From positions 1-64,000 of the forward strand of contig JAVLKG010000011.1 of the NCBI GenBank assembly GCA_032128875.1: 64,000 bases of DNA, given 5' to 3'. Below are positions 1-64,000 of this stretch, one piece after another; within the stretch, counting starts at the first letter, position 1; each line of letters opens with the position of its first letter. Source of the stretch: Candidatus Melainabacteria bacterium 17Bon1m. GTDB lineage: Bacteria; Cyanobacteriota; Vampirovibrionia; Obscuribacterales; Obscuribacteraceae. The notes beneath the pieces were generated by a model. The model made no database searches, was not told where the DNA came from, and was given only the letters and a program-made list of their open reading frames with translations. The position numbers were made by a program, and so were the translations under genes.

Positions 1-294
1 TTTCTCCTCCCAGCACTATTTCCCGACAGTTGTATGTGCGTCCAGCATCACTGTCAAGACCATAGTAAGAGGGGCGATGCCATGCATCGCCCGGTTTCAA
101 AAAGAGATTCAGTTATTCGTGGGGGCGCATTGCATGCGCCCTCATTTTTGAGCGTGGGGCCTTTTGAAAATAATGAAACTCCGCGTCCGCTCCAGCATTA
201 CCTAAACGCTTCCGCTAAGGTGACTGACCCTGCGTTTCTTCCCAAGCAAAAAGGGCGACACTTTCATGCCGCCCCTTGCGAGATCTTTCTTTGC

Positions 295-579
295 TTAGCG
301 AATGCAGTCGTCGAATGAAAGTCCGGCTTGCCGGCACTTCGACATGCACCAGTTGAGCGAAAGCTGCTGTGCAAGCGGGAGATTCTCCGGCGAGCAACGT
401 CCGCGGAATACTTTTGTCAGTAGTGATTCCAATTCGTGCTGGTGAGCTTTTAGTTGTGCAGGCAGTGACAAAGTCCACTGCGAGCCGCCTGACTGAGTCA
501 GGATCTCTTCAAAATAGTGCGGCTGCTGTCTTTGTGGGACAGAAGTCGTCATCGTGTGAGTTAGTGTCGTCGCTGTCAT
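295..579 (-). CDS. Small hypothetical protein (~94 aa)
   Basis: ORF 295..615; likely ATG at 579 (MTATTL); followed by a GC-rich hairpin at ~251-278. Confidence 0.55.
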   Translation of the reverse strand: MTATTLTHTMTTSVPQRQQPHYFEEILTQSGGSQWTLSLPAQLKAHQHELESLLTKVFRGRCSPENLPLAQQLSLNWCMSKCRQAGLSFDDCIR

Positions 580-975
580 TCGGTTACCTGAGCAGAGATG
601 TGGCGCAAATTCCAAAACGCCTGAGCGCTGGTTAGATGTAAATCATCCTGCGTTATCATAACTTTACACTCTTGACAATTGCAAGGCCTATAGGCGCCAC
701 TTCTTGGCAATTTTGAGGATTTTCATGCGGTTTTGCCCACTTAAAATGGTGGTTTCCTGGTAAATGCGTTCGGGATTACCCGATTTCCGTAATAAACCCC
801 GATCAAACCCAGGCAGGCTGCGGGCGTGCTCACTTTACAAAATCCGTCTTTGGTACCAGAAGCCCCGCTGTGGGTACATTCAATACAAGGAAACTCAAAG
901 GATTCAGGGGGAGAGCCCTCAGGTAACAAAGGTTGTGGGCGAGCTGCCTGACAGCTCAGATTCAGCTTTTCGGAG

Positions 976-1512
976 GTGCCATCGATGGCAGAAACGAAGC
1001 GAATGGAATCTAGAGACGCCGGTGCCACGAGCGCAGATCAGTCCGAGAGCAATGTCAGGACAAATCCTGTTTTTATAACTTCCGACCTTGACGCATTGCA
1101 TGTGCGCCGAGTTGTTGCCAGTAACCCCAATACTCCACGTCAAGTTCTGGAGCGTTTGGCCGGTGAAGAGTCTGCGCTGATAAGACGACACGTTGCGCTC
1201 AATCCGAAGACCCCCGTAGAGACTCTGCGTAAGCTTGCTGAGGACCGGGAGACTGATGTTCGCTTGGCTGTGGCTGAAAACGTACATACGCCGCAGGAAA
1301 TTCTTTGCGTGCTTTCAACGGATACGGATATGGATGTTCGTTATGGGGTGGCTGAAAACCCGCATATGCCTGAAGACATTCTGGTTGAGCTGACTCAGGA
1401 CGACAATCCCTATATTCGTTGCCGCGCGCTAAAGACGCTTCAGATGCTGGCTCCGGATGTTCAGACAAGATTGAAGCTGATCATTCAACAACAGCAAGAC
1501 CTGCTGCGCTAA
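976..1512 (+). CDS. HEAT/leucine-rich-variant repeat protein
   Basis: Four to five ~24-aa repeats VRxxVAxNPxTPxExLxxLAxD; GGAGG upstream suggests start at ATG 985. Confidence 0.85.
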   Translation: MPSMAETKRMESRDAGATSADQSESNVRTNPVFITSDLDALHVRRVVASNPNTPRQVLERLAGEESALIRRHVALNPKTPVETLRKLAEDRETDVRLAVAENVHTPQEILCVLSTDTDMDVRYGVAENPHMPEDILVELTQDDNPYIRCRALKTLQMLAPDVQTRLKLIIQQQQDLLR

Positions 1513-1710
1513 CCGTTTTAGACTAACGCAGGGGGTGACGCGAAGCGTCTACCCTTTTTGCATCTGCCGGCGCCCTGCGTTGGCGCTTTGTATCGGTCAC
1601 GCATGGCGTCCACCTACATTATGTAAAAGCGAAAGGGCGGCGCTTGATGCACCGCCCTCATACCATTTTGTTATCGAAGGGCACATGTAGTGCGCCCCAC
1701 GAATCTTTGA

Positions 1711-2412
1711 CTATCTGGAAGGCTCTTCTTCGCGTAATACGTAGCCTTCGCCGCGTACTGTTTGAATGAGGCGCTTGGTGTTGCCATCTTCCAGTTTTGA
1801 ACGGAGATAACGTATATACACTTCGATGACGTTGGATTCGCCGATGAAGTCGTATCCCCAGACCTTATCGAAAATGAATTCTCTAGAGAGAACTTGCTCA
1901 GGGTATTGCATGAAGAGTCTGAGCAGGTCAAACTCTTTAGCTCTCAGATCAAGCTGCTTTTCGCCACGCTTGACGATACGGTTGAGCTGGTCCATCCAGA
2001 GGTCTGAATAGGTGAGGATGCCTTCTTGGGGCTTCCGTCTCATGACTGCTCTGATCCGAGCAAGTAATTCTTCTGTAGCGAACGGTTTGGTCAGGTAGTC
2101 GTCAGCGCCGCTGTCGAGACCTTGTACACGATCGCCTACGCCGTCCTTAGCTGTGAGCATGATGACCGGCACTTTCGACATTGCTCGCAGTCTCTTGCAA
2201 ACTTCAATGCCGTCAAGTCCGGGGAGCATTACGTCCAGCAGTACCAGGTCCGGTTGATCCTTCTTGAAGAGGTCAATGCCCTGATTGCCTTCGTGAGCCA
2301 CGGAGACTTGATAACCTTCGTAGCCGAGCTCGAGTTCGATCAATCGAGCGATATTCACATCATCTTCAATGATGAGGATTTTCAACGAACTTACCTCGCT
2401 GCCTACTGCCAC
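1711..2412 (-). CDS. OmpR/PhoB-family response regulator
   Basis: REC motifs IIEDD, LLDVMLP, MLTAK, DDYLTKPF; winged-helix tail VIEVYIRYLRSKL...IQTVRGEGY. Confidence 0.95.
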   Translation of the reverse strand: MAVGSEVSSLKILIIEDDVNIARLIELELGYEGYQVSVAHEGNQGIDLFKKDQPDLVLLDVMLPGLDGIEVCKRLRAMSKVPVIMLTAKDGVGDRVQGLDSGADDYLTKPFATEELLARIRAVMRRKPQEGILTYSDLWMDQLNRIVKRGEKQLDLRAKEFDLLRLFMQYPEQVLSREFIFDKVWGYDFIGESNVIEVYIRYLRSKLEDGNTKRLIQTVRGEGYVLREEEPSR

Positions 2413-2746
2413 GTTTCCTTAACCTCCGTTCAATTCTGCTTTATTCTAATCTATTTGTCTGACGCTTGTGAATCGTAATAAGCCTGACAGAGCAACCTTT
2501 TTCGGGTTCAGATCAGAAAATTGCGAGTTATCTGACGCAAGTCATACGACCGCCTCGCCATTAATTGCTTAACGAATCTAGCAGGTGTTTAATGTTCAGG
2601 AAAGGGGTTAGTTATCAGTATGTGGAAATTTGTAATCTACGTATACTGATACGGGTTTTCAAGCGGTACCTTTTGGTAACCTGCAGTCAAGACCAAAAGT
2701 GCCGCGCCCCAAAATTACATTCCCCGATTTTTGAAAATCGCTCTCT

Positions 2747-4462
2747 ATGGAAACCGATCGTCACGTGAAAGAAACCGGAGACGAGGAGACGAAAGAAAGT
2801 TCGGAACCCGACGGTCGGTCCGATAATGTTGATCAACTTTTTCCAATTGACTCTCAATGTCTGGCAAAACTTGCGCAGGGAAGCTCCGTTTTAATCGCTT
2901 CGCTTCTTGCGATACCAGATGCGGTGGCACTAATTCCGGGGGCTACATCCCCATTGGGATGGTTATTGCGCTTGATTGGCGTTTGGATTTCGGCTGCCGT
3001 GCTCTGGTTTGTAGGCTTCCTGGGCATACTTCAAGCTGTTCGGTTTATAGTCCGCGGCGTGTCAGTTGGTCCAACTGGGGTAAAGCTCTGGCGTTTGGCA
3101 AAGCCTATTCCGTGGGAGAAGCTGGAAGCCGTTGCTATTGAGCCGCAGATTGTGTTTTCCAAGCTGTTCTCCCTGGACACCACTGCGCGTAAATTGACGA
3201 TTTACTCGAGGTTTTCTTCTGAGAAAAAAATCTTCGAAAAGATACTAGTACCGCAGCCGGTGCCATCGTTTTTTTTCAAGCCTGATGTCTTTGAAAAAAT
3301 GGTCCGCTCGATCATTTATCGAAAGTTTGATCTCAACCCCGATTCAGTGAATGGCATTTTTGCGTTTCCGCGAACACAAGCGCCCCTAAAGACGACCTAC
3401 AAAGCATTACGCTACCAGCAGATTCTTGTGACGATACTAATCGCTATCGGTCTGGTCGGTCTCTTAGGCAGAAAAGCTGCAGTGAATTACGTTTATAACT
3501 CCGGAAATCACGCACTTGCCGCAAGTAACCTGGTGGAAGCAGAACGTCTTTACCGCCTGGCTACAGAGATCGATCCGTGGTTTTATGCTCCGTTCAATAA
3601 TCTTGCCAATGTGGAATTTCGGCGCGGCGAATTTTCCCAGGCAATCGAACACTGGGAAAAGGCGCTCCGTCTGAAACCCGACTATGTCGAACCCATGATT
3701 TCAATATCCTATCTGCACTTGCAAAAGGGCGAATATGTTAAGGCGAAAGGGCTTATTAATTCCGCACTGCTTTTGGCTCCGCTGAATTCTCACGCAATGG
3801 TCAATCGCGCCGATTATTTCCTGCGCATGGGCAATCTGAAGTCTGCAATGTCTGATGCAACCAGTGTGATTGCAAAAGAAGAAAAGGAGAAGCGACCTGT
3901 ATACACCGCGCAGTGCATTCTTGCCGCTGGACTTATTCGTTCGGGCAAACCCAAAGACGGTTTGAAAAAGCTAGATACTTTTGCGAAAAACTTCAATGAC
4001 CGTGAGTTCAACAGGACACTTTGGTTGCTAGTGAAGTCGGATGCGCTTATGACCCTGGGTGATTTGAAGGCAGCACGACGCACGGCTTTGGAAGCGCAAA
4101 GACGTGCCGGCGACAGCCGGGATATTTTGATTCAACTCGCGCGCATCAGCCTCGCCAGAAAGAACGCAGCAGAAGCGGAAGGATACATTGAGCGCCTGTC
4201 AATATTTGGTCCTGACGACCCATGGGTAAATTTTCTGAAAGCAAACTTGTCGCACATCAATGGCGACGATAAGAAGGCTGAGCGCTCTCTGGAAAGAGCG
4301 ATGCAGTTGTCGCATGATGACGCCTTTTTGTACGCGGAGGCGGGTTGGCTATTTCATTCTATGAATGAAGACGAGCGGGCGCGTGACGCGGCTAAAAGGG
4401 CACTGGAACTAGAGCCTCTGACTGACTCGGCTCTCAAACTTTTGGATGCTGTTAGGACTTAA
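2747..4462 (+). CDS. Membrane-anchored TPR protein
   Basis: N-terminal hydrophobic segments, then TPR motifs (NNLANVEFRRGEFSQAIEHWEKALRLKPDY). Confidence 0.8.
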   Translation: METDRHVKETGDEETKESSEPDGRSDNVDQLFPIDSQCLAKLAQGSSVLIASLLAIPDAVALIPGATSPLGWLLRLIGVWISAAVLWFVGFLGILQAVRFIVRGVSVGPTGVKLWRLAKPIPWEKLEAVAIEPQIVFSKLFSLDTTARKLTIYSRFSSEKKIFEKILVPQPVPSFFFKPDVFEKMVRSIIYRKFDLNPDSVNGIFAFPRTQAPLKTTYKALRYQQILVTILIAIGLVGLLGRKAAVNYVYNSGNHALAASNLVEAERLYRLATEIDPWFYAPFNNLANVEFRRGEFSQAIEHWEKALRLKPDYVEPMISISYLHLQKGEYVKAKGLINSALLLAPLNSHAMVNRADYFLRMGNLKSAMSDATSVIAKEEKEKRPVYTAQCILAAGLIRSGKPKDGLKKLDTFAKNFNDREFNRTLWLLVKSDALMTLGDLKAARRTALEAQRRAGDSRDILIQLARISLARKNAAEAEGYIERLSIFGPDDPWVNFLKANLSHINGDDKKAERSLERAMQLSHDDAFLYAEAGWLFHSMNEDERARDAAKRALELEPLTDSALKLLDAVRT

Positions 4463-5648
4463 TCTGTCCTGCTTTGAGCATGCGTATGGTGACTGTTGTG
4501 CCCTTGCCTTGTTCGCTTGAGCAGCTGATTTCGCCTCCATGTGCTTCGACAATTTGTCGGCATACATATAAGCCGACGCCACTTCCATTCGAGTGTCGCA
4601 TGGTGTCATTGGCATTCCAGAAGCGTTGGAATAGTTTGCTCTGCTCGCTGTCGCTGATGCCTTTGCCTGTGTCCTTTACCTCTATGTAGAGCCAGTTGCC
4701 TTCGCACCTACACGTAAGTGTGACGACACCTTCGGCAAAGGAAAACTTGATTGCGTTGTGGATGAGATTGCTAATCGCTTTTTTGAACATCGTGCCGTCT
4801 AGCCAAATCGGGTCAGATAGTTCTGAGTGAAACTCCACGCGCACATTGTTCTGACTGGCGCAATATGCCCAGTCTTGTATTGCTTGCCTTATGAGCTGAT
4901 TGAGATCAGTTGGAGTGGCTAGAATCTTTTGACCATTTTGCTCGATTCTGTATAGATGGACGAGATTTTGCAACATATGCAGAATCTCGTGATTGCTTTG
5001 TTTGACTTTGAGAAGCAAGTCTTTCTGCTCGCTGTTGAGAGGTCCTAATGTCTCTGCGACCAACAAATCAAATGCTCGCATTGCGCCAATGTGGGGGACG
5101 CGTAAGTCGTTTGCCAAAGTGAAAATCAAATCTTCGCGCTCTTCTGCTGCGCGCACACGGGCTCTGCGCTCGGCTCTGCGCCTTTCAACTGCATATCTTA
5201 TAGAACGAATGAGCAAGTCTCCTGAAACGCTGTCTTTGATCAAATAGTCTTGCGCACCTTTTTGCAGAGCTTCAAGTGCTGTGTCTTTGTCGTCTAAACC
5301 GGTCAAGACAATAATGGGCGCCTGGGGAGAATGAGAAAGAACGCGGGTAACGCTATTGGTTGATGATGCGTCCGGAAGGCTCAGGTCGAGCAATACCACA
5401 TCGAAGCTTTCCTGCGCCAGGAATGCCAAACCATCGCGAAGCTTGCACGCATGGGAAATCTCAACGGCGGCATATGTGTCTTGAATCTTCAAGACTTCTT
5501 CAATGAAAATAGCATCGTCAGGATTGTCTTCGATGAGAAGCAATCGAATGCATTGAGTTGATCGGGACATCTTCGCTGTTTCAGTATGCAAGCCAGTACC
5601 CTCCACTACGATCTTAGAGGGTGCCCCTGATTCCGGTAATTCTCCCAA
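4452..5648 (-). CDS. Hybrid REC-HisKA-HATPase signalling protein (H-box His replaced by Asn)
   Basis: REC (LIEDNPDD, LLDLSLPD, QDYLIK); N box NLIHNAIKF; G1 DTGKGI; G2 GSGVGL; H-box reads LANDLRVP; start may be near 5570. Confidence 0.9.
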   Translation of the reverse strand: MGELPESGAPSKIVVEGTGLHTETAKMSRSTQCIRLLLIEDNPDDAIFIEEVLKIQDTYAAVEISHACKLRDGLAFLAQESFDVVLLDLSLPDASSTNSVTRVLSHSPQAPIIVLTGLDDKDTALEALQKGAQDYLIKDSVSGDLLIRSIRYAVERRRAERRARVRAAEEREDLIFTLANDLRVPHIGAMRAFDLLVAETLGPLNSEQKDLLLKVKQSNHEILHMLQNLVHLYRIEQNGQKILATPTDLNQLIRQAIQDWAYCASQNNVRVEFHSELSDPIWLDGTMFKKAISNLIHNAIKFSFAEGVVTLTCRCEGNWLYIEVKDTGKGISDSEQSKLFQRFWNANDTMRHSNGSGVGLYVCRQIVEAHGGEISCSSEQGKGTTVTIRMLKAGQIKS

Positions 5649-5731
5649 AGTGTGGTTTATCTGCTCACCTTAATTGGTGATTCCACCTCACACTCTCTTC
5701 GAGCCTCGAATGAGTTCGGGCACAAGAGCTT

Positions 5732-6208
5732 TCAGCGCCCGAGATACTTTAGCTTCTTGTCCGCTGGCATCGTCTTTCCGAAGCATCCGACTGTCCATGT
5801 GTACATTACGTCGGCCATTTTCATTTCTTCTTCAAATTCCTGCCACAGTCTTTTCTGCTGGTCGTCCCGCTCCATGTAGCTTTCGAAGGTAAGCATCTCC
5901 AGCTCCAGGAAAGCTTTGTGCCATTCTGTGACCTGCTGCAACGCCAGGTTGACCTCCATTACGACTTCAAGTTGTTTGTCCTTCGTCCAGGTCGCAGTTA
6001 GCTTGGTTTCCAGATGCCGAGGGCTGGTCGAGAAGAATGTCTTGTAGAACGCCCCGCGCCTGGCTAGATGCATGTGGTCATCGGTAAGGATGAATTGGAA
6101 GCCGCGTTCTTGCCAAAATTTCTTCAGCTGAAATCGTCTTGCTTCGTCAAATGACGGCAATTTCAAATCTGTTCCGACTAGGAATTTAGAAGTATCGTCG
6201 CGCGGCAT
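5732..6208 (-). CDS. Hypothetical protein
   Basis: ORF 5732..6304; likely ATG 6208 (MPRDD) overlapping the end of the upstream gene. Confidence 0.55.
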   Translation of the reverse strand: MPRDDTSKFLVGTDLKLPSFDEARRFQLKKFWQERGFQFILTDDHMHLARRGAFYKTFFSTSPRHLETKLTATWTKDKQLEVVMEVNLALQQVTEWHKAFLELEMLTFESYMERDDQQKRLWQEFEEEMKMADVMYTWTVGCFGKTMPADKKLKYLGR

Positions 6209-7520
6209 TGGAATTGAGAATGTTGTAGTCGAAAGTGAACTGAATGGTGACTGCTTTCCCTTTGAAGTCCTGTGGCAGCGCAGTGAATGGGGCTGCTTCC
6301 TCAACTGCCTTTATCCCGCCTTCATCTGCTTCTTTGGTTCCTGATGTTCTAAGGACAGATAGTTTCTTTATACTGCCATCGCGGTTGATTTTAAACTTCA
6401 CAATTAAGCGATTAGGCAGTGTCTCTTTAGGCAGATCCCATTTCGCCTTGATTTTCTTTTGGAGTTTACTCATGTATTCTCCAAAGTCTGGTCCTTTTTT
6501 CGCTGGTGGAACGACCGCTCTTACAAATGTGATCGGTCTGTCCTCAAGTTCTTTGACTCGGACTTCTAGTTTTTTCGCATCTGCTTCTCGCCCGACATTC
6601 TCCAAAAGGGCTATATGGCTTTTTAGGACAGCTATTGCGTTTTTACATTCGCTGGGTGGCTTGCTCCCAGTGAATGTTTCAGCTCTAGTGTAATGTTTGT
6701 CGGCTGCCTCTATCTCTCCGTCTAGGTACTCGCAGTAGGCGAGATTTGCAAAATTAGTTGCTCTGTAATCTTCAGTCTCATCAGCGTTTTCGCTAGCGTT
6801 GATATCTTCGTCGTCCTCTATATCTTCTTCTATATCTTTCACGGACTTTTCGAAACATTCACGCGCCGCCGACAATTTCCCTTGTTTTGCATAAGCAATT
6901 CCTAGGGCCTCTCTTGCTTTTAAGCCTTCAACGGTAGTCTTGTCCAGTGTTTGCGAAAAGACGAGATTGAATTTTTCAGCCGCATCGTCGTATCGTCCAT
7001 CACGCAAGTACAGATATCCAAGACCCATATGGGGTGCGAAATTTTCAGAAGCGCCCTTGTCGCGCAAAACTCGATATAGTTCCAGAGATTGAGCATATTG
7101 TGCTTCTGCAGATTTTGTTCTTCCGCTTAAAAATAGGCATTCTGCCATTTGGCACGAGAGAAGCATTTGGATTTTGCTTTTATCTTTGCTGTTCTCTGCT
7201 TCCTTCAGTGCGTGGCTATACAGTATTCGTGCATCTTCAAATCGGCCCTCCGCTTTAGCCAGCCCAGCCTTGTCGAGTAACCTCTCCAACTCTGTGTTTG
7301 GCTTAACTTCCATTGGGTGGACGAAAAACTTTCTTTCAATCGTTACCATCGGAATGATCAGCTGCGGTTTGGATTGGCTTTCAGGCTGAGCTGAGGATGA
7401 TTGGCACAACGAGGCAATTATCGTTACCACGAGTGATGATGCCTGAAGCATTTGAAAAACTGGAAGGATCGATTCTTTTTTCATCAATGCGGAAGTCCAA
7501 AAATGAAGTACGTAAGGCAC
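6186..7520 (-). CDS. TPR + TonB/TolA C-terminal domain protein
   Basis: Signal-like N-terminus, TPR helices, C-terminal YMSKLQKKIKAKW...VKFKINRDG...SG...AAPF...IQFTFDY; true start probably downstream of 7520. Confidence 0.85.
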   Translation of the reverse strand: MPYVLHFWTSALMKKESILPVFQMLQASSLVVTIIASLCQSSSAQPESQSKPQLIIPMVTIERKFFVHPMEVKPNTELERLLDKAGLAKAEGRFEDARILYSHALKEAENSKDKSKIQMLLSCQMAECLFLSGRTKSAEAQYAQSLELYRVLRDKGASENFAPHMGLGYLYLRDGRYDDAAEKFNLVFSQTLDKTTVEGLKAREALGIAYAKQGKLSAARECFEKSVKDIEEDIEDDEDINASENADETEDYRATNFANLAYCEYLDGEIEAADKHYTRAETFTGSKPPSECKNAIAVLKSHIALLENVGREADAKKLEVRVKELEDRPITFVRAVVPPAKKGPDFGEYMSKLQKKIKAKWDLPKETLPNRLIVKFKINRDGSIKKLSVLRTSGTKEADEGGIKAVEEAAPFTALPQDFKGKAVTIQFTFDYNILNSNAARRYF

Positions 7521-8878
7521 ATCAGGCTGAGAATCACAGAGCCGGAATTGATGTCCTTCCAGCGGCCCGTGCCGATTTTGATAACAGTGTATAGAACGAG
7601 CCCGGCAGTTAATCCATTGGCGATGTTGTAAGTGAAAATCATCATGGCGATGGTGGCAAGCGCTGGTGTCGACTCCGTCAGGTCGTCCATATCAATGCGC
7701 GTGATTGAGCTAAGCATCAGCAATCCGACCGCCATGAGCGCTGGTGCATAGGCATACTTGAGATGCTGCAGCGGTGTAAGCAAAGGAATGAAAAATAGGC
7801 AGCATGCGAATAGCGCGCCTGTGACTAGGGTTGCGAAGCCCGTGCGTGCTCCTTCTCGCACCCCTGCTGCAGACTCTATATATGCACCGCTAGTGGACGA
7901 GCCGATGAGTGAGCTGAAGATGCACGAGATTGCATCGACGATCATGGGTTTTTCAACATCTACAAAATTGCCTTCCTTGTCGAGCATGTTGCCCGCCGCG
8001 CCCACTCCGACGAGGGTTCCGAGCGTATCAAGAAAGCCCATTAGAAAGAGCGTCAGAAGAATAGGTAAGTGTTTGATGGTTAGAACACCAAGAATGTCGA
8101 GCTTGAATGCAATTGGAGATAGGTCATAAGGAGCGACGAATGGCACGCCGAAAATCGCTTGAGGAGCCATTCCAAATCCGCAGATAAATCCAATGACGGC
8201 AGTAATGACCATGCCGATCAGAATCGCGCCTTTCACTCTCCTGTACAAAAGGCAGACTATGACCAGAAATCCGAATATAGAAAGAAGCACTTGCGGATCA
8301 TGCAGATCGCCGAGTTTTAGCGGTACATCGGGATTGCGCAAAATGCCGGTGCCCGGGGTCAATAGCACCGATGCGGGCATTCCTTTTGCAGCGCTCGCGA
8401 TGATGCCTGTTTCGTACAGCCCGATGAGAGTGAGAAAGAGACCGATGCCGCAGGCAAAACTGTGTTTCATGCTGGGCGAAATCGAGTTGGCTAACCACGG
8501 TCGGATTCTTGCCAGGGAGAGAAGCAGAAATGCAATACCACTGACGAAAACGGCGCCCAATCGCGTTTCCCACCCGAGCGCCATGGCGGCCAAGCCGAAA
8601 GCGATGAAAGCGTTTTCTCCCATGTAAGGCGCAACCGCAAGTGGGCGGTTGGCGTAAAGTCCCATGAGAAAACAGCCGAATACTGCCGTCACTATCGTGG
8701 CGACGGTGGACGGCTCGACTGGAAAACCGGCGAAAGAGAGGATAGCTGGATTGACGACGATGATGTACGCCATCGTCATGAAAGTGGTAGCGCCGCCGAG
8801 AAATTCTGTGCGAATTGATGAACCACGCTCGGTAATCGAGAAACGTTTGTCCAAGAAATCGGTCAGCGACGCTGCCAT
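7484..8878 (-). CDS. NCS2/AzgA-like nucleobase (purine) permease
   Basis: TEFLGGATTFMTMAYIIVVNP, LDTLGTL, YIESAAGVREGARTG; many TM segments. Confidence 0.92.
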   Translation of the reverse strand: MAASLTDFLDKRFSITERGSSIRTEFLGGATTFMTMAYIIVVNPAILSFAGFPVEPSTVATIVTAVFGCFLMGLYANRPLAVAPYMGENAFIAFGLAAMALGWETRLGAVFVSGIAFLLLSLARIRPWLANSISPSMKHSFACGIGLFLTLIGLYETGIIASAAKGMPASVLLTPGTGILRNPDVPLKLGDLHDPQVLLSIFGFLVIVCLLYRRVKGAILIGMVITAVIGFICGFGMAPQAIFGVPFVAPYDLSPIAFKLDILGVLTIKHLPILLTLFLMGFLDTLGTLVGVGAAGNMLDKEGNFVDVEKPMIVDAISCIFSSLIGSSTSGAYIESAAGVREGARTGFATLVTGALFACCLFFIPLLTPLQHLKYAYAPALMAVGLLMLSSITRIDMDDLTESTPALATIAMMIFTYNIANGLTAGLVLYTVIKIGTGRWKDINSGSVILSLMCLTYFIFGLPH

Positions 8879-8880
8879 TA

Positions 8881-9891
8881 TTAGAGGAGGTTCTTAGCTG
8901 TCGCCCAGGCTATCTCTGCACGGATTCCTTCACGCAGACCGGTTCTTTGCTGGAACCCGGTTGCACTGACTAGCTTATTGACCGAGCAAGTTGTCGTTGT
9001 GGTCAGCTTGTTTACTTGTTCGGAAGTGACGGGCGCCTTTTCCTTCATCAGCAATTCGGCAGCTTTGACGCCAAATCTGAGAAGAGGCTCCGGCATGGAA
9101 GAAACTTTCTTTGGAATGCCCAAGCAGTCTTGGATAGTGTCGACCAGTTCTTTGACTGTCGACGGTTTTGGATTGGCGACGTTGAAGCAGTGGTAGCCTT
9201 CCGGCAGTCCCATCACGAGCGTGATGGCTTCTGCCAAATCTCTGGAATAGATAAGACTCTTCTCTGTGGTTCCGCCGCCAATTTGAACAAATCGCCCGGC
9301 CTTGATCTCTTTGATCATCGTCAAAAGATTGCCGCGATCACCTTCTCCATAAACTAGAGCGGGGCGCAACGTGACGGTGCGTGGGATGTTGCGGAACATC
9401 TCCAGGAACTTCTCACTAGTAACTTTTGATACTGCATATGGTGTCTTGGCTTGGAGGGCTCCATTTTCTTCAATGTTGTTGAAGGGGCCCAATCCATAAA
9501 TTGCCGATGTGCTCAGGAAAATAAAAGTGTTGACGCCGTTTGAAGCTGCAGCTTCCGCCAGCGATTGCGTGGCGCGAACATTCATCACTTCATATTCTTG
9601 GTAGGGTGCATCCGGGCGGTGAACCAGACCGGCGCAGTGAATGATGGTGTGGCAGTCTTTCGTCAGCATGCGCATTTCGCGCTCGCCGGTGCGCGTGAAG
9701 TCTGCCTCTCTAATTAGGACCTGGGTGACGTCGCAGACCTCGCCTAGAATCGCTCGAGTGTCCTGCGGACTGCGCGCTTGTGCTCGAATGTCCCATTCCG
9801 GTGATGCAGACAAAGCCTGGACTACCGTCCTGCCGATCATGCCTGATGCGCCCGTTACTAGTACCGTTTTCCGTTGACCAGTGAAACCCAT
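8881..9891 (-). CDS. NAD-dependent epimerase/dehydratase (extended SDR)
   Basis: TGASGMIG, STSAIYG, YAVSK (YxxxK), LRPALVYG. Confidence 0.9.
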   Translation of the reverse strand: MGFTGQRKTVLVTGASGMIGRTVVQALSASPEWDIRAQARSPQDTRAILGEVCDVTQVLIREADFTRTGEREMRMLTKDCHTIIHCAGLVHRPDAPYQEYEVMNVRATQSLAEAAASNGVNTFIFLSTSAIYGLGPFNNIEENGALQAKTPYAVSKVTSEKFLEMFRNIPRTVTLRPALVYGEGDRGNLLTMIKEIKAGRFVQIGGGTTEKSLIYSRDLAEAITLVMGLPEGYHCFNVANPKPSTVKELVDTIQDCLGIPKKVSSMPEPLLRFGVKAAELLMKEKAPVTSEQVNKLTTTTTCSVNKLVSATGFQQRTGLREGIRAEIAWATAKNLL

Positions 9892-9979
9892 TTCTATAAG
9901 TTGCCTGAATGAATGAGAGGTTGCCTTTAATAAAGTCGCTTTGCGGGGGTGGTTTTCAATATGCTGCTAGCTATATGCC

Positions 9980-10870
9980 TCAATGCACTCGCCTTGGCAC
10001 CAGCCCGCGCACGAGATTTACAAGTATAAACAGCAAAGCCCGCGCCCAGATTGCAGCATACACGAAGGCATTAAAGATTGGCGAGTGGTTTGCCGCCAAG
10101 TGCTTCCGGTAGAAGACTTCCATGCCTTTGTGAAGGTTTATTGTAGCGCCCACGGGACGCAGTCTGCTGGACGCTCCATGAACGTGATAAATGACCGAGG
10201 AAGGGAGGTAAAAAACCGACCAGCCCGCCTGTTTGATGCGCCAGCACCAGTCGATATCCTCGCCGAACATGAATATGTCCTCATCGAGCAGCCCGATTTT
10301 GTCTATCGCTTGACGACGAACCATCATGCAAGAGCCGGAAAGTGCATCAACCTCCACAGTCTTGTCAGGATCTTGGAAAGTAAGGTTGTACTCCGACATT
10401 GTTTTACTTTTGGGAAACAAGCGGCTCAGGTAAGTAATGCGGAAGAAAGCCGCCTTTACGGAAGGAAACGAGCGGCGGCAGGCTAGCTGCAAGGTGCCGT
10501 CTGTGTTGAGAACCTTCGGACCGACGGCGCCGCACTCTGGGTGGTCTTTCAGGAAATCGGCGAGTTTGCCGATAGCCCCATCTTTGACTTCTGTGTCCGG
10601 GTTGAGCAGCAAGACATAGTCGCCCTTGCTCTCTGGGATGGCTTGGTTGCAGGCTTTGGAGAACCCGAGATTGTCTTTGTTTTCAATCAGCTTGACGTAA
10701 GAGTAGCGAGATTTCAGCATCTCGACCGACTCGTCGCCGGAATCGTTATCCACCACCCAGACTTCAAAGTCGTCGGCCTGTGGCTCGAGCTTTATTGAAT
10801 CAAGGCACCGCGCCAAGAGCGCCGGGGTTTTCCAGTTAACGATGACGACAGAGACGCTCGGATTTGGCAT
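9980..10870 (-). CDS. GT2 glycosyltransferase (WbbL-like)
   Basis: VVDNDSGD, NLGFSKACN, LLLNPDT, SGSCMMVRR, FMFGEDIDWC. Confidence 0.9.
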   Translation of the reverse strand: MPNPSVSVVIVNWKTPALLARCLDSIKLEPQADDFEVWVVDNDSGDESVEMLKSRYSYVKLIENKDNLGFSKACNQAIPESKGDYVLLLNPDTEVKDGAIGKLADFLKDHPECGAVGPKVLNTDGTLQLACRRSFPSVKAAFFRITYLSRLFPKSKTMSEYNLTFQDPDKTVEVDALSGSCMMVRRQAIDKIGLLDEDIFMFGEDIDWCWRIKQAGWSVFYLPSSVIYHVHGASSRLRPVGATINLHKGMEVFYRKHLAANHSPIFNAFVYAAIWARALLFILVNLVRGLVPRRVH

Positions 10871-10959
10871 GGCGTAATTATATTATGGTCCATTGTTTGA
10901 TACGTACGGGCGGCTCACAAGCCGCCCTGGCATGGAGCCGCATGCGGCTCCCTTACGTT

Positions 10960-12543
10960 CTAGAGAGTTGGTGTCGGGCGATATTTGCCGAATGCCTTAC
11001 GCAGCGTGTTGCTGATTTCGCCAACAGTGGCGTAGCTTTCCACCGCTTCGCAAATGTATGGCAGCAGGTTTTCCGACTGGGCGCCGCCGTCGCCGGTCTT
11101 TGCCACCTCGCTGAGTTTTTCCAGAGCCACCTCGACCCGCTGGTTGTCTCGCTTTGCCTTCATCGCCGCCAGCGATTTCTTCTGCTCGTCTTCCAGTTTT
11201 GGATCTACTTTATGTAGCTTGTCCTGCTCTGTTTTCTCGTCGATGAATTTATTGACACCAACCACCGTGCGCCGTCCGCTCTCGACATCCTTGTGGAATT
11301 CATAGGCGGAATCTTGAATTTCCTTTTGGATGAAACCGCTTTCAACAGCGCGCATGGCGCCGCCCATTTTCTCGATTTTGTCGAGGTATTCCAGTACTTC
11401 CTGCTCAAGTTTTGTCGTCAGATTCTCGACGTAAAACGAGCCTGCAAAAGGATCTACAACTGAAGTCAGTCCGGTTTCGAAGGCAATGATCTGTTGCGTA
11501 CGCAAGGCTGTAAGCGCCGATGCCTCGGTCGGCAGCGACAAAGCTTCGTCCTTTGAATTAGTATGCAAGGATTGTGCGCCGCCCAGTACTGCTGCCATCG
11601 CTTCAATAGTTGTGCGTACGATGTTATTGTCCGGCTGCTGCGACGTGAGGCTCGAACCCGCTGTCTGCACGTGAAAACGCAGCATCATCGACTTTGGATT
11701 CTTGGCTCCAAAACGTTCTTTCATGATGCGAGCCCAGAGCCTGCGGGCGGCTCTAAACTTCGCAACTTCTTCAAAAAGGTCCATTTGCGCGACAAAGAAA
11801 AAGCTCAGTTGAGGTGCGAAGAGGTCCACATCAAGCCCGCGCGAGCGTGCCTGCTCCACATACGCAATTCCATTGGCAAAGGTGAAAGCCAGCTCTTGAA
11901 CCGCTGTAGCGCCGGCTTCTCGGATGTGATAGCCGCTGATGGAGATGGTGTTCCACTTCGGCATCTCCTTGGCGCAAAACTCGAAGATGTCGGTAATCAG
12001 CCGCATTGACTGAGCCGGAGGATAAATGTAGGTGTTGCGTGCTTCGTATTCTTTGAGGATGTCGTTCTGTATGGTCCCTTGCAAGAGCTTGGACTCGACC
12101 CCTTGCTTCTTTCCGACTGCGCGGTACATTGCAAGCAAGATGGCACTCGTCGCATTGATGGTCATGGAGGTGGAGACTTTGCCCAGATCTATCTGATCGA
12201 AAAGTATTTCCATGTCAGCCAGGCTGTCGATGGCCACCCCGGTCTTGCCGACTTCTCCCAACGCGAGCGGATCATCTGAGTCGTAACCCATTTGCGTTGG
12301 CAGGTCGAAAGCGGTTGAAAGCCCAGTTTGCCCGTTGGACAAGAGATAGCGAAATCTTTTATTTGTCTCACGAGCGTTGCCGAAGCCGGCGTACTGTCTC
12401 ATGGTCCAGCCGCGACTTCTGTACATGTCGCGGTAGATACCCCGGGTGAATGGATACTCACCTGGCTGCCCGAGGGCTGTTTGATCATCAAAAGAGTCCA
12501 GATCTTCTGGCCCGTAGACGTGTTTTTCGCTTGTCATCGCCAT
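10960..12543 (-). CDS. Methylmalonyl-CoA mutase large (substrate-binding) subunit, without B12-binding domain
   Basis: [19 protein letters not shown] (Tyr), [13 protein letters not shown] (Arg), [21 protein letters not shown]; the Tyr/Arg pair indicates methylmalonyl-CoA specificity. Confidence 0.9.
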
Positions 12544-12685
12544 CTTCTATTTGTTCGGGAGTCCTAAATACGGCGTCTAATCTTAATATCAAAGCAATTC
12601 TAACTTGCTCCCATATAATTAGTATCTGTTTTTAAAGGGTGCATGAATGCGCCCTTATCTCGACTCATAGAGGAGGCTGCTTCAC

Positions 12686-14122
12686 GTGAAGTACTACGAG
12701 AACATCCTGGAGACGGTGGGATCAACGCCGCTGGTAAAGCTGAATAAGCTTTCGAAAGGCTTGAAGCCGCTTATTCTCGCCAAAGTGGAGTGTTTCAATC
12801 CAGGTGGATCAGTGAAGGACAGACCCGCCCTCAAAATGATTGAAGAGGCTGAGAAAGCCGGGCTGCTCAAACCGGGCGGCACAATCATCGAGCCGACCTC
12901 CGGCAACACCGGCACCGGGCTGGCTCAGATTGCAGCAGTCAAAGGCTATCGCTGCATTTTGATTTGCCCCGACAAAGTCGCTCAAGAGAAAATCAACCTT
13001 CTTAGAGCTTACGGCGCTGAAGTAGTGATGGTTCCGACCTCCGTCTCAGCCAGCTCGCACGAAAGCTACTACTCGGTTGCCAACAGAATGACCGCCGAAA
13101 TTCCCGGCGCGTTCCAACCTAACCAATTCGCCAACCCCAACAACCCAGGCGCCCATGTCATAACCACCGGTCCTGAAATTTGGGAGCAAACCGGCGGAAA
13201 GATCACTCACTTCGTTGCCGGCGTCGGCACCGGTGGCACCATATCCGGTATCGGCAGATATCTCAAAGAGAAAAACCCGAACATCAAAGTCATCGGCGTT
13301 GATCCGGAAGGTTCAATCTATTCTGGTGACATGGCTCAACCTTATAAGGTTGAAGGCATCGGAGAAGATTTCTTGCCGCGCAATGCTGATCTAAAATTGA
13401 TCGATGAGTTCGTAAGAATCAGCGACAAAGATTCATTCGTCACTGCACGCCGTCTAGCTCAAGAAGAAGGCATTTTGGTGGGCGGCTCGTCCGGTACTGC
13501 AACCGCTGCAGCACTTCGCATCGCAGAAAAGTTGACCGACAAAGATGTCGTTGTCGTACTTCTTCCCGATGGCGGACGCGGATACTTGAGCAAAGTATTC
13601 TCCGACGAGTGGATGATGGAAAACGGCTTCTTGCCTGCTCCGGGACACACATATTACGCCAGCGATTTGATTGAGCGCAAACGCAAGCGCGGCAAATTGC
13701 CTGACATGATTGTTGTTAGCCCGGGCGAAAACGTTCAACATGCGATCGAACTTATGGAATTGCACCAGGTCGATCAAATTCCAGTTGTTACTGAAGATGG
13801 TCAAAACGTCGGACACATCAATGATCTTGTTGCCATGCAAGTCGTATACGAGCGCAAAGATCCAGCCAAAATTGCAGTCAGCTCGATCATGGGAAGACCA
13901 TTTCCACAGCTCGACGTTCGCACTGAAATCGACCAACTCTACAAGACCTTCCGCCTCGGCAATTCGCTCGTGGTTTTGACCAAAGAGGGCAAAGCGGTCG
14001 GCGTTGTCACCAAATTCGACATCATGACCCACCTGCGCGAAGCAGTCGGCAGCCATGATGACGTCGAGAAAGAACTCGTAAAGCACACGAAAGAAGAAAC
14101 CAAAATGGGGGCGAAGAAGTAA
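12686..14122 (+). CDS. cbs: Cystathionine beta-synthase with C-terminal CBS domains
   Basis: NPGGSVKDR (PLP Lys), EPTSGNTG, GVGTGGT, YKVEGIGEDF, C-terminal CBS pair. Confidence 0.92.
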   Translation: MKYYENILETVGSTPLVKLNKLSKGLKPLILAKVECFNPGGSVKDRPALKMIEEAEKAGLLKPGGTIIEPTSGNTGTGLAQIAAVKGYRCILICPDKVAQEKINLLRAYGAEVVMVPTSVSASSHESYYSVANRMTAEIPGAFQPNQFANPNNPGAHVITTGPEIWEQTGGKITHFVAGVGTGGTISGIGRYLKEKNPNIKVIGVDPEGSIYSGDMAQPYKVEGIGEDFLPRNADLKLIDEFVRISDKDSFVTARRLAQEEGILVGGSSGTATAAALRIAEKLTDKDVVVVLLPDGGRGYLSKVFSDEWMMENGFLPAPGHTYYASDLIERKRKRGKLPDMIVVSPGENVQHAIELMELHQVDQIPVVTEDGQNVGHINDLVAMQVVYERKDPAKIAVSSIMGRPFPQLDVRTEIDQLYKTFRLGNSLVVLTKEGKAVGVVTKFDIMTHLREAVGSHDDVEKELVKHTKEETKMGAKK

Positions 14123-15325
14123 ATGTCCGGTACAGACAAAATGAAATTCTCGACTCGTGCGATTCACGCCGGTCAAGACCCCGAGCCGACTTCAGGTGCA
14201 GTAAACGTGCCGGTGTTTTTCACATCGACCTATGTGCACGAAGAACTCGATCAATATAAAGCAAAGGGCTACTGGTATGGTCGCAGCAACAACCCGACCA
14301 GAACCGCTTTGGAAACTTGCCTTGCTTCATTGGAAAACGGCAAGTACGGCTTATGTTTTGCTTCCGGTATGGCTGCAACTTCCGCTACGATGAACCTTCT
14401 TCAATCAGGCGACCACGTTGTCTGCGAAGAAGATGTTTACGGTGGCACGTATCGTCTATTTGAAAAAGTGCTCACTCGCTACGGTCTGACCTTCACCTAT
14501 GTAGATGGCTCTAAGCCGGAAAACATCGAAAAAGCGATCAAACCGAACACAAAAATGCTCTGGTTTGAAACACCAACCAACCCGCTTCTCCGTCTTGTCG
14601 ACTTGAAAGCGCTTGTCGATATCGCTAAGAAGCACAGCACCAAAGAACGCAAACTGTTGACGGTAATCGACAACACCTTCGCCAGTCCGTACCTGCAAAA
14701 CCCGCTGGATTTCGGCATTGACGTAGTCGTTCATTCGACCACCAAATTCATCGGTGGACACAGTGACGTTGTCGGCGGCGCCGTTATTACAAGCGATGAG
14801 CAAGTCTACGAACAAGTCAAATTCCATCAAAATGCAATCGGTGGAACCCCTGGTCCGATGGATTGCTACCTGACTATGCGCGGACTGAAGACGCTGGCAA
14901 TCAGAATGCAAGCGCATGAGAAAAACGCAGCAGAGATTGCAAAATTCCTCGAAAGCCACCCGGCAGTAGAGCGTGTTCTCTACCCTGGTCTCAAGTCGCA
15001 CCCGCAACACGAGCTCGCCAAAAAGCAAATGCGCGGATTCGGCGGCATGGTCACCTTCGTCGTCAAAGGCGGATTGGATAATGCCAAGAAAGTCATGGGA
15101 GCCACGAAGCTCTTCGTACTCGCTGAGAGCCTCGGCGGAGTCGAATCGCTGATGACACACCCAGCAGTTATGACACACGGCGCAGTGCCCAGAGAAGAGC
15201 GCGAAGCCCGCGGATTTGTCGATGGTCTGGTACGACTCTCGGTCGGTATCGAAGACCTCGATGATTTGATGGCTGATCTGAAAAATGCGCTAGCAACGGT
15301 GAAAGAACTGACACCGGCTAAGTAA
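14123..15325 (+). CDS. Cystathionine gamma-lyase/gamma-synthase family PLP enzyme
   Basis: YGRSNNPT, FASGMAA, ETPTNP, DNTFASP, HSTTKFIGGHSD, AESLGGVESL; abuts cbs, consistent with reverse transsulfuration. Confidence 0.92.
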   Translation: MSGTDKMKFSTRAIHAGQDPEPTSGAVNVPVFFTSTYVHEELDQYKAKGYWYGRSNNPTRTALETCLASLENGKYGLCFASGMAATSATMNLLQSGDHVVCEEDVYGGTYRLFEKVLTRYGLTFTYVDGSKPENIEKAIKPNTKMLWFETPTNPLLRLVDLKALVDIAKKHSTKERKLLTVIDNTFASPYLQNPLDFGIDVVVHSTTKFIGGHSDVVGGAVITSDEQVYEQVKFHQNAIGGTPGPMDCYLTMRGLKTLAIRMQAHEKNAAEIAKFLESHPAVERVLYPGLKSHPQHELAKKQMRGFGGMVTFVVKGGLDNAKKVMGATKLFVLAESLGGVESLMTHPAVMTHGAVPREEREARGFVDGLVRLSVGIEDLDDLMADLKNALATVKELTPAK

Positions 15326-15336
15326 AAGGAATCACG

Positions 15337-15364
15337 AAAGGGAGGCAATCGTCTCCCTTTTTTC
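15337..15364 (+). terminator. Intrinsic terminator after the cbs operon
   Basis: AAAGGGAGGC-AATC-GTCTCCCTTT followed by a T run. Confidence 0.85.
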
Positions 15365-15382
15365 TTGCACTGATTTTCAGTA

Positions 15383-16003
15383 TTGAATATAAGGGAGCGG
15401 ATTGTGAAACATTCGATTTTGTCGATGGCAATTTTGATCAGCGCCAGTGTCGTTTTTTCCTCGCCTTATGAGGCTCTTGCGACTTCGTGGAAAGAGGTGA
15501 GCGAACTCTCACAGACCGCCATTACAAAAGCACGTGCCGGTCAACTCGATGACGCTGCCCGCACCGTAATCGAGGCGACCAGAATGCGTCAGGCACTGCC
15601 GAAGAATCTTCCCTCGAGTGACCGTAGTAACACAGATGGCTTTGCCAGCAGTCAGCTGGAATCAGCGTTTGTTGAAGTGGCAAATGTGTATGCACAGAAG
15701 AGTCGTTGGGCTGATTTGATCACCTTCTGCAAATGGCACATTGGAGATGCAGGACATTTGAACACTGTCGGTGTTGTCACTGCGTGGACTCAAATGGGCG
15801 AAGCCTATCGTGCACTTAACGGACTGCCTGAAGCGGAAAAGTGCTACAAGACTGCGATGGCGGCATACGACAGTGGAAGAAGCTCGATGTCTGCGGCTGA
15901 AGTCGACCAGTGCAAGAAGATGTTTCCAGGGTATGCACGAGTTCTAAAACTGCAAAACAAAACAGCAGAAGCGCAGTCAGTTACAGCGAAATTCGCCCGC
16001 TAA
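15383..16003 (+). CDS. Secreted TPR-like protein
   Basis: Signal peptide ending ALA; TPR AWTQMGEAYRALNGLPEAEKCYKTA; probable GTG start ~15403 after GGAG. Confidence 0.7.
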   Translation: MNIRERIVKHSILSMAILISASVVFSSPYEALATSWKEVSELSQTAITKARAGQLDDAARTVIEATRMRQALPKNLPSSDRSNTDGFASSQLESAFVEVANVYAQKSRWADLITFCKWHIGDAGHLNTVGVVTAWTQMGEAYRALNGLPEAEKCYKTAMAAYDSGRSSMSAAEVDQCKKMFPGYARVLKLQNKTAEAQSVTAKFAR

Positions 16004-16030
16004 TCGTGGGCGCGCATTGCATGCGCCCTT

Positions 16031-16888
16031 TTAAAACCTGCCTTTGGCTCTCTTCGTTTTCAGTTTGGCGCTGACGCCACTTCTGGTCGACACATAGCCG
16101 TTGGAGAAGACGATGGTATCGTCGAAGCCGCCTGCTGGTCCGCGGTAGTCGAAATCGTACCTGCGTTCGATTGTAGGCAACAAGTCCGCGGAGACTGTCT
16201 TTGCTGCGATAGTTCCGGAAACATTCTGCGAAATCAAACGACCGTCCATATTGCGATGAGCAAGTTGACCGGCTACTGCCTTGTTGGCGAGCTGTGCGTT
16301 CAGGTCGTGAGACGCGAGTTTGATATCAGTCTTTTTGTTTGCGAGATAACCGGCAACTTCATGGTTTGCGAGTTTGTATTGTCCGCGGACGGCTGGAACG
16401 GAAAGTCCGGCATTTACATCGTGCATTGCTAATTGTGGCTGTGTGCGTTGCATCCGCAGCTTCGCTTCAACGTCGCGCGCTCTCAGCGAGCCATTCATAT
16501 CGTGCGTGACGAGTGGATTGCTGACGTTGGGGTTGCGGCGCATGCTGCCGTCGTTGTTGCGGGCGGTTGGAAGCGATGCGTGATTCATGTGAATGTAGTG
16601 AGGCTTCTGCGCGATCCTGTCGACCGGTGCTTTGCGCAAAAGACGTTGTACTTTCCAAGGTTTTTTAGCGGGAGCCACTGGCTTCATGTGGTTGTAGGCT
16701 GCCGTAATCGGCATCCAGTGCCAACGCTTTAGATTGGGGTTTTTCTTGATGATGCCTTTTTCCCAGCCGCGGATTTCAACCGTACCCTGAGTTTCACGCA
16801 CGTAATAGCCGCGTGCGTCTGCCGGCATGGCGATTATTGCCAAAGCGGCGACAGAAAATAGAATGTGAGCAAGGCGGGTGATATTCAT
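16031..16888 (-). CDS. Secreted hypothetical protein with short degenerate repeats
   Basis: MNITRLAH...ADA signal peptide at ATG 16888; repeats such as HDMNGSL, HDVNAGL, HEVAGYL, HDLNAQL. Confidence 0.7.
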   Translation of the reverse strand: MNITRLAHILFSVAALAIIAMPADARGYYVRETQGTVEIRGWEKGIIKKNPNLKRWHWMPITAAYNHMKPVAPAKKPWKVQRLLRKAPVDRIAQKPHYIHMNHASLPTARNNDGSMRRNPNVSNPLVTHDMNGSLRARDVEAKLRMQRTQPQLAMHDVNAGLSVPAVRGQYKLANHEVAGYLANKKTDIKLASHDLNAQLANKAVAGQLAHRNMDGRLISQNVSGTIAAKTVSADLLPTIERRYDFDYRGPAGGFDDTIVFSNGYVSTRSGVSAKLKTKRAKGRF

Positions 16889-17565
16889 TTTGCGAGAGCA
16901 AGAGGGACTGAGCCATTTATAACAGCGCCCATGAGGCATTAGCAAGTTAATCCCACTGGCTTTTTGCTTCGTGACCTTGCTTGATATCGGTTGCATTAAT
17001 GTCTCTTTGTCCTTGCTTGTACTTGGTTTTCGGTTGTAACGGATGGGGAATTTTGGGCAACTGTTGTGTTTTTACTACGTATTCCCCGCACCCTCTTTCG
17101 TAGAAAACCCCCACCATTTGGGGCATTGCGGACATGATATCGGTCATTTTTGGCAAAGAACGGGCATTCTGCTGTGAGTCCGAATAAGCCAATTCCATGG
17201 CACTTTTGAAGCGTTGAGGATTTTTGAATCCTAAACGTCAAATGTGTTGGAGTCGTTAAACGCCCGCAGGCGCTTATGACGGGCTCTTATTTTTGCGAAG
17301 GGTTGTTGCTGAGAAGATCTATACGAGATAGAGCCTATTTGGACAAAAGCTCTATGGAAAGAACTCTAGGCTTCAATTAGGAAGTATTTGGGAAGCTTGT
17401 AATTGTTCGAATGAAATACTCAAGACTTGATCCAGAAGTCTAATCAGAAAAATGGAATTGGAAGACCGAAAATAATAGATTTGTCGTGGTATCGAATACG
17501 GTGTCACGCGAAATGCGTAATCTTTTCGAAAATCGTGTTCAAAAAATCGTGCGTGTTTCGACGAA

Positions 17566-18243
17566 CTATTTCAGAGAACTGCCTTGATTGGCGTTTGGGC
17601 TATTCACGTTAACAAACGGAGCGTTCACTTGTGCGCCATCTCCACTGTTGTACTTCACGAACGGTGCTTTGATCTTTGTTCCGTCTGCACTGTTGTATTT
17701 CACAAATGGCGCTTTGACTTGTGCACCCTCGTCGCAGTTGTATTTCACGAACGGCGCTTTCACTTTGACACCTTCCGGACCGCCTACGTTGACGTCAACA
17801 AATGGAACCTTGACGTGTGTTCCATTGCCGTCGTTGTTGGACACGCTTACTGCATTCATCGCCCCTTCAATAATTCTTTGCAGTAATCGCTTTTGAGGAG
17901 GGTTTATTGAAGGATCTTGCGAATAATTTCCCAGCAATACGGGCGGGTTGTTAGCTGGTGCGTTCACGCCTTGCGGTGCAGTGCCTTGCGGTGCTGTGCC
18001 TTGTTGCGCAGAGCCTTGCACCGACGTAGCTGGCTGGGTCTTGGGAGCCCAGTTTGCAGGAGCCGGCGGATTCGGAGTGCCTGAAAATTGCGGTCCTGGA
18101 GGCGCGGTCAAAGTTTTGCCAATATCAAAATCTTTGAGCAAATCATCTTTGCTCTGATTCAAAATGTTTTGTCCAAACGCTTCAGTACCGCACATGGAAA
18201 AGCATACGGCTACCAGAATGGATGCCTTCCAGTCGCTCTTCAT
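17566..18243 (-). CDS. Secreted protein with 15-aa tandem repeats
   Basis: Signal peptide ending AFG; Pro/Gln-rich linker; five GxxVKAPFVxxN units. Confidence 0.75.
   Translation of the reverse strand: MKSDWKASILVAVCFSMCGTEAFGQNILNQSKDDLLKDFDIGKTLTAPPGPQFSGTPNPPAPANWAPKTQPATSVQGSAQQGTAPQGTAPQGVNAPANNPPVLLGNYSQDPSINPPQKRLLQRIIEGAMNAVSVSNNDGNGTHVKVPFVDVNVGGPEGVKVKAPFVKYNCDEGAQVKAPFVKYNSADGTKIKAPFVKYNSGDGAQVNAPFVNVNSPNANQGSSLK
17590..17830 (-). repeat. Coding tandem repeat, ~45-bp period
   Basis: Recurring TTGTA(C/T)TTCAC(G/A)AA(C/T)GG(T/C)GCTTT at ~45-bp spacing on the + strand. Confidence 0.8.
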
Positions 18244-18366
18244 TGAAGCCTCTCTTTCTAAATTGTGACTTGCGTCCCGGGTACGACCGAGTAGATTGAT
18301 TTTACCAAACGCTGAGAATACACCGTTTACTGCGCCTCGAAGCGGAGCTGAGTCTGCCCTGGCGCA

Positions 18367-18882
18367 TTAGTGTGGTTTTTGCGCTAAGCCTTCTGCCGCA
18401 GTTTTGACTCTGGCGAGGCGTGCGTCGATTTTGCTCTTCAGAAATTGATTTGTGACACTCTGTGCATAAGGAAGTCCGGTGTCGAGCACGGAGTGCAGTG
18501 AGAGCGTGATTCCGCTGGGCGATTCTGCTAATTCCCAACTGCCCCACATCTCTTTGAACTTGTCAGAACGCACCATTTTGTAATCGATGCGTTTGAGCGG
18601 TGTTTCTTCCTGAACCAAAAGGCACGTCGCAGCGCCCACGACGGGGATAGAGTTGAACTTTTGTTCGAGTAAAATGCGATTACCCTTTTGCTCTACGACC
18701 TTGCTGTAAGTGAGGTCTGGGTCGCTTTGCCGCTCGTGGTGAACGGCATCCCACACTGCCTGAGCCGGTGCTGTTATTTCGACCTTGCCTGTCACGCCAT
18801 CTGAGGGCGATTGGCTGAATGCAGGGCTTGCGTTATAAGAACAAATTGCCAACGTAGCCAGAAGACCGAGACTTTTCTTCAT
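18367..18882 (-). CDS. SRPBCC/polyketide cyclase-like protein with signal peptide
   Basis: VEITAPAQAVWDAV, RIDYKMVRSDKFKEMWGSWEL. Confidence 0.75.
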   Translation of the reverse strand: MKKSLGLLATLAICSYNASPAFSQSPSDGVTGKVEITAPAQAVWDAVHHERQSDPDLTYSKVVEQKGNRILLEQKFNSIPVVGAATCLLVQEETPLKRIDYKMVRSDKFKEMWGSWELAESPSGITLSLHSVLDTGLPYAQSVTNQFLKSKIDARLARVKTAAEGLAQKPH

Positions 18883-19046
18883 GAGACACTTCCGTTTCCG
18901 TGAGAGCGCGTACTAACCCAAAGATGCGCTGAGAAAAAATAGGTTCCCTATGTCGATCCTGTAAATTGTACGTTTTCCAGGGCTTCGGCGATTAGTTAAT
19001 CTGCCAAAATTGAACTTTTATATGCGGTGAGGCGGGTGTAAGCAAA

Positions 19047-19931
19047 ATGAAGATTGCCTATCTTGGGTTGGGGCTGATGGGACAGGCGATGGCGGTCAAT
19101 TTAGCCAAGGCTGGTCTGGAAGTGGTCGGGTGGAATAGAACTCCCGGCAAACCCGGCGCAGCGGCGCTACTGGCTGCTGGGGGCAAGGTTGAGAACACAA
19201 TCGAGGCAGCCGTCAAGAATGCCGCGGTAATTTTCACTTGCCTGGGTGACATTGGAGATGTTGAACAGGTGTTGACGGGCGAAGGTGGTGTTGTCGACTT
19301 TGCTCCGGCTGGTGTCGTTGTTGCCGATTTTTCTACCATCGGACCGGAAGCGGCGAAACGCATTTACGAAACGCTTAAGGCAAAGGGCATCCATTTTCTC
19401 GATGCTCCGGTTACTGGCGGCGACGTCGGTGCGCGCAACGGCACTTTGACCATTATGGTTGGTGGCGATGAAGAGCCATTTAGAAAGGCTTTTTTTGCGA
19501 TGGAGAAAATGGGCAAAAACATCAAGCACTGCGGTCCGTCCGGCTCTGGACAAGCGCTCAAGCTTTGTAATCAGATTCTTTGCGCGGTCAATATGATCTC
19601 AGTGTGCGAAGCGTTTCAACTGGCTGAACAATTGGGCGTTGACGAAAACCTCGTTGTTGACGTGCTTTCAGGAGGAGCCGGAGGTTCGTGGGCGTTGACA
19701 AATCTTGGACCGAGAATAATCAAGAAAGATTTTGAACCCGGATTTGCGTTGAAACACATGCTGAAGGACTTGCGTCTCGTGTTTGAAAACATTGATGGAC
19801 AGAGTGATTTACTGCCGGGTACAAAACTTGCGCAAGATTTGTTCAAAATAGTTGGGGAAGGTGACGGATCTGATGGTGGTGGCGCAAATGGTGCGCGTGG
19901 AACCCAGGCAATGCGATTAGCATATGAATAA
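19047..19931 (+). CDS. Beta-hydroxyacid dehydrogenase (3-hydroxyisobutyrate dehydrogenase / tartronate semialdehyde reductase family)
   Basis: GLGLMG, WNRT, FLDAPVTGG, GSGQALKLCNQ, MLKDL. Confidence 0.92.
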   Translation: MKIAYLGLGLMGQAMAVNLAKAGLEVVGWNRTPGKPGAAALLAAGGKVENTIEAAVKNAAVIFTCLGDIGDVEQVLTGEGGVVDFAPAGVVVADFSTIGPEAAKRIYETLKAKGIHFLDAPVTGGDVGARNGTLTIMVGGDEEPFRKAFFAMEKMGKNIKHCGPSGSGQALKLCNQILCAVNMISVCEAFQLAEQLGVDENLVVDVLSGGAGGSWALTNLGPRIIKKDFEPGFALKHMLKDLRLVFENIDGQSDLLPGTKLAQDLFKIVGEGDGSDGGGANGARGTQAMRLAYE

Positions 19932-20039
19932 ACACTGCAAACTTAAGTCCGTCGCTTTGACAAGCGATAAGTGACATCACGCGTTTGAGGTGCTGCTAAA
20001 ATACGACTACTAGTTTGTGTGGGCAAAGGTTGCAGTTGA

Positions 20040-20630
20040 ATGAGTACTCAGACGAGAATATTTTTCGTCGATGATGATCGAGTTGTTCGCACTTGCCTAC
20101 GTCATTTCTTGAAGAAATTCGATGATTTCGAATTGATTGGCGAAGCAGAGGACGGCAATACCGCCGTCGAGTCTATTCTCGACTTGTCGCCGTCGGTTGC
20201 GCTGGTCGACATCGGTCTGCCCCGCATCAACGGGATTGAGGTTACCCGCAAAGTCAAGACGGAGCTGCCGGACTGCAAGGTCCTGATGCTCACATCCAGT
20301 GACGATGCTCGCGACATCTTTGCTTCCCTTGACGCGGGGGCCGACGGATATGTGCTGAAAGGGGATCTTGCAGCCAATCTGGAAGTAGCTATCCGGTCGG
20401 TACGGGTTGGCTCCGTTTGGCTTGACCCAGGCATCGCTCGTATCGTCCTTGACGCTTCCAATCAGCGCCAGGCAAGTGGAAATATCTCGCAATCTGGCAT
20501 GCTATCGACAGATGAGGCGGAGTTGCTTGGCAGCATTGCGGGAAGCAGCTGTCAGGACGGTGTTTGCCTGGTCGATCCAGCTTTCTTGAGAAGGCTTAAG
20601 CGGCTTTCGCAAAGTGATTCCAAACGCTAG
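20040..20630 (+). CDS. NarL-type receiver protein with atypical C-terminus
   Basis: VDDD, LVDIGLP, MLT, GADGYVLK; tail LSTDEAELL...CQDGVC instead of a full LuxR HTH. Confidence 0.85.
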   Translation: MSTQTRIFFVDDDRVVRTCLRHFLKKFDDFELIGEAEDGNTAVESILDLSPSVALVDIGLPRINGIEVTRKVKTELPDCKVLMLTSSDDARDIFASLDAGADGYVLKGDLAANLEVAIRSVRVGSVWLDPGIARIVLDASNQRQASGNISQSGMLSTDEAELLGSIAGSSCQDGVCLVDPAFLRRLKRLSQSDSKR

Positions 20631-20764
20631 CAAGGCGACTGGCGGCGTTCATCAAGCTCTGTACTACTGCAAGCCGCAAGATGAATTAAATGCTTGGCCT
20701 ATAAATTCTTAGCCAAGATGGCTAGGATCAGCCAACTTGTCTTAGTACAACGGAGATATTTGGC

Positions 20765-20962
20765 ATGCCAACTGCTGAAACTGAAACTTCTGTGGACACT
20801 TCCATTTTGGATGAAATGGTTCACTGGATTAAAACCTTGAAAGACGTCGGCGTATCGCCCGACACTGCCGCAAAATGCACAAGCGATTTCTTTATCGCTG
20901 CTGGTGTGGCTACAACCGAAGAAGTCTGGGACGACGAAGGCGACGAAGAAGAAGACTTCTAA
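20765..20962 (+). CDS. Small acidic hypothetical protein
   Basis: GGAG RBS, 65 aa with acidic tail, followed by a terminator. Confidence 0.65.
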   Translation: MPTAETETSVDTSILDEMVHWIKTLKDVGVSPDTAAKCTSDFFIAAGVATTEEVWDDEGDEEEDF

Positions 20963-20993
20963 ACCCCGCCCGCTTCGGACACAGAATAGATTT

Positions 20994-21030
20994 AACGGCT
21001 TCCCGTATTCGCGGGAGGCCGTTTCGTTTC
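20994..21030 (+). terminator. Intrinsic terminator
   Basis: AACGGCTTCCCG-TATTCG-CGGGAGGCCGTT then TCGTTTC. Confidence 0.7.
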
Positions 21031-21144
21031 GGTGAATATTTGTACTACTCTGCGTCGACTAGTGCGCAATGAAAGGTATTTGGGATTACATTCTACTTGG
21101 CTATCCATTAGCCGAGGAATCCCGGTTATTTCCGAATTTGAAGA

Positions 21145-22083
21145 TTGGGCTATATGGAATTCGGACAAATCCCTCCTTCTAACCGTGTGCGAAATAAGAG
21201 TGTCCTCAAATCTTTGTATTTGAGCGTACTTTTGTTGTCTGTCTTGATGGTCGTGCCTCTCCTTTCCGGCTGTCAGCAGCCTCAGCCGCCCGATCCACGC
21301 AAGCTCACCCCCATGGTTTCGGTCGAAGGTTCGGACACCATGGGCGATTTGCTCAAGGTATGGTCCCAGGAGTTTATGAAAAACAATCCTGATGTGCCTG
21401 TTTCCATCAACATCGGCGACACTTCTCAGGGAATTGCAGCCTTAATTGCGCGAACTACCGATCTAGCTTCCGCCTCTCGCGACCTGACCGATGAAGAGGT
21501 TGTACTGGCTCACAAACACAAAGTTCGCTTGAGAAAAGTCCCTGTTGCGAGGGACTCAGTCGCTGTGATTGTCAACGCAGACAATCCTGTTAACGACATG
21601 ACCCTGGCTGAGCTAAAAGCGGTGTTCACCGGCGAGATCTCTAATTGGTCAAAGGTTGGCGGAAACGACGAGAAAATCGATGTTCTGGCGCGCGAGACGG
21701 GTTCGGGCACGAGCAAGTTTTTTATTTCGCATGTTTTAAAACGCTCAACAATTGCAAAGTCTGCCACGACTGTTCCTTCTATCGAAACGATGATGGAAAC
21801 GATTGCTAACAACAAGAATGCGATTGGTTACGCCGGCATGGAAGCGCTTGGCGAAAAGCCCGGAAAAATCAAATCGTTGAAATTGCAACTCATAACCGAT
21901 GGTACCGCTGTTGGTGCTACTGCCGCTTCGGCAATCGGTGGGTATCCGCTTAGCCGTCCACTGTTTATGTTCATGGATCATGATGCCAAGCCTTCTGCGC
22001 AGAAATTTATCGACTTTTGCCTGAGTGAGGAAGGCCAAAAACTTGTGGAGAAAGCTGGTTACGCAAGCATCGACCGGAAGTAA
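21145..22083 (+). CDS. pstS: Phosphate ABC substrate-binding lipoprotein (PstS family)
   Basis: Lipobox LLSGC, GSDTM, DLASASR, RETGSGT, NAIGY, YPLSRPLF; start probably downstream of 21145. Confidence 0.88.
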   Translation: MGYMEFGQIPPSNRVRNKSVLKSLYLSVLLLSVLMVVPLLSGCQQPQPPDPRKLTPMVSVEGSDTMGDLLKVWSQEFMKNNPDVPVSINIGDTSQGIAALIARTTDLASASRDLTDEEVVLAHKHKVRLRKVPVARDSVAVIVNADNPVNDMTLAELKAVFTGEISNWSKVGGNDEKIDVLARETGSGTSKFFISHVLKRSTIAKSATTVPSIETMMETIANNKNAIGYAGMEALGEKPGKIKSLKLQLITDGTAVGATAASAIGGYPLSRPLFMFMDHDAKPSAQKFIDFCLSEEGQKLVEKAGYASIDRK

Positions 22084-22151
22084 TTGAGCGTTCACTTTCT
22101 TTCTTTCTTTCTTTCTTTCTGCCGCTCAAATCATTCAATCGCTTCGCATAC

Positions 22152-22754
22152 CTAAGTGCCGGCCGGCTCCCATTCTTTGTCTGGTCCGTAAATGAAATTA
22201 CGTGCGGCATGCAGCATCGCAACAGCGCAGACCAGCGCACAGTTGGGCGATTCCATGTCATCGGTTGTCCACCGCAATCCCTTCTTGACTGTGAAGGTTT
22301 GTTCATCCCAACATACTTCTACCTTATCATCGTCGCCGGATACTAGAAGTTGTTTGTTCACTCGAGAATCGTTCCGTTCAAAGGTTACATCATAGGCTTG
22401 CCTAAAGTCTTCGCCAAGAACGCCAAGCCTGATTTCGACGGGGTGCCAAACTTCTGATTCGCTGATTTTCACACCTTCATGCCTGGCTCTGTCAAATGAC
22501 GCTACTGAAAATTGTAGCCATTGTGAGCCAGTGCCATCACCAGCAGTATCGAATTCATACTTTCGAGGCACATATGGACCCGTCCTAAATTGACCTGCTT
22601 CCACTCTAAAAGTAAACGGGTATTCTACCTGCCCGCCTGGCAATTCAAACTCACCTATTCCGCATTCTTCATGATCAGAACTCAACCGCTGAAACCTAAC
22701 AAGATACGTGTCCTTGTTTACTTCCCTTATAAAAATGGGCTGAATTCGCAGCAC
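22152..22754 (-). CDS. Hypothetical protein, candidate immunity protein
   Basis: Starts 12 bp after the stop of the toxin-like gene, same strand, acidic, no recognisable family. Confidence 0.55.
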   Translation of the reverse strand: MLRIQPIFIREVNKDTYLVRFQRLSSDHEECGIGEFELPGGQVEYPFTFRVEAGQFRTGPYVPRKYEFDTAGDGTGSQWLQFSVASFDRARHEGVKISESEVWHPVEIRLGVLGEDFRQAYDVTFERNDSRVNKQLLVSGDDDKVEVCWDEQTFTVKKGLRWTTDDMESPNCALVCAVAMLHAARNFIYGPDKEWEPAGT

Positions 22755-22766
22755 TTTTTCGTTCCT

Positions 22767-24602
22767 CTAAAATTGGTGAACGGTTTCACCATTCCACACT
22801 GACTGAAGCTGTTCCACAGTCATTTTATACATGGTTCCATCAGGATCTCTAACTTTGACAAGATTTCGCATTTCCATCGGTCCATTTTTGCTGTTCACCA
22901 TGATTGGTCCAGGTTCCAATCCATCTATAACAACTACATGCTGTGCATTACCAAATTTTGCAAACATTGCTCCAAATGGTGGTTTTAGAGTATTTAAGAG
23001 GGTTTCAACTTTTGCTACAGAGTCTGTGTTGAACTTAGAGTGTAGCCACCGATCGTTGCCGAGCTCGTCAGGCAACCACGAAAAAGGAATTTGTGGTTGC
23101 GGATTTCTCTCTAGATATTCCCTGCCCCATCCGGCTTCTAGTTTGGCTCGAAGAGTTTCTTGATGGATTTTGAGCCCCGACAACATTGACCCTACTGCTG
23201 AAACGCATGAATTCTTGTGGGTTTGTTTAACGACGAGTTCTGGGAGACCCTCAACAGGGTCAATGATTTCCCAGAATTTTCCGGCACCAGCGACTTTTCC
23301 CTTGGCTTCAATGTATATTGATTGTTCTCTGGAATGCTTTAGCGATGCTTTGCCGAAAATTCGGTCTAGTGCATGTCCGGCGGCAAGCCCAGTCGCGAAA
23401 AGTGCTGTGTCTGCAATTGGTGGCCCCAATTTTTCTTCGACGACATCTTTCGTTTTCTCGAAATTAGAAGCACTTGGATCTTTGCTCAACTCCCAAAATG
23501 CTGGAGCTGTTTTGCTAAATGCCTCTGCATACTTTGCGCTGATTTGAGTAATCTGCTCCGCCGCTAATGCGATGCCACCGGCTTGCAAGGCGGTGCCGAT
23601 ACCTCGAAGAGCAAGATTTGAGGAGGTTGCGATCACTCCGATTGTTTTGCCTAACAGCATACCTACTGCAAGTCCGGTCATCTGATTCTCGACTTCGTTC
23701 TCGGCGATGAGCTTATGGAGCACTTCTTTGGTTGCGCCCAAACTAGCACCATCAATCAATGCTGCCTTTGATAAGTAGCCTGCGCGCTCCAGAGGGGGTA
23801 AGTTCTTTGCTGCCTGTATCTCGTGCTGGGTCAAAGTGTCTTGATACTTTTGGAGCACAACATCGCAAACGGCTATGTCGTGTATCTTTTCTCGATCAAA
23901 ATCGCTGAGTCTGGTTTGATCATGTTTTTCAAGTTGATGCTTGAAGTTTTTCAGTACTTCTTTGTCGTCTTCCGGACCTAATTTTAAGCTGACGAAACCG
24001 GGGATAGAGCCGGGCATGAAAGTTTTGATATCCGGCAACGGAAATCGAACTTCATTTGGAAACACCGGAGATTTCGAGTATTTCTCGAAAGCAGCTTCCC
24101 GTAGCTTCAAATCCCTAATTTCCAACGAAAGCATTTCGCCGGCTGTTTCGTCTAGAGCAGAAGTGGACAGCCCCTTTTTCTTTGAATTCTCGCGCATCTC
24201 CTGAACGTTTTTGACGAACTTTTTTGTTTCATCCGATAAAGAATGATCATCCGCAAGAACCTTCAGAATGTGAGTATTCGCTTTGTTGTCATGTTTGCGC
24301 GCTTTGGCATCTTTGGGCAGCGTATCGTCAACGGCACTTTCTTTTGCTTTCTTGAGGACTTGCTTTTCCGTTAAAGGATTGTTTCTCGAAACTACCGTGC
24401 CGTCGTTCAACTCAACTTCGAGAGTGCCGCGTTGCGACGGACCTGCCGAGCCGCTAGGCATGTCTTTGTTTCTGCTCAGCGCTTCTTTTACCTGCTTGGA
24501 GTCGACAGCCGCGTTTTCTACACCAAGCTGACTGCCTTTCTCAGCAGATTTGAAGACCTGCTTTTCTTTGGATTCGACGTTTTTAGAGGAATTGTCCGTC
24601 AA
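22767..24602 (-). CDS. Polymorphic-toxin-like protein with C-terminal C39/papain-like cysteine peptidase domain
   Basis: C-terminal KQTHKNSCVSAVGSML...QHVVVIDG...VRDPDG (Q-C-H-D); charged N-terminus; Gly/Ala-rich hydrophobic helices before the tip. Confidence 0.7.
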   Translation of the reverse strand: MTDNSSKNVESKEKQVFKSAEKGSQLGVENAAVDSKQVKEALSRNKDMPSGSAGPSQRGTLEVELNDGTVVSRNNPLTEKQVLKKAKESAVDDTLPKDAKARKHDNKANTHILKVLADDHSLSDETKKFVKNVQEMRENSKKKGLSTSALDETAGEMLSLEIRDLKLREAAFEKYSKSPVFPNEVRFPLPDIKTFMPGSIPGFVSLKLGPEDDKEVLKNFKHQLEKHDQTRLSDFDREKIHDIAVCDVVLQKYQDTLTQHEIQAAKNLPPLERAGYLSKAALIDGASLGATKEVLHKLIAENEVENQMTGLAVGMLLGKTIGVIATSSNLALRGIGTALQAGGIALAAEQITQISAKYAEAFSKTAPAFWELSKDPSASNFEKTKDVVEEKLGPPIADTALFATGLAAGHALDRIFGKASLKHSREQSIYIEAKGKVAGAGKFWEIIDPVEGLPELVVKQTHKNSCVSAVGSMLSGLKIHQETLRAKLEAGWGREYLERNPQPQIPFSWLPDELGNDRWLHSKFNTDSVAKVETLLNTLKPPFGAMFAKFGNAQHVVVIDGLEPGPIMVNSKNGPMEMRNLVKVRDPDGTMYKMTVEQLQSVWNGETVHQF

Positions 24603-24701
24603 GTCGGAATGACCTCAATCTACGGATTCTGCCGTCCTGCATTTCGGAAAAGGACGCCTCGTAAATGAGTTGTACCCGCTTTTCTTGCCTTCTAGAAACC
24701 C

Positions 24702-24989
24702 CTACGGTTCGAACGAAATTACGCTTCCCGTTTCAATTGCCTGTCTGAGCTTGTCGGCCGCTTCTGGATTCATTTTGCTGAGGATTTTGTTCGTTGCTTC
24801 GTAATGCTCGTCATACTGTGATGCACGACTGGCATAATGCTGCAATTCCACCGCAGCTTTTACGTCGCCTTTGCATGCCTTGATCCAGTTGTTGCTGAAG
24901 AATGTCGCCAGCATAGACGTTACTTTATCGTCGTCAATCTCGCCCATGGGAGTCGGTGCGAAAGAGGGCGTAGAGAGAGTTTGGGACAT
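24702..24989 (-). CDS. Hypothetical protein (95 aa)
   Basis: ATG with GAGG upstream; plausible composition. Confidence 0.6.
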   Translation of the reverse strand: MSQTLSTPSFAPTPMGEIDDDKVTSMLATFFSNNWIKACKGDVKAAVELQHYASRASQYDEHYEATNKILSKMNPEAADKLRQAIETGSVISFEP

Positions 24990-25103
24990 GGGAAGACCTC
25001 TGCCTTTGGGATATTGTTAGAGTCCCGCGAGGTATGTGAGCTTTGCGTGAATGTTGCCCCGTACTATTCCCACTCATCGCGCGCAATCGTAATTAGAATC
25101 GCG

Positions 25104-26318
25104 CTATTCCTGCTTGCCGTTGGGATAAAAGATCGAGAGCAGACAAATCAAAACGAAAACACCGCACATCATTTTTTCTGCTTCCGTTATGTTTTTGTAG
25201 TCGCGCCCGCCCATTCCACTTGATACAAGTATCCATAGTCCGAGGACGGCCGCACCTGCCGTGATGACAGCGATTATGTCGCGCCGTAAGCCGGGTGTCG
25301 TGTCGAAAATTCTCATCAAAGGCACTAGCAACAGCACTTGCAATATGATTGCCATTGGTGCCACTACAGCTAGTGGCTTGATTGCCAGGAAGAGAACTGT
25401 TGAAGAAATCAAAGTCGCGAGCCAAACTCCGAAGCATGCGGTTGAAGCTCTCTCGTCCTCTGTGAGGATGCGCTTTCCGAAAGGATCGAGCAACAGCAGT
25501 AAGTTGAAGAATTTGCGCGCGGCGAGTGCCATGATCAGGAAGAGAAACGTTAGTGAGCGCAGCGGGGGCACAAAAATCAAAACAATGGCAAAGACTAGCG
25601 ATGCGCGCCTGTCCATGTCGGAGAGTTTTGCAGTTATGTAGGCGAACGGATAATAAATCGGATTGCGTGCCTTTAGTGCTTCTAAAATGCCATCACGCGC
25701 CCATTTTGAAGTGGGGTTGAGTCGAAGTGCTTCGCGATAATGCTCGGCGGATTCTTTAGGTTTGCCTTGGCGAAACAAAATCGAAGCTTTGTTCGCGTGA
25801 GAAATATCATTCTCCGGGTCGTGCGAAAGCGCTTCATCTACACATTGTTCCGCTTCTTTATGCTTGCCGAGTTTAGTCAAAGCTGACGCTCTGCTGTTTA
25901 AGCAATCAACATTCTGCGGTGAAACTTCAAGCCCAAGTTCTGCCATTCCGAGTGCTTTCTGCCAGTCGTCGCGCATAAGGTGAATCTCTGCAGCCATGCC
26001 AAAGTAAGCGGCATGGTGTGGGTTCAACCGTAGAGCTTCTTCTATTGCGGCAAGGGCTTCTTTCAGCCTGCCCCAGTGATAATAAACGAACGAAATTGCA
26101 TAATGATTCCACGAGCTATCGGGTTCTAAGTTGATGCATTCTTTCGCTTCTTTTATAGCTTCATCAAACCGTTTTTGACCCGCCAGTGCGAGACCCAGCA
26201 TTCCATGCGCATATGAATCATTGGGGTTTTCTGCTATTGCAAGGCGGAACTCATCTTCCGCTAACTTAAAGCGGCGTGAGTCGTAGAGAATGGAGCCTCG
26301 TTCTAAATGATCGGTCAC
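25104..26318 (-). CDS. TPR protein with C-terminal transmembrane segments
   Basis: About six TPRs followed by several hydrophobic segments; 6 bp downstream of the AAA gene. Confidence 0.85.
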   Translation of the reverse strand: MTDHLERGSILYDSRRFKLAEDEFRLAIAENPNDSYAHGMLGLALAGQKRFDEAIKEAKECINLEPDSSWNHYAISFVYYHWGRLKEALAAIEEALRLNPHHAAYFGMAAEIHLMRDDWQKALGMAELGLEVSPQNVDCLNSRASALTKLGKHKEAEQCVDEALSHDPENDISHANKASILFRQGKPKESAEHYREALRLNPTSKWARDGILEALKARNPIYYPFAYITAKLSDMDRRASLVFAIVLIFVPPLRSLTFLFLIMALAARKFFNLLLLLDPFGKRILTEDERASTACFGVWLATLISSTVLFLAIKPLAVVAPMAIILQVLLLVPLMRIFDTTPGLRRDIIAVITAGAAVLGLWILVSSGMGGRDYKNITEAEKMMCGVFVLICLLSIFYPNGKQE

Positions 26319-26324
26319 GACACT

Positions 26325-27701
26325 CTACAGCTTCATGTATTTGACGATGTCATCGTAGGCGCCACCCTGATTGGAGTACAGAGCATAGTTGCGGGCGGTG
26401 GCGAACCATTCTGCCGTGGATGGCTTCACATTTTTGATTGCGCTTTCCAAATCTTTTGTGGTGATTGGCTTGGGCACGCCTTCTTTCATTGCCTGCGAGA
26501 GTTTTGCCTCAACCGCGTGATCCACAACCGAAAAGATATCCGCACCGGAAAACTTATCTGTTTTCTTGGCTAGCAGTTCATAATCAATGTTGTCTACAGG
26601 TTTTCCCTTTAGGGTCAAACGCAGAATATCCGCGCGCGCTTTTTGATCGGGCGGTGGCACAAAGATAATTCGATCGAATCGACCGGGTCTGCGAAATGCG
26701 CTGTCCAAGTGCCACGGCGCATTTGTCGCTGCGAGAATCAAGACTCCTTCATTGGAGTTGTCTACGCCATCTAATTCTTGAAGGAATTGATTGATGGTTT
26801 GGCGTGTTCCGCTTTTGCGCATGTCGCTGCGGCTCGCGGCAAGGGCGTCCACTTCGTCAAAGAAGACTACGCAGGGCGTATTGCGACGCGCACTCTCGAA
26901 AATTTCATGCAAACGTCTTTCACTTTCACCGATAAACATATCCAGAACATCGTTGATGCCAACACTCATGAAATTGGCTTTGATCTCACCTGCGGTGGCA
27001 CGAGCGAGGAATGTTTTTCCACATCCGGGTGGTCCGTACATCAAGATGCCGCCGCCGACCTTCTTTCCGTACTGTTTGAACATCTCCTGATTTTCGAGCG
27101 GATAAATAATCTTCATCCGCACTTGTTCTTTTACGTCTTCCATTCCGCCGACGTTTTCAAAGCTAATATCCGACTTCTCGATATCAATGAAGGTATCGTG
27201 ATCATCTGCATCTTCATTGGAGACGAAATTCTTCAATTTCCCGTCGGCTGTTACAGCTGCCCTGTCTCTCTCATTCGCATTGGACAGCGGTTTATCGGTC
27301 AAACTTAGGAGTTCATGCAGCCCGGCGTCTTTCACTGATGAATCAATTTCCGTCCCGCGAAGGTATGCTTGCCGCGCTTTTTCAAGTTCGCCGAATATAA
27401 TCAACAGCCTCGAATGAATAATAAAGGCTTTGGCTGGCGGTTTTGATTGCTTGATCAGGTCTTCGACAATCACTAGTGCCTGTGAGTATTTGCCTAATTG
27501 ATAGCAGCTGTATGCCAAGCCCAGCTTGGCTGTTTCGTTGCCAGGGGAAAGTGTCAGCGCCGTCGCATATTGTTTTTCTGCTTCGTCGTAACGCGCGCTT
27601 GAGTTGAGTAAGTCGCCCAGGTGGATGCGCAGCGGAGCATTGTCCGGTGACACCTTGAGCGCCTCTTGCAGCGCGTTGATAGATTCTTCGTTGGCAGTCA
27701 T
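26325..27701 (-). CDS. TPR-containing classical AAA ATPase (single AAA module)
   Basis: N-terminal TPRs; VGGMEDVKE, Walker A GPPGCGKT, Walker B FFDEVD, SRH ATNAPWHLDSAFRRPGRFD. Confidence 0.92.
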   Translation of the reverse strand: MTANEESINALQEALKVSPDNAPLRIHLGDLLNSSARYDEAEKQYATALTLSPGNETAKLGLAYSCYQLGKYSQALVIVEDLIKQSKPPAKAFIIHSRLLIIFGELEKARQAYLRGTEIDSSVKDAGLHELLSLTDKPLSNANERDRAAVTADGKLKNFVSNEDADDHDTFIDIEKSDISFENVGGMEDVKEQVRMKIIYPLENQEMFKQYGKKVGGGILMYGPPGCGKTFLARATAGEIKANFMSVGINDVLDMFIGESERRLHEIFESARRNTPCVVFFDEVDALAASRSDMRKSGTRQTINQFLQELDGVDNSNEGVLILAATNAPWHLDSAFRRPGRFDRIIFVPPPDQKARADILRLTLKGKPVDNIDYELLAKKTDKFSGADIFSVVDHAVEAKLSQAMKEGVPKPITTKDLESAIKNVKPSTAEWFATARNYALYSNQGGAYDDIVKYMKL

Positions 27702-28050
27702 GAGATTCCTAAATAGCGAACAATGCGGTTATGAGGCGCCGTACGAAACGACGATGTACTAATAAGCAAACGGTCCAGGGACCAATTTTAGGTCGAAACG
27801 ACAAACACGGTTTGGCAAAGCCCTCCAGTGTGTCCCTTTCTTGATCTTGCCTCTTTTGCCCCCGGTTAAACGCGTTCAGCCGGCACCCGCGTGAGCCATT
27901 TAATCCTTGGTTCGTCCGATATTTAATCTTTTCTGTGCCGAAGTTAACCACTTGACGCGTTACAAAGAGAGCGTTTGCGAGGAACAAAGCAGCTGCGAGG
28001 TCATACCTCATGCGAGGTTTTAACCTCACTGGATACCGGGGGACACTGAG

Positions 28051-28245
28051 ATGAGAAAGCAACTTAGGCACGCAATCGAGAATTCGCTTGATTGGACTAC
28101 CTTGGACAGCTATGGACGTGGCGTTCACGCCCCTCAAAACCCCAATAATGAACATCAGCCTCAAGAGTCGCAAGAGCCCCAACTTGTTTGTAATAGCGGC
28201 GTTTGCGAGCTGACCTGGAAGCCCGGTCGCAGCTCAGTAGCTTGA
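28051..28245 (+). CDS. Small hypothetical protein with CxxGVC motif
   Basis: 64-aa ORF with GGGGGAC upstream; ends VCNSGVCELTWKPGR. Confidence 0.55.
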   Translation: MRKQLRHAIENSLDWTTLDSYGRGVHAPQNPNNEHQPQESQEPQLVCNSGVCELTWKPGRSSVA

Positions 28246-28407
28246 AGCTCGAGATTCACATTCGCCGGTCTGTTTAAGTTCTAAAGCGAATAATAGGCAA
28301 TAATTAGGCTGAGGTTCAGCCTGTCTTACTAATCACAGGGTGCGCCTCGAATTCGAACGAAGCGGTTTTGCTTCACCGGCTTCCCGGCATCCAGGTAAGC
28401 GCCAGCA

Positions 28408-31400
28408 ATGAAATTTCTCGACGCGCTCAAAGAAAAGGTCCTCATCTTCGATGGGGCTATGGGCACGTCTATCCACACTTATGATTTGACGCTCGATGAT
28501 TACGAGGGTGCGGAAAACTGCCCGGAAATTCTGGTTGTTAGCCGCCCGGAAGTAATCAAAGAGATTCACGAGTCGTTTTTCAAGGTCGGTTGTGATGTTG
28601 TGGAAACAGACACCTTCGGCGGCTCGCCCATTGTTTTAGCCGAGTTTGGATTACAAGATAGAGCGTACGAACTCAATAAAAGAGCCGCTGAGTTGGCTCG
28701 TGAAGTCGCCGATGCATACTCTAAGGACGGGCAACAGCGCTATGTTTCAGGTTCGATAGGTCCGACGACAAAGCTTCCATCGCTGGGTCATATCAGCTTC
28801 GACGAGATGTGCGCAGCATATTACGTACAGGTTTCCGGACTTGTCGATGGCGGGGTTGATGTTCTTCAGTTCGAAACCGGACAGGACTTGCTCCAGGCTA
28901 AAGCCGCTGTCGTAGCGATGGTCGATTACTTCGAGAAGATCGGACGAAAGGTTCCAATCATCACTCAAGTTACCATCGAAGCGCCCCCATTAGGAACAAT
29001 GCTCGTCGGTACCGACATATCTGCTGCGCTTGCCACTCTGTGCGCGTTTCCAATTGATGTAATCGGTATCAACTGTGCGACCGGACCAAGTGAGATGATC
29101 GACCCGGTTCAATATTTGACGATGAACACGACGAAGTATGTGTCGTGTTTGCCTAATGCGGGCTTGCCGGAAAACGTAAACGGGCAGACTGTCTACAAGC
29201 TGACTCCAGATGATCTCGCCAATTCATTGAAATATTTTGTCAACGAACTCGGCGTCAATATCATTGGTGGATGCTGCGGAACGACGCCCGCTCACTTGAA
29301 GCGCGTGGTCGAAGTAATTGGACATGTGCCGCCAAAGGTTCGACACCCCGAATACACTCCTGCCGCTGCGAGCATCTATACATCAGTTGCGATGCACGTC
29401 GATCCGGCGCCATTGATAATCGGCGAGCGGACAAACACCAACGGCAGCCGTAAATTCAAACAGCTTCTCAACAAAGAAGATTGGGATGGCATGGTTGCGA
29501 TGGCTCGTGACCAAGAGAAGGAAGGCGCGCATGTGCTGGACGTTTGCACAGCCTATGTCGGCCGCGATGAAGTCAAAGACATGTCGACGTTCATCAGGCG
29601 ATTGAACACTGAATTGCAAATTCCTCAAGTCATCGACTCCACTGAATATCCAGTATTAGAAACAGCGCTCAAACTTATCGCCGGGCGCCCAATCATCAAT
29701 TCCATCAACCTCGAAGATGGCGTCGACAAGATGCTCAAAAAGGTTCGTTTGATCAAACGTTTTGGTGCCGCGACCATTGCTCTCACGATCGATGAAACTG
29801 GAATGGCGAAAGAAGCCGAGAAAAAACTCGAAGTAGCCAAACGCATTTATGACCTCTCGCTTGCAGAAGGGCTGCGCCCGGAAGATTTGATTTTCGATGC
29901 GCTGACATTCACACTCTCCACGGGCAACGAAGATGATCGCAAGCTTGGTCTGGCAACGCTAGACGGCATTCGCATGATCAAAGAAACTTTGCCTGGCGTT
30001 AAAACCGTACTTGGGGTCAGCAATATTTCGTTTGGTTTTGACCCGCATATTCGCCAGATCCTCAATTCTGTCTTTCTGCATTACGCTGTTGAAGCCGGTC
30101 TCGATATGGCTATCGTCAACGCGCAGAAGATTTTGCCTCTCTACAAAATTGATGAAGCCGAGCGCGAATTGCACAGAAAGCTTGTCTTCGATGAGCGCAC
30201 TCCTGACTATGATCCGCTCTTCAAGCTACTCGAGTATTATCAAAACACAGACACCAAGGCTGCGAAGTCGGTTAAGGATAAAGGTCCGCAAGAGATTGAG
30301 GACATTCTTAAAGAGCGCATCATCGATGGCAATCGCGTAGCACTTGAGAAAGATCTCGATATAGCGCTCAAGAAATATGCGCCGCTGGAAATTATCAATT
30401 CGATTTTGCTGGAAGGTATGAAAGTTGTCGGCGATCTTTTCGGCGCCGGCAAGATGCAGTTGCCGTTCGTTCTTCAGTCTGCCGAAACGATGAAGGCGTC
30501 CGTTGCTTACCTCGAACAATTCATGGAAAAGATCGAAGGATCTCAGCGTGGCACGATGGTATTAGCGACTGTCAAAGGTGATGTGCACGACATCGGCAAA
30601 AATCTTGTAGACATTATTTTGAGCAACAACGGCTATAAAGTAATCAATCTAGGCATCAAGCAGCCGATTGAAAACATCATTGCCTCTGCGATAGAGAACA
30701 AGGCCGATTGCGTCGGTATGAGCGGTTTGCTGGTTAAGTCGACCGTCATCATGAAAGAGAATCTGGAAATTCTCAACCAACGCGGTATTGGAATTCCGGT
30801 TATTCTCGGTGGCGCCGCGCTTACACGCCGCTATGTCGAAGACGATTGCCGACGAGTTTATAAAGGCACCCTCTTCTACGGGCAGGACGCATTCGATGAT
30901 TTGAAGATCATGGAAGCGCTTGCAAGCAAAGACGAAGCGATGATCGCAAAGATGATGGGTGCGCAACCTGGACAACATAATCCTGATGCGGATGACGATG
31001 CCGATGACCAGGGCGATGCCGATGGACTGGGGGATGCCGCTGACCAAGGCAAAGCAAATGACCAGAACAATGCCAATGGACAGAAGGATAGTTCTGACAA
31101 GGCGCTTCGGGTTACCGAAAAGAGAACGCAGCCGGAAACGCTTGATTTCAGCCCGGGTGAGCCTGAAGTGCGACCAGCCAAAAATGGAGCAAATTCTGGT
31201 TCTGAGCTGAATGCGCAGTCGAACGCCACTTCTAGTTCGACGACGACTTCAGATGTGAAACGAAACGAAGACACGTTTGCTCCGCCGTTTTGGGGCAGCA
31301 AAGTTGTTGAGGATGTTCCGCTTTCCGAGGTCTTCAAGTTTATCAACGAGAACGCATTGATTCGTGGGCAATGGAGAGTGCGTCAGGGTGACACGTCGAA

Positions 31401-32166
31401 TGCGGAGTACGAGGAGCTACTAAACACCAAGGTACGTCCAGTTCTTCGTTCACTTGAGAAAGATTGCATTGAGAAGAAATTGCTCGTCCCGAAAGCGGTC
31501 TACGGGTATTTCCCTGTCCAAGCTGACGGCAACGATTTGATTGTCTACAAAGTGAATGATTCTTTCCTCAAGAAAGTGAAAGAATTGGGTGTAAAAGCAG
31601 GCGATGTTTTGAAGCTGAAAGCTTCTGAAATCCCCGGTCTTGAGGAGTGGACGCGTTTCTCATTCCCTCGCCAAGATCACGCTCGCCATCTTTGCATATC
31701 CGACTTCTTCCATTCGCGAGACGAAGATTTGATTGATATTTTGCCTGCTCAGATTGTCACCATGGGGTCTGGTGCATCCGTCTATTCCGAACAATTATTC
31801 AAGAGCGATAGATACACTGATTATCTGTATTTCCATGGACTTTCCGTGGAGTCGGCAGAAGGACTCGCTGAGGTGATGCACAAACGTGTTCGCGAAGAAC
31901 TTGGACTTGGTAAATTCGACGCTGCAGATCGCAACAAGTTTTTCCAGCAAGGATATCGTGGTACCAGATATAGTTTCGGCTATCCTGCGTGCCCGAATCT
32001 CGAAGACCAAGTTCAACTGTTTCAACTCTTAGAACCGGAGCGTATTGGCGTGTCATTGAGCGAAGAGTTTATGCTCGTGCCGGAGCAATCGACATCAGCT
32101 GTCGTTGTGGTTCATCCTGAAGCTAAATATTTCAACGTAAAACGCCAAGAGTCTCTGATCTCATAA
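28408..32166 (+). CDS. metH: B12-dependent methionine synthase
   Basis: DGAMGT, GINCATGP, GGCCGT, IGERTN, B12 motif GDVHDIGKN...SGLL...GGAA, activation domain RYSFGYPACP. Confidence 0.97.
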   Translation: MKFLDALKEKVLIFDGAMGTSIHTYDLTLDDYEGAENCPEILVVSRPEVIKEIHESFFKVGCDVVETDTFGGSPIVLAEFGLQDRAYELNKRAAELAREVADAYSKDGQQRYVSGSIGPTTKLPSLGHISFDEMCAAYYVQVSGLVDGGVDVLQFETGQDLLQAKAAVVAMVDYFEKIGRKVPIITQVTIEAPPLGTMLVGTDISAALATLCAFPIDVIGINCATGPSEMIDPVQYLTMNTTKYVSCLPNAGLPENVNGQTVYKLTPDDLANSLKYFVNELGVNIIGGCCGTTPAHLKRVVEVIGHVPPKVRHPEYTPAAASIYTSVAMHVDPAPLIIGERTNTNGSRKFKQLLNKEDWDGMVAMARDQEKEGAHVLDVCTAYVGRDEVKDMSTFIRRLNTELQIPQVIDSTEYPVLETALKLIAGRPIINSINLEDGVDKMLKKVRLIKRFGAATIALTIDETGMAKEAEKKLEVAKRIYDLSLAEGLRPEDLIFDALTFTLSTGNEDDRKLGLATLDGIRMIKETLPGVKTVLGVSNISFGFDPHIRQILNSVFLHYAVEAGLDMAIVNAQKILPLYKIDEAERELHRKLVFDERTPDYDPLFKLLEYYQNTDTKAAKSVKDKGPQEIEDILKERIIDGNRVALEKDLDIALKKYAPLEIINSILLEGMKVVGDLFGAGKMQLPFVLQSAETMKASVAYLEQFMEKIEGSQRGTMVLATVKGDVHDIGKNLVDIILSNNGYKVINLGIKQPIENIIASAIENKADCVGMSGLLVKSTVIMKENLEILNQRGIGIPVILGGAALTRRYVEDDCRRVYKGTLFYGQDAFDDLKIMEALASKDEAMIAKMMGAQPGQHNPDADDDADDQGDADGLGDAADQGKANDQNNANGQKDSSDKALRVTEKRTQPETLDFSPGEPEVRPAKNGANSGSELNAQSNATSSSTTTSDVKRNEDTFAPPFWGSKVVEDVPLSEVFKFINENALIRGQWRVRQGDTSNAEYEELLNTKVRPVLRSLEKDCIEKKLLVPKAVYGYFPVQADGNDLIVYKVNDSFLKKVKELGVKAGDVLKLKASEIPGLEEWTRFSFPRQDHARHLCISDFFHSRDEDLIDILPAQIVTMGSGASVYSEQLFKSDRYTDYLYFHGLSVESAEGLAEVMHKRVREELGLGKFDAADRNKFFQQGYRGTRYSFGYPACPNLEDQVQLFQLLEPERIGVSLSEEFMLVPEQSTSAVVVVHPEAKYFNVKRQESLIS

Positions 32167-32744
32167 CTTAAGTAGCCGAGCCGCATGCGGCTCCCTGACC
32201 GGGAGGTTATATGCCTCCCTTACTTAATTGGCACGCGGCTCGCCGGCTCAGATCTCGCATTGTGGCTATCTGGTACCGAAACAAGGTTCTATATATAAGA
32301 AATTAGAACTCTCTGAATTGGGAAAGCTACGCCAGGCTGGAATTTTGCGTTTATGCCTCCTTGGTCGAACCCGCGTTTGCGCCGGGCGGTCGAATGGGGC
32401 ATACCCATACACGAAAATTGGGCCCCTGTAGACCCCGAAAAGACTATGTATTGGTCTAAAAACCCAGCTGGGTGACGCTCTTGCCTTCGCAACCCCGTCG
32501 TCTTGTATCCCCTACCCTGTACATGTTTATAAGCATGGGGGAATTCGGCTATTGAAAAATGGGGGGAGAATGATAACGGGTCCTCCTGCGGGCAGGATTT
32601 CCCGAAGAGACCCGAACAGCCAAATAGCGTTTGTCAGCTTGCAGCTCAGTTGCGAGGGCGCCGTTTGCGGTGCTCGCGGCGCCGCCTATATTCATGCCAG
32701 GGCGCCTTTCGAAAATAGAGTGTGGATTCAAAGCCGGTGCCAAA

Positions 32745-33725
32745 ATGAAAGTAAACAGTATCGAAGATGTCGAAAGATTTTTGACCATTCAAGAGCAAGC
32801 GTTGGGCTCGAGCAGCCCAGAAGTGGCGATAACACTTCAGCGGTTGGCCGGACTTTATCTCGACCAGGGCGATTTGCTCAAAGCAGAAACGATATACGAA
32901 CGCGCGCTCAGCATACTAGAAGTGGCCGCCGCACCTCACCGCGCCAGCGCTGCTGCGGTTGGACAGAAGCTGTATGAGATCAGCCAGAAGAAGAGAGAGA
33001 AGGAAGCTGCTGCGGCACGACGCGGAGGCACGATTCCACCTCATGCGCGCAGAACATTGCAAGATACGCCGCTAACTCTATCCATGGGCGGCATTCCGAC
33101 AGTTGATGCGTACTTCGCAAAAATGAAGTCCACTAACGAACAGCCGCGACTCGGCTCCGCAACAAGCGATCATGAAGAGTTAGGTCTGTCTCACACGGAC
33201 TTGAGCGGTAAGACAGACAAGCCGAAGAAGGTCACCGAATCAATGATCATGGAGGCGCAGTCTGAAATTACACTGCTGCGCCAAATGGTCGGAAGCAAAA
33301 ATGTCTCAGTGGCTGACGCTCTGACAAAACTCGCAGATTTGTACTGTCGCAAAAAAATGTACAAAGAGATGGAGCCTTTGCTCATTGAAGCTCTGCAGAT
33401 TCGCGAAGATACCTTTGGCGAAGAACATCACACCGTCTCGACAGAATTGAAGAATCTTGCGCGCGTGTACATGGCGCAAGAACGCTTTTCAGTTGCAGAG
33501 CCGCTGTTGAAACGTGCGATCAGTATTCGCACCAAAGCATATGGACGCCAACATAGAAGAACCATCGACGCTCTGGAACTTTATGTCAACCTCTTGAAGA
33601 AAACCAACCGATTCGAGAAGGCGGATGAGATTCAACGTCGCATCAATGACCCCAACGACAAGGACGCAATCAGCACGGACACCTCCACCGAGCACGATGT
33701 ATATAAGTTCGACAAAGTGCGGTAG
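32745..33725 (+). CDS. TPR (kinesin-light-chain-like) protein
   Basis: Repeats such as ALGSSSPEVAITLQRLAGLY and FGEEHHTVSTELKNLARVY; likely start ATG 32745 (MKVNS). Confidence 0.8.
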   Translation: MKVNSIEDVERFLTIQEQALGSSSPEVAITLQRLAGLYLDQGDLLKAETIYERALSILEVAAAPHRASAAAVGQKLYEISQKKREKEAAAARRGGTIPPHARRTLQDTPLTLSMGGIPTVDAYFAKMKSTNEQPRLGSATSDHEELGLSHTDLSGKTDKPKKVTESMIMEAQSEITLLRQMVGSKNVSVADALTKLADLYCRKKMYKEMEPLLIEALQIREDTFGEEHHTVSTELKNLARVYMAQERFSVAEPLLKRAISIRTKAYGRQHRRTIDALELYVNLLKKTNRFEKADEIQRRINDPNDKDAISTDTSTEHDVYKFDKVR

Positions 33726-33778
33726 CCGCCCGCTTGAAAGTCTCTCGTAGGACAAACAACAATTTTCGGTGCAGAAGC

Positions 33779-33805
33779 CTAGCCCGGTTTGAACAACCGG
33801 GCTAG
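33779..33805. terminator. Hairpin, possible terminator
   Basis: CTAGCCCGGTT-TGAAC-AACCGGGCTAG perfect 11-bp stem. Confidence 0.5.
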
Positions 33806-33895
33806 TAGCTTGTTTGAGCGCTCCCCAATAATTTCCAAATTGCCAAATACAATTTTTGGCATCAATCCCCTTGCACTCCCTCACATGGAACGACA

Positions 33896-34168
33896 ATGTT
33901 CAACGATTGTCTGTACTCTCAATTGAGAGAATTGTTTCCCGGCAAATGTCGAAGCCGCTCGCTAGAGTCGTTCGAACCTAGCGATATGACGCCATTTATT
34001 GCGCCAGACGGCAGCAAGTTTTACACCGACCAAAGCGGTGACATCATGTATGCCGAGTACGCATCAGGAGCAATCGTCTCCCTGCAACACAGCATTGTCA
34101 CTGCTCGAACCGCTTGCGGCGACCATTGGATCGTCAGCTCAGGTGGTCTCTCCTTCCGCGTCGACTAA
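33896..34168 (+). CDS. Small hypothetical protein
   Basis: 90-aa ORF, GGAA upstream, followed by a hairpin at 34223-34246. Confidence 0.5.
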   Translation: MFNDCLYSQLRELFPGKCRSRSLESFEPSDMTPFIAPDGSKFYTDQSGDIMYAEYASGAIVSLQHSIVTARTACGDHWIVSSGGLSFRVD

Positions 34169-34287
34169 GTCCACTGCAAATTTCGCACAAAGTCCGACAC
34201 AAAGTTTTTCCGCGCTGACAACGAGCTGGGCCCCCGGGCCCGGCTTATGTCATTTCACTCGCATTCAGACTCGATTTCTAACGCTTA

Positions 34288-36267
34288 TTACGACTTAGCG
34301 CCGGCTTTTGCTTGCGACTTGTTCTTGATGCGTTTTACGAACTGGCACATATCGTCGTAGCGACCGAAGGATGGGACGACGTATGTTCCTTGGCACAAGG
34401 GACGAAGTTGTTCCAGCAGTTCTTCCGCGAGTTCCAAACCAACCGCAGCGCCCTGGTCGCCTGCCTTTTCCATGGCTTTGCGAACCTTGTCGGGAATCGT
34501 GATGCCGGGCACTTCGTTGTGCAAGTACTCTGCGTGCTTGAAGCTGTGCAGCGGCATAATGCCAACGAGAATTGGAATTTTGCACTCGCCAAATTCATCG
34601 AGGAAGTTGGTGAGGTCGCTCAATTGATACAGTGGTTGCGTCATCGCGAAGTGAGCACCTGCCTCAATTTTCTTGCCGAAACGATCGAGTTCTTGTGCGC
34701 GATTTTCGTGAGTCGGATTGAGCGCGCATGCGATTGATAGCGATGTTGGCGTTCCAATCGAATTGCCTGCAATGTCCAAGCCCTGATTGAGCTGGCTAAT
34801 GATTTTGATCAAACCTACGGAGTCGACGTCATACACTGCAGTCGCATGCACGTAGTTACCCAGTGCAGGCGGGTCGCCAGTAAGTGCAATGACATTGTGA
34901 ATGCCGAGAGCCTGGCAGCCGAGAAGGTCGGCTTGAATGCCCATCAAGTTGCGGTCGCGTGTGGTGAAGTGGATGATGGTTTCGATTCCGACTTTTGTCG
35001 AGATCAATTGGCAGGTCGCGAGCGATGACATACGCACACGAGCCATCGGGCTGTCTCCGACGTTAATTGCGTCTGCGCCTGCTTCTTTCAATGTTTCCGC
35101 CGCTTGCAATATTTTTCTTGCAATAGCGCCTTTGGGTGGATCGAGTTCTACGCTCACATAGAAATCACCATTTTTCGGATTTGCCTTCGCTGCTGTTAAA
35201 CGCGCTGCCAATGCGGGAAGTTCATTGCCTGGCTTGGGTACTTCCTTCTTAGTTTCTGTAGGACGTGTTTTGCCAGAAAGAGAAATCAGTGCTTCTGGTT
35301 TCATCGCAGGCAAATCTTGAGCAGTCGCAGCCGAAGCGGTTTTCTGCGACTCGATGTATTTGTCAAGCTCCGCTCGCATAGCTTTGATGTGATGCGGAGT
35401 CGTACCACAACATCCACCAATCAAGCGCGCACCCGCTCGCACGTATGGCTCAACATAAGATGCGCAGTAATCAGGTCCTGACATAAATTGATATCTGCCG
35501 CCGCTCAAGCTCGGCTGACCTGCGTTGGGTAAGCATGAATAGTTGAGCTTCGCAGGGTCTACACCACGCTCTTTCAAAGCATGAGACATGCGCAGAAGCG
35601 AATCAAATACTGGTCCCGGACCCGCACCGCAATTGATACCAATGACGTCAGGTGCATCTGCGCCTAACTCGACGAAAAGCTTCACCACATCTTCCGGTGT
35701 CACGCCCAAAAGTGTGTGACCATCTGGGGAGAAACTCATTTGTGCGACGACTGGAAGTTTTGAAACAGCTCTGGCCGCACGAACGGCAATGGCTGTTTCT
35801 TCCAGCGAGGACATTGTTTCGATCATAAACAAATCCACGCCGCCCGCCAAAAGCGCTTCCATTTGCTCTGTAAATGCGTCCTTCAGATCATTGGCGGTTA
35901 CATCACCAATAGGAGCCATCAATTTGCCCGTAGGTCCGACCGAACCTGCGACAAACACCGGTTGCCCGCCGACCTCTCGCGCGTTTCTTGCAACCTTGGC
36001 TGCCCACAAATTGATTTTGTGAGTTTCCGCCTCAAGACCGAACGATGCCAATCTGTACCTGTTGGCAGAGAAAGAGTTTGTCTCGATAACATCAGCACCC
36101 GCGTTGATGTAATCGATGTGGACCTTTTGAATCTCATCCTGCTTGGTCAGGTTGAGGTGCTCGAAGCTTGCTTCCGGGGATGCGCCCCGAGCATAAAGCA
36201 GTGTGCCTATGCCTCCATCTGCAAGTAGAGGTCTTTTCGCGAGCTCTTTGAGGAAGGGATGCGTCAT
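34288..36267 (-). CDS. Bifunctional homocysteine S-methyltransferase / 5,10-methylenetetrahydrofolate reductase (YitJ-like)
   Basis: DGGIGT, GINCGAGP, GGCCGTTP, then MTHFR motifs VELDPP, HFTTRDRN, ALTGDPP, FAMTQP; start at MTHPF after GGAG. Confidence 0.93.
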   Translation of the reverse strand: MTHPFLKELAKRPLLADGGIGTLLYARGASPEASFEHLNLTKQDEIQKVHIDYINAGADVIETNSFSANRYRLASFGLEAETHKINLWAAKVARNAREVGGQPVFVAGSVGPTGKLMAPIGDVTANDLKDAFTEQMEALLAGGVDLFMIETMSSLEETAIAVRAARAVSKLPVVAQMSFSPDGHTLLGVTPEDVVKLFVELGADAPDVIGINCGAGPGPVFDSLLRMSHALKERGVDPAKLNYSCLPNAGQPSLSGGRYQFMSGPDYCASYVEPYVRAGARLIGGCCGTTPHHIKAMRAELDKYIESQKTASAATAQDLPAMKPEALISLSGKTRPTETKKEVPKPGNELPALAARLTAAKANPKNGDFYVSVELDPPKGAIARKILQAAETLKEAGADAINVGDSPMARVRMSSLATCQLISTKVGIETIIHFTTRDRNLMGIQADLLGCQALGIHNVIALTGDPPALGNYVHATAVYDVDSVGLIKIISQLNQGLDIAGNSIGTPTSLSIACALNPTHENRAQELDRFGKKIEAGAHFAMTQPLYQLSDLTNFLDEFGECKIPILVGIMPLHSFKHAEYLHNEVPGITIPDKVRKAMEKAGDQGAAVGLELAEELLEQLRPLCQGTYVVPSFGRYDDMCQFVKRIKNKSQAKAGAKS

Positions 36268-36693
36268 GTGTCTCCGGGTTTCTTTCTTTGGCATAACTCA
36301 GGTTGTCGGGTGAAGGTCTGGAAGTAATTGTCGCCGGCGGTCGCCAATGGTTACCAGAGCGGAAATTGTGCTCCACGCGCCCGAGAGGACGCCAAGCCCA
36401 ACTACACCCTAAAATCGAATTTTAACACGCCGTTAAGGAGCTATGAGACGGGCGCCTGCCTGCGTTACGGAACATCTCACAGCCCCCGAAAGACCGCGCC
36501 CGACCAAATAGAGCAACGGGTTAGTGTGGTTTTATTGCTGATTTCTTGTCAAAACCTTCAGGTGGGCACCTGGCGGGCTTTTCCCTGATATCATACGGTT
36601 TGTTTAGACCACAGGCGCGCGCTCTGGTCTTTGTGAAGCCGCGCTAATAAGAGCTAACGCGTTTAACTCCCAGCAAATTTTATTTGGATCCCA

Positions 36694-38499
36694 GTGACAG
36701 CCGACCCTAATCTCATCCGCAACTTTTCCATCATCGCCCACATCGACCATGGCAAATCGACGCTGGCCGATCGTTTGTTGGAATACACCAAGACTATCGC
36801 CAAGCGCGACATGCAGGCTCAAATCCTCGACACCATGGATATCGAGCGCGAGCGCGGCATCACCATCAAAGCGCAGCCGGCGCGAATGGAATACACGGCG
36901 CAGGATGGCAAGCAATATATTTTGAATCTGATCGACACGCCTGGGCACGTCGACTTCGGTTATGAAGTCTCACGCAGTCTTGCTGCATGCGAAGGCGCGT
37001 TGCTAGTAGTTGATTCTAGTCAGGGCGTTGAAGCGCAAACTTTGGCAAACGTCCACCTTGCGGTGGAGAACAATTTGGAAATCGTGCCAATTATCAACAA
37101 GATCGACTTGCCTAGTGCCGATCCTGAGCGCATCCGCGCTGAGATTGAAGAAGTTATCGGGCTTGATGCCAGCCATGCTGTTTTGGCTTCGGCAAAGAAT
37201 CATATCGGTATTGAAGAAACCCTCGAAGCGATCGTGAATTTCATAGGACCCCCGCAAAATACAGTCGACAAGCCGCTTCGCGCGCTTGTATTTGACAGCT
37301 ATTTTGAAAGCTATCGCGGCATCATCGTTTATTTCCGCGTTAAAGATGGCGAAATCAAAATGGGCGACAAGATTCGCTTCATGAATAACAAGTCCGATTT
37401 CGAGGTCACGGAGTTGGGCGTTCTGCGTCCACAGCAGTACAAGGTCGACAGATTAGGACCCGGTGAAGTAGGTTATCTCGCCGCGTCTATCAAAGACGTA
37501 GCGACGCTCGTCGGCGATACGATTACACTCCAGGACAGACCTGCACCCGAGCCATTGCCGGGTTATCGCCCCGCAAAGCCGATGGTTTTCGCCGGACTCT
37601 ATCCAGTCGACAACGAGCAGTATCCGGATCTCCGCGAAGCGCTCGAAAAGCTGATTCTCAATGACTCTTCCTTGCAGTACGAACCAGAAACTTCCGAGGC
37701 GCTCGGTTTCGGATTTCGTTGTGGATTCCTTGGTTTGCTGCACATGGAAATCATTCAGGAGCGTCTTGAGCGCGAGTACGACTTGCGACTGATTACGACG
37801 GCTCCCTCAGTTGTATATCGCGTGACGAAGACAGATGGCAGTGTTCTTATGATTGAGAACCCTGCATTTTTGCCCGATCCAAACTATCGTACGATGATTG
37901 AAGAGCCATACGTGTCTGCTTCAATCATGGTGCCGAATGACTTCGTCGGGCAGATTATGGAACTCTGCCAGGGGCGCCGCGGTATCTTCCAAGATATGAA
38001 GTACTTGGATCCGCGTCGTGCGATGCTGCATTACGAGCTGCCTTTGGCAGAAATCATCACTGATTTCTTCGACCAATTGAAGTCGCGTTCTCGCGGTTAT
38101 GCAAGTCTCGATTATCACTTTCATGAGTACCGTGAATCCAATCTCGTGAAGCTGGATATTCTCATCAGCGGCGAACCTTGTGATGCCCTCTCTGCGATTG
38201 TTCACCGTGAGCGCGCTGCAAGTTATGGTCGTTTGCTTGCAGAGAAATTGAAAAAGCTTATCCCCAGACAGATGTTTGAAGTTCCGATTCAAGCGGCAAT
38301 CGGCGGCAAGATTATTGCGCGTGAAACAGTTTCAGCCCAGCGCAAAGACGTTTTGTCGAAGTGCTACGGTGGTGACATCTCCCGTAAGCGCAAACTCTTG
38401 GAAAAACAAAAAGAAGGTAAGAAGCGGATGAAGTCCGTTGGACGCGTCGAGATTCCGCAGGAAGCATTTATGGCTGTGCTCAAGCTTGAGGAAGACTAA
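36694..38499 (+). CDS. lepA: Elongation factor 4
   Basis: [62 protein letters not shown]. Confidence 0.99.
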
Positions 38500-39533
38500 T
38501 GCCCAAGGGCAAATCCGGTAAATCGGGCGACGATAAGCCAAAGAAGTCGGCGGCGAAAAAATCGGAACCTAAACCATCTGAGCAAGAACATTTGCAAGCG
38601 CAGAAGTTTATTGATGCTGGCGGCGGTGAGCCGGAAGTTTTTGATGAGGAAATCCAACTCGAGGATTCTCGCGTTTTCAAAATGCTGCAGGGACTACAGC
38701 TCTCTCCAGAGGAAGCACGTGAAGCAGCTGTCAGGCAGCGTAACTTGCTTATTGAATCCTGGAACACTCGCGATGAGCTTTACCGCGAATTATTCGGCGA
38801 GCCTAGATACGTAACTCCTGGTCCCTATGCACCGCCACCGGTGCTAAAGGCTGAGGATGTTATTTTGCCTGAGGATCAAGTAGAGCGCGGCGAAACTGGT
38901 GATCCTGGAAATCCTAATCTCGACGAGCAGCACCTCAATATCCTCGTCTACGCACCGGATCCGACACGCCCTTACTGGACCTATGTCACCGCTGGATTGA
39001 GCAGTCCCTGGCTGCAAGATGCACCTGCGGAAGTTACTGGCTTTGGCTGCGAGATCATGATTAAGACAAAGGAAGATATGCCATGGGCTGCGCAAATTCT
39101 TCGCACCCTGGCGTTCTACATTCTCAATCATGCCGGCACCCTATCGCCTGGTGTTCGAATAGATTTGAACGGACCGATCATTCCGGGCTCCAACTCGAAG
39201 CTCAGTAACATCTTTATTTGGTATCCAGACGATGCACCTGATTGTTGGTATTACCTACCTTCTGGTGGCTTCGGTTTGTTCATAGCTATCGGCATCACGC
39301 CAGACGAAAGACAATTCGCAGAGTCCATTGAAGAATATGGCACTTGGTGCATCCAACAAGTACTTCGCCAGATGGGACACGATCAAGTCACCGATCCTTA
39401 TCGCGGCACGGTTATGGATCAAGAAGGAATTGGCCTTGCTTTGTTGAAGACAAAATCCTTCGCAGATAACTTCCGTGCGAATGTTGCATACGGTAGTGAA
39501 CCCTCATATGGCAATGAGTCTTTTGAGTCGTAA
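38499..39533 (+). CDS. Suppressor-of-fused (SuFu) domain protein
   Basis: YWTYVTAGLS, GFGCEIMIKT, WAAQILRTLA.Y, IGITPDE; TAATG overlap with lepA. Confidence 0.8.
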   Translation: MPKGKSGKSGDDKPKKSAAKKSEPKPSEQEHLQAQKFIDAGGGEPEVFDEEIQLEDSRVFKMLQGLQLSPEEAREAAVRQRNLLIESWNTRDELYRELFGEPRYVTPGPYAPPPVLKAEDVILPEDQVERGETGDPGNPNLDEQHLNILVYAPDPTRPYWTYVTAGLSSPWLQDAPAEVTGFGCEIMIKTKEDMPWAAQILRTLAFYILNHAGTLSPGVRIDLNGPIIPGSNSKLSNIFIWYPDDAPDCWYYLPSGGFGLFIAIGITPDERQFAESIEEYGTWCIQQVLRQMGHDQVTDPYRGTVMDQEGIGLALLKTKSFADNFRANVAYGSEPSYGNESFES

Positions 39534-39538
39534 GCGCC

Positions 39539-39865
39539 GTGTCCAATCGCGAAGACGATGAAGATAACTTCAAACAGTGGCTTGGCGGAAGAGTTCAAGA
39601 CGCAAAACTTACGCCTGGCGAGGTAGAGGAATTCACATCATGGTTGATGTCGCGTTCGTGCGAGACCAAACATGAGGGAACTAAAGTTTCCTTCAAAGAA
39701 GTTTTGGAACTTGCCTCCTGGTTTGGCAGCCGCATGACGAGCGTGTTCTTCAAAGGCGATGAGCGCAAAGAGCTTTCCGGCTGGTTGTCTGATCGCCTTC
39801 AATCGCACAGCTGTCTCAGCGAAGACGAACTCAAACAAATTCAAGACGAACTCCGTGAGAAGTAA
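39539..39865 (+). CDS. Hypothetical protein with four WLxxR repeats
   Basis: FKQWLGGR, FTSWLMSR, LASWFGSR, LSGWLSDR; 5 bp after the SuFu gene. Confidence 0.6.
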   Translation: MSNREDDEDNFKQWLGGRVQDAKLTPGEVEEFTSWLMSRSCETKHEGTKVSFKEVLELASWFGSRMTSVFFKGDERKELSGWLSDRLQSHSCLSEDELKQIQDELREK

Positions 39866-39914
39866 TAACTGTCCGCGTTTGACTTAGGGTCGACGCCATA
39901 CGTCGACCACACTC

Positions 39915-40157
39915 CTAGCGGACGTTCTGCTCTTCATCTTTACGCTTTGCCCACTTACCCATAAGCTCACAGGCGACCGCAACCATGTCGGGGTCAAACT
40001 CTGAGATGTAATCTCGATAGTCGTCGAATTTTGGGTCGGACTTCAAAGTTTCAAAAATGTCGTGCTCCGATTGCCCACTTGCGAGCAGCTCGAGAAGTGC
40101 GTCTTGGAACTTTGCTAGCGTTTCCTCCTCGTTCGCTTTTATTTCTTTATCAGGCAT
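39915..40157 (-). CDS. Small MNIO-associated protein (80 aa)
   Basis: ATG overlaps the MNIO stop (ATGCCTGA), GGAG RBS; helical LAKFQDALLELL...FDPDMVAVACELMGKW. Confidence 0.75.
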   Translation of the reverse strand: MPDKEIKANEEETLAKFQDALLELLASGQSEHDIFETLKSDPKFDDYRDYISEFDPDMVAVACELMGKWAKRKDEEQNVR

Positions 40158-41028
40158 AGCAGAACTCCAAAATTTCTTCCATCGTTTCGAAGTCTTCGCG
40201 GAATTCTTCTTGTGCTTCAGGTTCCATCATCGTGTAACCGAGTCTTTCCATAATCACAAATTCAATGTTGGGACACAGTTTCAGTGCAAGCGTTGCGAGA
40301 TTGAAAACCTCCTGAGGCACGGCATCATCGTGCGTATCACGGCGCACAGCAGCTCGTTTACCCGATATGGAATGGCTCCATGTGCCGCCGGAGAGATGAA
40401 TTTCGCGTACTTTAGCCAGCGGATATGAGTTCAAAAGTTCTAGCTCTGCGACGCCAAAATTTGCTAATTGGCAGTAAATATTGTGCAAGTCTAATAGCAA
40501 GAAACCATCTACCGCGGAAATCAATTGGTCGATAAAATCTCCCTGCCTTTTCACATCTTCGAGGCTGAATGCAAATGCTAGATTCTCCAGTCCCACCGGG
40601 CATTGCGTTGCATCAGCGTAGCGCTTCAGCATCTCCTTGCCTTTGCGCAAGGACTCGGCATTCATTGGTACCGCAAGTGGTGCACCCTGCGCAATTGGTC
40701 CTGCTTCTGAAAAACCAAAATGCTCTGATGCATGAACATATTTTCGAGCCTTGAATTCTTCTCTTGCGTTATCGAGCCATTTCTCTTGGCGTTGTGAAAA
40801 CCGTGCAGAAAGTGGCGATAGATTGACACCGTGCCCTGTCAAAGCCTTCTTCGCGCTGAATTCGTCGAGTATTTTGATACACCATTCGCTGACTTGTGCA
40901 CCATTCCATGAAAAGTCAAAACTCCACTCGATTGCTTTTACTTGCCCGTTTTGAAACAGCGGAACCGTCGCCTGCTCGAAGTCTTCCGTCGGCATCAACG
41001 ATAGTCCAAGTTTAGGTTTGTATTGCAT
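40150..41028 (-). CDS. DUF692 / multinuclear non-heme iron oxidative enzyme (MNIO), ChrH-like
   Basis: Metal-ligand motifs GHG, SEHFGF, VGLENLAF, LLLDLHNIYCQ, EIHLSGG, RRDTHD, IMER; IEWSFD and RRDTHD recall the chryseobasin enzyme ChrH. Confidence 0.9.
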   Translation of the reverse strand: MQYKPKLGLSLMPTEDFEQATVPLFQNGQVKAIEWSFDFSWNGAQVSEWCIKILDEFSAKKALTGHGVNLSPLSARFSQRQEKWLDNAREEFKARKYVHASEHFGFSEAGPIAQGAPLAVPMNAESLRKGKEMLKRYADATQCPVGLENLAFAFSLEDVKRQGDFIDQLISAVDGFLLLDLHNIYCQLANFGVAELELLNSYPLAKVREIHLSGGTWSHSISGKRAAVRRDTHDDAVPQEVFNLATLALKLCPNIEFVIMERLGYTMMEPEAQEEFREDFETMEEILEFCYA

Positions 41029-41058
41029 CCGTCCACCTGGTCTCGTTCTGCGAAATAC

Positions 41059-42078
41059 CTAACCCATACCGCAATCTACGGCATACATATCTTGCTGTAA
41101 AGTCCACCATCTCAGGTGACCGCAAGCACCGTCAACTGGATAGAGTATTTTTTCATCTCTAATCCCAACCAAGTTATACAGGACATTTTTTTCGCTATCA
41201 GCGAGTGACTTCTTCCCAAGTTGCTCGTACCAGAGTGCCATATCTCGGTGCATCTTTCGCCTAAGATGTTGATCTGGTCCTAGGCGATCTGCAAGTGTGA
41301 TTGCTCTTAACCGGAGCTTTTCGCTTTTGTTGAAGTCGCTTTTAGTAAATGGATTAACATGTATTTTTCGCTCGCCGATTGCGCTTTTCGGCTCCCTATC
41401 CGTAATGCTGATCGGAATAATGTCCATTGCAAGCAAGTTCAATGCGGTGCATGCAGATTCAATTTCTTGTATGTCGATTTGCGTCTTTGCCTCACAAGTT
41501 TTAACTGCATCATCAATGCGAGTTTTGCATTCCGAAATTCCAGTAGTGTTTTCAGTTTTCTCGTAAATTCGCATGGCGATAAAGCATATTATCAACTTCG
41601 AGTACTTGTCTGTCATCGCATCTAGTTGCGACACTGCTAGATCGATTGCGGAATTTGCCAAAGCTCTATTTTGCTTCTTCTCTTCAGTGTTCGTTTTATG
41701 CGGCTCTGGCTTATTGTCTTTGAAAACAAAGAAAAATTTTCCTGTAAAAACATCTTGCGCCCAGCCATCAAGGGTGTTTCTGAATCTTCTGGGAATTTGG
41801 AAGGCTTTCGTTTGGTTCGCTAGTTCAGAAAATCTCGCTTCAAGATCTTTCTTATCGCATCCAGCCAAATAGTCTCTTGCAAGTGTCAGTAGAAAGAATG
41901 CTCTTATTTCAGGAGACAGATGTGAATTGTTGGCGATTTTTTGTCCGATGAGAGAATGTGACTCTGATTTGTTCTCGTTCGCTGCACTGACAGGTAGGAG
42001 TGCATTAAGTAGGCTGCTTGCAAAGACAATTGCTAGTAACGCCTTTTTCTGCCGTTCGTTTTTGCTGGGTGTTTTCAA
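41059..42078 (-). CDS. Exported helical protein with CGMG C-terminus, paralog A (candidate MNIO substrate)
   Basis: Signal peptide ending VSA-A; ends CGHLRWWTLQQDMYAVDCGMG-stop. Confidence 0.8.
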   Translation of the reverse strand: MKTPSKNERQKKALLAIVFASSLLNALLPVSAANENKSESHSLIGQKIANNSHLSPEIRAFFLLTLARDYLAGCDKKDLEARFSELANQTKAFQIPRRFRNTLDGWAQDVFTGKFFFVFKDNKPEPHKTNTEEKKQNRALANSAIDLAVSQLDAMTDKYSKLIICFIAMRIYEKTENTTGISECKTRIDDAVKTCEAKTQIDIQEIESACTALNLLAMDIIPISITDREPKSAIGERKIHVNPFTKSDFNKSEKLRLRAITLADRLGPDQHLRRKMHRDMALWYEQLGKKSLADSEKNVLYNLVGIRDEKILYPVDGACGHLRWWTLQQDMYAVDCGMG

Positions 42079-42155
42079 AGTCTAAAACCTAATCACACTT
42101 TGTCCGTTTGATTTTGGAGTCGCAGCGAAGCAGAGATACTTCCCTTCATTCTATG

Positions 42156-43190
42156 CTAACCCATGCCGCAGCCACCCCGAATCCGGAGTTCCTTGGTTTC
42201 CCACCACACAATATGTCCGCATCCTGCTTGCCGAGGATATAAAAGGCTGTCGCTTTTGTCACCAACCAGTTGAAAAAGTAGTTGTTTCTGCTGCTCAGAC
42301 TTTTCCTTTTTGCCAAGTTCTCTGTACCAGAGTGTCAAATTCCTGTGCGCCATCCTTCGTGCATGATCAATCGCGGGCAACTTATCGAGAATTGCTGCTG
42401 CCCTTAATCTTAGGCTTTCGCTCTCAAGAAAATTTCTTTCGGAGTATGATTCTAATGGCTTGGTTTTACCTCCCCATGGATAACTAGGGTCGGCTATGCG
42501 AAGCGAAATAGACTCGTTTGACATCAAGTTAAGCACCGAGGCTGTTGCTTTCCTTTCCTCTGTGGATGCAGAAGGGTTCTTTTCGCAATCGCTAATTGCG
42601 GTGTTCAACAGTATTTCGCATTTACGCGCTTCGATTGTGTCTCCAAGCTTGGTAAATACTCTCAACGCAATGAAGTGAAGATTCAACTTCGTGAATGATT
42701 TGGAAGCTTTCTCTAGTTGCCTGACAGCAGATTTTGCGGATTTGTCGGCTAATCTCATATTTTCAGCTGACGTTGTCCACACTTTCTTGTTTGACTTTGT
42801 GACTGAATTGGGCGGATACGATGTTCCATTTTCATCAGAATCAATTTGATCTGCCCACGAGACAAATATTCCTTCTCTTTTTTCGACGTTTTCCAGAAAA
42901 GAAAGATTGTCTCTGAGGTTTGCATATCTCGCATTGATTGACTGGGTCTCTGTTCCGATCAAAAAGTCCGTAGCGACTCTCAGCAGATAATAGGCTCTAA
43001 CCTCCGGAGAAAGATCTTGGTTTGTTGACAGTTGTGCAATAACGGAATCTTGTGCTGCAGTAATGTTAGTCGAGTTGGAATTATTGTCCGCAGAAAGAGA
43101 AATTTGCGGAAAGAGAATTCCGCTTGCGAAAGCAATTGCAATCAACGATCTTGTTCTATTATTTTTTTCGTCGGGCTTTATTTTTCTCAT
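42156..43190 (-). CDS. Exported helical protein with CGMG C-terminus, paralog B
   Basis: Signal peptide; ends CGHIVWWETKELRIRGGCGMG-stop. Confidence 0.8.
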   Translation of the reverse strand: MRKIKPDEKNNRTRSLIAIAFASGILFPQISLSADNNSNSTNITAAQDSVIAQLSTNQDLSPEVRAYYLLRVATDFLIGTETQSINARYANLRDNLSFLENVEKREGIFVSWADQIDSDENGTSYPPNSVTKSNKKVWTTSAENMRLADKSAKSAVRQLEKASKSFTKLNLHFIALRVFTKLGDTIEARKCEILLNTAISDCEKNPSASTEERKATASVLNLMSNESISLRIADPSYPWGGKTKPLESYSERNFLESESLRLRAAAILDKLPAIDHARRMAHRNLTLWYRELGKKEKSEQQKQLLFQLVGDKSDSLLYPRQAGCGHIVWWETKELRIRGGCGMG

Positions 43191-43247
43191 TGGTTCTTGA
43201 TTCTCTCAGCCGCGGATTTTAGGCGTATATCTTTGTCCCAATTCGGT

Positions 43248-44285
43248 TTAACCCATGCCACAGCCAATAAGCGCGCCTTTGTAGGATTTGCCTGTTTGCC
43301 ACCAACTAACATGCCCACAACCACCGGGTTTAGCATACAGAATATCTTCGTCTTCAGTGCCAACAAGTTGGAACAAAATTTGTTTTTGCACTTTTGCCAA
43401 TTCTGGTTTGTTCAAGGCTAAATACCAAAGAACCAGGTCTCTATGCGTTTTCCTGCGTTCATGACTGCTCGGCGATAGCCGATCGATTATTGCTGCAGCT
43501 CTTAGCTTGAGACTTTCACTTTCTCTAAAATCGGCCTCGCTGAATGGCTTAACTCTCGGTACTCGCGCCCCGGGAGTAGTCTCAGGAGAGAAATCCGGTA
43601 TTCTGACAGGAATTTTTCTGTTTGCCATCACGTTCAAAATCGTTGAGACTGCCACTGCCTCTCCTCCGATGACGGACGGATTTTTTTCACATGACAGGAT
43701 CGAGTTGTCTAGGTATTTCTTGCATCGCTGAACGCCGCTCTCATTACCGGTTCTTTTAAAGAGATTTTCTGCGATTAAATACATGTCTAAAATCATTGTT
43801 TTGTTTGAGACTTTTTCTAGTTGCTTCAGAGCCGCCAGAACTGCTGAATCTGCAGCTTTAATTATGGACGGCGAGCTTGTCTGGCGCGCAGATTTGCCTG
43901 CTGTGTAACTCATCCCGTGCTTGTTACCCTCGGTATTTTCGACGACTTGAAGTACCCAATCATCCAGAACTTTGCCTCTCTTGAATAGCAAGTTTCCGTG
44001 CATTGGCTGGATACTTCTGAAGCTGTCATCTACGATCTTTTGATCGTTGTTTGCAAGATATGCTTCAGCCAGGCGAAGCAAATAGTATGCACGAACCTCT
44101 GCGGGCATTTCTGTGCGTTTCGCAATCATTTGTATCGCTGATTCATTCAATTGCGCCGGTTCCGGTGTTTTTTGCAATTTGACAGGTGCATTCCCCTCTG
44201 CAGGAAGTTGGTGCTGAAGAATTCCAGCTGCGAACATGATTGCGAGAAGCGTTTCTCGTTTAGAAGCTCTTCTATTTCTTTGCAT
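43248..44285 (-). CDS. Exported helical protein with CGMG C-terminus, paralog C
   Basis: Signal-like N-terminus; ends CGHVSWWQTGKSYKGALIGCGMG-stop. Confidence 0.8.
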   Translation of the reverse strand: MQRNRRASKRETLLAIMFAAGILQHQLPAEGNAPVKLQKTPEPAQLNESAIQMIAKRTEMPAEVRAYYLLRLAEAYLANNDQKIVDDSFRSIQPMHGNLLFKRGKVLDDWVLQVVENTEGNKHGMSYTAGKSARQTSSPSIIKAADSAVLAALKQLEKVSNKTMILDMYLIAENLFKRTGNESGVQRCKKYLDNSILSCEKNPSVIGGEAVAVSTILNVMANRKIPVRIPDFSPETTPGARVPRVKPFSEADFRESESLKLRAAAIIDRLSPSSHERRKTHRDLVLWYLALNKPELAKVQKQILFQLVGTEDEDILYAKPGGCGHVSWWQTGKSYKGALIGCGMG

Positions 44286-44498
44286 GCAATTAAGTCTCCA
44301 TCGGTACTTCCCGGAAGTGTTTTTACTCTCGCAAAATGCGAGGAGTAAGACATAGGAAACGACAGAAGTTGCTTAGTAACTTTCTTACGGTCAGCCGGCA
44401 GCTTTGCTCTCCGGACGATTTTACGATATTAAAAACCCTACCAGCATTTTCCTACGGCGAACACCGTGAAATTACTATATTTTTGGTAAGTCTTGGCG

Positions 44499-45449
44499 CT
44501 ACCCCATCCCGCACGCTGGGCAGGGCGGTGCTGGGGGAAACAGCGTGTTGCGGTCGGTTGTGTGCATCAGGTCGCTCAAAATCTTCGTAGCAAACTCTTC
44601 TTTCTTCGTATCGCCGTATAAGTGGTACCAAAAGACCATATTCCGATGCGCATCAATTCTTGTCGGATCGGCAGGCGGAAGGCGGTCGTAGGCATTTAGC
44701 GCTCGCAAATGATAGTCTTCTGCGAGTTTGAAATCCTTGTGTTTTATTGTGCCCGGCTTTGTTGGCGAATCGTCCGGGACTACCTGCATTGGTTGCATCA
44801 TACGTGCAGCGCGGAATGCCGGTGAAGGCGCGTACAACTGCGCCATACGGAGCAACATCATTGCTAGTGAAAGATACTCTTCGCGTTTTAAATTGATGTC
44901 AGACTCGAGAAGTTTTAGCTCGCGATCGTAAGCTGCTGTCGTCTCTCGTTCTTCCGCCTCCATTCCTGCCATTCGATAACCTTGAATGGCACGCAAACCA
45001 TAGTAAAGTCTTTCGAGTGATGCGGCTGGATACTTATTGGCATACGGTTGACCATCATGTAAAACCTGTTGGGCTTTTGCTTTCAACTCGCGGCGCAAGC
45101 TGTCTGAGTACGATTTTTCAGCGCTTGCAGTGAGCAAAGCTAGTGCGTAGGTGCTAAACATATTCGGCAACGGATTGTTCTTAGGATTGGCGGTTGCCTT
45201 TTGAGCCACGACTGCTTTGTTAAACGTCTCATCGGCTTCTTTTATCATGCCGTTTCTTGCGTACATGCTGCAAAGATTGGCTAGGCGGATAGGGTATTGC
45301 GCATTGTCTTTTCCCTGCTGCGCGATAAATTCCTCGAACTGTTTTTCGGCAATTTTGACTGCCGCTTTGTCTGCGCGCGCTGGTAAAGAACCAACCATAA
45401 TTCCCAAGGCGACTAATGAAGTGACTACCTTTGAAGATGTGTTTTTCAT
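44499..45449 (-). CDS. Exported TPR-like protein ending CPACGMG, paralog D
   Basis: Signal peptide ending ARA-D; ends LFPPAPPCPACGMG-stop. Confidence 0.85.
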   Translation of the reverse strand: MKNTSSKVVTSLVALGIMVGSLPARADKAAVKIAEKQFEEFIAQQGKDNAQYPIRLANLCSMYARNGMIKEADETFNKAVVAQKATANPKNNPLPNMFSTYALALLTASAEKSYSDSLRRELKAKAQQVLHDGQPYANKYPAASLERLYYGLRAIQGYRMAGMEAEERETTAAYDRELKLLESDINLKREEYLSLAMMLLRMAQLYAPSPAFRAARMMQPMQVVPDDSPTKPGTIKHKDFKLAEDYHLRALNAYDRLPPADPTRIDAHRNMVFWYHLYGDTKKEEFATKILSDLMHTTDRNTLFPPAPPCPACGMG

Positions 45450-45492
45450 TAGACCCTCGAAATATTCAATACACCAGTGTGCTCAAATGTAA

Positions 45493-46473
45493 TTATCCCC
45501 TGCCGCACCCATGGCAAGGATCTTTGGGAGGAAAGAGGACATTCTTATCGGTCGAGTGCAATAACTTACTCAAAATCTGCGTCTGGGCTTTTTCCTGGTC
45601 GGTTTGTTTGAAAAATGCATACCATTTTGCAAGGCGACGGTGTGCCGCTATTCTCCTCTGGTCGCTTTCAGGCAGTTTGTCGTAAAACGTTATTGCTCGT
45701 AGCTCGTATTTTTCTCCGGCTTTGAACTTCGATAGGCGTGTCGACGACGGGCTTAAGAATGGTTCGCTATCGTTAACTACTTCCTTGGTTGCCATTGCGG
45801 TGAAATCTGTATTGGATGGAGATTCACAAAGGAATTGCGACACAGCGATCAAGTTTTTTGCAACTCGTACCGCTTCTTCGTTTGACAATTTTGGAGTACT
45901 TCCAAGTGCGTCGACCAGCGCATCAAATGACCTCAAGACAATGTTCATTTCGCGCTGTTTTCCCAACGATTTATAGAATCCGATTGCGTTGACCATGAAA
46001 CTCAAGCGTTGCGCCGAATTAATCGGAAGTTTGCTTACCAATTTCAGTCCTTCTGCAACAACTTCTTCGGCGTTTTGTAAGTCGGCCCTGTACGCGCTTT
46101 CCAGCCCTGCGTAATTCTGTGATTCAGCGGGCGTCATAAATCTTGCAATCTGTGGTCGGTAGGTAAGACTTGTTGCCCAGTTCATCATTGTGCCCGGCAC
46201 ATCAAAGTTCTTTATCGTCGATCCGATTTCTATTGCCTTGCGATATGTCTCATTAGCCTCCTTTCTTTGACCGTTTGCTTTGTACGCGTTGGCGAGTTTC
46301 ATTAGTTGATAAACATACGAGGGGCTGGCCGTTTGTCCTCGTGATTCAAACGTTTTTACGCTTGCTTCCGCGGTTTGAAGAGCCGCAAGATTGTCTGCGC
46401 GTGCGTAATGACTTGAAAGACCCATGCTGCATAACAGCAATGAGCTGAAGACGAGGCGAGACTTATTTTTCAT
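45493..46473 (-). CDS. Exported TPR-like protein ending CHGCGRG, paralog E
   Basis: Start MKNKSRL at 46473 after AAGGA; signal peptide ending ARA-D; ends LFPPKDPCHGCGRG-stop. Confidence 0.8.
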   Translation of the reverse strand: MKNKSRLVFSSLLLCSMGLSSHYARADNLAALQTAEASVKTFESRGQTASPSYVYQLMKLANAYKANGQRKEANETYRKAIEIGSTIKNFDVPGTMMNWATSLTYRPQIARFMTPAESQNYAGLESAYRADLQNAEEVVAEGLKLVSKLPINSAQRLSFMVNAIGFYKSLGKQREMNIVLRSFDALVDALGSTPKLSNEEAVRVAKNLIAVSQFLCESPSNTDFTAMATKEVVNDSEPFLSPSSTRLSKFKAGEKYELRAITFYDKLPESDQRRIAAHRRLAKWYAFFKQTDQEKAQTQILSKLLHSTDKNVLFPPKDPCHGCGRG

Positions 46474-46675
46474 TCGTATCCTTATTGAGTTCAAACTCAT
46501 TTGTGTTCTGACCATTTCGCCAGACTTGATTTTGCGCGAGTCAATCCGCAATCGATTGGCTCGACTTCGTCCTTTTGCCTGATTTAGCAGACTTTTGGCA
46601 TGATTGCTCCTCATGCCCATTTTTTACGCAGGCTAGAAAAATTGCACTGGGGTTAACCCAAAAGAAAATGTCGGA

Positions 46676-47719
46676 CTAACGCTTGGTCGCTGTGACCTTT
46701 TCTTTGTCCGATGCGGGCAAAGTTTTTTCCGGCTTGGTCCAATATTGGTCGCGGTGCTTCGCGTAGTATTCGATGGTTTTGGCGATGCCTTCTTCCAAGC
46801 CGGTACGAGGACGCCAGCCTGTGAAGCGTTCGATTTTGGAGATATCCGAATAAAAATCGCCCGGTTCTTGAGCTTTTCTTTCCGGCGAAAACTCGGCAAA
46901 CTGCCAACGACCCGACTTCGCCACTTTTACGATGGCGTCGCACAATTCTCTGAAGCTGACCGGGATGTCAGAGCCGACGTTGAAGATTTCTCCATAGCAT
47001 TCAGGGGTGGTGGCGACGCGCAAGATTGCATCGACGCAATCATCCACGTAGCAGAAATCGCGCAGAATGCTGCCGTCTCCGAACACCTGAATTGTGTCGT
47101 CGTCCATCGCCAGGCGGATGAACCAGTTGGCGACGCCGAAGCGCGAGTGCATCATTTGCGAACGCGGTCCGTAAATATTGCTCAAGCGCAATGAGCAAGA
47201 ACGAATGCCGTGCACATCGTTGTATACCTTGATGATTTTTTCGGCGGTGAGATTGGAAATCTCGTAAATGCCCTTTGGATTTGTCGGCGCTTCTTCGTTG
47301 ACCGGCATCGAAACAACCGAGCCATACTGTCCGCGTGTACCTGTGTAAACAACTATCGCGTCCGGATTATGTTTGCGCAGCGCCTCCATAACAATGGCGG
47401 TGCCGGTGATATTCATCTCAATATCCGGAAACGGATTGGAAAGGCTCATCAGGTGGCAAACCTGACCAGCAAGGTGGAAAACATAGTCCTGACCGCGCAC
47501 CAGCCAATCGACGGCTGAGGGGTCTCTGATGTCGCAAAAGTTGATGCGGATTTTTTCAGATTCGGTGACGTTGAAGACGTTGCCGCCGTAATCCGGGATC
47601 ATGGCGTCCAGAATAGTCACCTTCGCGCCCAGCTCTGCCAGCTTTATAGCCAGATTCGAACCGATGAAGCCCATGCCACCAGTTATGAGAGCTGTCTTAC
47701 CTTTGAATTGTTCGATCAT
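46676..47719 (-). CDS. NAD-dependent sugar-nucleotide epimerase/dehydratase
   Basis: TGGMGFIG, FHLAGQ, TGTRGQYG, LRLSNIYGP, RDFCYVDD. Confidence 0.9.
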   Translation of the reverse strand: MIEQFKGKTALITGGMGFIGSNLAIKLAELGAKVTILDAMIPDYGGNVFNVTESEKIRINFCDIRDPSAVDWLVRGQDYVFHLAGQVCHLMSLSNPFPDIEMNITGTAIVMEALRKHNPDAIVVYTGTRGQYGSVVSMPVNEEAPTNPKGIYEISNLTAEKIIKVYNDVHGIRSCSLRLSNIYGPRSQMMHSRFGVANWFIRLAMDDDTIQVFGDGSILRDFCYVDDCVDAILRVATTPECYGEIFNVGSDIPVSFRELCDAIVKVAKSGRWQFAEFSPERKAQEPGDFYSDISKIERFTGWRPRTGLEEGIAKTIEYYAKHRDQYWTKPEKTLPASDKEKVTATKR

Positions 47720-47980
47720 GATCTGCGTCTAACTCTAAATTCGCGCTAACGTTTTGTTGTTCTGGACGCAGGCGTAAATGGTGATCCTGTGCGCGTTTCG
47801 GAAAACGGCGCCCGCTAAATCCAAGGCAATGATTTTACCACGCAAACCGGCGACAATTGGCGGAAATCCCACCGCTCTGTGACTTCTCGTCAGATGTCAA
47901 TTAAGTTGCTCTTAATTCGCTTCTTGACCATTTCTTCTAGTATGTGTGGGCCAGATTCTACAGATCAAAGGAGCGAACCG

Positions 47981-49126
47981 GTGAAAGTCCCATTCGGCGA
48001 CATGAAGCTGCACTACCAGGCTTATAAGAGCCAGATTGACCAGGCGGTCCATCGCGTTCTTGAAAGCGGTCACTATATCTTGGGTAGCGAACTCGAGAAA
48101 TTCGAAGCCAGCTTTGCAAAAGCATTGGGCGCCGGCTATTCCGCTGGTTGCGCATCCGGTACTGAGGCTATCTATCTGGCTCTGGCAGCGGCCGGAGTGA
48201 CTACTGGCGATGAAGTAATCGTTGTCGCACACACCGCCGTGCCTACCATCTCTGCGATTTCGATGACCGGCGCCACGCCTGTTTTCGTCGACATCGACCC
48301 CAAGACTTATGTAATGGACGTGAATCTCGTCGAAGCGAAGATCACCCCGAAGACCAAAGCTCTCGTGCCTGTGCACCTCTACGGTCAAATGGTGGACATG
48401 GAGCCTTTGCTCAAGATTGCTGCAAAACACAAGATCATGCTTCTAGAAGATTGTGCGCAATCGACTCTCGCTACTTATAAAGGTGCGATTGCTGGAACTT
48501 TGGGCGACTACGGTGCCTTTAGTTTTTATCCGAGCAAGAACCTGGGCGCGTTTGGCGACGGCGGTGCTGTTTCGACCAACTCCAGCGAAAACTTCGATAA
48601 GCTCGTAAAGCTGCGTAATTACGGTCAGTCGAAGCGCTACTATCACGACATCATCGGCATCAACAGCCGTCTTGATGAAATGCAAGCTGCAATTCTCGAT
48701 GCTCAACTTCCTTATGTTGAGCAATGGAATGAGCGCCGTCGCGAAATCGCGAAGCGCTACAACGAAGGCCTGGAAGGTGTTGTTGAAACTCCGTATGAGG
48801 CAGAAGGACGCAAACACGTCTATCACCTGTACGTAATCCAGACCGATGATCGCGACGGACTGCAAGCATATTTGCTGGAGAAAGGCATCCAATGTTTGAT
48901 CCACTATCCAAACCCGGCACATCTACAGAAAGCCTATAGCTATCTCGGATACCAACCTGGTTCGCTTCCTGTGACAGAGAAAATCGTCAATCGAATTCTT
49001 TCTCTGCCAATGCACCCCTGCTTAACTGATGAGCAAGTCGATGAAGTCATCGAAGCAATCAAAAGCTATAGCAGCGAGCAAAACTCTTCCAAATCTCCTA
49101 AAGTAACTGCCAACTCGATTTCATAA
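47981..49126 (+). CDS. DegT/DnrJ/EryC1/StrS sugar aminotransferase
   Basis: SGTEA, PVHLYGQ, EDCAQS, SFYPSKNLGAFGDGG, NSRLDEMQAA; GTG start after AAGGAG. Confidence 0.93.
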   Translation: MKVPFGDMKLHYQAYKSQIDQAVHRVLESGHYILGSELEKFEASFAKALGAGYSAGCASGTEAIYLALAAAGVTTGDEVIVVAHTAVPTISAISMTGATPVFVDIDPKTYVMDVNLVEAKITPKTKALVPVHLYGQMVDMEPLLKIAAKHKIMLLEDCAQSTLATYKGAIAGTLGDYGAFSFYPSKNLGAFGDGGAVSTNSSENFDKLVKLRNYGQSKRYYHDIIGINSRLDEMQAAILDAQLPYVEQWNERRREIAKRYNEGLEGVVETPYEAEGRKHVYHLYVIQTDDRDGLQAYLLEKGIQCLIHYPNPAHLQKAYSYLGYQPGSLPVTEKIVNRILSLPMHPCLTDEQVDEVIEAIKSYSSEQNSSKSPKVTANSIS

Positions 49127-49148
49127 ACTGAAGCGGAGCCAAAATCAA

Positions 49149-49898
49149 ATGAGTGACATCAGCGTAAAGCAAAGCTCAAATACAGCAACACTTCCGAGAC
49201 GGATGCAAGCCATTCCGGGATCGGTATCGCTAGTGATACCGGCCTACAATGACGAAACAACCATCGGAAAGTTGATCACCGATGCCGATGCGCTTCTGAA
49301 AGAAGCCTGCTCAGACTATGAAATCATCGTCTGCAACGACGGCAGCCGCGACAATACTCTGGCTGTAGTTCAACAGTGTGCGAAATGGTTTCCCAACGTG
49401 GTAATCATCAACCACCCCGAGAACAAAGGTTTCGGATTCACCATCAGAGAGCTTTATCTAGCAGGTAAGAAAGACCTCGTCTTCTCTTTGCCGGGTGACT
49501 ATCAGTACGCACCGAAAGAGATCTTCGCGATGGCGAAAGGACTCAGAACCCATGATTTCGTGATCGGGCACAGAGTCAACCGCAACGACCCGCCGCGCAG
49601 AAAAATTCAATCGCAGGTGTATAACCTGATGTTGCGCGTCATGTATGGTCACAAGCACAAAGACGTCAACTCAATCAAACTCTTCCGCCGCGAAATCGTC
49701 GACCGCATCACCTTGCTGTCGCACACTCCATTTGTGGATGCAGAACTCTGCATTCGCGCTGAAAGAGCAGGCTACAGAGTCATTGAGATTCCGATCGAAC
49801 ACCTGCCGCGTTTGTCGGTTGGCGCTTCGGGCGGAAAGTTCTCCGTCATCTGGGAGACTTTCTCTGATTTGTTCAGCATGCGCAGAACATTCCGTTAA
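49149..49898 (+). CDS. GT2 glycosyltransferase (DPM1/ArnC-like)
   Basis: VIPAYND, NDGSRDNT, HPENKGFG, EIPIEHLPR. Confidence 0.88.
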   Translation: MSDISVKQSSNTATLPRRMQAIPGSVSLVIPAYNDETTIGKLITDADALLKEACSDYEIIVCNDGSRDNTLAVVQQCAKWFPNVVIINHPENKGFGFTIRELYLAGKKDLVFSLPGDYQYAPKEIFAMAKGLRTHDFVIGHRVNRNDPPRRKIQSQVYNLMLRVMYGHKHKDVNSIKLFRREIVDRITLLSHTPFVDAELCIRAERAGYRVIEIPIEHLPRLSVGASGGKFSVIWETFSDLFSMRRTFR

Positions 49899-49934
49899 TT
49901 GTAAGGACGACGCCATGCGTCGACCGGTTTTATT

Positions 49935-50179
49935 GTGGGGGCGCGTTGCACGCGCCCTTTTTTTCTGTCTTCGTGGGGGCGCGTTGCACGCGCCCTTTTT
50001 TTTGTTTCGTGGGGGCGCGTTGCACGCGCCCTTTTTTTCTGTCTTTCGTGGGGGCGCGTTGCACGCGCCCTTTTTCTTGTTTCGTGGGGGCGCGTTGCAT
50101 GCGCCCTTTTTTTCTGTCTTTCGTGGGGGCGCGTTGCACGCGCCCTTTTTCTTGTTTCGTGGGGGCACGTTGAGCGCCC
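49935..50179 (+). repeat. Tandem array of seven REP-like palindromes
   Basis: GTGGGGGCGCGTTGCACGCGCCC starting at 49935, 49973, 50009, 50048, 50084, 50123 and 50159 (last degenerate), joined by T-rich linkers; spacing alternates 38-39 and 36 bp. Confidence 0.9.
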
Positions 50180-50260
50180 TCTGTCTTAAATCTGGGAGGG
50201 GCGAGCGCTCCAGCCGGTCGATGCATGGCATCTACCCTACACTAAAAGGGCTTGCTTACC

Positions 50261-51562
50261 TTACGCGAAAGCCTTCTTCAGCGCGGCTGCGACCTTCTCC
50301 ACGGTTTCCTCGATATCTTGCTCGCTGTGAGCAGCAGATACACAGGCTGCATCGACCGACGAGGGCGGTAGATACACGCCATTGGCGAGCAAATTGTTGA
50401 AGAAAACAGCGAAGCGCTCAGCATCGATTCGTTTTGAATCAACAAAGTTTTTTACTGGAATGTCGCTGAAGATGATCGAGAACATTGATCCGGCGCGTTG
50501 CAATTGAATGGGCAAAGACTTGGCGGTCACGAACTCTGCAATTCCTGCAAAAAGCTGTGCAGTACGGGCTTCCAGGGTTTCGTAAACGCTGTCGTCATCG
50601 AGCAATCTCAATACCTCGATGCCACCGGCCATAGTGACCGGATTCCCTGAAAATGTTCCGGCTTGATACACTTCACCGATAGGCATGAGCGCGTCCATGA
50701 TGTCTCTGCGCCCACCGTATGCACCGATTGGCATTCCGCCACCTAATGCTTTACCAAAAGTGGTCAGGTCGGGTTTTACCCCAAAGAGCGCTTGAGCGCC
50801 ACCTTTTGCGACACGTAGGCCCGTCAATACTTCGTCAAAAATCAAAACAACATGATGTTTGTCGCAGAGTTTTCTAACTCCCTGGAGAAAACCGGGCTCA
50901 GGCAAAACTACGCCCATCGAGCCGCAAACGGGTTCGATAATAACTGTCGCAACCTGCCCGGAAAGCTTATTCAATGTGGCTTCCAGCATTTCCAAATCGT
51001 TGAATGGTGTTAAGACCGTTCGTTGTTTTGTCCCTGCAAGGACTCCTGAACTCGACTGATGAGTTGTAGAACCAAGAACAGAATCACTGTGTCCGTGGTA
51101 AGCGCCTTCGAACATCACAACTACATCGCGACCGGTAAAACCTCTTGCCAGGCGGATTGCGCTCATGACTGCTTCAGTGCCGCTGCTTACAAATCGGATT
51201 TGATCGATACTGGGAAAATGTCGGATGACACTTTTTGCCATTTCCATCTCGAGCAAAGTTGGTGCACCAAATACAGCACCAGCGCTGACGGCGTCCTGGC
51301 AGGCTTTCACTACTGAAGGATGGGAATGCCCTAGAATAGCGGGTCCCCACGCGCCCAAGTAATCTATATAAACGTTGCCGTCGATGTCGGTAACTTTCGA
51401 CCCCTGTGCGTCTTTGAAAAAGATAGTGTGCCCGCCCACTTCGTGAAACGAACGAAATGGGCTGTTTACGCCACCTGGGATAAGCGTGGCGATTTCTTCA
51501 GATGCGCTCTTCGAATTCTCTGTTTTCGCTGCTTGTGTAAGCGGATTTTGGCTTTTGCCCAT
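50261..51562 (-). CDS. hemL: Glutamate-1-semialdehyde 2,1-aminomutase
   Basis: PGGVNSP, SGTEAVMSAIRLARG, YHGHSD, FDEVLTG, FGKALGGGMP, YQAGTFSGNP. Confidence 0.95.
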   Translation of the reverse strand: MGKSQNPLTQAAKTENSKSASEEIATLIPGGVNSPFRSFHEVGGHTIFFKDAQGSKVTDIDGNVYIDYLGAWGPAILGHSHPSVVKACQDAVSAGAVFGAPTLLEMEMAKSVIRHFPSIDQIRFVSSGTEAVMSAIRLARGFTGRDVVVMFEGAYHGHSDSVLGSTTHQSSSGVLAGTKQRTVLTPFNDLEMLEATLNKLSGQVATVIIEPVCGSMGVVLPEPGFLQGVRKLCDKHHVVLIFDEVLTGLRVAKGGAQALFGVKPDLTTFGKALGGGMPIGAYGGRRDIMDALMPIGEVYQAGTFSGNPVTMAGGIEVLRLLDDDSVYETLEARTAQLFAGIAEFVTAKSLPIQLQRAGSMFSIIFSDIPVKNFVDSKRIDAERFAVFFNNLLANGVYLPPSSVDAACVSAAHSEQDIEETVEKVAAALKKAFA

Positions 51563-51569
51563 TTCTGTT

Positions 51570-52091
51570 TTAGTTCTTCTTCCAGAACTGCCAGAAATGT
51601 TTACCCTTCGCCTTCGGCTCTTCCTGAGCTTCTTGTCTGTCCAAATCGCTAGGCAGTTCTACTTGGACTTTGGTTTTTGCGTGGAATGCAACATTCGTGT
51701 CCGCGTGCTGCGCGCCAAGACTGTCGGCATTTATCACCAAATGGTAATTGCCCGGCATGAGCTGAAACTTTGGCGTGTGGAAAGTAGCTTCCGAGCCTTT
51801 ATTGTCGAAAACCTTGACCGTGATTGTGCTGTACGGTCGACTGGTCTGAACCTCAACATCGCCTACATAGAAATTAGCTGCAGTCCAACAAAAGAAAGTC
51901 CCGATGGCGCCAACAATTGGTAGACCGGTCACCAGGATGGTCAAAATGTCCTTTGTGCGCGCGGCGCTGCTTGGACCAGCCGTCACAATGATTTTGTCTT
52001 CCGGCTCCCAAACCTTCTCTCCTTTGAGAGCTGGCTGCGCCTGGGTTGCTTTTGTTTGGGATGGCTTGGATTCTGTAGTCTGTGGGCTCAT
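51570..52091 (-). CDS. Single-pass membrane hypothetical protein
   Basis: One TM segment followed by a beta-rich (PEGA-like) region; 7 bp upstream of hemL. Confidence 0.65.
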   Translation of the reverse strand: MSPQTTESKPSQTKATQAQPALKGEKVWEPEDKIIVTAGPSSAARTKDILTILVTGLPIVGAIGTFFCWTAANFYVGDVEVQTSRPYSTITVKVFDNKGSEATFHTPKFQLMPGNYHLVINADSLGAQHADTNVAFHAKTKVQVELPSDLDRQEAQEEPKAKGKHFWQFWKKN

Positions 52092-52331
52092 AAACTAGCC
52101 GTATAGGTGGGGGACGTCTCTTCTGAATAGATTTCAGCTGAATGGTTACAACCGAATAGCTTTAACCGAGTAGTTTCAACTGAAGAGTGTCTATAATTAG
52201 AGTGTTGTCAATAGCGCCGGTGGCTGCCAAGCATAATAACAACATCGAGGCTTCCGATCCTGAATGTTCGTATTTTCTAAGACCGGTCTTTACATGAAAT
52301 GGCTTGGTTGAGCAGAATTTAAAAAACGCTG

Positions 52332-53894
52332 TTATTCAAGATCTTTCGGCTCTTCGTACAGTTTCGTCATTTGCTCGTATTTTTTCTGGTCGGCATCTGC
52401 TGCTGATTTGTTGCCCATTTTTCTGTAGCACTCAGCTCTGAATCTATAGGCTTCTCGAAAGCGCGGACCAATTTTTAAAGCGCGATTCGCATCTGCAAAT
52501 GCTTCCTTGGTTTTGCCCAGTGCCAAATAGTTTCGCCCCCGCCCTACATAATTTTTGATTGCTTTCGGGTCGCCCTTAATAAGTATGTTGTAGTCCGGAA
52601 TTGCATCTTTGTACCTGCCGAGCTTTTCGTAACTCTTTGCTCGCGTTTCGTAAAATCGCGGCAACGGACCGAGCGGAATCACCTTGTCGAAGTCGGCAAT
52701 TGCTTCTTTGTATTTTCCCAGTGCGTAGTATGAAAGGCTACGCGGCCAGAGAATACTGAAGGAAACGCCCAAGACCTTTTCTGCTTTTACTCCGTACTCA
52801 ACCGCATTTGTATATTGCCCGATGTTGAAATAGACATTTGTCAGTTGAGTGTAAACGGTGCCATCGCCGGCGCCGATTGCTAAGGCTCTTTCCAATTCGG
52901 GAAGCGCAAAGATATGTTGATCCGCTCGATCGTGTGCAGCTGCACGAGTCAGGAGCATCTCGCGACTCAAACACTCTGGGTGTTTTGCCTTGTCGAGGCG
53001 CTCCCTCATTGAGCTTATCAATGAGTCTGCCCCTGCTCTTTCGTCGCTCACTCTAATCGCATGCGTCGCTCGTGAGATTGAGACGCCCATTGCGCCCACG
53101 TTGTGCATAAGATAAGACAGTTTGAGCTCGGCGAGCGCGTCATCCGGAAAGCGCGAAACTTCTCCTTGCAGAGTTTCGATCGCCGCTTTGATGTCGTATC
53201 CAGCCTGCACGCGAGAGAGAAAGAAATAGACTTCAGGAACTTTCGTAGACTTGATTATGGTCCTATACATTTCGGCAGCTTGGCGCGGGTTTTTCGCTGC
53301 CGTGTCCTCTGCAATATGTACAGCGTCCGATTCACGCTGATTGGATAGCCCAGCCGCCATGTAGACAAACATTATGTGGTCGGGTGATGAGACGATTGTT
53401 TCTATAGTGTCGGAAAGCGTGTGCGTTTTGAGGTAGTTGAGCCACTTCTTTTCACTGTCGGGATCGACCGATGGACGATTCAACAGGGTTTTATACATGA
53501 GCGCTATTTTGTCCTTTTGCGAAAGACCGGCAAAGCGTTTGCGAAATTCGGGCAAGCGCGTCAAGCCGTCATACAAGTCCGTGACGGCGAAGGGCGAAAA
53601 CTTGCCAAGTCGCGCATTCCAGTACTGCTGCTCTTGCGGGGTCGCCTTCCTGTTTAGAATCAAAGAGTAGGCATTGCTGATGATTTCTGCTGGGCTCTTT
53701 GGTTTTGTCGCTTGCTGCTGCGCTGGCTGCGCGTGAGCAGGTTGTGCGCCCGCGGGTTGTGCATATCCGAACTGAGTATACAGAGGCAACGCAACAATGC
53801 AGGCTTGGCACATTTGAGCAACGGTCAAAATTTTGCACGCGAAAACCTTCGCGCGCTGTGGGTTTTGACCGCTATTGCTCAATGACTGCTTCAA
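52332..53894 (-). CDS. TPR protein with two DUF4214/phycobilisome-linker-like N-terminal repeats
   Basis: IISNAYSLILNRKATPQEQQYW and IALMYKTLLNRP...W...IVSSPDH, then many TPRs. Confidence 0.7.
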   Translation of the reverse strand: MKQSLSNSGQNPQRAKVFACKILTVAQMCQACIVALPLYTQFGYAQPAGAQPAHAQPAQQQATKPKSPAEIISNAYSLILNRKATPQEQQYWNARLGKFSPFAVTDLYDGLTRLPEFRKRFAGLSQKDKIALMYKTLLNRPSVDPDSEKKWLNYLKTHTLSDTIETIVSSPDHIMFVYMAAGLSNQRESDAVHIAEDTAAKNPRQAAEMYRTIIKSTKVPEVYFFLSRVQAGYDIKAAIETLQGEVSRFPDDALAELKLSYLMHNVGAMGVSISRATHAIRVSDERAGADSLISSMRERLDKAKHPECLSREMLLTRAAAHDRADQHIFALPELERALAIGAGDGTVYTQLTNVYFNIGQYTNAVEYGVKAEKVLGVSFSILWPRSLSYYALGKYKEAIADFDKVIPLGPLPRFYETRAKSYEKLGRYKDAIPDYNILIKGDPKAIKNYVGRGRNYLALGKTKEAFADANRALKIGPRFREAYRFRAECYRKMGNKSAADADQKKYEQMTKLYEEPKDLE

Positions 53895-56379
53895 CGTTGT
53901 AAGCGCCCTTTTTCAATCTTTGAACACCCACGACAACCGAGTTGTTTATGCCACCAGGAGTGGTGACTAGCATCTCGTTGCCTCGTTGGATGCGCAAAAC
54001 ATCCGGAGTATTATTCGTCAATCGAACATTCACTTTACTGCTAGTGCCCAACACTTTGACCACCAACTTCGAGAGGTTCTCTCTGCCTGCTTCTCTCGGG
54101 TCTTGCTGCACTTCGGCTGCAATCACGTCGACAGTAGCGGAATTACTGCGCATACCGGCGGTTCCCACGCAGAATGAATGATTGCCTGGTCTTACTCCGG
54201 CTGGCAGGATTGCTTTCAGCTGTACCGGAGAAGCGGCAATGATGCGTGCTTCCTGCAATCCGTCGATTAGAATGCGATTGTGGTCTGCATGACCATCGAA
54301 ATTGTGACCTTCGACAACGAGCATGGCACGGGGCGCGACCATCGAGCTAATTCGTTCGATCTTCGGAGCTTGCTGCTCATAAGAGGTCGTGAGAGGTTGC
54401 AGAATGTCAACGAGATTTGCGCCCAGCTCAGGTCTTGACGCGAGACAAACATTCAGCGAACGTCCCGGAGTTGCATCCTCAGGAACCATATATAGTGCCT
54501 GTCCTCGACTATCTGTTGCCAAAGCTGCACCGTTAAAACTCAGTTCGACAGATGGCTCACCATTTTTGTCTTTATCAATAATGGATGTTGTTAAAAACTG
54601 TCCTGCAATCGCTTTTTCCGGTGCGACGATTGTTGCGGCCAAACTTGCTTGACGTGAATTTGGACCGTTTGCCGGGCTTTCCCAAACCGATTGATTGGAC
54701 GAGGGAACAGAACTGGTTTGACCAGGCAGACGACTCGTTTCTGTGCGACCGGAATAGGTTGCGGAACTCGCAGAATTTGGATAACTCGACGAACTGCGCG
54801 TTGTCATCGCCACTTGGTCGGCTGGCGAACTCCATGCGTTCCTGTCAACTTCAGGCGCGTCTGACTTTGTGCGACCCGCAGATACCGGATTAATCGCACC
54901 TTTGTCCACGTACTCTTTTACTGCCGATTCGGTCTTGGCGATGCTGGGCTTTGCTTCGGTTTTTACATCTACAGCTTTTGCGTCGCCATTTTTTGCATCA
55001 CCGGTTTTCGCATCGGCCAACTTTCTATCCGATTTTGCATCGCCGTTTTTGCCGCCCGCAGCTTTGCCATTACCTGCTTTTGCTTCTGACACTTTTGTGT
55101 CGCCGGTTTTCTCATCACCTTTTGCGTCAGCCTTTTCATCGCCTTTCGCGTCAGAGTCGGAAGAATCGTCAGAGTCCTCCGCGTCGCCTTTCAGCGTCTC
55201 GTCCTTTGTCAGGGATCTGTTTGTTGACTCTTTAAGTACTTTCGCTGTTGCTTCGGCAATCGCTTGCGCCGTTAATTGAGCGCGCTCATCGCTCGCCTTC
55301 TTCTCATCTTCAGCCTTCTGCGCGAGCAGTTGCTTTTGACGAATTTCGTAAGCGCTAAGGTCTCTTTTGTATGCGACGACGCGATCAGTTACGAGAATCG
55401 GCAGCGCCGCTAGAGACTTTTTTTTTACGTTTTCCTCACCGGTTGGCGCGGCTTCTGCGCTGCTTTCGCTCAAACAATCCGAATCGATTGTGGCAGTCGC
55501 TAATTGACCAAGCCAGAAGTTGACGTTGGATTGTGTCTGGATATCAAAGCCGGCTTCGATTGGTGAGCGCCCTGTGATTACGACCACAAAGTTGCCTATC
55601 TTCTTGCCGTTCGGAGCAGTCTTGTCTTTGCATTTTCCAGCGATGGTCAAATTGAGAAGACCATTGACGCGCTTTGCCCAAACAGCGGTCAACGAGCCGG
55701 TTCCATCACCGAAATTGACTTCGCCTGATGCCCAGGATTCGGGGGATAGAGTTTTTGCAAACTGGCGCTCTTCGTCAGCAGAAATAATGCGATTGAATGT
55801 AAGTTCGGAATTGTCCAGAGCGCGCGACAAGATGATTTGAGCTTGTGCGATCACTGCTTGGTGATTGGAATCTTCTGTAAGTTTTTGAACTTGCTCTGGG
55901 TCTTTGAGCGCTTTGGAAAGGTCTTTGAGAACACTGATAAGAGACGCATCGGGCGCATATGCCGGAGCCTTCTCCTCAGCCACTTCGCTCTTTTCTTCAG
56001 CTCTCTCGGCTGCCGCTTCTACTTTTGCGGGTGATTCGGCTTTCGCTTCGGCGGCAGGTTTGTCAGTCTTTTTGGCTGCCGTTGCATCTTTCGATTCCAC
56101 GGCTTCTTTGCCTTTCTTCTTGTCGTTTTTCGTTTCCTTCACGACTGCCGGAGCGGCCTTGTCAGTCTTTGTGTCGGCAGCAGGAGCTTTGTCGGCAGGC
56201 TTCTTCTTCGCATCCGCGTTTTTGTCAGTTTCTTTTCTAAAGAAAGGCAGTGCCGCTATCTGCACTTTGCCAGAGCGCAACGCTTTCGCCTTCGCGTCGG
56301 CGGGCTGATATGCCGAAATCAATGACACCGAAATTGCCAAACAAACAGAAAGCGCAGTTTTGCTTTTACTTGTAATCAC
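53872..56379 (-). CDS. Large secreted protein with low-complexity linkers and a C-terminal IPT/TIG-like domain
   Basis: Signal peptide, Lys/Ala/Asp-rich repeats (DAKGDEK, GDAK), PKIERISS...VEGHNFDG...AASPVQLKAILP. Confidence 0.7.
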   Translation of the reverse strand: MITSKSKTALSVCLAISVSLISAYQPADAKAKALRSGKVQIAALPFFRKETDKNADAKKKPADKAPAADTKTDKAAPAVVKETKNDKKKGKEAVESKDATAAKKTDKPAAEAKAESPAKVEAAAERAEEKSEVAEEKAPAYAPDASLISVLKDLSKALKDPEQVQKLTEDSNHQAVIAQAQIILSRALDNSELTFNRIISADEERQFAKTLSPESWASGEVNFGDGTGSLTAVWAKRVNGLLNLTIAGKCKDKTAPNGKKIGNFVVVITGRSPIEAGFDIQTQSNVNFWLGQLATATIDSDCLSESSAEAAPTGEENVKKKSLAALPILVTDRVVAYKRDLSAYEIRQKQLLAQKAEDEKKASDERAQLTAQAIAEATAKVLKESTNRSLTKDETLKGDAEDSDDSSDSDAKGDEKADAKGDEKTGDTKVSEAKAGNGKAAGGKNGDAKSDRKLADAKTGDAKNGDAKAVDVKTEAKPSIAKTESAVKEYVDKGAINPVSAGRTKSDAPEVDRNAWSSPADQVAMTTRSSSSYPNSASSATYSGRTETSRLPGQTSSVPSSNQSVWESPANGPNSRQASLAATIVAPEKAIAGQFLTTSIIDKDKNGEPSVELSFNGAALATDSRGQALYMVPEDATPGRSLNVCLASRPELGANLVDILQPLTTSYEQQAPKIERISSMVAPRAMLVVEGHNFDGHADHNRILIDGLQEARIIAASPVQLKAILPAGVRPGNHSFCVGTAGMRSNSATVDVIAAEVQQDPREAGRENLSKLVVKVLGTSSKVNVRLTNNTPDVLRIQRGNEMLVTTPGGINNSVVVGVQRLKKGAYNVEAVIEQ

Positions 56380-56398
56380 GCTGATTTTGCCCCTTTAT

Positions 56399-58336
56399 CT
56401 AACGTCCGAAGATGTCTTCGTAAACTCCCAAAGTTTCGCCAGGTGTCAATCCGTATCCGACGTAATGTCCATCTAGCCAGATTTCGAAGTGCAAGTGCGG
56501 GTATTTCGCTCGGCCGGGCAGGTTTTGCCCTGTACCAGAAACACCAATGAACCCGACTATCTCTCCCCTGTTGACGAACGTGTCCTTTTTGAGTTTGGCA
56601 TTGATTCTATCTAAATGCGCATACCGCGTCACCATCCGGTTGCCATGATCAATCCATACCTGGCAGCCTCTGAAGAGGTCTTCATTCTGGTCCGAAGTCG
56701 TGTGATCCCTTGCGCACTGGCTCATTACGCGGTTGAAAGTGGGTGCGTCCATGTCTTTAAAACCATGGTCGATGCGAATAATTTTTCCGCGATCGGCAGC
56801 GATTGCCGGGGTACCCATTACAACCTTGTTGCCGCCCCCGTTAAAGAAGTCAACACCTGCGTGGATGCCGTAGCGGTAAAGGCGGCGTGCTCCCGGGAAC
56901 ACACCCAAGTGCGAAGGCAATTGGCCCTTTGGTACGGGAATTCCGATGCCGTCCAGGCGTGCGTCGAACGTACGTGTGTGTATTTCTGCGCTTGGTGCGT
57001 CACCCGAATCAAGCTTGCGGGTTACGAGACGATCTCCATTTACAACTACGAAGCCGTCTTTTATAGGCGCAAGACCCCTCAAATCACTTCCGGCTGGGAA
57101 AACATAATGAGCCGTTTGCCCGGTCTTTTTGTCTATAGAAAGAACTCGATTGTTTTCGCGCTCAACGATAAAGAGCGGTGATTGAGCATCTGTAATTATT
57201 CTCGATGGTCTCAAGCGCGCCTTGCCTGGTGCGCGATAGCCAAACTTCAACTGTTTAACGTTGGCTCTGGAGTTGCCACTAAATTTGGTGACTCCCCCAT
57301 TCTTGCGCAAGAGATATGTAAGGCCGTCGTAGGCAATGCCGATGCCGTCTCCGACGTAGTAATCGCCGCGCCTCACTTGCCACGGCATTACTTCTCTAAA
57401 GTAAGGCGTCAAGTATTTAGAGTTGGGTGGACAAACCCAAATATCGTTGCGCTCAGGGTCTATGAGAATAATGTCTTTGCCGTTAAAGGCAAGATCAACG
57501 TAATCGGGATCTGGAGAACCAGTCAACCAGAGGTTTGCACGATATTGATGCCAGGCGCCTGTTTGAGTGAAATACTCAAATAAGTCGCCTGCTTTGGAAA
57601 GAATAACCAGCGACTTTCTTGGCGGCACGGAAATCATATTATTGAATTCCTGCACCGGAATTTTTTCAATCTTAGCCGGCGGATGGCACGCTTTGAGAAA
57701 CGGCTTTCGCGGCTGACCAGCAGTTGGTTGCGTCCATTCTAGCGACCACAAATGTTTCGGTCCCAGAAAATAGAATTTTCCGTCTTGTGATACCACCCCT
57801 GATGGCGCGACCGGAGCACCGGTTTCGTCAAGCAATGGGATGAAAGTTCCCTTTTCTTTTTCCGGCGTTTTCACCGCTTGAACAGGGCGGGCAACAGCAT
57901 TTTGGTTTTGATTTCCGGCGCTAGGTGCGATTGTCGAATGCGGTTGAACTAGCGCCGGCGGAGCTGCTGCAGGGCGCGAAGGAGCCGAATGCATCGGTGT
58001 GATCGGCAGCTGGCGAATCGCTGGGTGTGGCTGCAAAATTACACTAGGTGGCAGCCCATGCAGTTGCGTATTGTGTCCGTCGATTGCTGATGCCTCGGCG
58101 CTCTCTCGCTTGCCGTGTAGTCCGCGAACAGCGTCTTGGGTCGCCGCGGTTTTCACCGGTCTGGAATTTCCTTGCGCCAGCACAAAAGCGTTTGTGGAGG
58201 CTGTTTCTCTGCCCGAAACAGACAGCGTTCTGCAGAATACAAATCCGACGACAAGCAGCGCTACTCCGGCGACAAACGGGACACGGCTCCGTCTTGATTC
58301 CAGAACCTCGGCACGTTTGTTTTTTTCAATCATCAT
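56399..58336 (-). CDS. Membrane-anchored M23 metallopeptidase with beta-propeller-like region
   Basis: HAGVD (HxxxD), TRYAHL, HLHFEI (HxH); N-terminal TM and Pro-rich linker. Confidence 0.88.
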   Translation of the reverse strand: MMIEKNKRAEVLESRRSRVPFVAGVALLVVGFVFCRTLSVSGRETASTNAFVLAQGNSRPVKTAATQDAVRGLHGKRESAEASAIDGHNTQLHGLPPSVILQPHPAIRQLPITPMHSAPSRPAAAPPALVQPHSTIAPSAGNQNQNAVARPVQAVKTPEKEKGTFIPLLDETGAPVAPSGVVSQDGKFYFLGPKHLWSLEWTQPTAGQPRKPFLKACHPPAKIEKIPVQEFNNMISVPPRKSLVILSKAGDLFEYFTQTGAWHQYRANLWLTGSPDPDYVDLAFNGKDIILIDPERNDIWVCPPNSKYLTPYFREVMPWQVRRGDYYVGDGIGIAYDGLTYLLRKNGGVTKFSGNSRANVKQLKFGYRAPGKARLRPSRIITDAQSPLFIVERENNRVLSIDKKTGQTAHYVFPAGSDLRGLAPIKDGFVVVNGDRLVTRKLDSGDAPSAEIHTRTFDARLDGIGIPVPKGQLPSHLGVFPGARRLYRYGIHAGVDFFNGGGNKVVMGTPAIAADRGKIIRIDHGFKDMDAPTFNRVMSQCARDHTTSDQNEDLFRGCQVWIDHGNRMVTRYAHLDRINAKLKKDTFVNRGEIVGFIGVSGTGQNLPGRAKYPHLHFEIWLDGHYVGYGLTPGETLGVYEDIFGR

Positions 58337-58371
58337 TGACCAAAAATGGAGAATTACGGTCGCTTACTTGC

Positions 58372-59739
58372 TTATCTTGTTGGCGTGTTAATCACGACTG
58401 AATCGCTGATAAACCATTTGCCGTCAATCTTTTCAATCGTGTAATTGACGTTGTAGGTATCTTCCGCGTCCTTCAGTGACTTATTTGTTGTGTCATCCAT
58501 GAAGCGACGAAACTCTTTTACTTGTGCAAAACACGCGTATTTTTTGCCAGGCACCAAGTCCTGAACCTTGTTCACGACGACGCCGCGCGAAGTCATATCA
58601 TAGTATTTGTGCGTCTTCATCAAATAATTGATGGCGCCAGTTTGCTTTTCCAGAGCCTTGCCGGTAAGAACATCAGAGAGCTCGGATGTGACACGATTTC
58701 TCACCGCGGTCTTCTTAATCGACTGCCACGTTTTGAGCAATTCAGTGAAAGTGTTCTTCAACGCGTCGGATTGATTTGTGGTAGCTGCGGGCGGGGTTTT
58801 AACCGCTGCAACAGGCGGCTTAACTGGTGGTCGTACGGTTGGAGGCGGTGTAGTCGCTACTTTGACCGGCGGACGTTCTACTACTTCGTCAGGAGTGGTA
58901 TCCACCGGTGTGTCTAACGCTGAAGTGGATTTGATTGAATCAGAACTCGCATCGCGGCTTGAAACTTTGATGACGAGCGCGATTTTCTCTTTCTTGTCTT
59001 GAGGCAAAGAAGAGAGATCTTCTTCTGTCGGCGCAGCGATCGAAACTTGATATTTGCCGGCAGGCAGCGAAAGTGGCTTTGGATCTTCCTTCACAACTTC
59101 AGCTTTGGACTTCTCCAGAGCTTTGTTGAAGTCTGAAATCTTGCCGGGTTTTACTCCTAACGCTTCCAAGAAGTAGTCGGCGGTCATCTCGATGTTGATG
59201 AAATTGCTTGCCGGATTAGGCTGTTTGACCAAACACAGCTCTGCTTCCGTGACCTTTTGATTGTCGACTGTGAGAAGCAAGTGATTGTCTTGGGCATCTT
59301 TCATTTCGTTTGCAGTACGGATGGCGCTGAAAGGTCCGATGCCCGGCCACGCTCCTGACTTGACGAAGTCACTGCCTTTAAATGTCTCTACCGTGCAAAG
59401 CGGCGCCGAACCTGTCGATGATGGACTGGGAGCAGCAGCTTCCTTCTCTTCCGAAGTGGTGGAAAAATCAGGTTTTGAACTTGTCGATTCAGTGGCACCA
59501 CCTGTGGTGACCTTGAAATTGGGAGAAGTATCGATGCTCGTCGGCTGTTTTACCTTTGGGCGGGATGCAGGAGCATCTTGCTTTGCCGGCTGGCTCTTGG
59601 ACGAATCTTGTCCTTCGCTCCAAAGCGCATCGAGCGAACTGTCGTCTTGCTGTGCGAGTGCCGGTGCCGATAATGCCAGAAGCATTTGAGCAATCAACAC
59701 CGAACGCATGGCTGGTCTTTTCATATTCTCTCTCGTCAA
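58372..59739 (-). CDS. Secreted protein with C-terminal ARC6/Ftn2 IMS (DUF4101)-like domain
   Basis: Signal peptide ending ALA; C-terminal LLKTWQSIKKTA...LSDVLTGKALE...AQVKE...YNVNYTIEKIDGKWFI. Confidence 0.7.
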   Translation of the reverse strand: MTRENMKRPAMRSVLIAQMLLALSAPALAQQDDSSLDALWSEGQDSSKSQPAKQDAPASRPKVKQPTSIDTSPNFKVTTGGATESTSSKPDFSTTSEEKEAAAPSPSSTGSAPLCTVETFKGSDFVKSGAWPGIGPFSAIRTANEMKDAQDNHLLLTVDNQKVTEAELCLVKQPNPASNFINIEMTADYFLEALGVKPGKISDFNKALEKSKAEVVKEDPKPLSLPAGKYQVSIAAPTEEDLSSLPQDKKEKIALVIKVSSRDASSDSIKSTSALDTPVDTTPDEVVERPPVKVATTPPPTVRPPVKPPVAAVKTPPAATTNQSDALKNTFTELLKTWQSIKKTAVRNRVTSELSDVLTGKALEKQTGAINYLMKTHKYYDMTSRGVVVNKVQDLVPGKKYACFAQVKEFRRFMDDTTNKSLKDAEDTYNVNYTIEKIDGKWFISDSVVINTPTR

Positions 59740-59864
59740 ATTTCAGTATGCATATACCGACAATCGGCTATGAAGTTAGCATATACTGCCAGGCTTAATA
59801 AAGCTCATCCGTCCAATGTAGAGCCATTTTGACGTTTAATACTAGGCAATAAAACGCGCCTATG

Positions 59865-61028
59865 CTAAGCCCTGAGCGCCTCTAGCGCCAGAATACTTGA
59901 ATTTTGCTCAACTTCGTAAGGGACCAGGTGTTCCCCATGACCCAGGCTTGCACCGTGTTTAGCTAGATATGAAAGGCATAGCGCTTCGGTTGCCAAGTGA
60001 ATTAAGGTGGGTTCCACCGAACCAGTTAACAAGACGATATTGGCAGGGTTGCCATCAGCCACGACATAAATCCGTTTTTCAGAGTCCGGACCGGCAGCAT
60101 CATGCAAGTGAAAACGTTGCGTTTTGAGCTCCAAATCGTCCACTTTTGTCGCCAATTTGCGCAGAGCATTCATGTCCAATTCTTCAGGCCAGTGCCCGAC
60201 GTTTAGGAAAATGGCGCCGTCTTTTGCCGCTTGCCAGTGGGTTTCACCGATGATTTGCCGTTTGCCTGTGGCAGTAACTACGACGTCTGCATTTCGCAAA
60301 GAGGTAAGCAAATCGTTGACTGAAAAGCCGTCGAAATGTGCGATCAAGCGTCGCACAGGATCGCTGTCCACAACATTGACGATGCCGCCTTCTTTCCTCA
60401 GGTGATATGCGACCCCTGAGCCTACGGCGCCATAACCGACCACAACTGAATTAAGCCCGGCAAGCGAACGCCCGGTCAGGCGCCGCATAAGGTCGACTAC
60501 GCCATCGCCCACGCCATGGTAGTTTTCAATTCGCGCCTTTAGGAGCCCGCCATTGATGTTGATAACAGGCAGCGACAAGTCTTTGATCATGCGCAGCTTT
60601 TCGATACCACTGGTGGTGATTTCTGATGCCGCAATTACTGATTTCGGACGTTCAGCCTGCGGCATTGAGAGATATTTGTCTATCATTACAAAGCCTGTAT
60701 CCGTGAGCAATTGCGGGGATTCTGCAAGGACCTTTTCGGCAGATGACTCGCCGACAAAGACCTGAGCACCGAGCGCTCTTATTGCATTAACGGCATCATC
60801 ATCCGTGGTGGCAGGATTTACTTCGCTAAGAAATAGCTGTGCTCCGCCTTCGACCAGTGCTTCTGCCGTAAGCAGCGTCAATTGCGTAAGATGGCAATGC
60901 CAGCCAATCTTGACGCCATTGAGGGTTCCATTCTGCTTGAGATGCTTTCCCAATTTTTCCATCAATGGAAAGAGTTCCATCAATTCCGGCAATTTTTCGC
61001 TCTTCTCTTTTTCTTTTTGACTCTGCAT
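59865..61028 (-). CDS. Divergent adenosylhomocysteinase (AhcY)-like protein
   Basis: HCHLT, NPATTDD, SEITTSG, KARIENYHG, GYGAVGSG, VTATG, NVGH..ELD; several catalytic positions altered. Confidence 0.8.
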   Translation of the reverse strand: MQSQKEKEKSEKLPELMELFPLMEKLGKHLKQNGTLNGVKIGWHCHLTQLTLLTAEALVEGGAQLFLSEVNPATTDDDAVNAIRALGAQVFVGESSAEKVLAESPQLLTDTGFVMIDKYLSMPQAERPKSVIAASEITTSGIEKLRMIKDLSLPVININGGLLKARIENYHGVGDGVVDLMRRLTGRSLAGLNSVVVGYGAVGSGVAYHLRKEGGIVNVVDSDPVRRLIAHFDGFSVNDLLTSLRNADVVVTATGKRQIIGETHWQAAKDGAIFLNVGHWPEELDMNALRKLATKVDDLELKTQRFHLHDAAGPDSEKRIYVVADGNPANIVLLTGSVEPTLIHLATEALCLSYLAKHGASLGHGEHLVPYEVEQNSSILALEALRA

Positions 61029-61056
61029 GTCGCCGTCCTTTACTTGCCGTTTTGCC

Positions 61057-61686
61057 TCACAGCCCGAGCACTTTCATGCCGGAGCGCCTTAGAAGATCAA
61101 CTGCTCTAGACACAGGCAGACCGATTACGTTGGAATCACTGCCGTCTACTTTGCTTACCAGAAATGCGCCTGTCCCTTGCAATGCATAAGCGCCGGCTTT
61201 GTCCATCGGCTCTTGCGTGTCTACATAAGCCTCGATTTCAGAGAGCTCGAGAGGGCGGAATGTGACGTAGGAAGTCTCCACAGCAGTTATGACGCTCTTC
61301 TTGATGCCGCCATTTTCGCTGGTTTTCTCCGCACAAAAAACAACGACTCCTGTGTGAACCATGTGCGTTTGCCCAGAAAGACTTTCAAGCATCTCAATCG
61401 CTTCTTTTCGGTCGCTCGGCTTGCCCAAGAGCTTTCCTTCGTAAGCAACGAGCGTGTCGGCGGCCAATATAAGGAATGGACCCTCTTCCGTTTCAATTCG
61501 CTTGCGAAGCTTCTCGAGAACGTCCTGCCCCTTTTGTTCGGCGATTGATAGGACAACCTCCTCAGGCGAGAGACCGGGCTGCACAACTTCATCTTTGTCG
61601 CTGGGTACGACCTCGAATTGCAATCCTAGTTTTTTAAGTAGGTCGATTCGTCTTGGCGATTGCGACGCCAGTATCAGTTGGCTCAC
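61057..61686 (-). CDS. maf: Maf nucleoside triphosphate pyrophosphatase (YhdE type)
   Basis: LILASQSPRR, AADT, LGKP, LSGQTH, DKAGAYALQG, NVIGLP. Confidence 0.95.
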   Translation of the reverse strand: MSQLILASQSPRRIDLLKKLGLQFEVVPSDKDEVVQPGLSPEEVVLSIAEQKGQDVLEKLRKRIETEEGPFLILAADTLVAYEGKLLGKPSDRKEAIEMLESLSGQTHMVHTGVVVFCAEKTSENGGIKKSVITAVETSYVTFRPLELSEIEAYVDTQEPMDKAGAYALQGTGAFLVSKVDGSDSNVIGLPVSRAVDLLRRSGMKVLGL

Positions 61687-61734
61687 TTGTTTCCTCTGTC
61701 TGTTTTCAACAAATTCAAATTATATTGACGCTAC

Positions 61735-63795
61735 TTAGCCTTCTATTTGAAAGCACTGAATTCGGCGATTGCCTTTGTCGGCGATGTATATAGTGTTGCT
61801 TTCCGTATCGATGCTTACGTCTGATGGCGCCAGCAACTGTCCATCTTCTGAGCCCTTTTGACCAATGATGTAGAGAAAATCTCCAGTCGGACTGAATACT
61901 TGCACCCTGTGATTGAGCGAATCCAGGACATATATTTTGTCGTTTTGGTCGACTGCTACTGCGCGCGGAACATTGAATTGTCCAGGCGCGGAGCCCTTTT
62001 CACCAAAACAGCGTACAAGAACGCCGGCTTTGTTGAAGACGCTGACGCGAGAAAGTCCATAATCGACACAGTAAATCTGATTGAGCCTGTCCACAGCAAG
62101 TCCGCACGGCAACTGCATCTGTCCGGGGAGGTTTCCTTTCGAGCCGAGCTTTCTCAACCACGTGCCCATATCCGCCTGGAAGACTTGAATGCAGCCGTTG
62201 ACTGCGTCCGCTGCATAAATGATGCCGGTAGAGTCAATGGTAACTCCGGTCAAGCCGGACTCGTTTCCATGCACGTTTTTGAAATCTCGAGTGAATACGC
62301 CGGATGCATCGAAGACACGGATGAAGTGGTCGTTCGCATCAGTGACATAAATGCGGCCTCTGCCGTCGAATGCAAGCCCTGAAGGTTTGGTGACACTGCC
62401 ACCGCGTGTGGCTGAGTTTTTCGCGTCTGGTAATTGAGCCAAATCACCTGACCAGCGCCCTTCTTTGGAGAAGACCGAAAGCTTACGCGAGCCTACGTCG
62501 GCAACTACCAAACGACCAGACCAGAAGGCCAGGTGCGCCGGATCCGTGAATGGAATTTGCTCTTTTCCGCGGGTTGTAATCGAACGAATGAATTTGCCTT
62601 TTGTCGTGGACGCGCCTGAGAGTGAGCGCGATGCAGGAGATGCATAGGACTCTGTCTGGCGTTTGGGATCGAACGAACTTCCTGGTGCATTGACCGAGCG
62701 AAATTCTGATGACGTGCCCCAAGAGCTCGCAGAAGACGAGGACGGTGAATGCTGGCCGTCAGATATCTCCGGATAGTTGATCGCTTGAGGCGAGGGCTGA
62801 AAAGGCTGCATTGCAGGGTTTGCAGAAGTCTCCGCGGCAGATAGGTTAGACCTGTGAAAAGGGGGGTCCTCGTAGCCTGGCGGTCTGTAATTGGCCGGAA
62901 GTGCATCGAGATTTTCGGCGGTTTTTTGTCCGACACTCAAATTGCGCTGTGATGAGCCCGTTTTATCACTAAGGCTCGATGCGAAGTCGCGCGCGAAATC
63001 TTTGATGCTGCGATAGCGTTCGCGTGCTCTTTTGCGCATTGCTTTGGCAACGCACGCTGAAGTTTCTACACCAATGCCCGGGTTGTGAATATGCAGCGGC
63101 TTCTCTTCTTTAGAAACGATTTTGACGATGGTGGCGGCAATACCTTCGCCGGAAAATGGAATTTGCTTTGACAGCGCTTCATAGCTGACAACGCCGAGTG
63201 AAAAAATATCGGCGCGATGGTCGACGTTTTTAGCGTCTTGTAATTGTTCGGGAGAAACATATGCCAGCGTTCCCAGCATGACGCCGGTTTTTGTCAGTTT
63301 GGTCTCCTCGAAGTCCACTGCGCGTGCAATTCCGAAGTCGGTAATTTTGACGCGTCCATCCTTCAATATAAATATGTTGTCGGGCTTCACGTCGCGATGC
63401 ACTACATTCATCGTGTGCGCGAAGTCCAGACCTTCGGAGACCTGGCTCAGCAAGGGCCAGAACTCCTGTGGCGTCATCGGCTCTTTGCGCGCCTCTAGCT
63501 CACTCTTGAGGCTGTGCCCCTCGAGAAATTCCATCACATAGTAATACTTGCCTTCTTCCACTTCGACATCGAAAACCTCGACGATATTCTTGTGGCTCAA
63601 GCGCTTAATAGTGACTGCTTCTCGTCTGAATCGGTCGCGAAACTCCCGCATTTTTTCAGGAGAGATGTTTTCCATGACCAATTGTTTGATCGCGACAAGG
63701 CGATTTTCTTTTGGGTCGTAAGCCTGATAGACGATGCCCATCCCCCCGCGACCTATTTCGGAGAGGATTTTGTATCGGCCGAAGTCCGGCGTCAT
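61735..63795 (-). CDS. Hanks-type Ser/Thr kinase with C-terminal NHL repeats
   Basis: GRGGMG, VAIK, HRDVKPDN, DFG, SPEQ; NHL repeats such as GQFNVPRAVAVDQNDKIYVLDSLNHRVQVF. Confidence 0.95.
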   Translation of the reverse strand: MTPDFGRYKILSEIGRGGMGIVYQAYDPKENRLVAIKQLVMENISPEKMREFRDRFRREAVTIKRLSHKNIVEVFDVEVEEGKYYYVMEFLEGHSLKSELEARKEPMTPQEFWPLLSQVSEGLDFAHTMNVVHRDVKPDNIFILKDGRVKITDFGIARAVDFEETKLTKTGVMLGTLAYVSPEQLQDAKNVDHRADIFSLGVVSYEALSKQIPFSGEGIAATIVKIVSKEEKPLHIHNPGIGVETSACVAKAMRKRARERYRSIKDFARDFASSLSDKTGSSQRNLSVGQKTAENLDALPANYRPPGYEDPPFHRSNLSAAETSANPAMQPFQPSPQAINYPEISDGQHSPSSSSASSWGTSSEFRSVNAPGSSFDPKRQTESYASPASRSLSGASTTKGKFIRSITTRGKEQIPFTDPAHLAFWSGRLVVADVGSRKLSVFSKEGRWSGDLAQLPDAKNSATRGGSVTKPSGLAFDGRGRIYVTDANDHFIRVFDASGVFTRDFKNVHGNESGLTGVTIDSTGIIYAADAVNGCIQVFQADMGTWLRKLGSKGNLPGQMQLPCGLAVDRLNQIYCVDYGLSRVSVFNKAGVLVRCFGEKGSAPGQFNVPRAVAVDQNDKIYVLDSLNHRVQVFSPTGDFLYIIGQKGSEDGQLLAPSDVSIDTESNTIYIADKGNRRIQCFQIEG

Positions 63796-63805
63796 TTACG
63801 CGTCC

Positions 63806-64000
63806 CTACTCAACAGAGAAAACCATTTCGGTTTTGCCGAAGGTCAACTTATCGCCAGGGAAGATTTGCTTGCGCTCCTGAAGCACTTCGCCGTTGAGCA
63901 GCGTGCCGTTTGTAGAGCCTAGATCTTCCACCCAATAACCACCTTGCATCTGCAAGACCCAGGCGTGGTGCCGGGAAACGTAGTGATCGGTAGTTATGGA
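63806..64000 (-). CDS. FHA-domain protein (3' part, truncated by the window edge)
   Basis: Manual translation SITTDHYVSRHHAWV...EDLGSTNGTLLNG...FSVE-stop; SRxH and DLGSTNGT are FHA signatures. Confidence 0.88.
   Translation of the reverse strand, partial: SITTDHYVSRHHAWVLQMQGGYWVEDLGSTNGTLLNGEVLQERKQIFPGDKLTFGKTEMVFSVE

Follow-up and report, generated by a model that had tools for sequence, protein, structure and literature searches.

We found that a group of seven genes from Candidatus Melainabacteria bacterium 17Bon1m very probably (a probability of roughly 0.85) represents a Mel-type operon of a Melainabacteria/Obscuribacterales genome, in which an MNIO of the ChrH/DybH subfamily would serve the putative maturation of the tails of exported proteins. 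The window, i.e., the whole stretch of DNA that was analyzed, was 64,000 nucleotides long (GCA_032128875.1 JAVLKG010000011.1:1-64000), and its host belongs to a group of non-photosynthetic relatives of cyanobacteria. By analogy with homologous systems, the most likely reading is that one iron enzyme modifies the cysteine-bearing tails of five secreted ~35-kDa proteins, and we infer that it acts on all five paralogs and also on an unlinked sixth. The cluster belongs to a kind of system that was published in 2025-26, and the idea of MNIO-modified full-size proteins is not new.

All seven genes were located on the minus strand (39915..46473; Table 1). The five paralogs, which are separated in gene order by 43, 213, 57 and 77 bp, are followed after 30 bp by the MNIO gene, and the 80-aa ORF starts before the MNIO gene ends, with an overlap of 8 nt. 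Coordinates, motifs and a scan of the assembly all agreed with the original prediction that five co-directional genes for exported-type paralogs precede an MNIO gene at this distance.

Table 1. Genes of the locus and their main features (positions counted from the first nucleotide of the window)
Feature	Position	Strand	Description
Substrate paralog 1 (putative)	45493..46473	-	326 aa from chosen ATG, frame open to 46620; ends PCHGCGRG; short-loop tail ..LFPPKDPCHGCGRG
Paralog 1 N-terminus	45493..46473	-	signal-peptide-like MKNKSRLVFSSLLLCSMGLSSHYARA, then D
Substrate paralog 2 (putative)	44499..45449	-	316 aa; ends PCPACGMG; short-loop tail ..LFPPAPPCPACGMG
Substrate paralog 3 (putative)	43248..44285	-	345 aa; CGHVSWW..GCGMG; long-loop tail CGHVSWWQTGKSYKGALIGCGMG, 18 residues between Cys
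Substrate paralog 4 (putative)	42156..43190	-	344 aa; CGHIVWW..GCGMG; long-loop tail CGHIVWWETKELRIRGGCGMG, 16 residues between Cys
Substrate paralog 5 (putative)	41059..42078	-	339 aa, TTG start; CGHLRWW..DCGMG; long-loop tail CGHLRWWTLQQDMYAVDCGMG
MelH-like core of split ChrH/DybH-subfamily MNIO	40150..41028	-	292 aa, restricted to the TIM-barrel part; Fe-ligand positions complete
MelHc-like four-helix protein (predicted)	39915..40157	-	80 aa; start overlaps MNIO stop (ATGCCTGA)

The MNIO matched the Pfam family PF05114 (MbnB_TglH_ChrH) with 98.7 bits (cut-off 25, E 4.3e-28), and its best NCBIfam model was ChrH (NF050165) with 332.6 bits, compared with 85.6 for BufB and 66.4 for HvfB. In the ChrH model, which has 363 positions, this match spanned positions 1-283 and stayed below the equivalog cut-off of 600 bits, because the model includes a domain that is encoded separately here. 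Judged by its sequence, the enzyme is filed as a member of the ChrH/DybH subfamily and not as a ChrH equivalog. Its identity was 72-92% to 16 Melainabacteria/Obscuribacterales genes and 45-50% to ChrH of Chryseobacterium (PMC10214503), with which it shares the MNIO subfamily and the metal ligands. Phylogenetic analysis placed it together with 16 Melainabacteria/Obscuribacterales MNIOs in a 17-row clade (support 97/100) that adjoins the ChrH-type clades of Bacteroidota and Verrucomicrobiota, which agrees with the ChrH-like nature proposed earlier. The other MNIO of the genome, encoded in a BufB-type cluster on another contig, was distant in the tree (branch of ~10 changes per site). The metal motifs had been described as intact, and indeed 14 metal-site residues were invariant in all 25 aligned ChrH-type MNIOs (H66, H99, E102, H103, E148, N149, D180, H182, N183, E209, H211, D231, H233 and E261). 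Among them are H66, H103, D180, H211, D231 and H233, the counterparts of the ligands of the three iron sites of DybH (H65/H102, D179/H210 and D228/H230; 10.64898/2026.10.27.762324).

Profile comparison indicates that the 80-aa ORF, the equivalent of MelHc, encodes the C-terminal helical bundle of ChrH as a protein of its own. When a 23-row Hc profile was compared by hhalign with the C-terminal 90 aa of 25 fused Chryseobacterium ChrH proteins, the match (probability 90%, E 1.6e-6) fell on their last 55 residues. Pairwise BLASTP of the ORF against a fused ChrH gave nothing (E 40), the link being visible by profile methods only. AlphaFold2 predicted four helices (pLDDT 76.7). An equivalent ORF followed 22 of the 24 MNIOs shorter than 355 aa, including 14 of the 16 Melainabacteria-type ones; both misses (L012 and L013) were start-call artefacts, and the Hc of L012 was found in a later locus scan. 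The choice of this ORF in the original prediction as a possible partner to be tested matches the published requirement for MelHc (PMC13056109).

The N-termini of the paralogs show K/R before a hydrophobic stretch, then an A-x-A-like site, with no lipobox; signal peptides were called here by a hydrophobicity heuristic only (39 of 43 family members had a best 12-aa Kyte-Doolittle window of 1.8 or more). Paralogs 1 and 2 were 32% identical (E 8e-44), and paralogs 3 and 4 were 35% identical (E 2e-69). NCBIfam matches of paralog 2 were confined to its tail, which hit ChrA-type models below threshold (NF050125, 18 bits, cut-off 40). The AlphaFold2 model of paralog 3, based on a 43-row alignment, was all-helical (pLDDT 84.3, pTM 0.79), with the last ~25 residues of low confidence. 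No Pfam TPR model matched the paralogs above its curated cut-off (best scores 20.2 for TPR_12 and 20.1 for TPR_MalT, with cut-offs of 30.1 and 45, respectively), and a Foldseek search of the predicted structure against the PDB gave no match at E <= 0.001, the top rows being TPR domains (BtubC and kinesin light chain; E 0.016-0.1, TM about 0.3). As far as these data go, the predicted bodies can be classed no further than TPR-like helical repeat.

Chryseobasin-type tails had been proposed for all five proteins. The terminal CG(M/R)G was present in each of them, whereas the CxxCGxG spacing was found in two only, as CPACGMG in paralog 2 and as CHGCGRG, without Pro, in paralog 1. Paralogs 3-5 instead have long-loop tails (CGHxxWW-x10-12-CGMG) with both Cys invariant and 16-18 residues between them. 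The long-loop form, CGxxxWW-x8-16-CG(M/R)G, was the majority form (153 of the 198 family proteins seen) and is not mentioned in the main texts of the published Mel, Chr and Dyb work examined. In all 43 aligned members, the two Cys as well as both Gly of CGxG were invariant, and a CGxG end was found in 158 of 163 database relatives. Conservation of the terminal CG[MR]G was equally strict in the two tail classes, with values in the long-loop class (n=153) of 100% for C, 100% for G, 92% for M and 100% for G. Both classes also have the first Cys equally far from an L-[YF]-P motif, and so the extra residues of the long-loop tails would be an insertion inside the ring.

Such tails were regularly accompanied by the enzyme. 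At all 16 Melainabacteria-type MNIO loci, 1-6 upstream ORFs carried them, at least one being full length at 15 loci (L006 had only a 159-aa ORF); conversely, 19 of 20 loci found by the long-loop protein profile had an MNIO and Hc directly downstream. No other flanking gene was common to more than 5 of the 16 loci, and no conserved protease, transporter or methyltransferase was seen among them, consistent with the earlier remark that the cluster lacks a protease and a transporter. A scan of the 7.55-Mb assembly covered 178,349 stop-to-stop frames with a minimum length of 25 aa. A CGxG end was present in 21 of them, seven of which contain an ORF of 100 aa or more, and five of the seven are the adjacent paralogs of the window. 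This clustering beside the MNIO far exceeds chance. The sixth family member, which is unlinked and of the CxxCG(M/R)G class, is on contig C1. As had been claimed for the cluster, no short ChrA-like or C..CGxG precursor was found near the MNIO, nor elsewhere in the assembly. Three outcomes that the original prediction had named beforehand as speaking against it were checked (an MNIO outside the ChrH clade, no co-occurrence, or a short precursor elsewhere), and none of them was observed.

The chemistry is known from experiments on homologs. MelA1 of Candidatus Melainabacteria isolate SJ512 is a dimeric, secreted 34-kDa protein with an SPI signal, TPR repeats and a CPACGMG end, which acquires a -4 Da macrocycle plus hydantoin in E. 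coli only if MelH and MelHc are both co-expressed; the latter, a helical bundle that is a separate protein in that Melainabacteria group, forms a complex with MelH (PMC13056109, PNAS 2026). By homology, this experiment supports the earlier proposal that one MNIO modifies full-size exported proteins. The mel cluster resembles the present locus in its predicted substrate type (30-40 kDa, putatively secreted, TPR-like), the CPACGMG end (paralog 2 here), the taxonomic group, the splitting of the MNIO into a core and a ~8 kDa helical bundle, and the lack of a protease or transporter. Compared by description and not by sequence, the two differ in that the main text on the mel cluster contains only CPACGMG-ended proteins, whereas three of the five tails here are long-loop.

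The 7-residue CPACGMG motif is modified in MelA1, ChrA and DybA. ChrA shares this C-terminal core with paralog 2, and its SPI signal peptide has putative counterparts in the window proteins. However, core and bundle, which are separate here, form one polypeptide of 363-365 aa in ChrH. Its precursors measure 68-99 aa in Chryseobacterium, and the range over all 62 non-Melainabacteria loci with an identified precursor is 63-136 aa, in contrast with the 316-345 aa of the window proteins. Chryseobasin has been re-examined (PMC13056109; 10.64898/2026.10.27.762324), and the account that the original prediction took as established, with ChrH, a partner ChrI and SAM yielding a thiomethyl product, is outdated. 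ChrI proved dispensable, and no methylation is present in the Mel product (PMC13056109), whereas a methylated +10 Da product of chryseobasin was seen in E. coli; methylation was reported to be spontaneous and non-enzymatic (10.64898/2026.10.27.762324). DybA/DybH of Dyadobacter crusticola, a DAG-RiPP lipoprotein system, shows the same -4 Da macrocycle-plus-hydantoin chemistry, which we ascribe to the window system by analogy. It is similar in having no MbnC/TglI-type partner, and its minimal C-terminal motif is recognized, being modified also on GFP to which it was appended. On the other hand, the short precursor DybA is a lipoprotein and contains a lipobox Cys, whereas the window proteins have SPI-like sites. 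Bufferins (BufA/BufB/BufC) are alike in that Cys residues of ribosomal products with a signal peptide are the target of an MNIO ahead of export, but differ in MNIO clade, thiooxazole chemistry, a DUF2063/HvfC-type partner and small substrates.

Following these models, the five tandem genes would encode Sec-exported, all-helical, TPR-like proteins of ~33-37 kDa, and the enzyme would be made in two pieces from translationally coupled genes, namely a TIM-barrel iron core and the 80-aa bundle, which are fused in Bacteroidota. The MelH/MelHc pair would bind the free C-terminal tail in the cytoplasm, where the last Cys would be oxidized with O2 to a thioaldehyde and the Cys-Gly-Met/Arg backbone rearranged to a hydantoin. 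An electrophilic episulfide-like intermediate would be left, and attack by the upstream Cys thiol would close the macrocycle. This follows the published order of events, in which the second Cys is oxidized first and macrocyclization by the first Cys comes last (10.64898/2026.10.27.762324). The net change would be -4 Da, with one thiol staying free and without enzymatic methylation. The modified proteins would then be exported, and signal peptidase I would cut the signal peptide.

For the three long-loop proteins, there is nearly an even chance that the same chemistry closes an 18-20-residue ring around the conserved Trp-Trp and a hypervariable stretch. It appears rather unlikely that paralogs 3-5 are oxidized at the terminal CGMG without an intramolecular ring, so that another thiol captures the intermediate (that of a dimer partner, giving a covalent dimer, or of a small molecule), or that a second modification takes place independently at the upstream Cys-Gly. 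When the first Cys was removed from DybA, the -4 Da chemistry persisted and glutathione captured the intermediate (10.64898/2026.10.27.762324), which suggests that any nearby thiol can react, and the dimeric state of MelA1 would offer such a thiol. In 94% of the 153 long-loop tails, a Gly comes directly after the first Cys, which mimics the terminal Cys-Gly, and no geometry supports ring closure because the AlphaFold2 tail is of low confidence. However, the invariance of the first Cys, its fixed register after L-Y-P and its narrow distance to the end (21 residues in 101 of the 153 tails; range 19-25) fit a defined ring better.

A further reading, which we consider improbable, is that only the CxxCG(M/R)G proteins (paralogs 1 and 2 and the one on contig C1) are substrates, the Cys pair of the unmodified long-loop paralogs forming a disulfide or a metal site after export. 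Rings demonstrated in print are those of CxxC and of a one-residue expansion (CxxxC, tested as CPAACGMG) only. Moreover, three of the five long-loop-only genomes that were searched whole encode an unlinked ~200-aa protein ending in ICLGCGMG; in these genomes, with a classical substrate elsewhere, the enzyme may have a target other than the long-loop proteins. Yet no short-loop protein was found in the other two genomes, and a plain disulfide needs no CG[MR]G end, which is as well conserved in the long-loop tails as in the short-loop ones. Long-loop proteins alone stood beside an intact MNIO and Hc at 11 of the 16 MNIO loci, and only such proteins lay directly upstream of the enzyme at 16 of the 19 profile-found loci with an MNIO. 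That none of the large proteins is a substrate, with the tail being a sorting or anchoring tag and the MNIO acting on an unrecognized small peptide, is extremely unlikely. The modification of the homologous MelA1 in E. coli already contradicts it, as do the failure of the assembly scan to find a short C..CGxG ORF and the near-complete co-occurrence of enzyme and large proteins in both directions.

Returning to ring closure in the long-loop tails, we tentatively propose, at somewhat below even odds, that in nature the ChrH-type enzyme of Melainabacteria acts predominantly not on CPACGMG proteins but on tails with the pattern L-Y-P-x4-C-G-x3-W-W-(8-16 variable)-C-G-M-G, in which a ring of ~16-22 residues joins the two invariant Cys. 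If this is true, the ring would be roughly fivefold larger than any shown in the ChrH-type enzyme family, and the C-terminus of a secreted helical-repeat protein would carry a covalently stapled hypervariable loop anchored by Trp-Trp. The tandem arrays, with 1-6 genes per genome and fast turnover among close relatives, would then represent diversified displayed loops, which may, for example, bind varied extracellular targets.

[quoted passage not shown] The gaps between the paralogs were 43, 213, 57 and 77 bp, the MNIO gene begins 30 bp downstream of the last paralog, and next comes an 80-aa ORF whose ATG overlaps the stop of the MNIO gene (ATGCCTGA). The whole 7.55-Mb assembly has 178,349 frames that are 25 aa or longer; 21 of them ended in CGxG, and only seven of the 21 held an ORF that reached 100 aa. 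As five of the seven are the neighboring paralogs of the window, the clustering of such ORFs is not a matter of chance.

Features of the MNIO operon, its surroundings and unlinked genes
Feature	Location	Strand	Description
Paralog 1	window, 45493-46473	minus	326 aa, short-loop
Paralog 2	window, 44499-45449	minus	316 aa, short-loop
Paralog 3	window, 43248-44285	minus	345 aa, long-loop
Paralog 4	window, 42156-43190	minus	344 aa, long-loop
Paralog 5	window, 41059-42078	minus	339 aa, long-loop
MNIO	window, 40150-41028	minus	292 aa, PF05114, 98.7 bits
SUFU domain protein	window, 38499-39533	plus	344 aa, PF05076, 72.2 bits
Tandem repeat	window, 49935-50180		G+C-rich
Second MNIO (locus L081)	contig C6, 183274-184056		BufB-type, 312.8 bits (cut-off 310)
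Sixth family member	contig C1, 267335-268222	minus	295 aa, signal-like start, ends VCHGCGLG
Unlinked ~200-aa secreted proteins	loci L095, L096, L099 (genomes G002, G003, G004)		end ..ILF(R/H)K..ICLGCGMG

The scan for regulatory sites provided no usable operon-boundary signal (5 promoter-like sites vs 8.7 expected, and 10 terminator-like sites vs 9.6 expected). The whole 9.6-kb stretch lay within one 13-kb contig, which also spans convergent genes, in three runs labelled RNA-Seq; these runs share their sample with a DNA run, and such contigs cannot show transcription. Convergent with the operon is a gene for a SUFU (Suppressor of fused) domain protein, downstream of which lies a 108-aa ORF without family match. 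In the tandem repeat, a 36-nt unit recurs 6.6 times (or a 75-nt unit 3.3 times) with 89-96% matches, and long repeat-derived ORFs are open on either strand.

The paralogs formed two subfamilies, the first two vs the last three. Paralogs 1 and 2 (32% mutual identity) have short-loop tails and end LFPP..PC-x-x-CG(R/M)G; paralogs 3 to 5 (30-35% mutual identity) have long-loop tails and end LYP....CGHxxWW-x10-12-CGMG. Similarity across the subfamilies was mostly confined to the last ~75-120 residues, except that paralogs 1 and 3 aligned over ~298 residues at 23% identity. With a 43-row alignment of family proteins, AlphaFold2 predicted an all-helical repeat protein (pLDDT 84.3, pTM 0.79) whose last ~25 residues were of low confidence. 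A Foldseek search against the PDB gave no match at E <= 0.001, the best weak rows being TPR domains, and the Pfam TPR matches of the paralogs were all below cut-offs. 'TPR-like' is a reasonable label for the modelled body, and no specific function of it is indicated.

Among the NCBIfam MNIO models, ChrH was by far the closest to the window's enzyme (332.6 bits vs 85.6 for BufB). The score is below the 600-bit ChrH equivalog cut-off because only positions 1-283 of the 363 in the model are covered. When one genome per species was scanned, 16 genes at 72-92% identity emerged, mostly from MAGs carrying the label Candidatus Melainabacteria or Obscuribacterales; Chryseobacterium ChrH followed at 45-50%. 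The ChrH-like affiliation proposed originally was borne out by a maximum-likelihood tree of 36 rows, in which the enzyme lies within a 17-row Melainabacteria clade (support 97/100) that adjoins the ChrH-type clades of Bacteroidota and Verrucomicrobiota; according to PMC12452194, chryseobasin MNIOs form their own sequence cluster. Fourteen metal-site residues were invariant in all 25 aligned MNIO sequences, among them those corresponding to the six DybH ligands that were mutated in 10.64898/2026.10.27.762324. The genome's second MNIO was placed far off in the same tree; it is preceded by small ORFs, is followed by a gene for an HvfC-like partner, and belongs to a bufferin-type cluster unrelated to the window's operon. 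In addition, loci L004 and L012 (also L117), on contigs labelled 'Actinobacteria bacterium' or 'Planktothrix sp.', carry Melainabacteria-type clusters with long-loop substrates and an MNIO 76-80% identical to that of the window. Since they group inside the Melainabacteria clade, mis-binning or mislabelling of these MAG contigs is probable.

An equivalent of the 80-aa ORF was present downstream of 22 of the 24 MNIOs shorter than 355 aa, and in the remaining two loci (L012 and L013) it had been missed only through over-called MNIO starts, that of L012 being seen later; the fused Bacteroidota enzymes are of 362-378 aa. Pairwise BLASTP of the 80-aa ORF against a fused ChrH gave no match. A profile of the small ORFs (23 rows) aligned to the last 55 residues of a profile of fused-ChrH C-termini (25 rows) with 90% probability (E 1.6e-6), and AlphaFold2 predicted four helices for the 80-aa protein (pLDDT 76.7). 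Together with its occurrence after short MNIOs, these results show that the 80-aa ORF is the enzyme's separately encoded helical bundle. A complex prediction with the MNIO, the 80-aa protein, residues 230-345 of paralog 3 and three Fe scored 0.15 and 0.19 vs a mark of 0.32 and was uninformative either way.

The same kind of arrangement has been published. According to the main text of PMC13056109 (PNAS 2026), ChrH-family enzymes have an extra C-terminal helical bundle of ~7.8 kDa, which is a separate protein in 'Cyanobacteria', and several of their clusters encode 30-40 kDa TPR proteins ending CPACGMG. One of these, MelA1 from a Candidatus Melainabacteria MAG (34 kDa, SPI signal, dimer), acquired a -4 Da modification on its CPACGMG only upon co-expression with MelH and MelHc together; MelHc co-purified with MelH, and ChrI was dispensable. 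The original suggestion that one MNIO modifies a set of full-size secreted proteins is therefore supported, and has already been demonstrated for this homologous MelA1/MelH/MelHc cluster. We consider it highly probable (about 0.85) that the window encodes a working Mel-type system, in which the CxxCG(M/R)G tails of paralogs 1 and 2, at the least, are converted by the split enzyme to the macrocycle plus hydantoin (-4 Da); it would act on the tails in the cytoplasm, with export via Sec afterwards.

The pairing of large CGxG-ended proteins with an MNIO recurred in other genomes. Upstream of the MNIO, 16 Melainabacteria-type loci carried 44 ORFs with tails of this kind (1-6 per locus), of which 31 were long-loop, 12 were short-loop (CxxC or CxxxC spacing) and one was intermediate; 11 loci had long-loop tails only, two short-loop tails only, and three were mixed. 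A 43-member profile was built from the five window paralogs and 38 of these ORFs (six were left out: one with a wrong start, two that were truncated, and three of locus L011, two of them with tails that the alignment already contained). Among 1.84 billion proteins, it matched 351 representatives at E <= 0.001, 239 of them also at E <= 1e-10, and CGxG was terminal in 158 of the 163 relatives in hand. The 198 distinct family proteins included 153 long-loop and 30 short-loop members, although the lists are biased, the profile itself being mostly long-loop. A word-indexed homolog search with one paralog yielded 24 proteins, named, where at all, only 'hypothetical protein'. Starting from a 22-row long-loop alignment, we found 20 loci, 19 of which had the MNIO and bundle genes directly downstream; most were labelled Melainabacteria or Obscuribacterales, and none was convincingly of another group. 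On the other hand, a short (63-136 aa), CxxCGxG-ended precursor lay beside the enzyme in 62 of 64 non-Melainabacteria loci, which include Verrucomicrobiota with a likewise split enzyme and a short precursor. Thus, within the 80 loci examined, large substrates and long loops are a Melainabacteria trait.

In the 153 long-loop tails, the first Cys was invariant, the following Gly was present in 94%, the two Trp in 96% and 99%, and the terminal C, G, M and G in 100%, 100%, 92% and 100%, respectively, whereas no residue exceeded 31% at the positions tallied in the intervening 8-16 residues. The first Cys lay 21 residues from the end in 101 of these tails (range 19-25). No mention of such tails was found in the main texts, supplements aside, of the works on ChrH-type MNIOs (PMC13056109, its preprint and 10.64898/2026.10.27.762324), which were the only ones retrieved by literature searches on CGMG with MNIO, Melainabacteria with MNIO, and MelHc/DybH/ChrH-like proteins.

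As their CGMG is strictly conserved and in most loci they alone adjoin the enzyme, the long-loop proteins are likely to be substrates too. The same two points argue against the alternative that these tails receive no modification at all. What product would be formed is less clear. The register of the first Cys after the L-[YF]-P motif was identical in both tail classes, so the extra residues are an insertion inside the would-be ring, and the distant Cys might close an intramolecular ring of roughly 18-20 residues, a proposal to which we give slightly less than even odds. In the published mechanism (10.64898/2026.10.27.762324), oxidation begins at the second Cys, which becomes a thioaldehyde, the first Cys closes the ring only at the end, and SAM methylation is spontaneous rather than enzymatic; according to the preprint of PMC13056109, the enzyme tolerates a ring larger by one residue (CPAACGMG), and the motif is also modified when appended to GFP. 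Alternatively, another thiol could capture the intermediate, as glutathione does when the first Cys is absent (10.64898/2026.10.27.762324), or the upstream Cys-Gly, itself well conserved, could be a second site. The 'long-loop-only' loci had raised the idea that long-loop tails are the sole substrates, which was rejected by whole-genome search, as three of the five such genomes searched carry an unlinked short-loop protein.

Family members were also found away from the enzyme. The sixth member in the window's genome, 29% identical to both short-loop paralogs (E about 1e-27), lies far from the window's MNIO among unrelated, secreted-looking ORFs. When five other genomes were searched whole, three further unlinked long-loop genes were detected in one of them, and an unlinked ~200-aa protein in each of three. 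The latter proteins resemble the family over the last ~90 residues only and thus represent a shorter architecture with the same tail. A family-like gene without a CGxG end, beside an MNIO remnant of only 32 residues, was observed in an Obscuribacteraceae locus (L115) that may be a decayed cluster.

Substrate content also varied between close relatives. In the closest relative (MNIO 92% identical), counterparts of both short-loop genes are kept, and two other genes with tails CPGMCGLG and CNGRCGMG replace the three long-loop genes. The G+C content of each cluster gene (40150-46473) was 0.425-0.492, below the 0.506 of 19 kb of flanks. Taken together, these observations suggest fast turnover of substrate genes, or acquisition.

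Modification of full-size secreted proteins by a RiPP-type iron enzyme is already in print, and the window is another well-preserved example. Our analysis goes beyond the published main texts. Substrates can be unlinked from the enzyme, and a minimal module is defined: only substrates, core and bundle were conserved across the 16 loci, any other flanking gene occurring in at most five, all close relatives. The long-loop tail, carried by most family members, is neither described nor tested in those main texts. If the enzyme closes the long loop, the rings known from this chemistry, now of 4-5 residues, would extend to about 20, and the family would point to folded proteins as a natural scaffold for variable loops that an enzyme staples.

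Follow-up and report, generated by a model that had tools for sequence, protein, structure and literature searches.

A long two-cysteine tail in MelA-type helical-repeat proteins encoded beside a split ChrH/DybH-type MNIO, and its possible closure into a large ring

Introduction

To our knowledge, CPxCGxG is the only motif on which the ChrH/DybH reaction has been described, and the product there is a 4-residue ring. The closest described relative of the locus analysed here is the mel system of a Melainabacteria isolate (MelA1/MelH/MelHc), and in Cyanobacteriota the extra C-terminal helical domain of ChrH-type MNIOs is a separate protein, MelHc (PMC13056109). As described in the same paper, MelA1 is a dimer, the hydantoin chemistry uses up the amide nitrogens of Gly and Met, and the DybH product retains one free thiol; its introduction lists Cys-Gly contexts (EGKCG, CGMG) as targets of several MNIOs. 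DybH acts through recognition of the C-terminal motif, in which only the second Cys is modified (PMC13056109, PMC13733907, PMC12636315). The first Cys of CPACGMG is needed solely in the last, ring-closing step: in DybA C44A the CGMG is still oxidised and glutathione captures the intermediate in solution (PMC13733907). A tail giving a ring one residue larger, CPAACGMG, is tolerated (PMC12636315).

The mel architecture is thus already published, and the long-tail class described below is absent from the main text of PMC13056109, where CPxCGxG is given as conserved across the whole subfamily and CPACGMG is the only tail described. Here we analyse a mel-like locus in a stretch of 64,000 nucleotides (the window) that encodes both tail classes.

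Results

Organisation of the locus

Five melA-like paralogs, A to E, immediately precede a ChrH/DybH-type MNIO, whose C-terminal domain is encoded by an ORF of its own. The features are as follows.

39915..40157, minus strand: MelHc-like ORF, 80 aa, split C-terminal helical domain of ChrH-type MNIOs; 8-base overlap with the MNIO stop
40150..41028, minus strand: MelH-like MNIO, 292 aa (PF05114, 4.3e-28; NF050165 MNIO_ChrH, 2.7e-99)
41059..42078, minus strand: melA-like paralog A, long-tail class; ORF of 339 aa with a TTG start, family profile match 1e-136, placed in the long clade
41062..41124, minus strand: tail of A, C-G-H-x2-W-W-x10-C-G-M-G, residues 319-339
42156..43190, minus strand: melA-like paralog B, long-tail class; ORF of 344 aa, family profile match, AF2 mean pLDDT 85.5, body all-helical
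42159..42221, minus strand: tail of B, residues 324-344
43248..44285, minus strand: melA-like paralog C, long-tail class; ORF of 345 aa, family profile match, AF2 mean pLDDT 85.4
43251..43319, minus strand: tail of C, residues 323-345, with 18 residues between its two Cys
41491..41529 (A), 42582-42620 (B) and 43686-43724 (C), minus strand: internal C-x10-C-E
44499..45449, minus strand: melA-like paralog D, short class; ORF of 316 aa ending in CPACGMG (tail 44502-44522)
45493..46473, minus strand: melA-like paralog E, short class, ending in CHGCGRG; ORF listed as 45493-46620, likely start Met50 at 46473

A database protein nearly identical to E (P0009) is 326 aa long. The first-pass annotation of this DNA had assigned the tails to a ChrA/ChrH-like context, which is borne out by a cassette made of an MNIO, its split C-terminal domain and helical-repeat precursors. 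A scan of positions 39500-47000 for promoters and terminators returned sites no commoner than in shuffles. In three RNA-library runs the stretch was recovered as one 13-kb contig, identical to that of the DNA run of the same sample; transcription is therefore not demonstrated, and DNA carry-over is possible.

The MNIO and its split domain

The MNIO scored 98.7 bits against Pfam PF05114 (MbnB/TglH/ChrH domain; cut-off 25, E 4.3e-28). NF050165 MNIO_ChrH was by far its best NCBIfam family, with 332.6 bits (profile positions 1-283 of 363), below the 600-bit cut-off; the next family, BufB, reached 85.6 bits. The fused relatives P0253 and P0229, which cover ChrH profile positions 9-361 of 363, likewise reach only 325-350 bits, indicating that the equivalog model does not reach this lineage. 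By these profile scores, the window's MNIO counts as ChrH-like, but it is no ChrH equivalog. In alignments, the 80-aa ORF corresponds to residues 310-376 of P0229 (57% identity, 4e-27) and 292-359 of P0253 (2e-11). Of the first 20 regions fetched, 17 have an equivalent ORF downstream of the MNIO. Residues H66, D180, H182, H211, D231 and H233 of the MNIO are invariant in 54 homologues, and H103 is conserved in at least 90% of them. Compared by numbering and not by alignment, these conserved His and Asp fall within 1-3 positions of the published iron ligands of DybH, H65/H102, D179/H210 and D228/H230 (PMC13733907). The ChrA-related RiPP model NF050125 gave no match for A-C at E values up to 0.01, and matched D over its last 10 residues only (E 0.0036, 18 bits for a cut-off of 40).

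Conservation of the long tail

The two tail Cys are found at positions 319/336 in A, 324/341 in B and 323/342 in C, separated by 16, 16 and 18 residues; both the spacings and the tails quoted in the first-pass annotation agree with the ORFs. In order to find homologues, whole-genome profile searches were performed with the family alignment. The clusters and proteins counted below are mutually related, so that the counts are not independent events. The long-tail pattern was strictly matched by 114 of the 152 family proteins retrieved, and the long tail recurs in homologues of other genomes and metagenomes. Judged from these alignments, the long tail of A-C is far beyond chance, the proteins that carry it are a deep, conserved clade of MelA-type, putatively secreted helical-repeat proteins, and no other tail type is as common in this bacterial family among the genomes examined.

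The clade consensus reads C-G-x-(L/V)-(V/I)-W-W, followed by a variable loop of 9-12 residues and by C-G-M-G exactly at the C-terminus. Five positions are invariant among 103 aligned long-tail proteins (B numbering): C324, hereafter Cys1, W329, C341, G342 and G344. G325, directly after Cys1, is kept in 96 of them and M343 of CGMG in 91. The earlier claim that CGH, WW and CGMG are invariant holds within the window, and across the family for C, G, W, W and CGxG, which are near-invariant, but not for the His, which follows C-G in only 51/131, 47/103 and 30/57 proteins of three long-tail sets (39-53%). At that position His is the commonest residue (47/103), but about half of the proteins have S, Q, R, N, G, T, M or D there instead. 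Loss of CGHxxWW from homologues had been held in advance to count against the whole reading; what is not conserved is the His, whereas C, G and WW are. The loop, which had been called hypervariable, has a mean column entropy of 3.54 bits compared to 2.48 for the mature protein. Ranking 28th of 300 ten-residue windows, it is variable rather than uniquely hypervariable.

Protein body and predicted structure

Paralogs A-C align over their full length with D and E, and one family profile retrieves both classes. Inspection of the precursor sequences revealed a basic region followed by a hydrophobic stretch at the N-terminus, with a conserved N-terminal consensus. AF2 models of B and C are all-helical. 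In both, the Cys1-Gly pair lies between two short strands with a pLDDT of 88-89, and the loop and CGMG end score 54-77. In the model of B, C324-G325 stands between strands 320-323 and 326-328 and residues 329-344 are in coil, with block pLDDT values of 89 (321-330), 77 (331-340) and 58 (341-344). The lower values predicted for the loop and the CGMG end fit a mobile tail. A sequence profile search of the PDB, Foldseek against the PDB and the ESM Atlas returned no significant match, only generic helical-repeat, TPR and 14-3-3-like resemblances. A word-based search, which is weak evidence of absence, returned no candidate among short peptides sharing residues 296-344 of B. Covariation of hydrophobicity and charge in 96 tails gave no signal of a hairpin register; pre-organisation of the loop is therefore unsupported.

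The internal C-x10-CE pair that the first reading had seen in A-C is indeed present in all three and is absent from D and E. We considered a disulfide between these two Cys and rejected it: in the AF2 model of B they (residues 191 and 202) sit 11 residues apart on one helix (185-204), and among 103 long-class proteins 63 have both and 37 only one.

Long-tail genes in Mel-type clusters

Within the order, 28 genomes hold a Mel-type MNIO (at least 64% identity), and we examined the cluster of each. Only melA and the MNIO are common to all 28 loci. Long-tail precursors alone are encoded in 20 clusters, both classes in 5, and short or intermediate ones only in 3; long-tail proteins account for 57 of the 77 precursor ORFs. 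Their genes are on the same strand as the MNIO and directly upstream of it. That they are the sole precursor genes in 20/28 clusters supports, at the level of gene content, that long-tail proteins are genuine MNIO partners. The same bacterial family also holds second-tier ChrH-like MNIOs, 41-55% identical to the window's enzyme. The precursors beside these are 178-262 aa long and end in CxxCG(M/R)G, and the WW tail was found in 0 of 7 examined.

Coupling of the two tail cysteines

A Cys stands exactly 5 residues before WW in 141 of 159 long-clade rows. Each of the 202 family rows that end in CGxG contains another Cys within 30 residues, compared to 27.7% of random 30-residue windows of the protein body. 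Cys spacings across the family are 2, 3, 5, 8, 11 and 14-28. In two proteins without Cys1, P0035 and P0058, a Cys has been gained two residues before CGMG; a third, P0138, has lost both Cys1 and CGMG. These exceptions, together with the presence of Cys1 in 103/103 aligned proteins, support a functional coupling of Cys1 to the CGMG end. The position of the Cys gained upon loss of Cys1 suggests that Cys1 does what the first Cys of CPxC does, namely close the ring.

Discussion

On this basis, we propose that A-C would be substrates of the adjacent split ChrH/DybH-type MNIO (MelH with MelHc). In the cytoplasm, the last Cys, that of CGMG, would be oxidised and the backbone rearranged to a hydantoin, as in MelA1, DybA and ChrA. 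Cys1, held in a tight C-G turn and tied to the protein body by the WW segment, would offer its thiol to capture the electrophilic intermediate. The result would be an 18-20-residue ring enclosing the variable loop, compared to the 4-residue ring of CPACGMG, and the modified protein would then be exported through its putative signal peptide. We give roughly even chances to the core of this scheme, oxidation of CGMG by MelH/MelHc followed by capture at Cys1. This analysis provides the architecture, conservation and clade structure as well as the two-Cys coupling; the CGMG chemistry and late thiol capture come from the papers cited, and both the processing of long tails as such and the role of Cys1 as the capturing thiol are inferred. 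Exact C-terminal conservation of G-M-G fits hydantoin chemistry, and an enlarged macrocycle is plausible by analogy because published ring closure is late and its intermediate open to thiol capture. Several points nevertheless weigh against a ring of this size. Across a 16-residue gap Cys1 may lose to cellular thiols in capture efficiency, the only enlargement in print, as far as the cited texts go, is of one residue, and a cross-linked loop of 18-20 residues would still need export. The near-invariant Gly after Cys1 is unneeded for a mere nucleophile and may point to something else, for example a turn or a second site of modification.

The terminal CGMG could also be modified by MelH/MelHc with no ring forming within one chain. 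Cys1 would then capture the intermediate of a partner subunit, or would stay free in a metal or redox site with the hemithioaminal thiol and, where present, the His. The published dimer of MelA1 and the free thiol left in the DybH product (PMC13056109) are in keeping with this arrangement, as are the prevalence of His after C-G and the silent hairpin-register analysis. A metal site made of CGH and the modified CGMG had been offered in the first-pass annotation as the alternative; it is weakened because His is conserved in only 39-53% of long tails, and with His replaced in about half of them a Cys-His site cannot be the conserved function. The Cys gained two residues before CGMG on loss of Cys1 again points to ring closure, and we regard modification of CGMG with no same-chain ring as unlikely.

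Both tail Cys precede a Gly, and several MNIOs act in Cys-Gly contexts (PMC13056109). Cys1 might thus be a second MNIO target, turned into a heterocycle or an aldehyde-type product, so that each tail would bear two modified sites. Cys1 is internal, whereas DybH, as reported, acts on the second Cys of a C-terminal motif only, and the C-G turn predicted by AF2 may by itself explain the Gly; this reading is in our view highly improbable. We find it slightly harder still to credit that the tail Cys form a plain periplasmic disulfide, independent of the MNIO, in proteins that are not its substrates. Paired Cys in presumably exported proteins would suit such a bond, but the G-M-G kept at the exact C-terminus (G342 and G344 in 103/103, M343 in 91/103) is not needed for it. 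Moreover, no other candidate substrate is encoded in 20 of the 28 Mel-type MNIO clusters, and the long-tail genes immediately precede the MNIO on its own strand.

Returning to the same-chain ring, a broader view can be put forward tentatively, with the odds somewhat against it. The ChrH-type MNIO of Obscuribacterales-type bacteria would staple a sequence-diverse 18-20-residue loop, as a thioaminal beside the hydantoin, at the C-terminus of secreted helical-repeat proteins. Tandem sets of 2-5 paralogs would then form a natural macrocycle repertoire on one conserved scaffold, aimed at different targets, with the largest ring of the enzyme class as the main Mel product type. If the long tails are processed as we propose, ChrH/DybH chemistry would be naturally extended to rings about five times larger, borne on folded 34-kDa proteins by a loop tolerating almost any sequence, and this would bear directly on the enzymatic macrocyclisation of peptides and proteins. 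Functional work on mel would be redirected as well, the usual substrate type in the examined genomes being the long-tail class and not CPACGMG.

Among known systems, the locus is closest to mel (MelA1/MelH/MelHc) as described in PMC13056109. It shares with mel a split MNIO accompanied by a small C-terminal-domain protein, precursors that are helical-repeat proteins of 30-40 kDa with a signal peptide (putative in A-E) and an exactly C-terminal motif, and, in D and E, the CPxCGxG end. Paralogs A-C differ from it in that Cys1 lies 16-18 residues upstream, in C-G-x-x-x-W-W, which replaces C-P-x-C while the CGxG half is kept. The precursors beside second-tier MNIOs resemble A-E in matching the C-terminal part of the family profile and in adjoining a ChrH-like MNIO, the C-terminal domain of which is either fused or split; unlike A-C they are smaller, have a more distant MNIO and lack the WW tail. 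With DybA/DybH and ChrA/ChrH the locus has in common the MNIO subfamily (best NCBIfam match) and a terminal CGMG, there the site of oxidation and hydantoin formation (PMC13056109, PMC10214503, PMC13733907, PMC12636315). In DybA and ChrA the upstream Cys is the ring-closing thiol, the role that we propose for Cys1 in A-C. Those precursors are peptides of 5-8 kDa (DybA is lipidated) that carry a 4-residue ring, of which the engineered CPAACGMG is the largest version in the cited texts, whereas here a whole protein would carry a putative ring of 18-20 residues.

A seven-gene cassette in the window

Seven genes, identified by ORF calling, follow one another on the minus strand from 46620 to 39915. 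Five encode precursor paralogs of about 316-345 aa each, transcribed in the order E, D, C, B, A, and are followed by an MNIO (a MelH-like iron enzyme) and by a MelHc-like ORF, hereafter Hc:

Probable start 46473, minus: paralog E, short class, C-terminal end CHGCGRG
Minus: paralog D, short class, C-terminal end CPACGMG
Minus: paralogs C, B and A, long class, C-terminal end CGMG
41028-40150, minus: MNIO, 292 aa
40157-39915, minus: Hc, 80-aa ORF overlapping the stop codon of the MNIO

The tails of A, B and C read as quoted in the first-pass annotation, with gaps of 16, 16 and 18 residues between the upstream cysteine (Cys1) and that of CGMG (Cys2). The MNIO matched Pfam PF05114 (4.3e-28), and its top NCBIfam family was MNIO_ChrH (2.7e-99, 332.6 bits), in a match that falls below the curated cut-off of 600 bits and is confined to positions 1-283 of the 363-position profile. 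Two fused homologues, of 377 and 366 aa, align with Hc through their residues 310-376 (57% identity, 4e-27) and 292-359, respectively; both cover ChrH profile positions 9-361. Judging from these alignments, Hc supplies the part of the ChrH profile that is missing from the MNIO.

A SUFU-family gene (38499-39533, plus strand; PF05076, 6.5e-20) lies convergently just downstream of Hc and adjoins the cassette in 9 of 28 loci compared. Sulfur and methionine-cycle genes are abundant in the window (12686-15325, 28408-32166, 34288-36294 and 59865-61028): a PLP/CBS enzyme, a Cys/Met-metabolism PLP enzyme, a B12-dependent methionine synthase, a homocysteine methyltransferase-MTHFR fusion and an AdoHcy-hydrolase-like protein. 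Any connection between these genes and the cysteine-modifying cassette would be conjectural; among the genes nearest the cassette, to which the comparison was limited, none is retained in more than 9 of the 28 loci. Between a glycosyltransferase gene and an aminotransferase gene, GC-rich hairpins with T-runs are repeated in tandem (49935-50180; period 36 in 6.6 copies or 75 in 3.3 copies).

The long tail defines a conserved class

A family profile made of nine sequences (seven long-tail, two short) was run against 1.84 billion representative proteins and matched 254 at E <= 0.001. The best 150 of these 254, combined with six proteins from a first search, gave a set of 152, in which 114 proteins carried a C-terminal C-G-x3-W-W-x(6-20)-C-G-x-G, 12 a C-x-x-C-G-x-G end and 21 other CGxG endings, the last five, mostly fragments, being without the end; this long-to-short ratio is biased, as the profile favours long tails and 104 matches fall outside the best 150. 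With the definition relaxed, 131 tails count as long; among them Cys1 is followed by Gly in 123, the two Trp are found in 119 and 123, and CGMG is the end of 116. The third position is His in only 51, then Ser (24), Gln (14) and Arg (11). The gap between the cysteines is 16 in 79 tails and ranges from 8 to 28. An alignment of 103 full-length long-tail proteins shows no variation at C324, W329, C341, G342 and G344 (positions as in B). Entropy averages 3.54 bits over the ten loop columns, versus 2.48 for the mature protein (rank 28 among 300 ten-residue windows); the loop columns are embedded in the C-terminal 90 residues, otherwise the best-conserved part. Loop identity is 0.09-0.13 between proteins whose bodies are 0.28-0.42 identical, and 0.83 at a body identity of 0.95 (3 pairs only). 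At the level of sequence, the long tail is a conserved class and no local oddity.

Trees were built from proteins deprived of their last 40 residues. In both, the short and intermediate rows, 27 in number, fall on one side of a single branch and every long-tail row on the other, with an SH-like support of 100 in FastTree (185 rows) and an SH-aLRT of 100 in a quick IQ-TREE run (70 rows, 34 long ones randomly drawn); the trees are unrooted, and either tail type may be ancestral.

Coupled conservation of the two tail cysteines

A cysteine stands exactly five residues ahead of WW in 141 of 159 long-type rows, and one or two positions further away in most others. Among rows whose tail region is complete, Cys1 is missing from just three. 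P0035 and P0058 carry Asn in its place and end in a newly acquired C-x-G-C-G-M-G; in P0138, Cys1 and the CGMG end are both lost. Every one of the 202 family rows that end in CGxG has another cysteine in the 30 residues ahead of this motif, compared to 27.7% of 30-residue windows drawn at random from these proteins, a contrast that is not a probability since the rows are related. This pattern indicates that Cys1 takes the part of the first cysteine of CPxC; by itself it fits a thioaminal ring or a disulfide alike.

Predicted structure and the internal cysteine pair

AF2 models of B and C, each computed from a 103-sequence alignment, are all-helical repeat proteins (mean pLDDT 85.5 and 85.4; pTM 0.81 in each), for which fold and sequence searches returned generic helical-repeat resemblances and nothing more. 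Cys1-Gly lies between two short strand segments, and the stretch up to WW is predicted with block pLDDT of 88-89, versus 77 and 58 for the loop and CGMG end in B, and 64 and 54 in C. In such models Cys1 would be fixed and the tail end mobile, and this end could reach an enzyme and return.

The internal C-x10-C-E pair pointed out in the first-pass annotation is present in A-C, but the tail does not require it as a partner. It occurs in 103 of 171 long rows versus 0 of 20 short ones (rows partly redundant), which makes it a feature of the long clade. An internal disulfide is unlikely, as both cysteines sit on one helix in the model and one occurs alone in 37 of 103 long-class proteins.

Distribution in the family

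A sample of 400 further genomes from across the phylum had no match to the family profile; in the order it matched 43 of 107 genomes, every one in the window's family. The MNIO was found at E <= 1e-40 in 63 of these 107 genomes, in two tiers: 28 genomes have a copy 64-100% identical to that of the window, and copies in the remainder are 41-55% identical. Close homologues of the MNIO bear the source names Candidatus Obscuribacterales, Candidatus Obscuribacter and Cyanobacteria bacterium. We examined the clusters of all 28 first-tier genomes, which were selected by enzyme and are therefore unbiased by tail type. Long-tail precursors stand alone in 20 (one being a 4.4-kb contig that ends within a precursor gene), precursors are mixed in five, including the window, and three have short or intermediate tails only. 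Among the 77 family ORFs, 57 have the long tail and 15 the short one, 3 are intermediate, with 3 or 5 residues separating the cysteines, and 2 are without the end. The long tail prevails among the precursors of this bacterial family. Short-class genes occur in eight clusters, all from the window's own genus; in four of the five mixed clusters they lie upstream and the long-class genes adjoin the MNIO, while in the fifth (L066) the long-class gene is downstream of Hc. Apart from the precursor family and the MNIO, no gene is common to all 28 loci, the next commonest neighbour occurring in 9; Hc, too short for the length limit of this comparison, was seen after the MNIO or fused with it in cluster readings. 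At eight second-tier loci examined no WW tail was found, and seven have a smaller precursor (178-262 aa) ending in CxxCG(M/R)G.

At locus L072 of a related genome (G481:C1:238000-257999, ORF 11980-13152), one ORF of 390 aa encodes both a Mel-type MNIO and its C-terminal domain, so the two are not always split in this lineage. Fused and split forms both occur among second-tier MNIOs. Two related genomes have single long-tail genes without an adjacent MNIO (L037, L038). The window's own genome contains, outside the window, a sixth family member, which is of the short class, measures 295 aa, ends in CHGCGLG and stands as an orphan with no MNIO nearby (G000:C1:267335-268222, minus strand), and a second, different MNIO locus (G000:C6:181834-185406). 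At the latter, a 321-aa MNIO is followed by a partner-like ORF of 268 aa and preceded by two signal-peptide ORFs, one of them of 101 aa with about seven repeats of E-(G/S/A)-S-C-K-(G/S)-K-E; the locus looks like an oxazolin- or bufferin-type system.

Proposed mechanism and relation to the mel system

Oxidation and hydantoin formation have been demonstrated on CPACGMG substrates, a protein among them. According to PMC13733907, the first oxidation takes place at the second cysteine and yields a thioaldehyde, and mutation of this cysteine abolishes all modification. When the first cysteine is mutated, four-electron oxidation and hydantoin formation still occur and leave an electrophilic intermediate, for which an episulfide structure is proposed and which dissolved glutathione traps; the first cysteine therefore closes the ring in the final step. 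The preprint version of PMC13056109 (PMC12636315) reports that the seven-residue motif is sufficient on GFP and that CPPCGMG and CPAACGMG, the latter with a one-residue larger ring, are tolerated.

We propose that MelH/MelHc would bind the flexible C-terminal CGMG, oxidise its cysteine and form a hydantoin from the Gly and Met amides, and that Cys1 might then capture the reactive intermediate, giving an 18-20-residue ring around the variable loop. That the long tails are substrates at CGMG we hold to be very probable. Closure of an intramolecular ring by Cys1 is an evenly balanced proposition, made plausible by the replacement of the first cysteine by a solution thiol in the late step and by the tolerance to ring enlargement. 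A plain disulfide would fit the coupled conservation of the two cysteines equally well, but is unlikely, given that 20 of the 28 enzyme clusters have no other substrate and that G-M-G is retained exactly at the end. Other rivals are capture in trans, or a thiol or metal site such as the first-pass annotation had suggested for CGH and the modified CGMG, a reading weakened by the fact that no more than 39-53% of tails have the His. A further rival, held to be improbable, is that Cys1 itself undergoes a second modification.

The mel system itself has been known since 2026, and the long-tail class is undescribed as far as searchable text goes: no mention of a C-G-x-x-x-W-W...CGMG tail was found in such text on MNIO, chryseobasin, Melainabacteria or Obscuribacter RiPPs, including the MNIO landscape paper (PMC12452194). 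Genes of this type may appear in the mel cluster figure or the protein tables of PMC13056109, whose main text states that CPxCGxG is conserved in the whole subfamily. The architecture of the cassette is that of the Melainabacteria mel cluster as this text describes it, with three components: MelA1, a 34-kDa secreted helical-repeat protein ending in CPACGMG, the MNIO MelH, and its separately encoded C-terminal domain MelHc, MelH and MelHc both being required for the -4 Da modification of the CPACGMG end.
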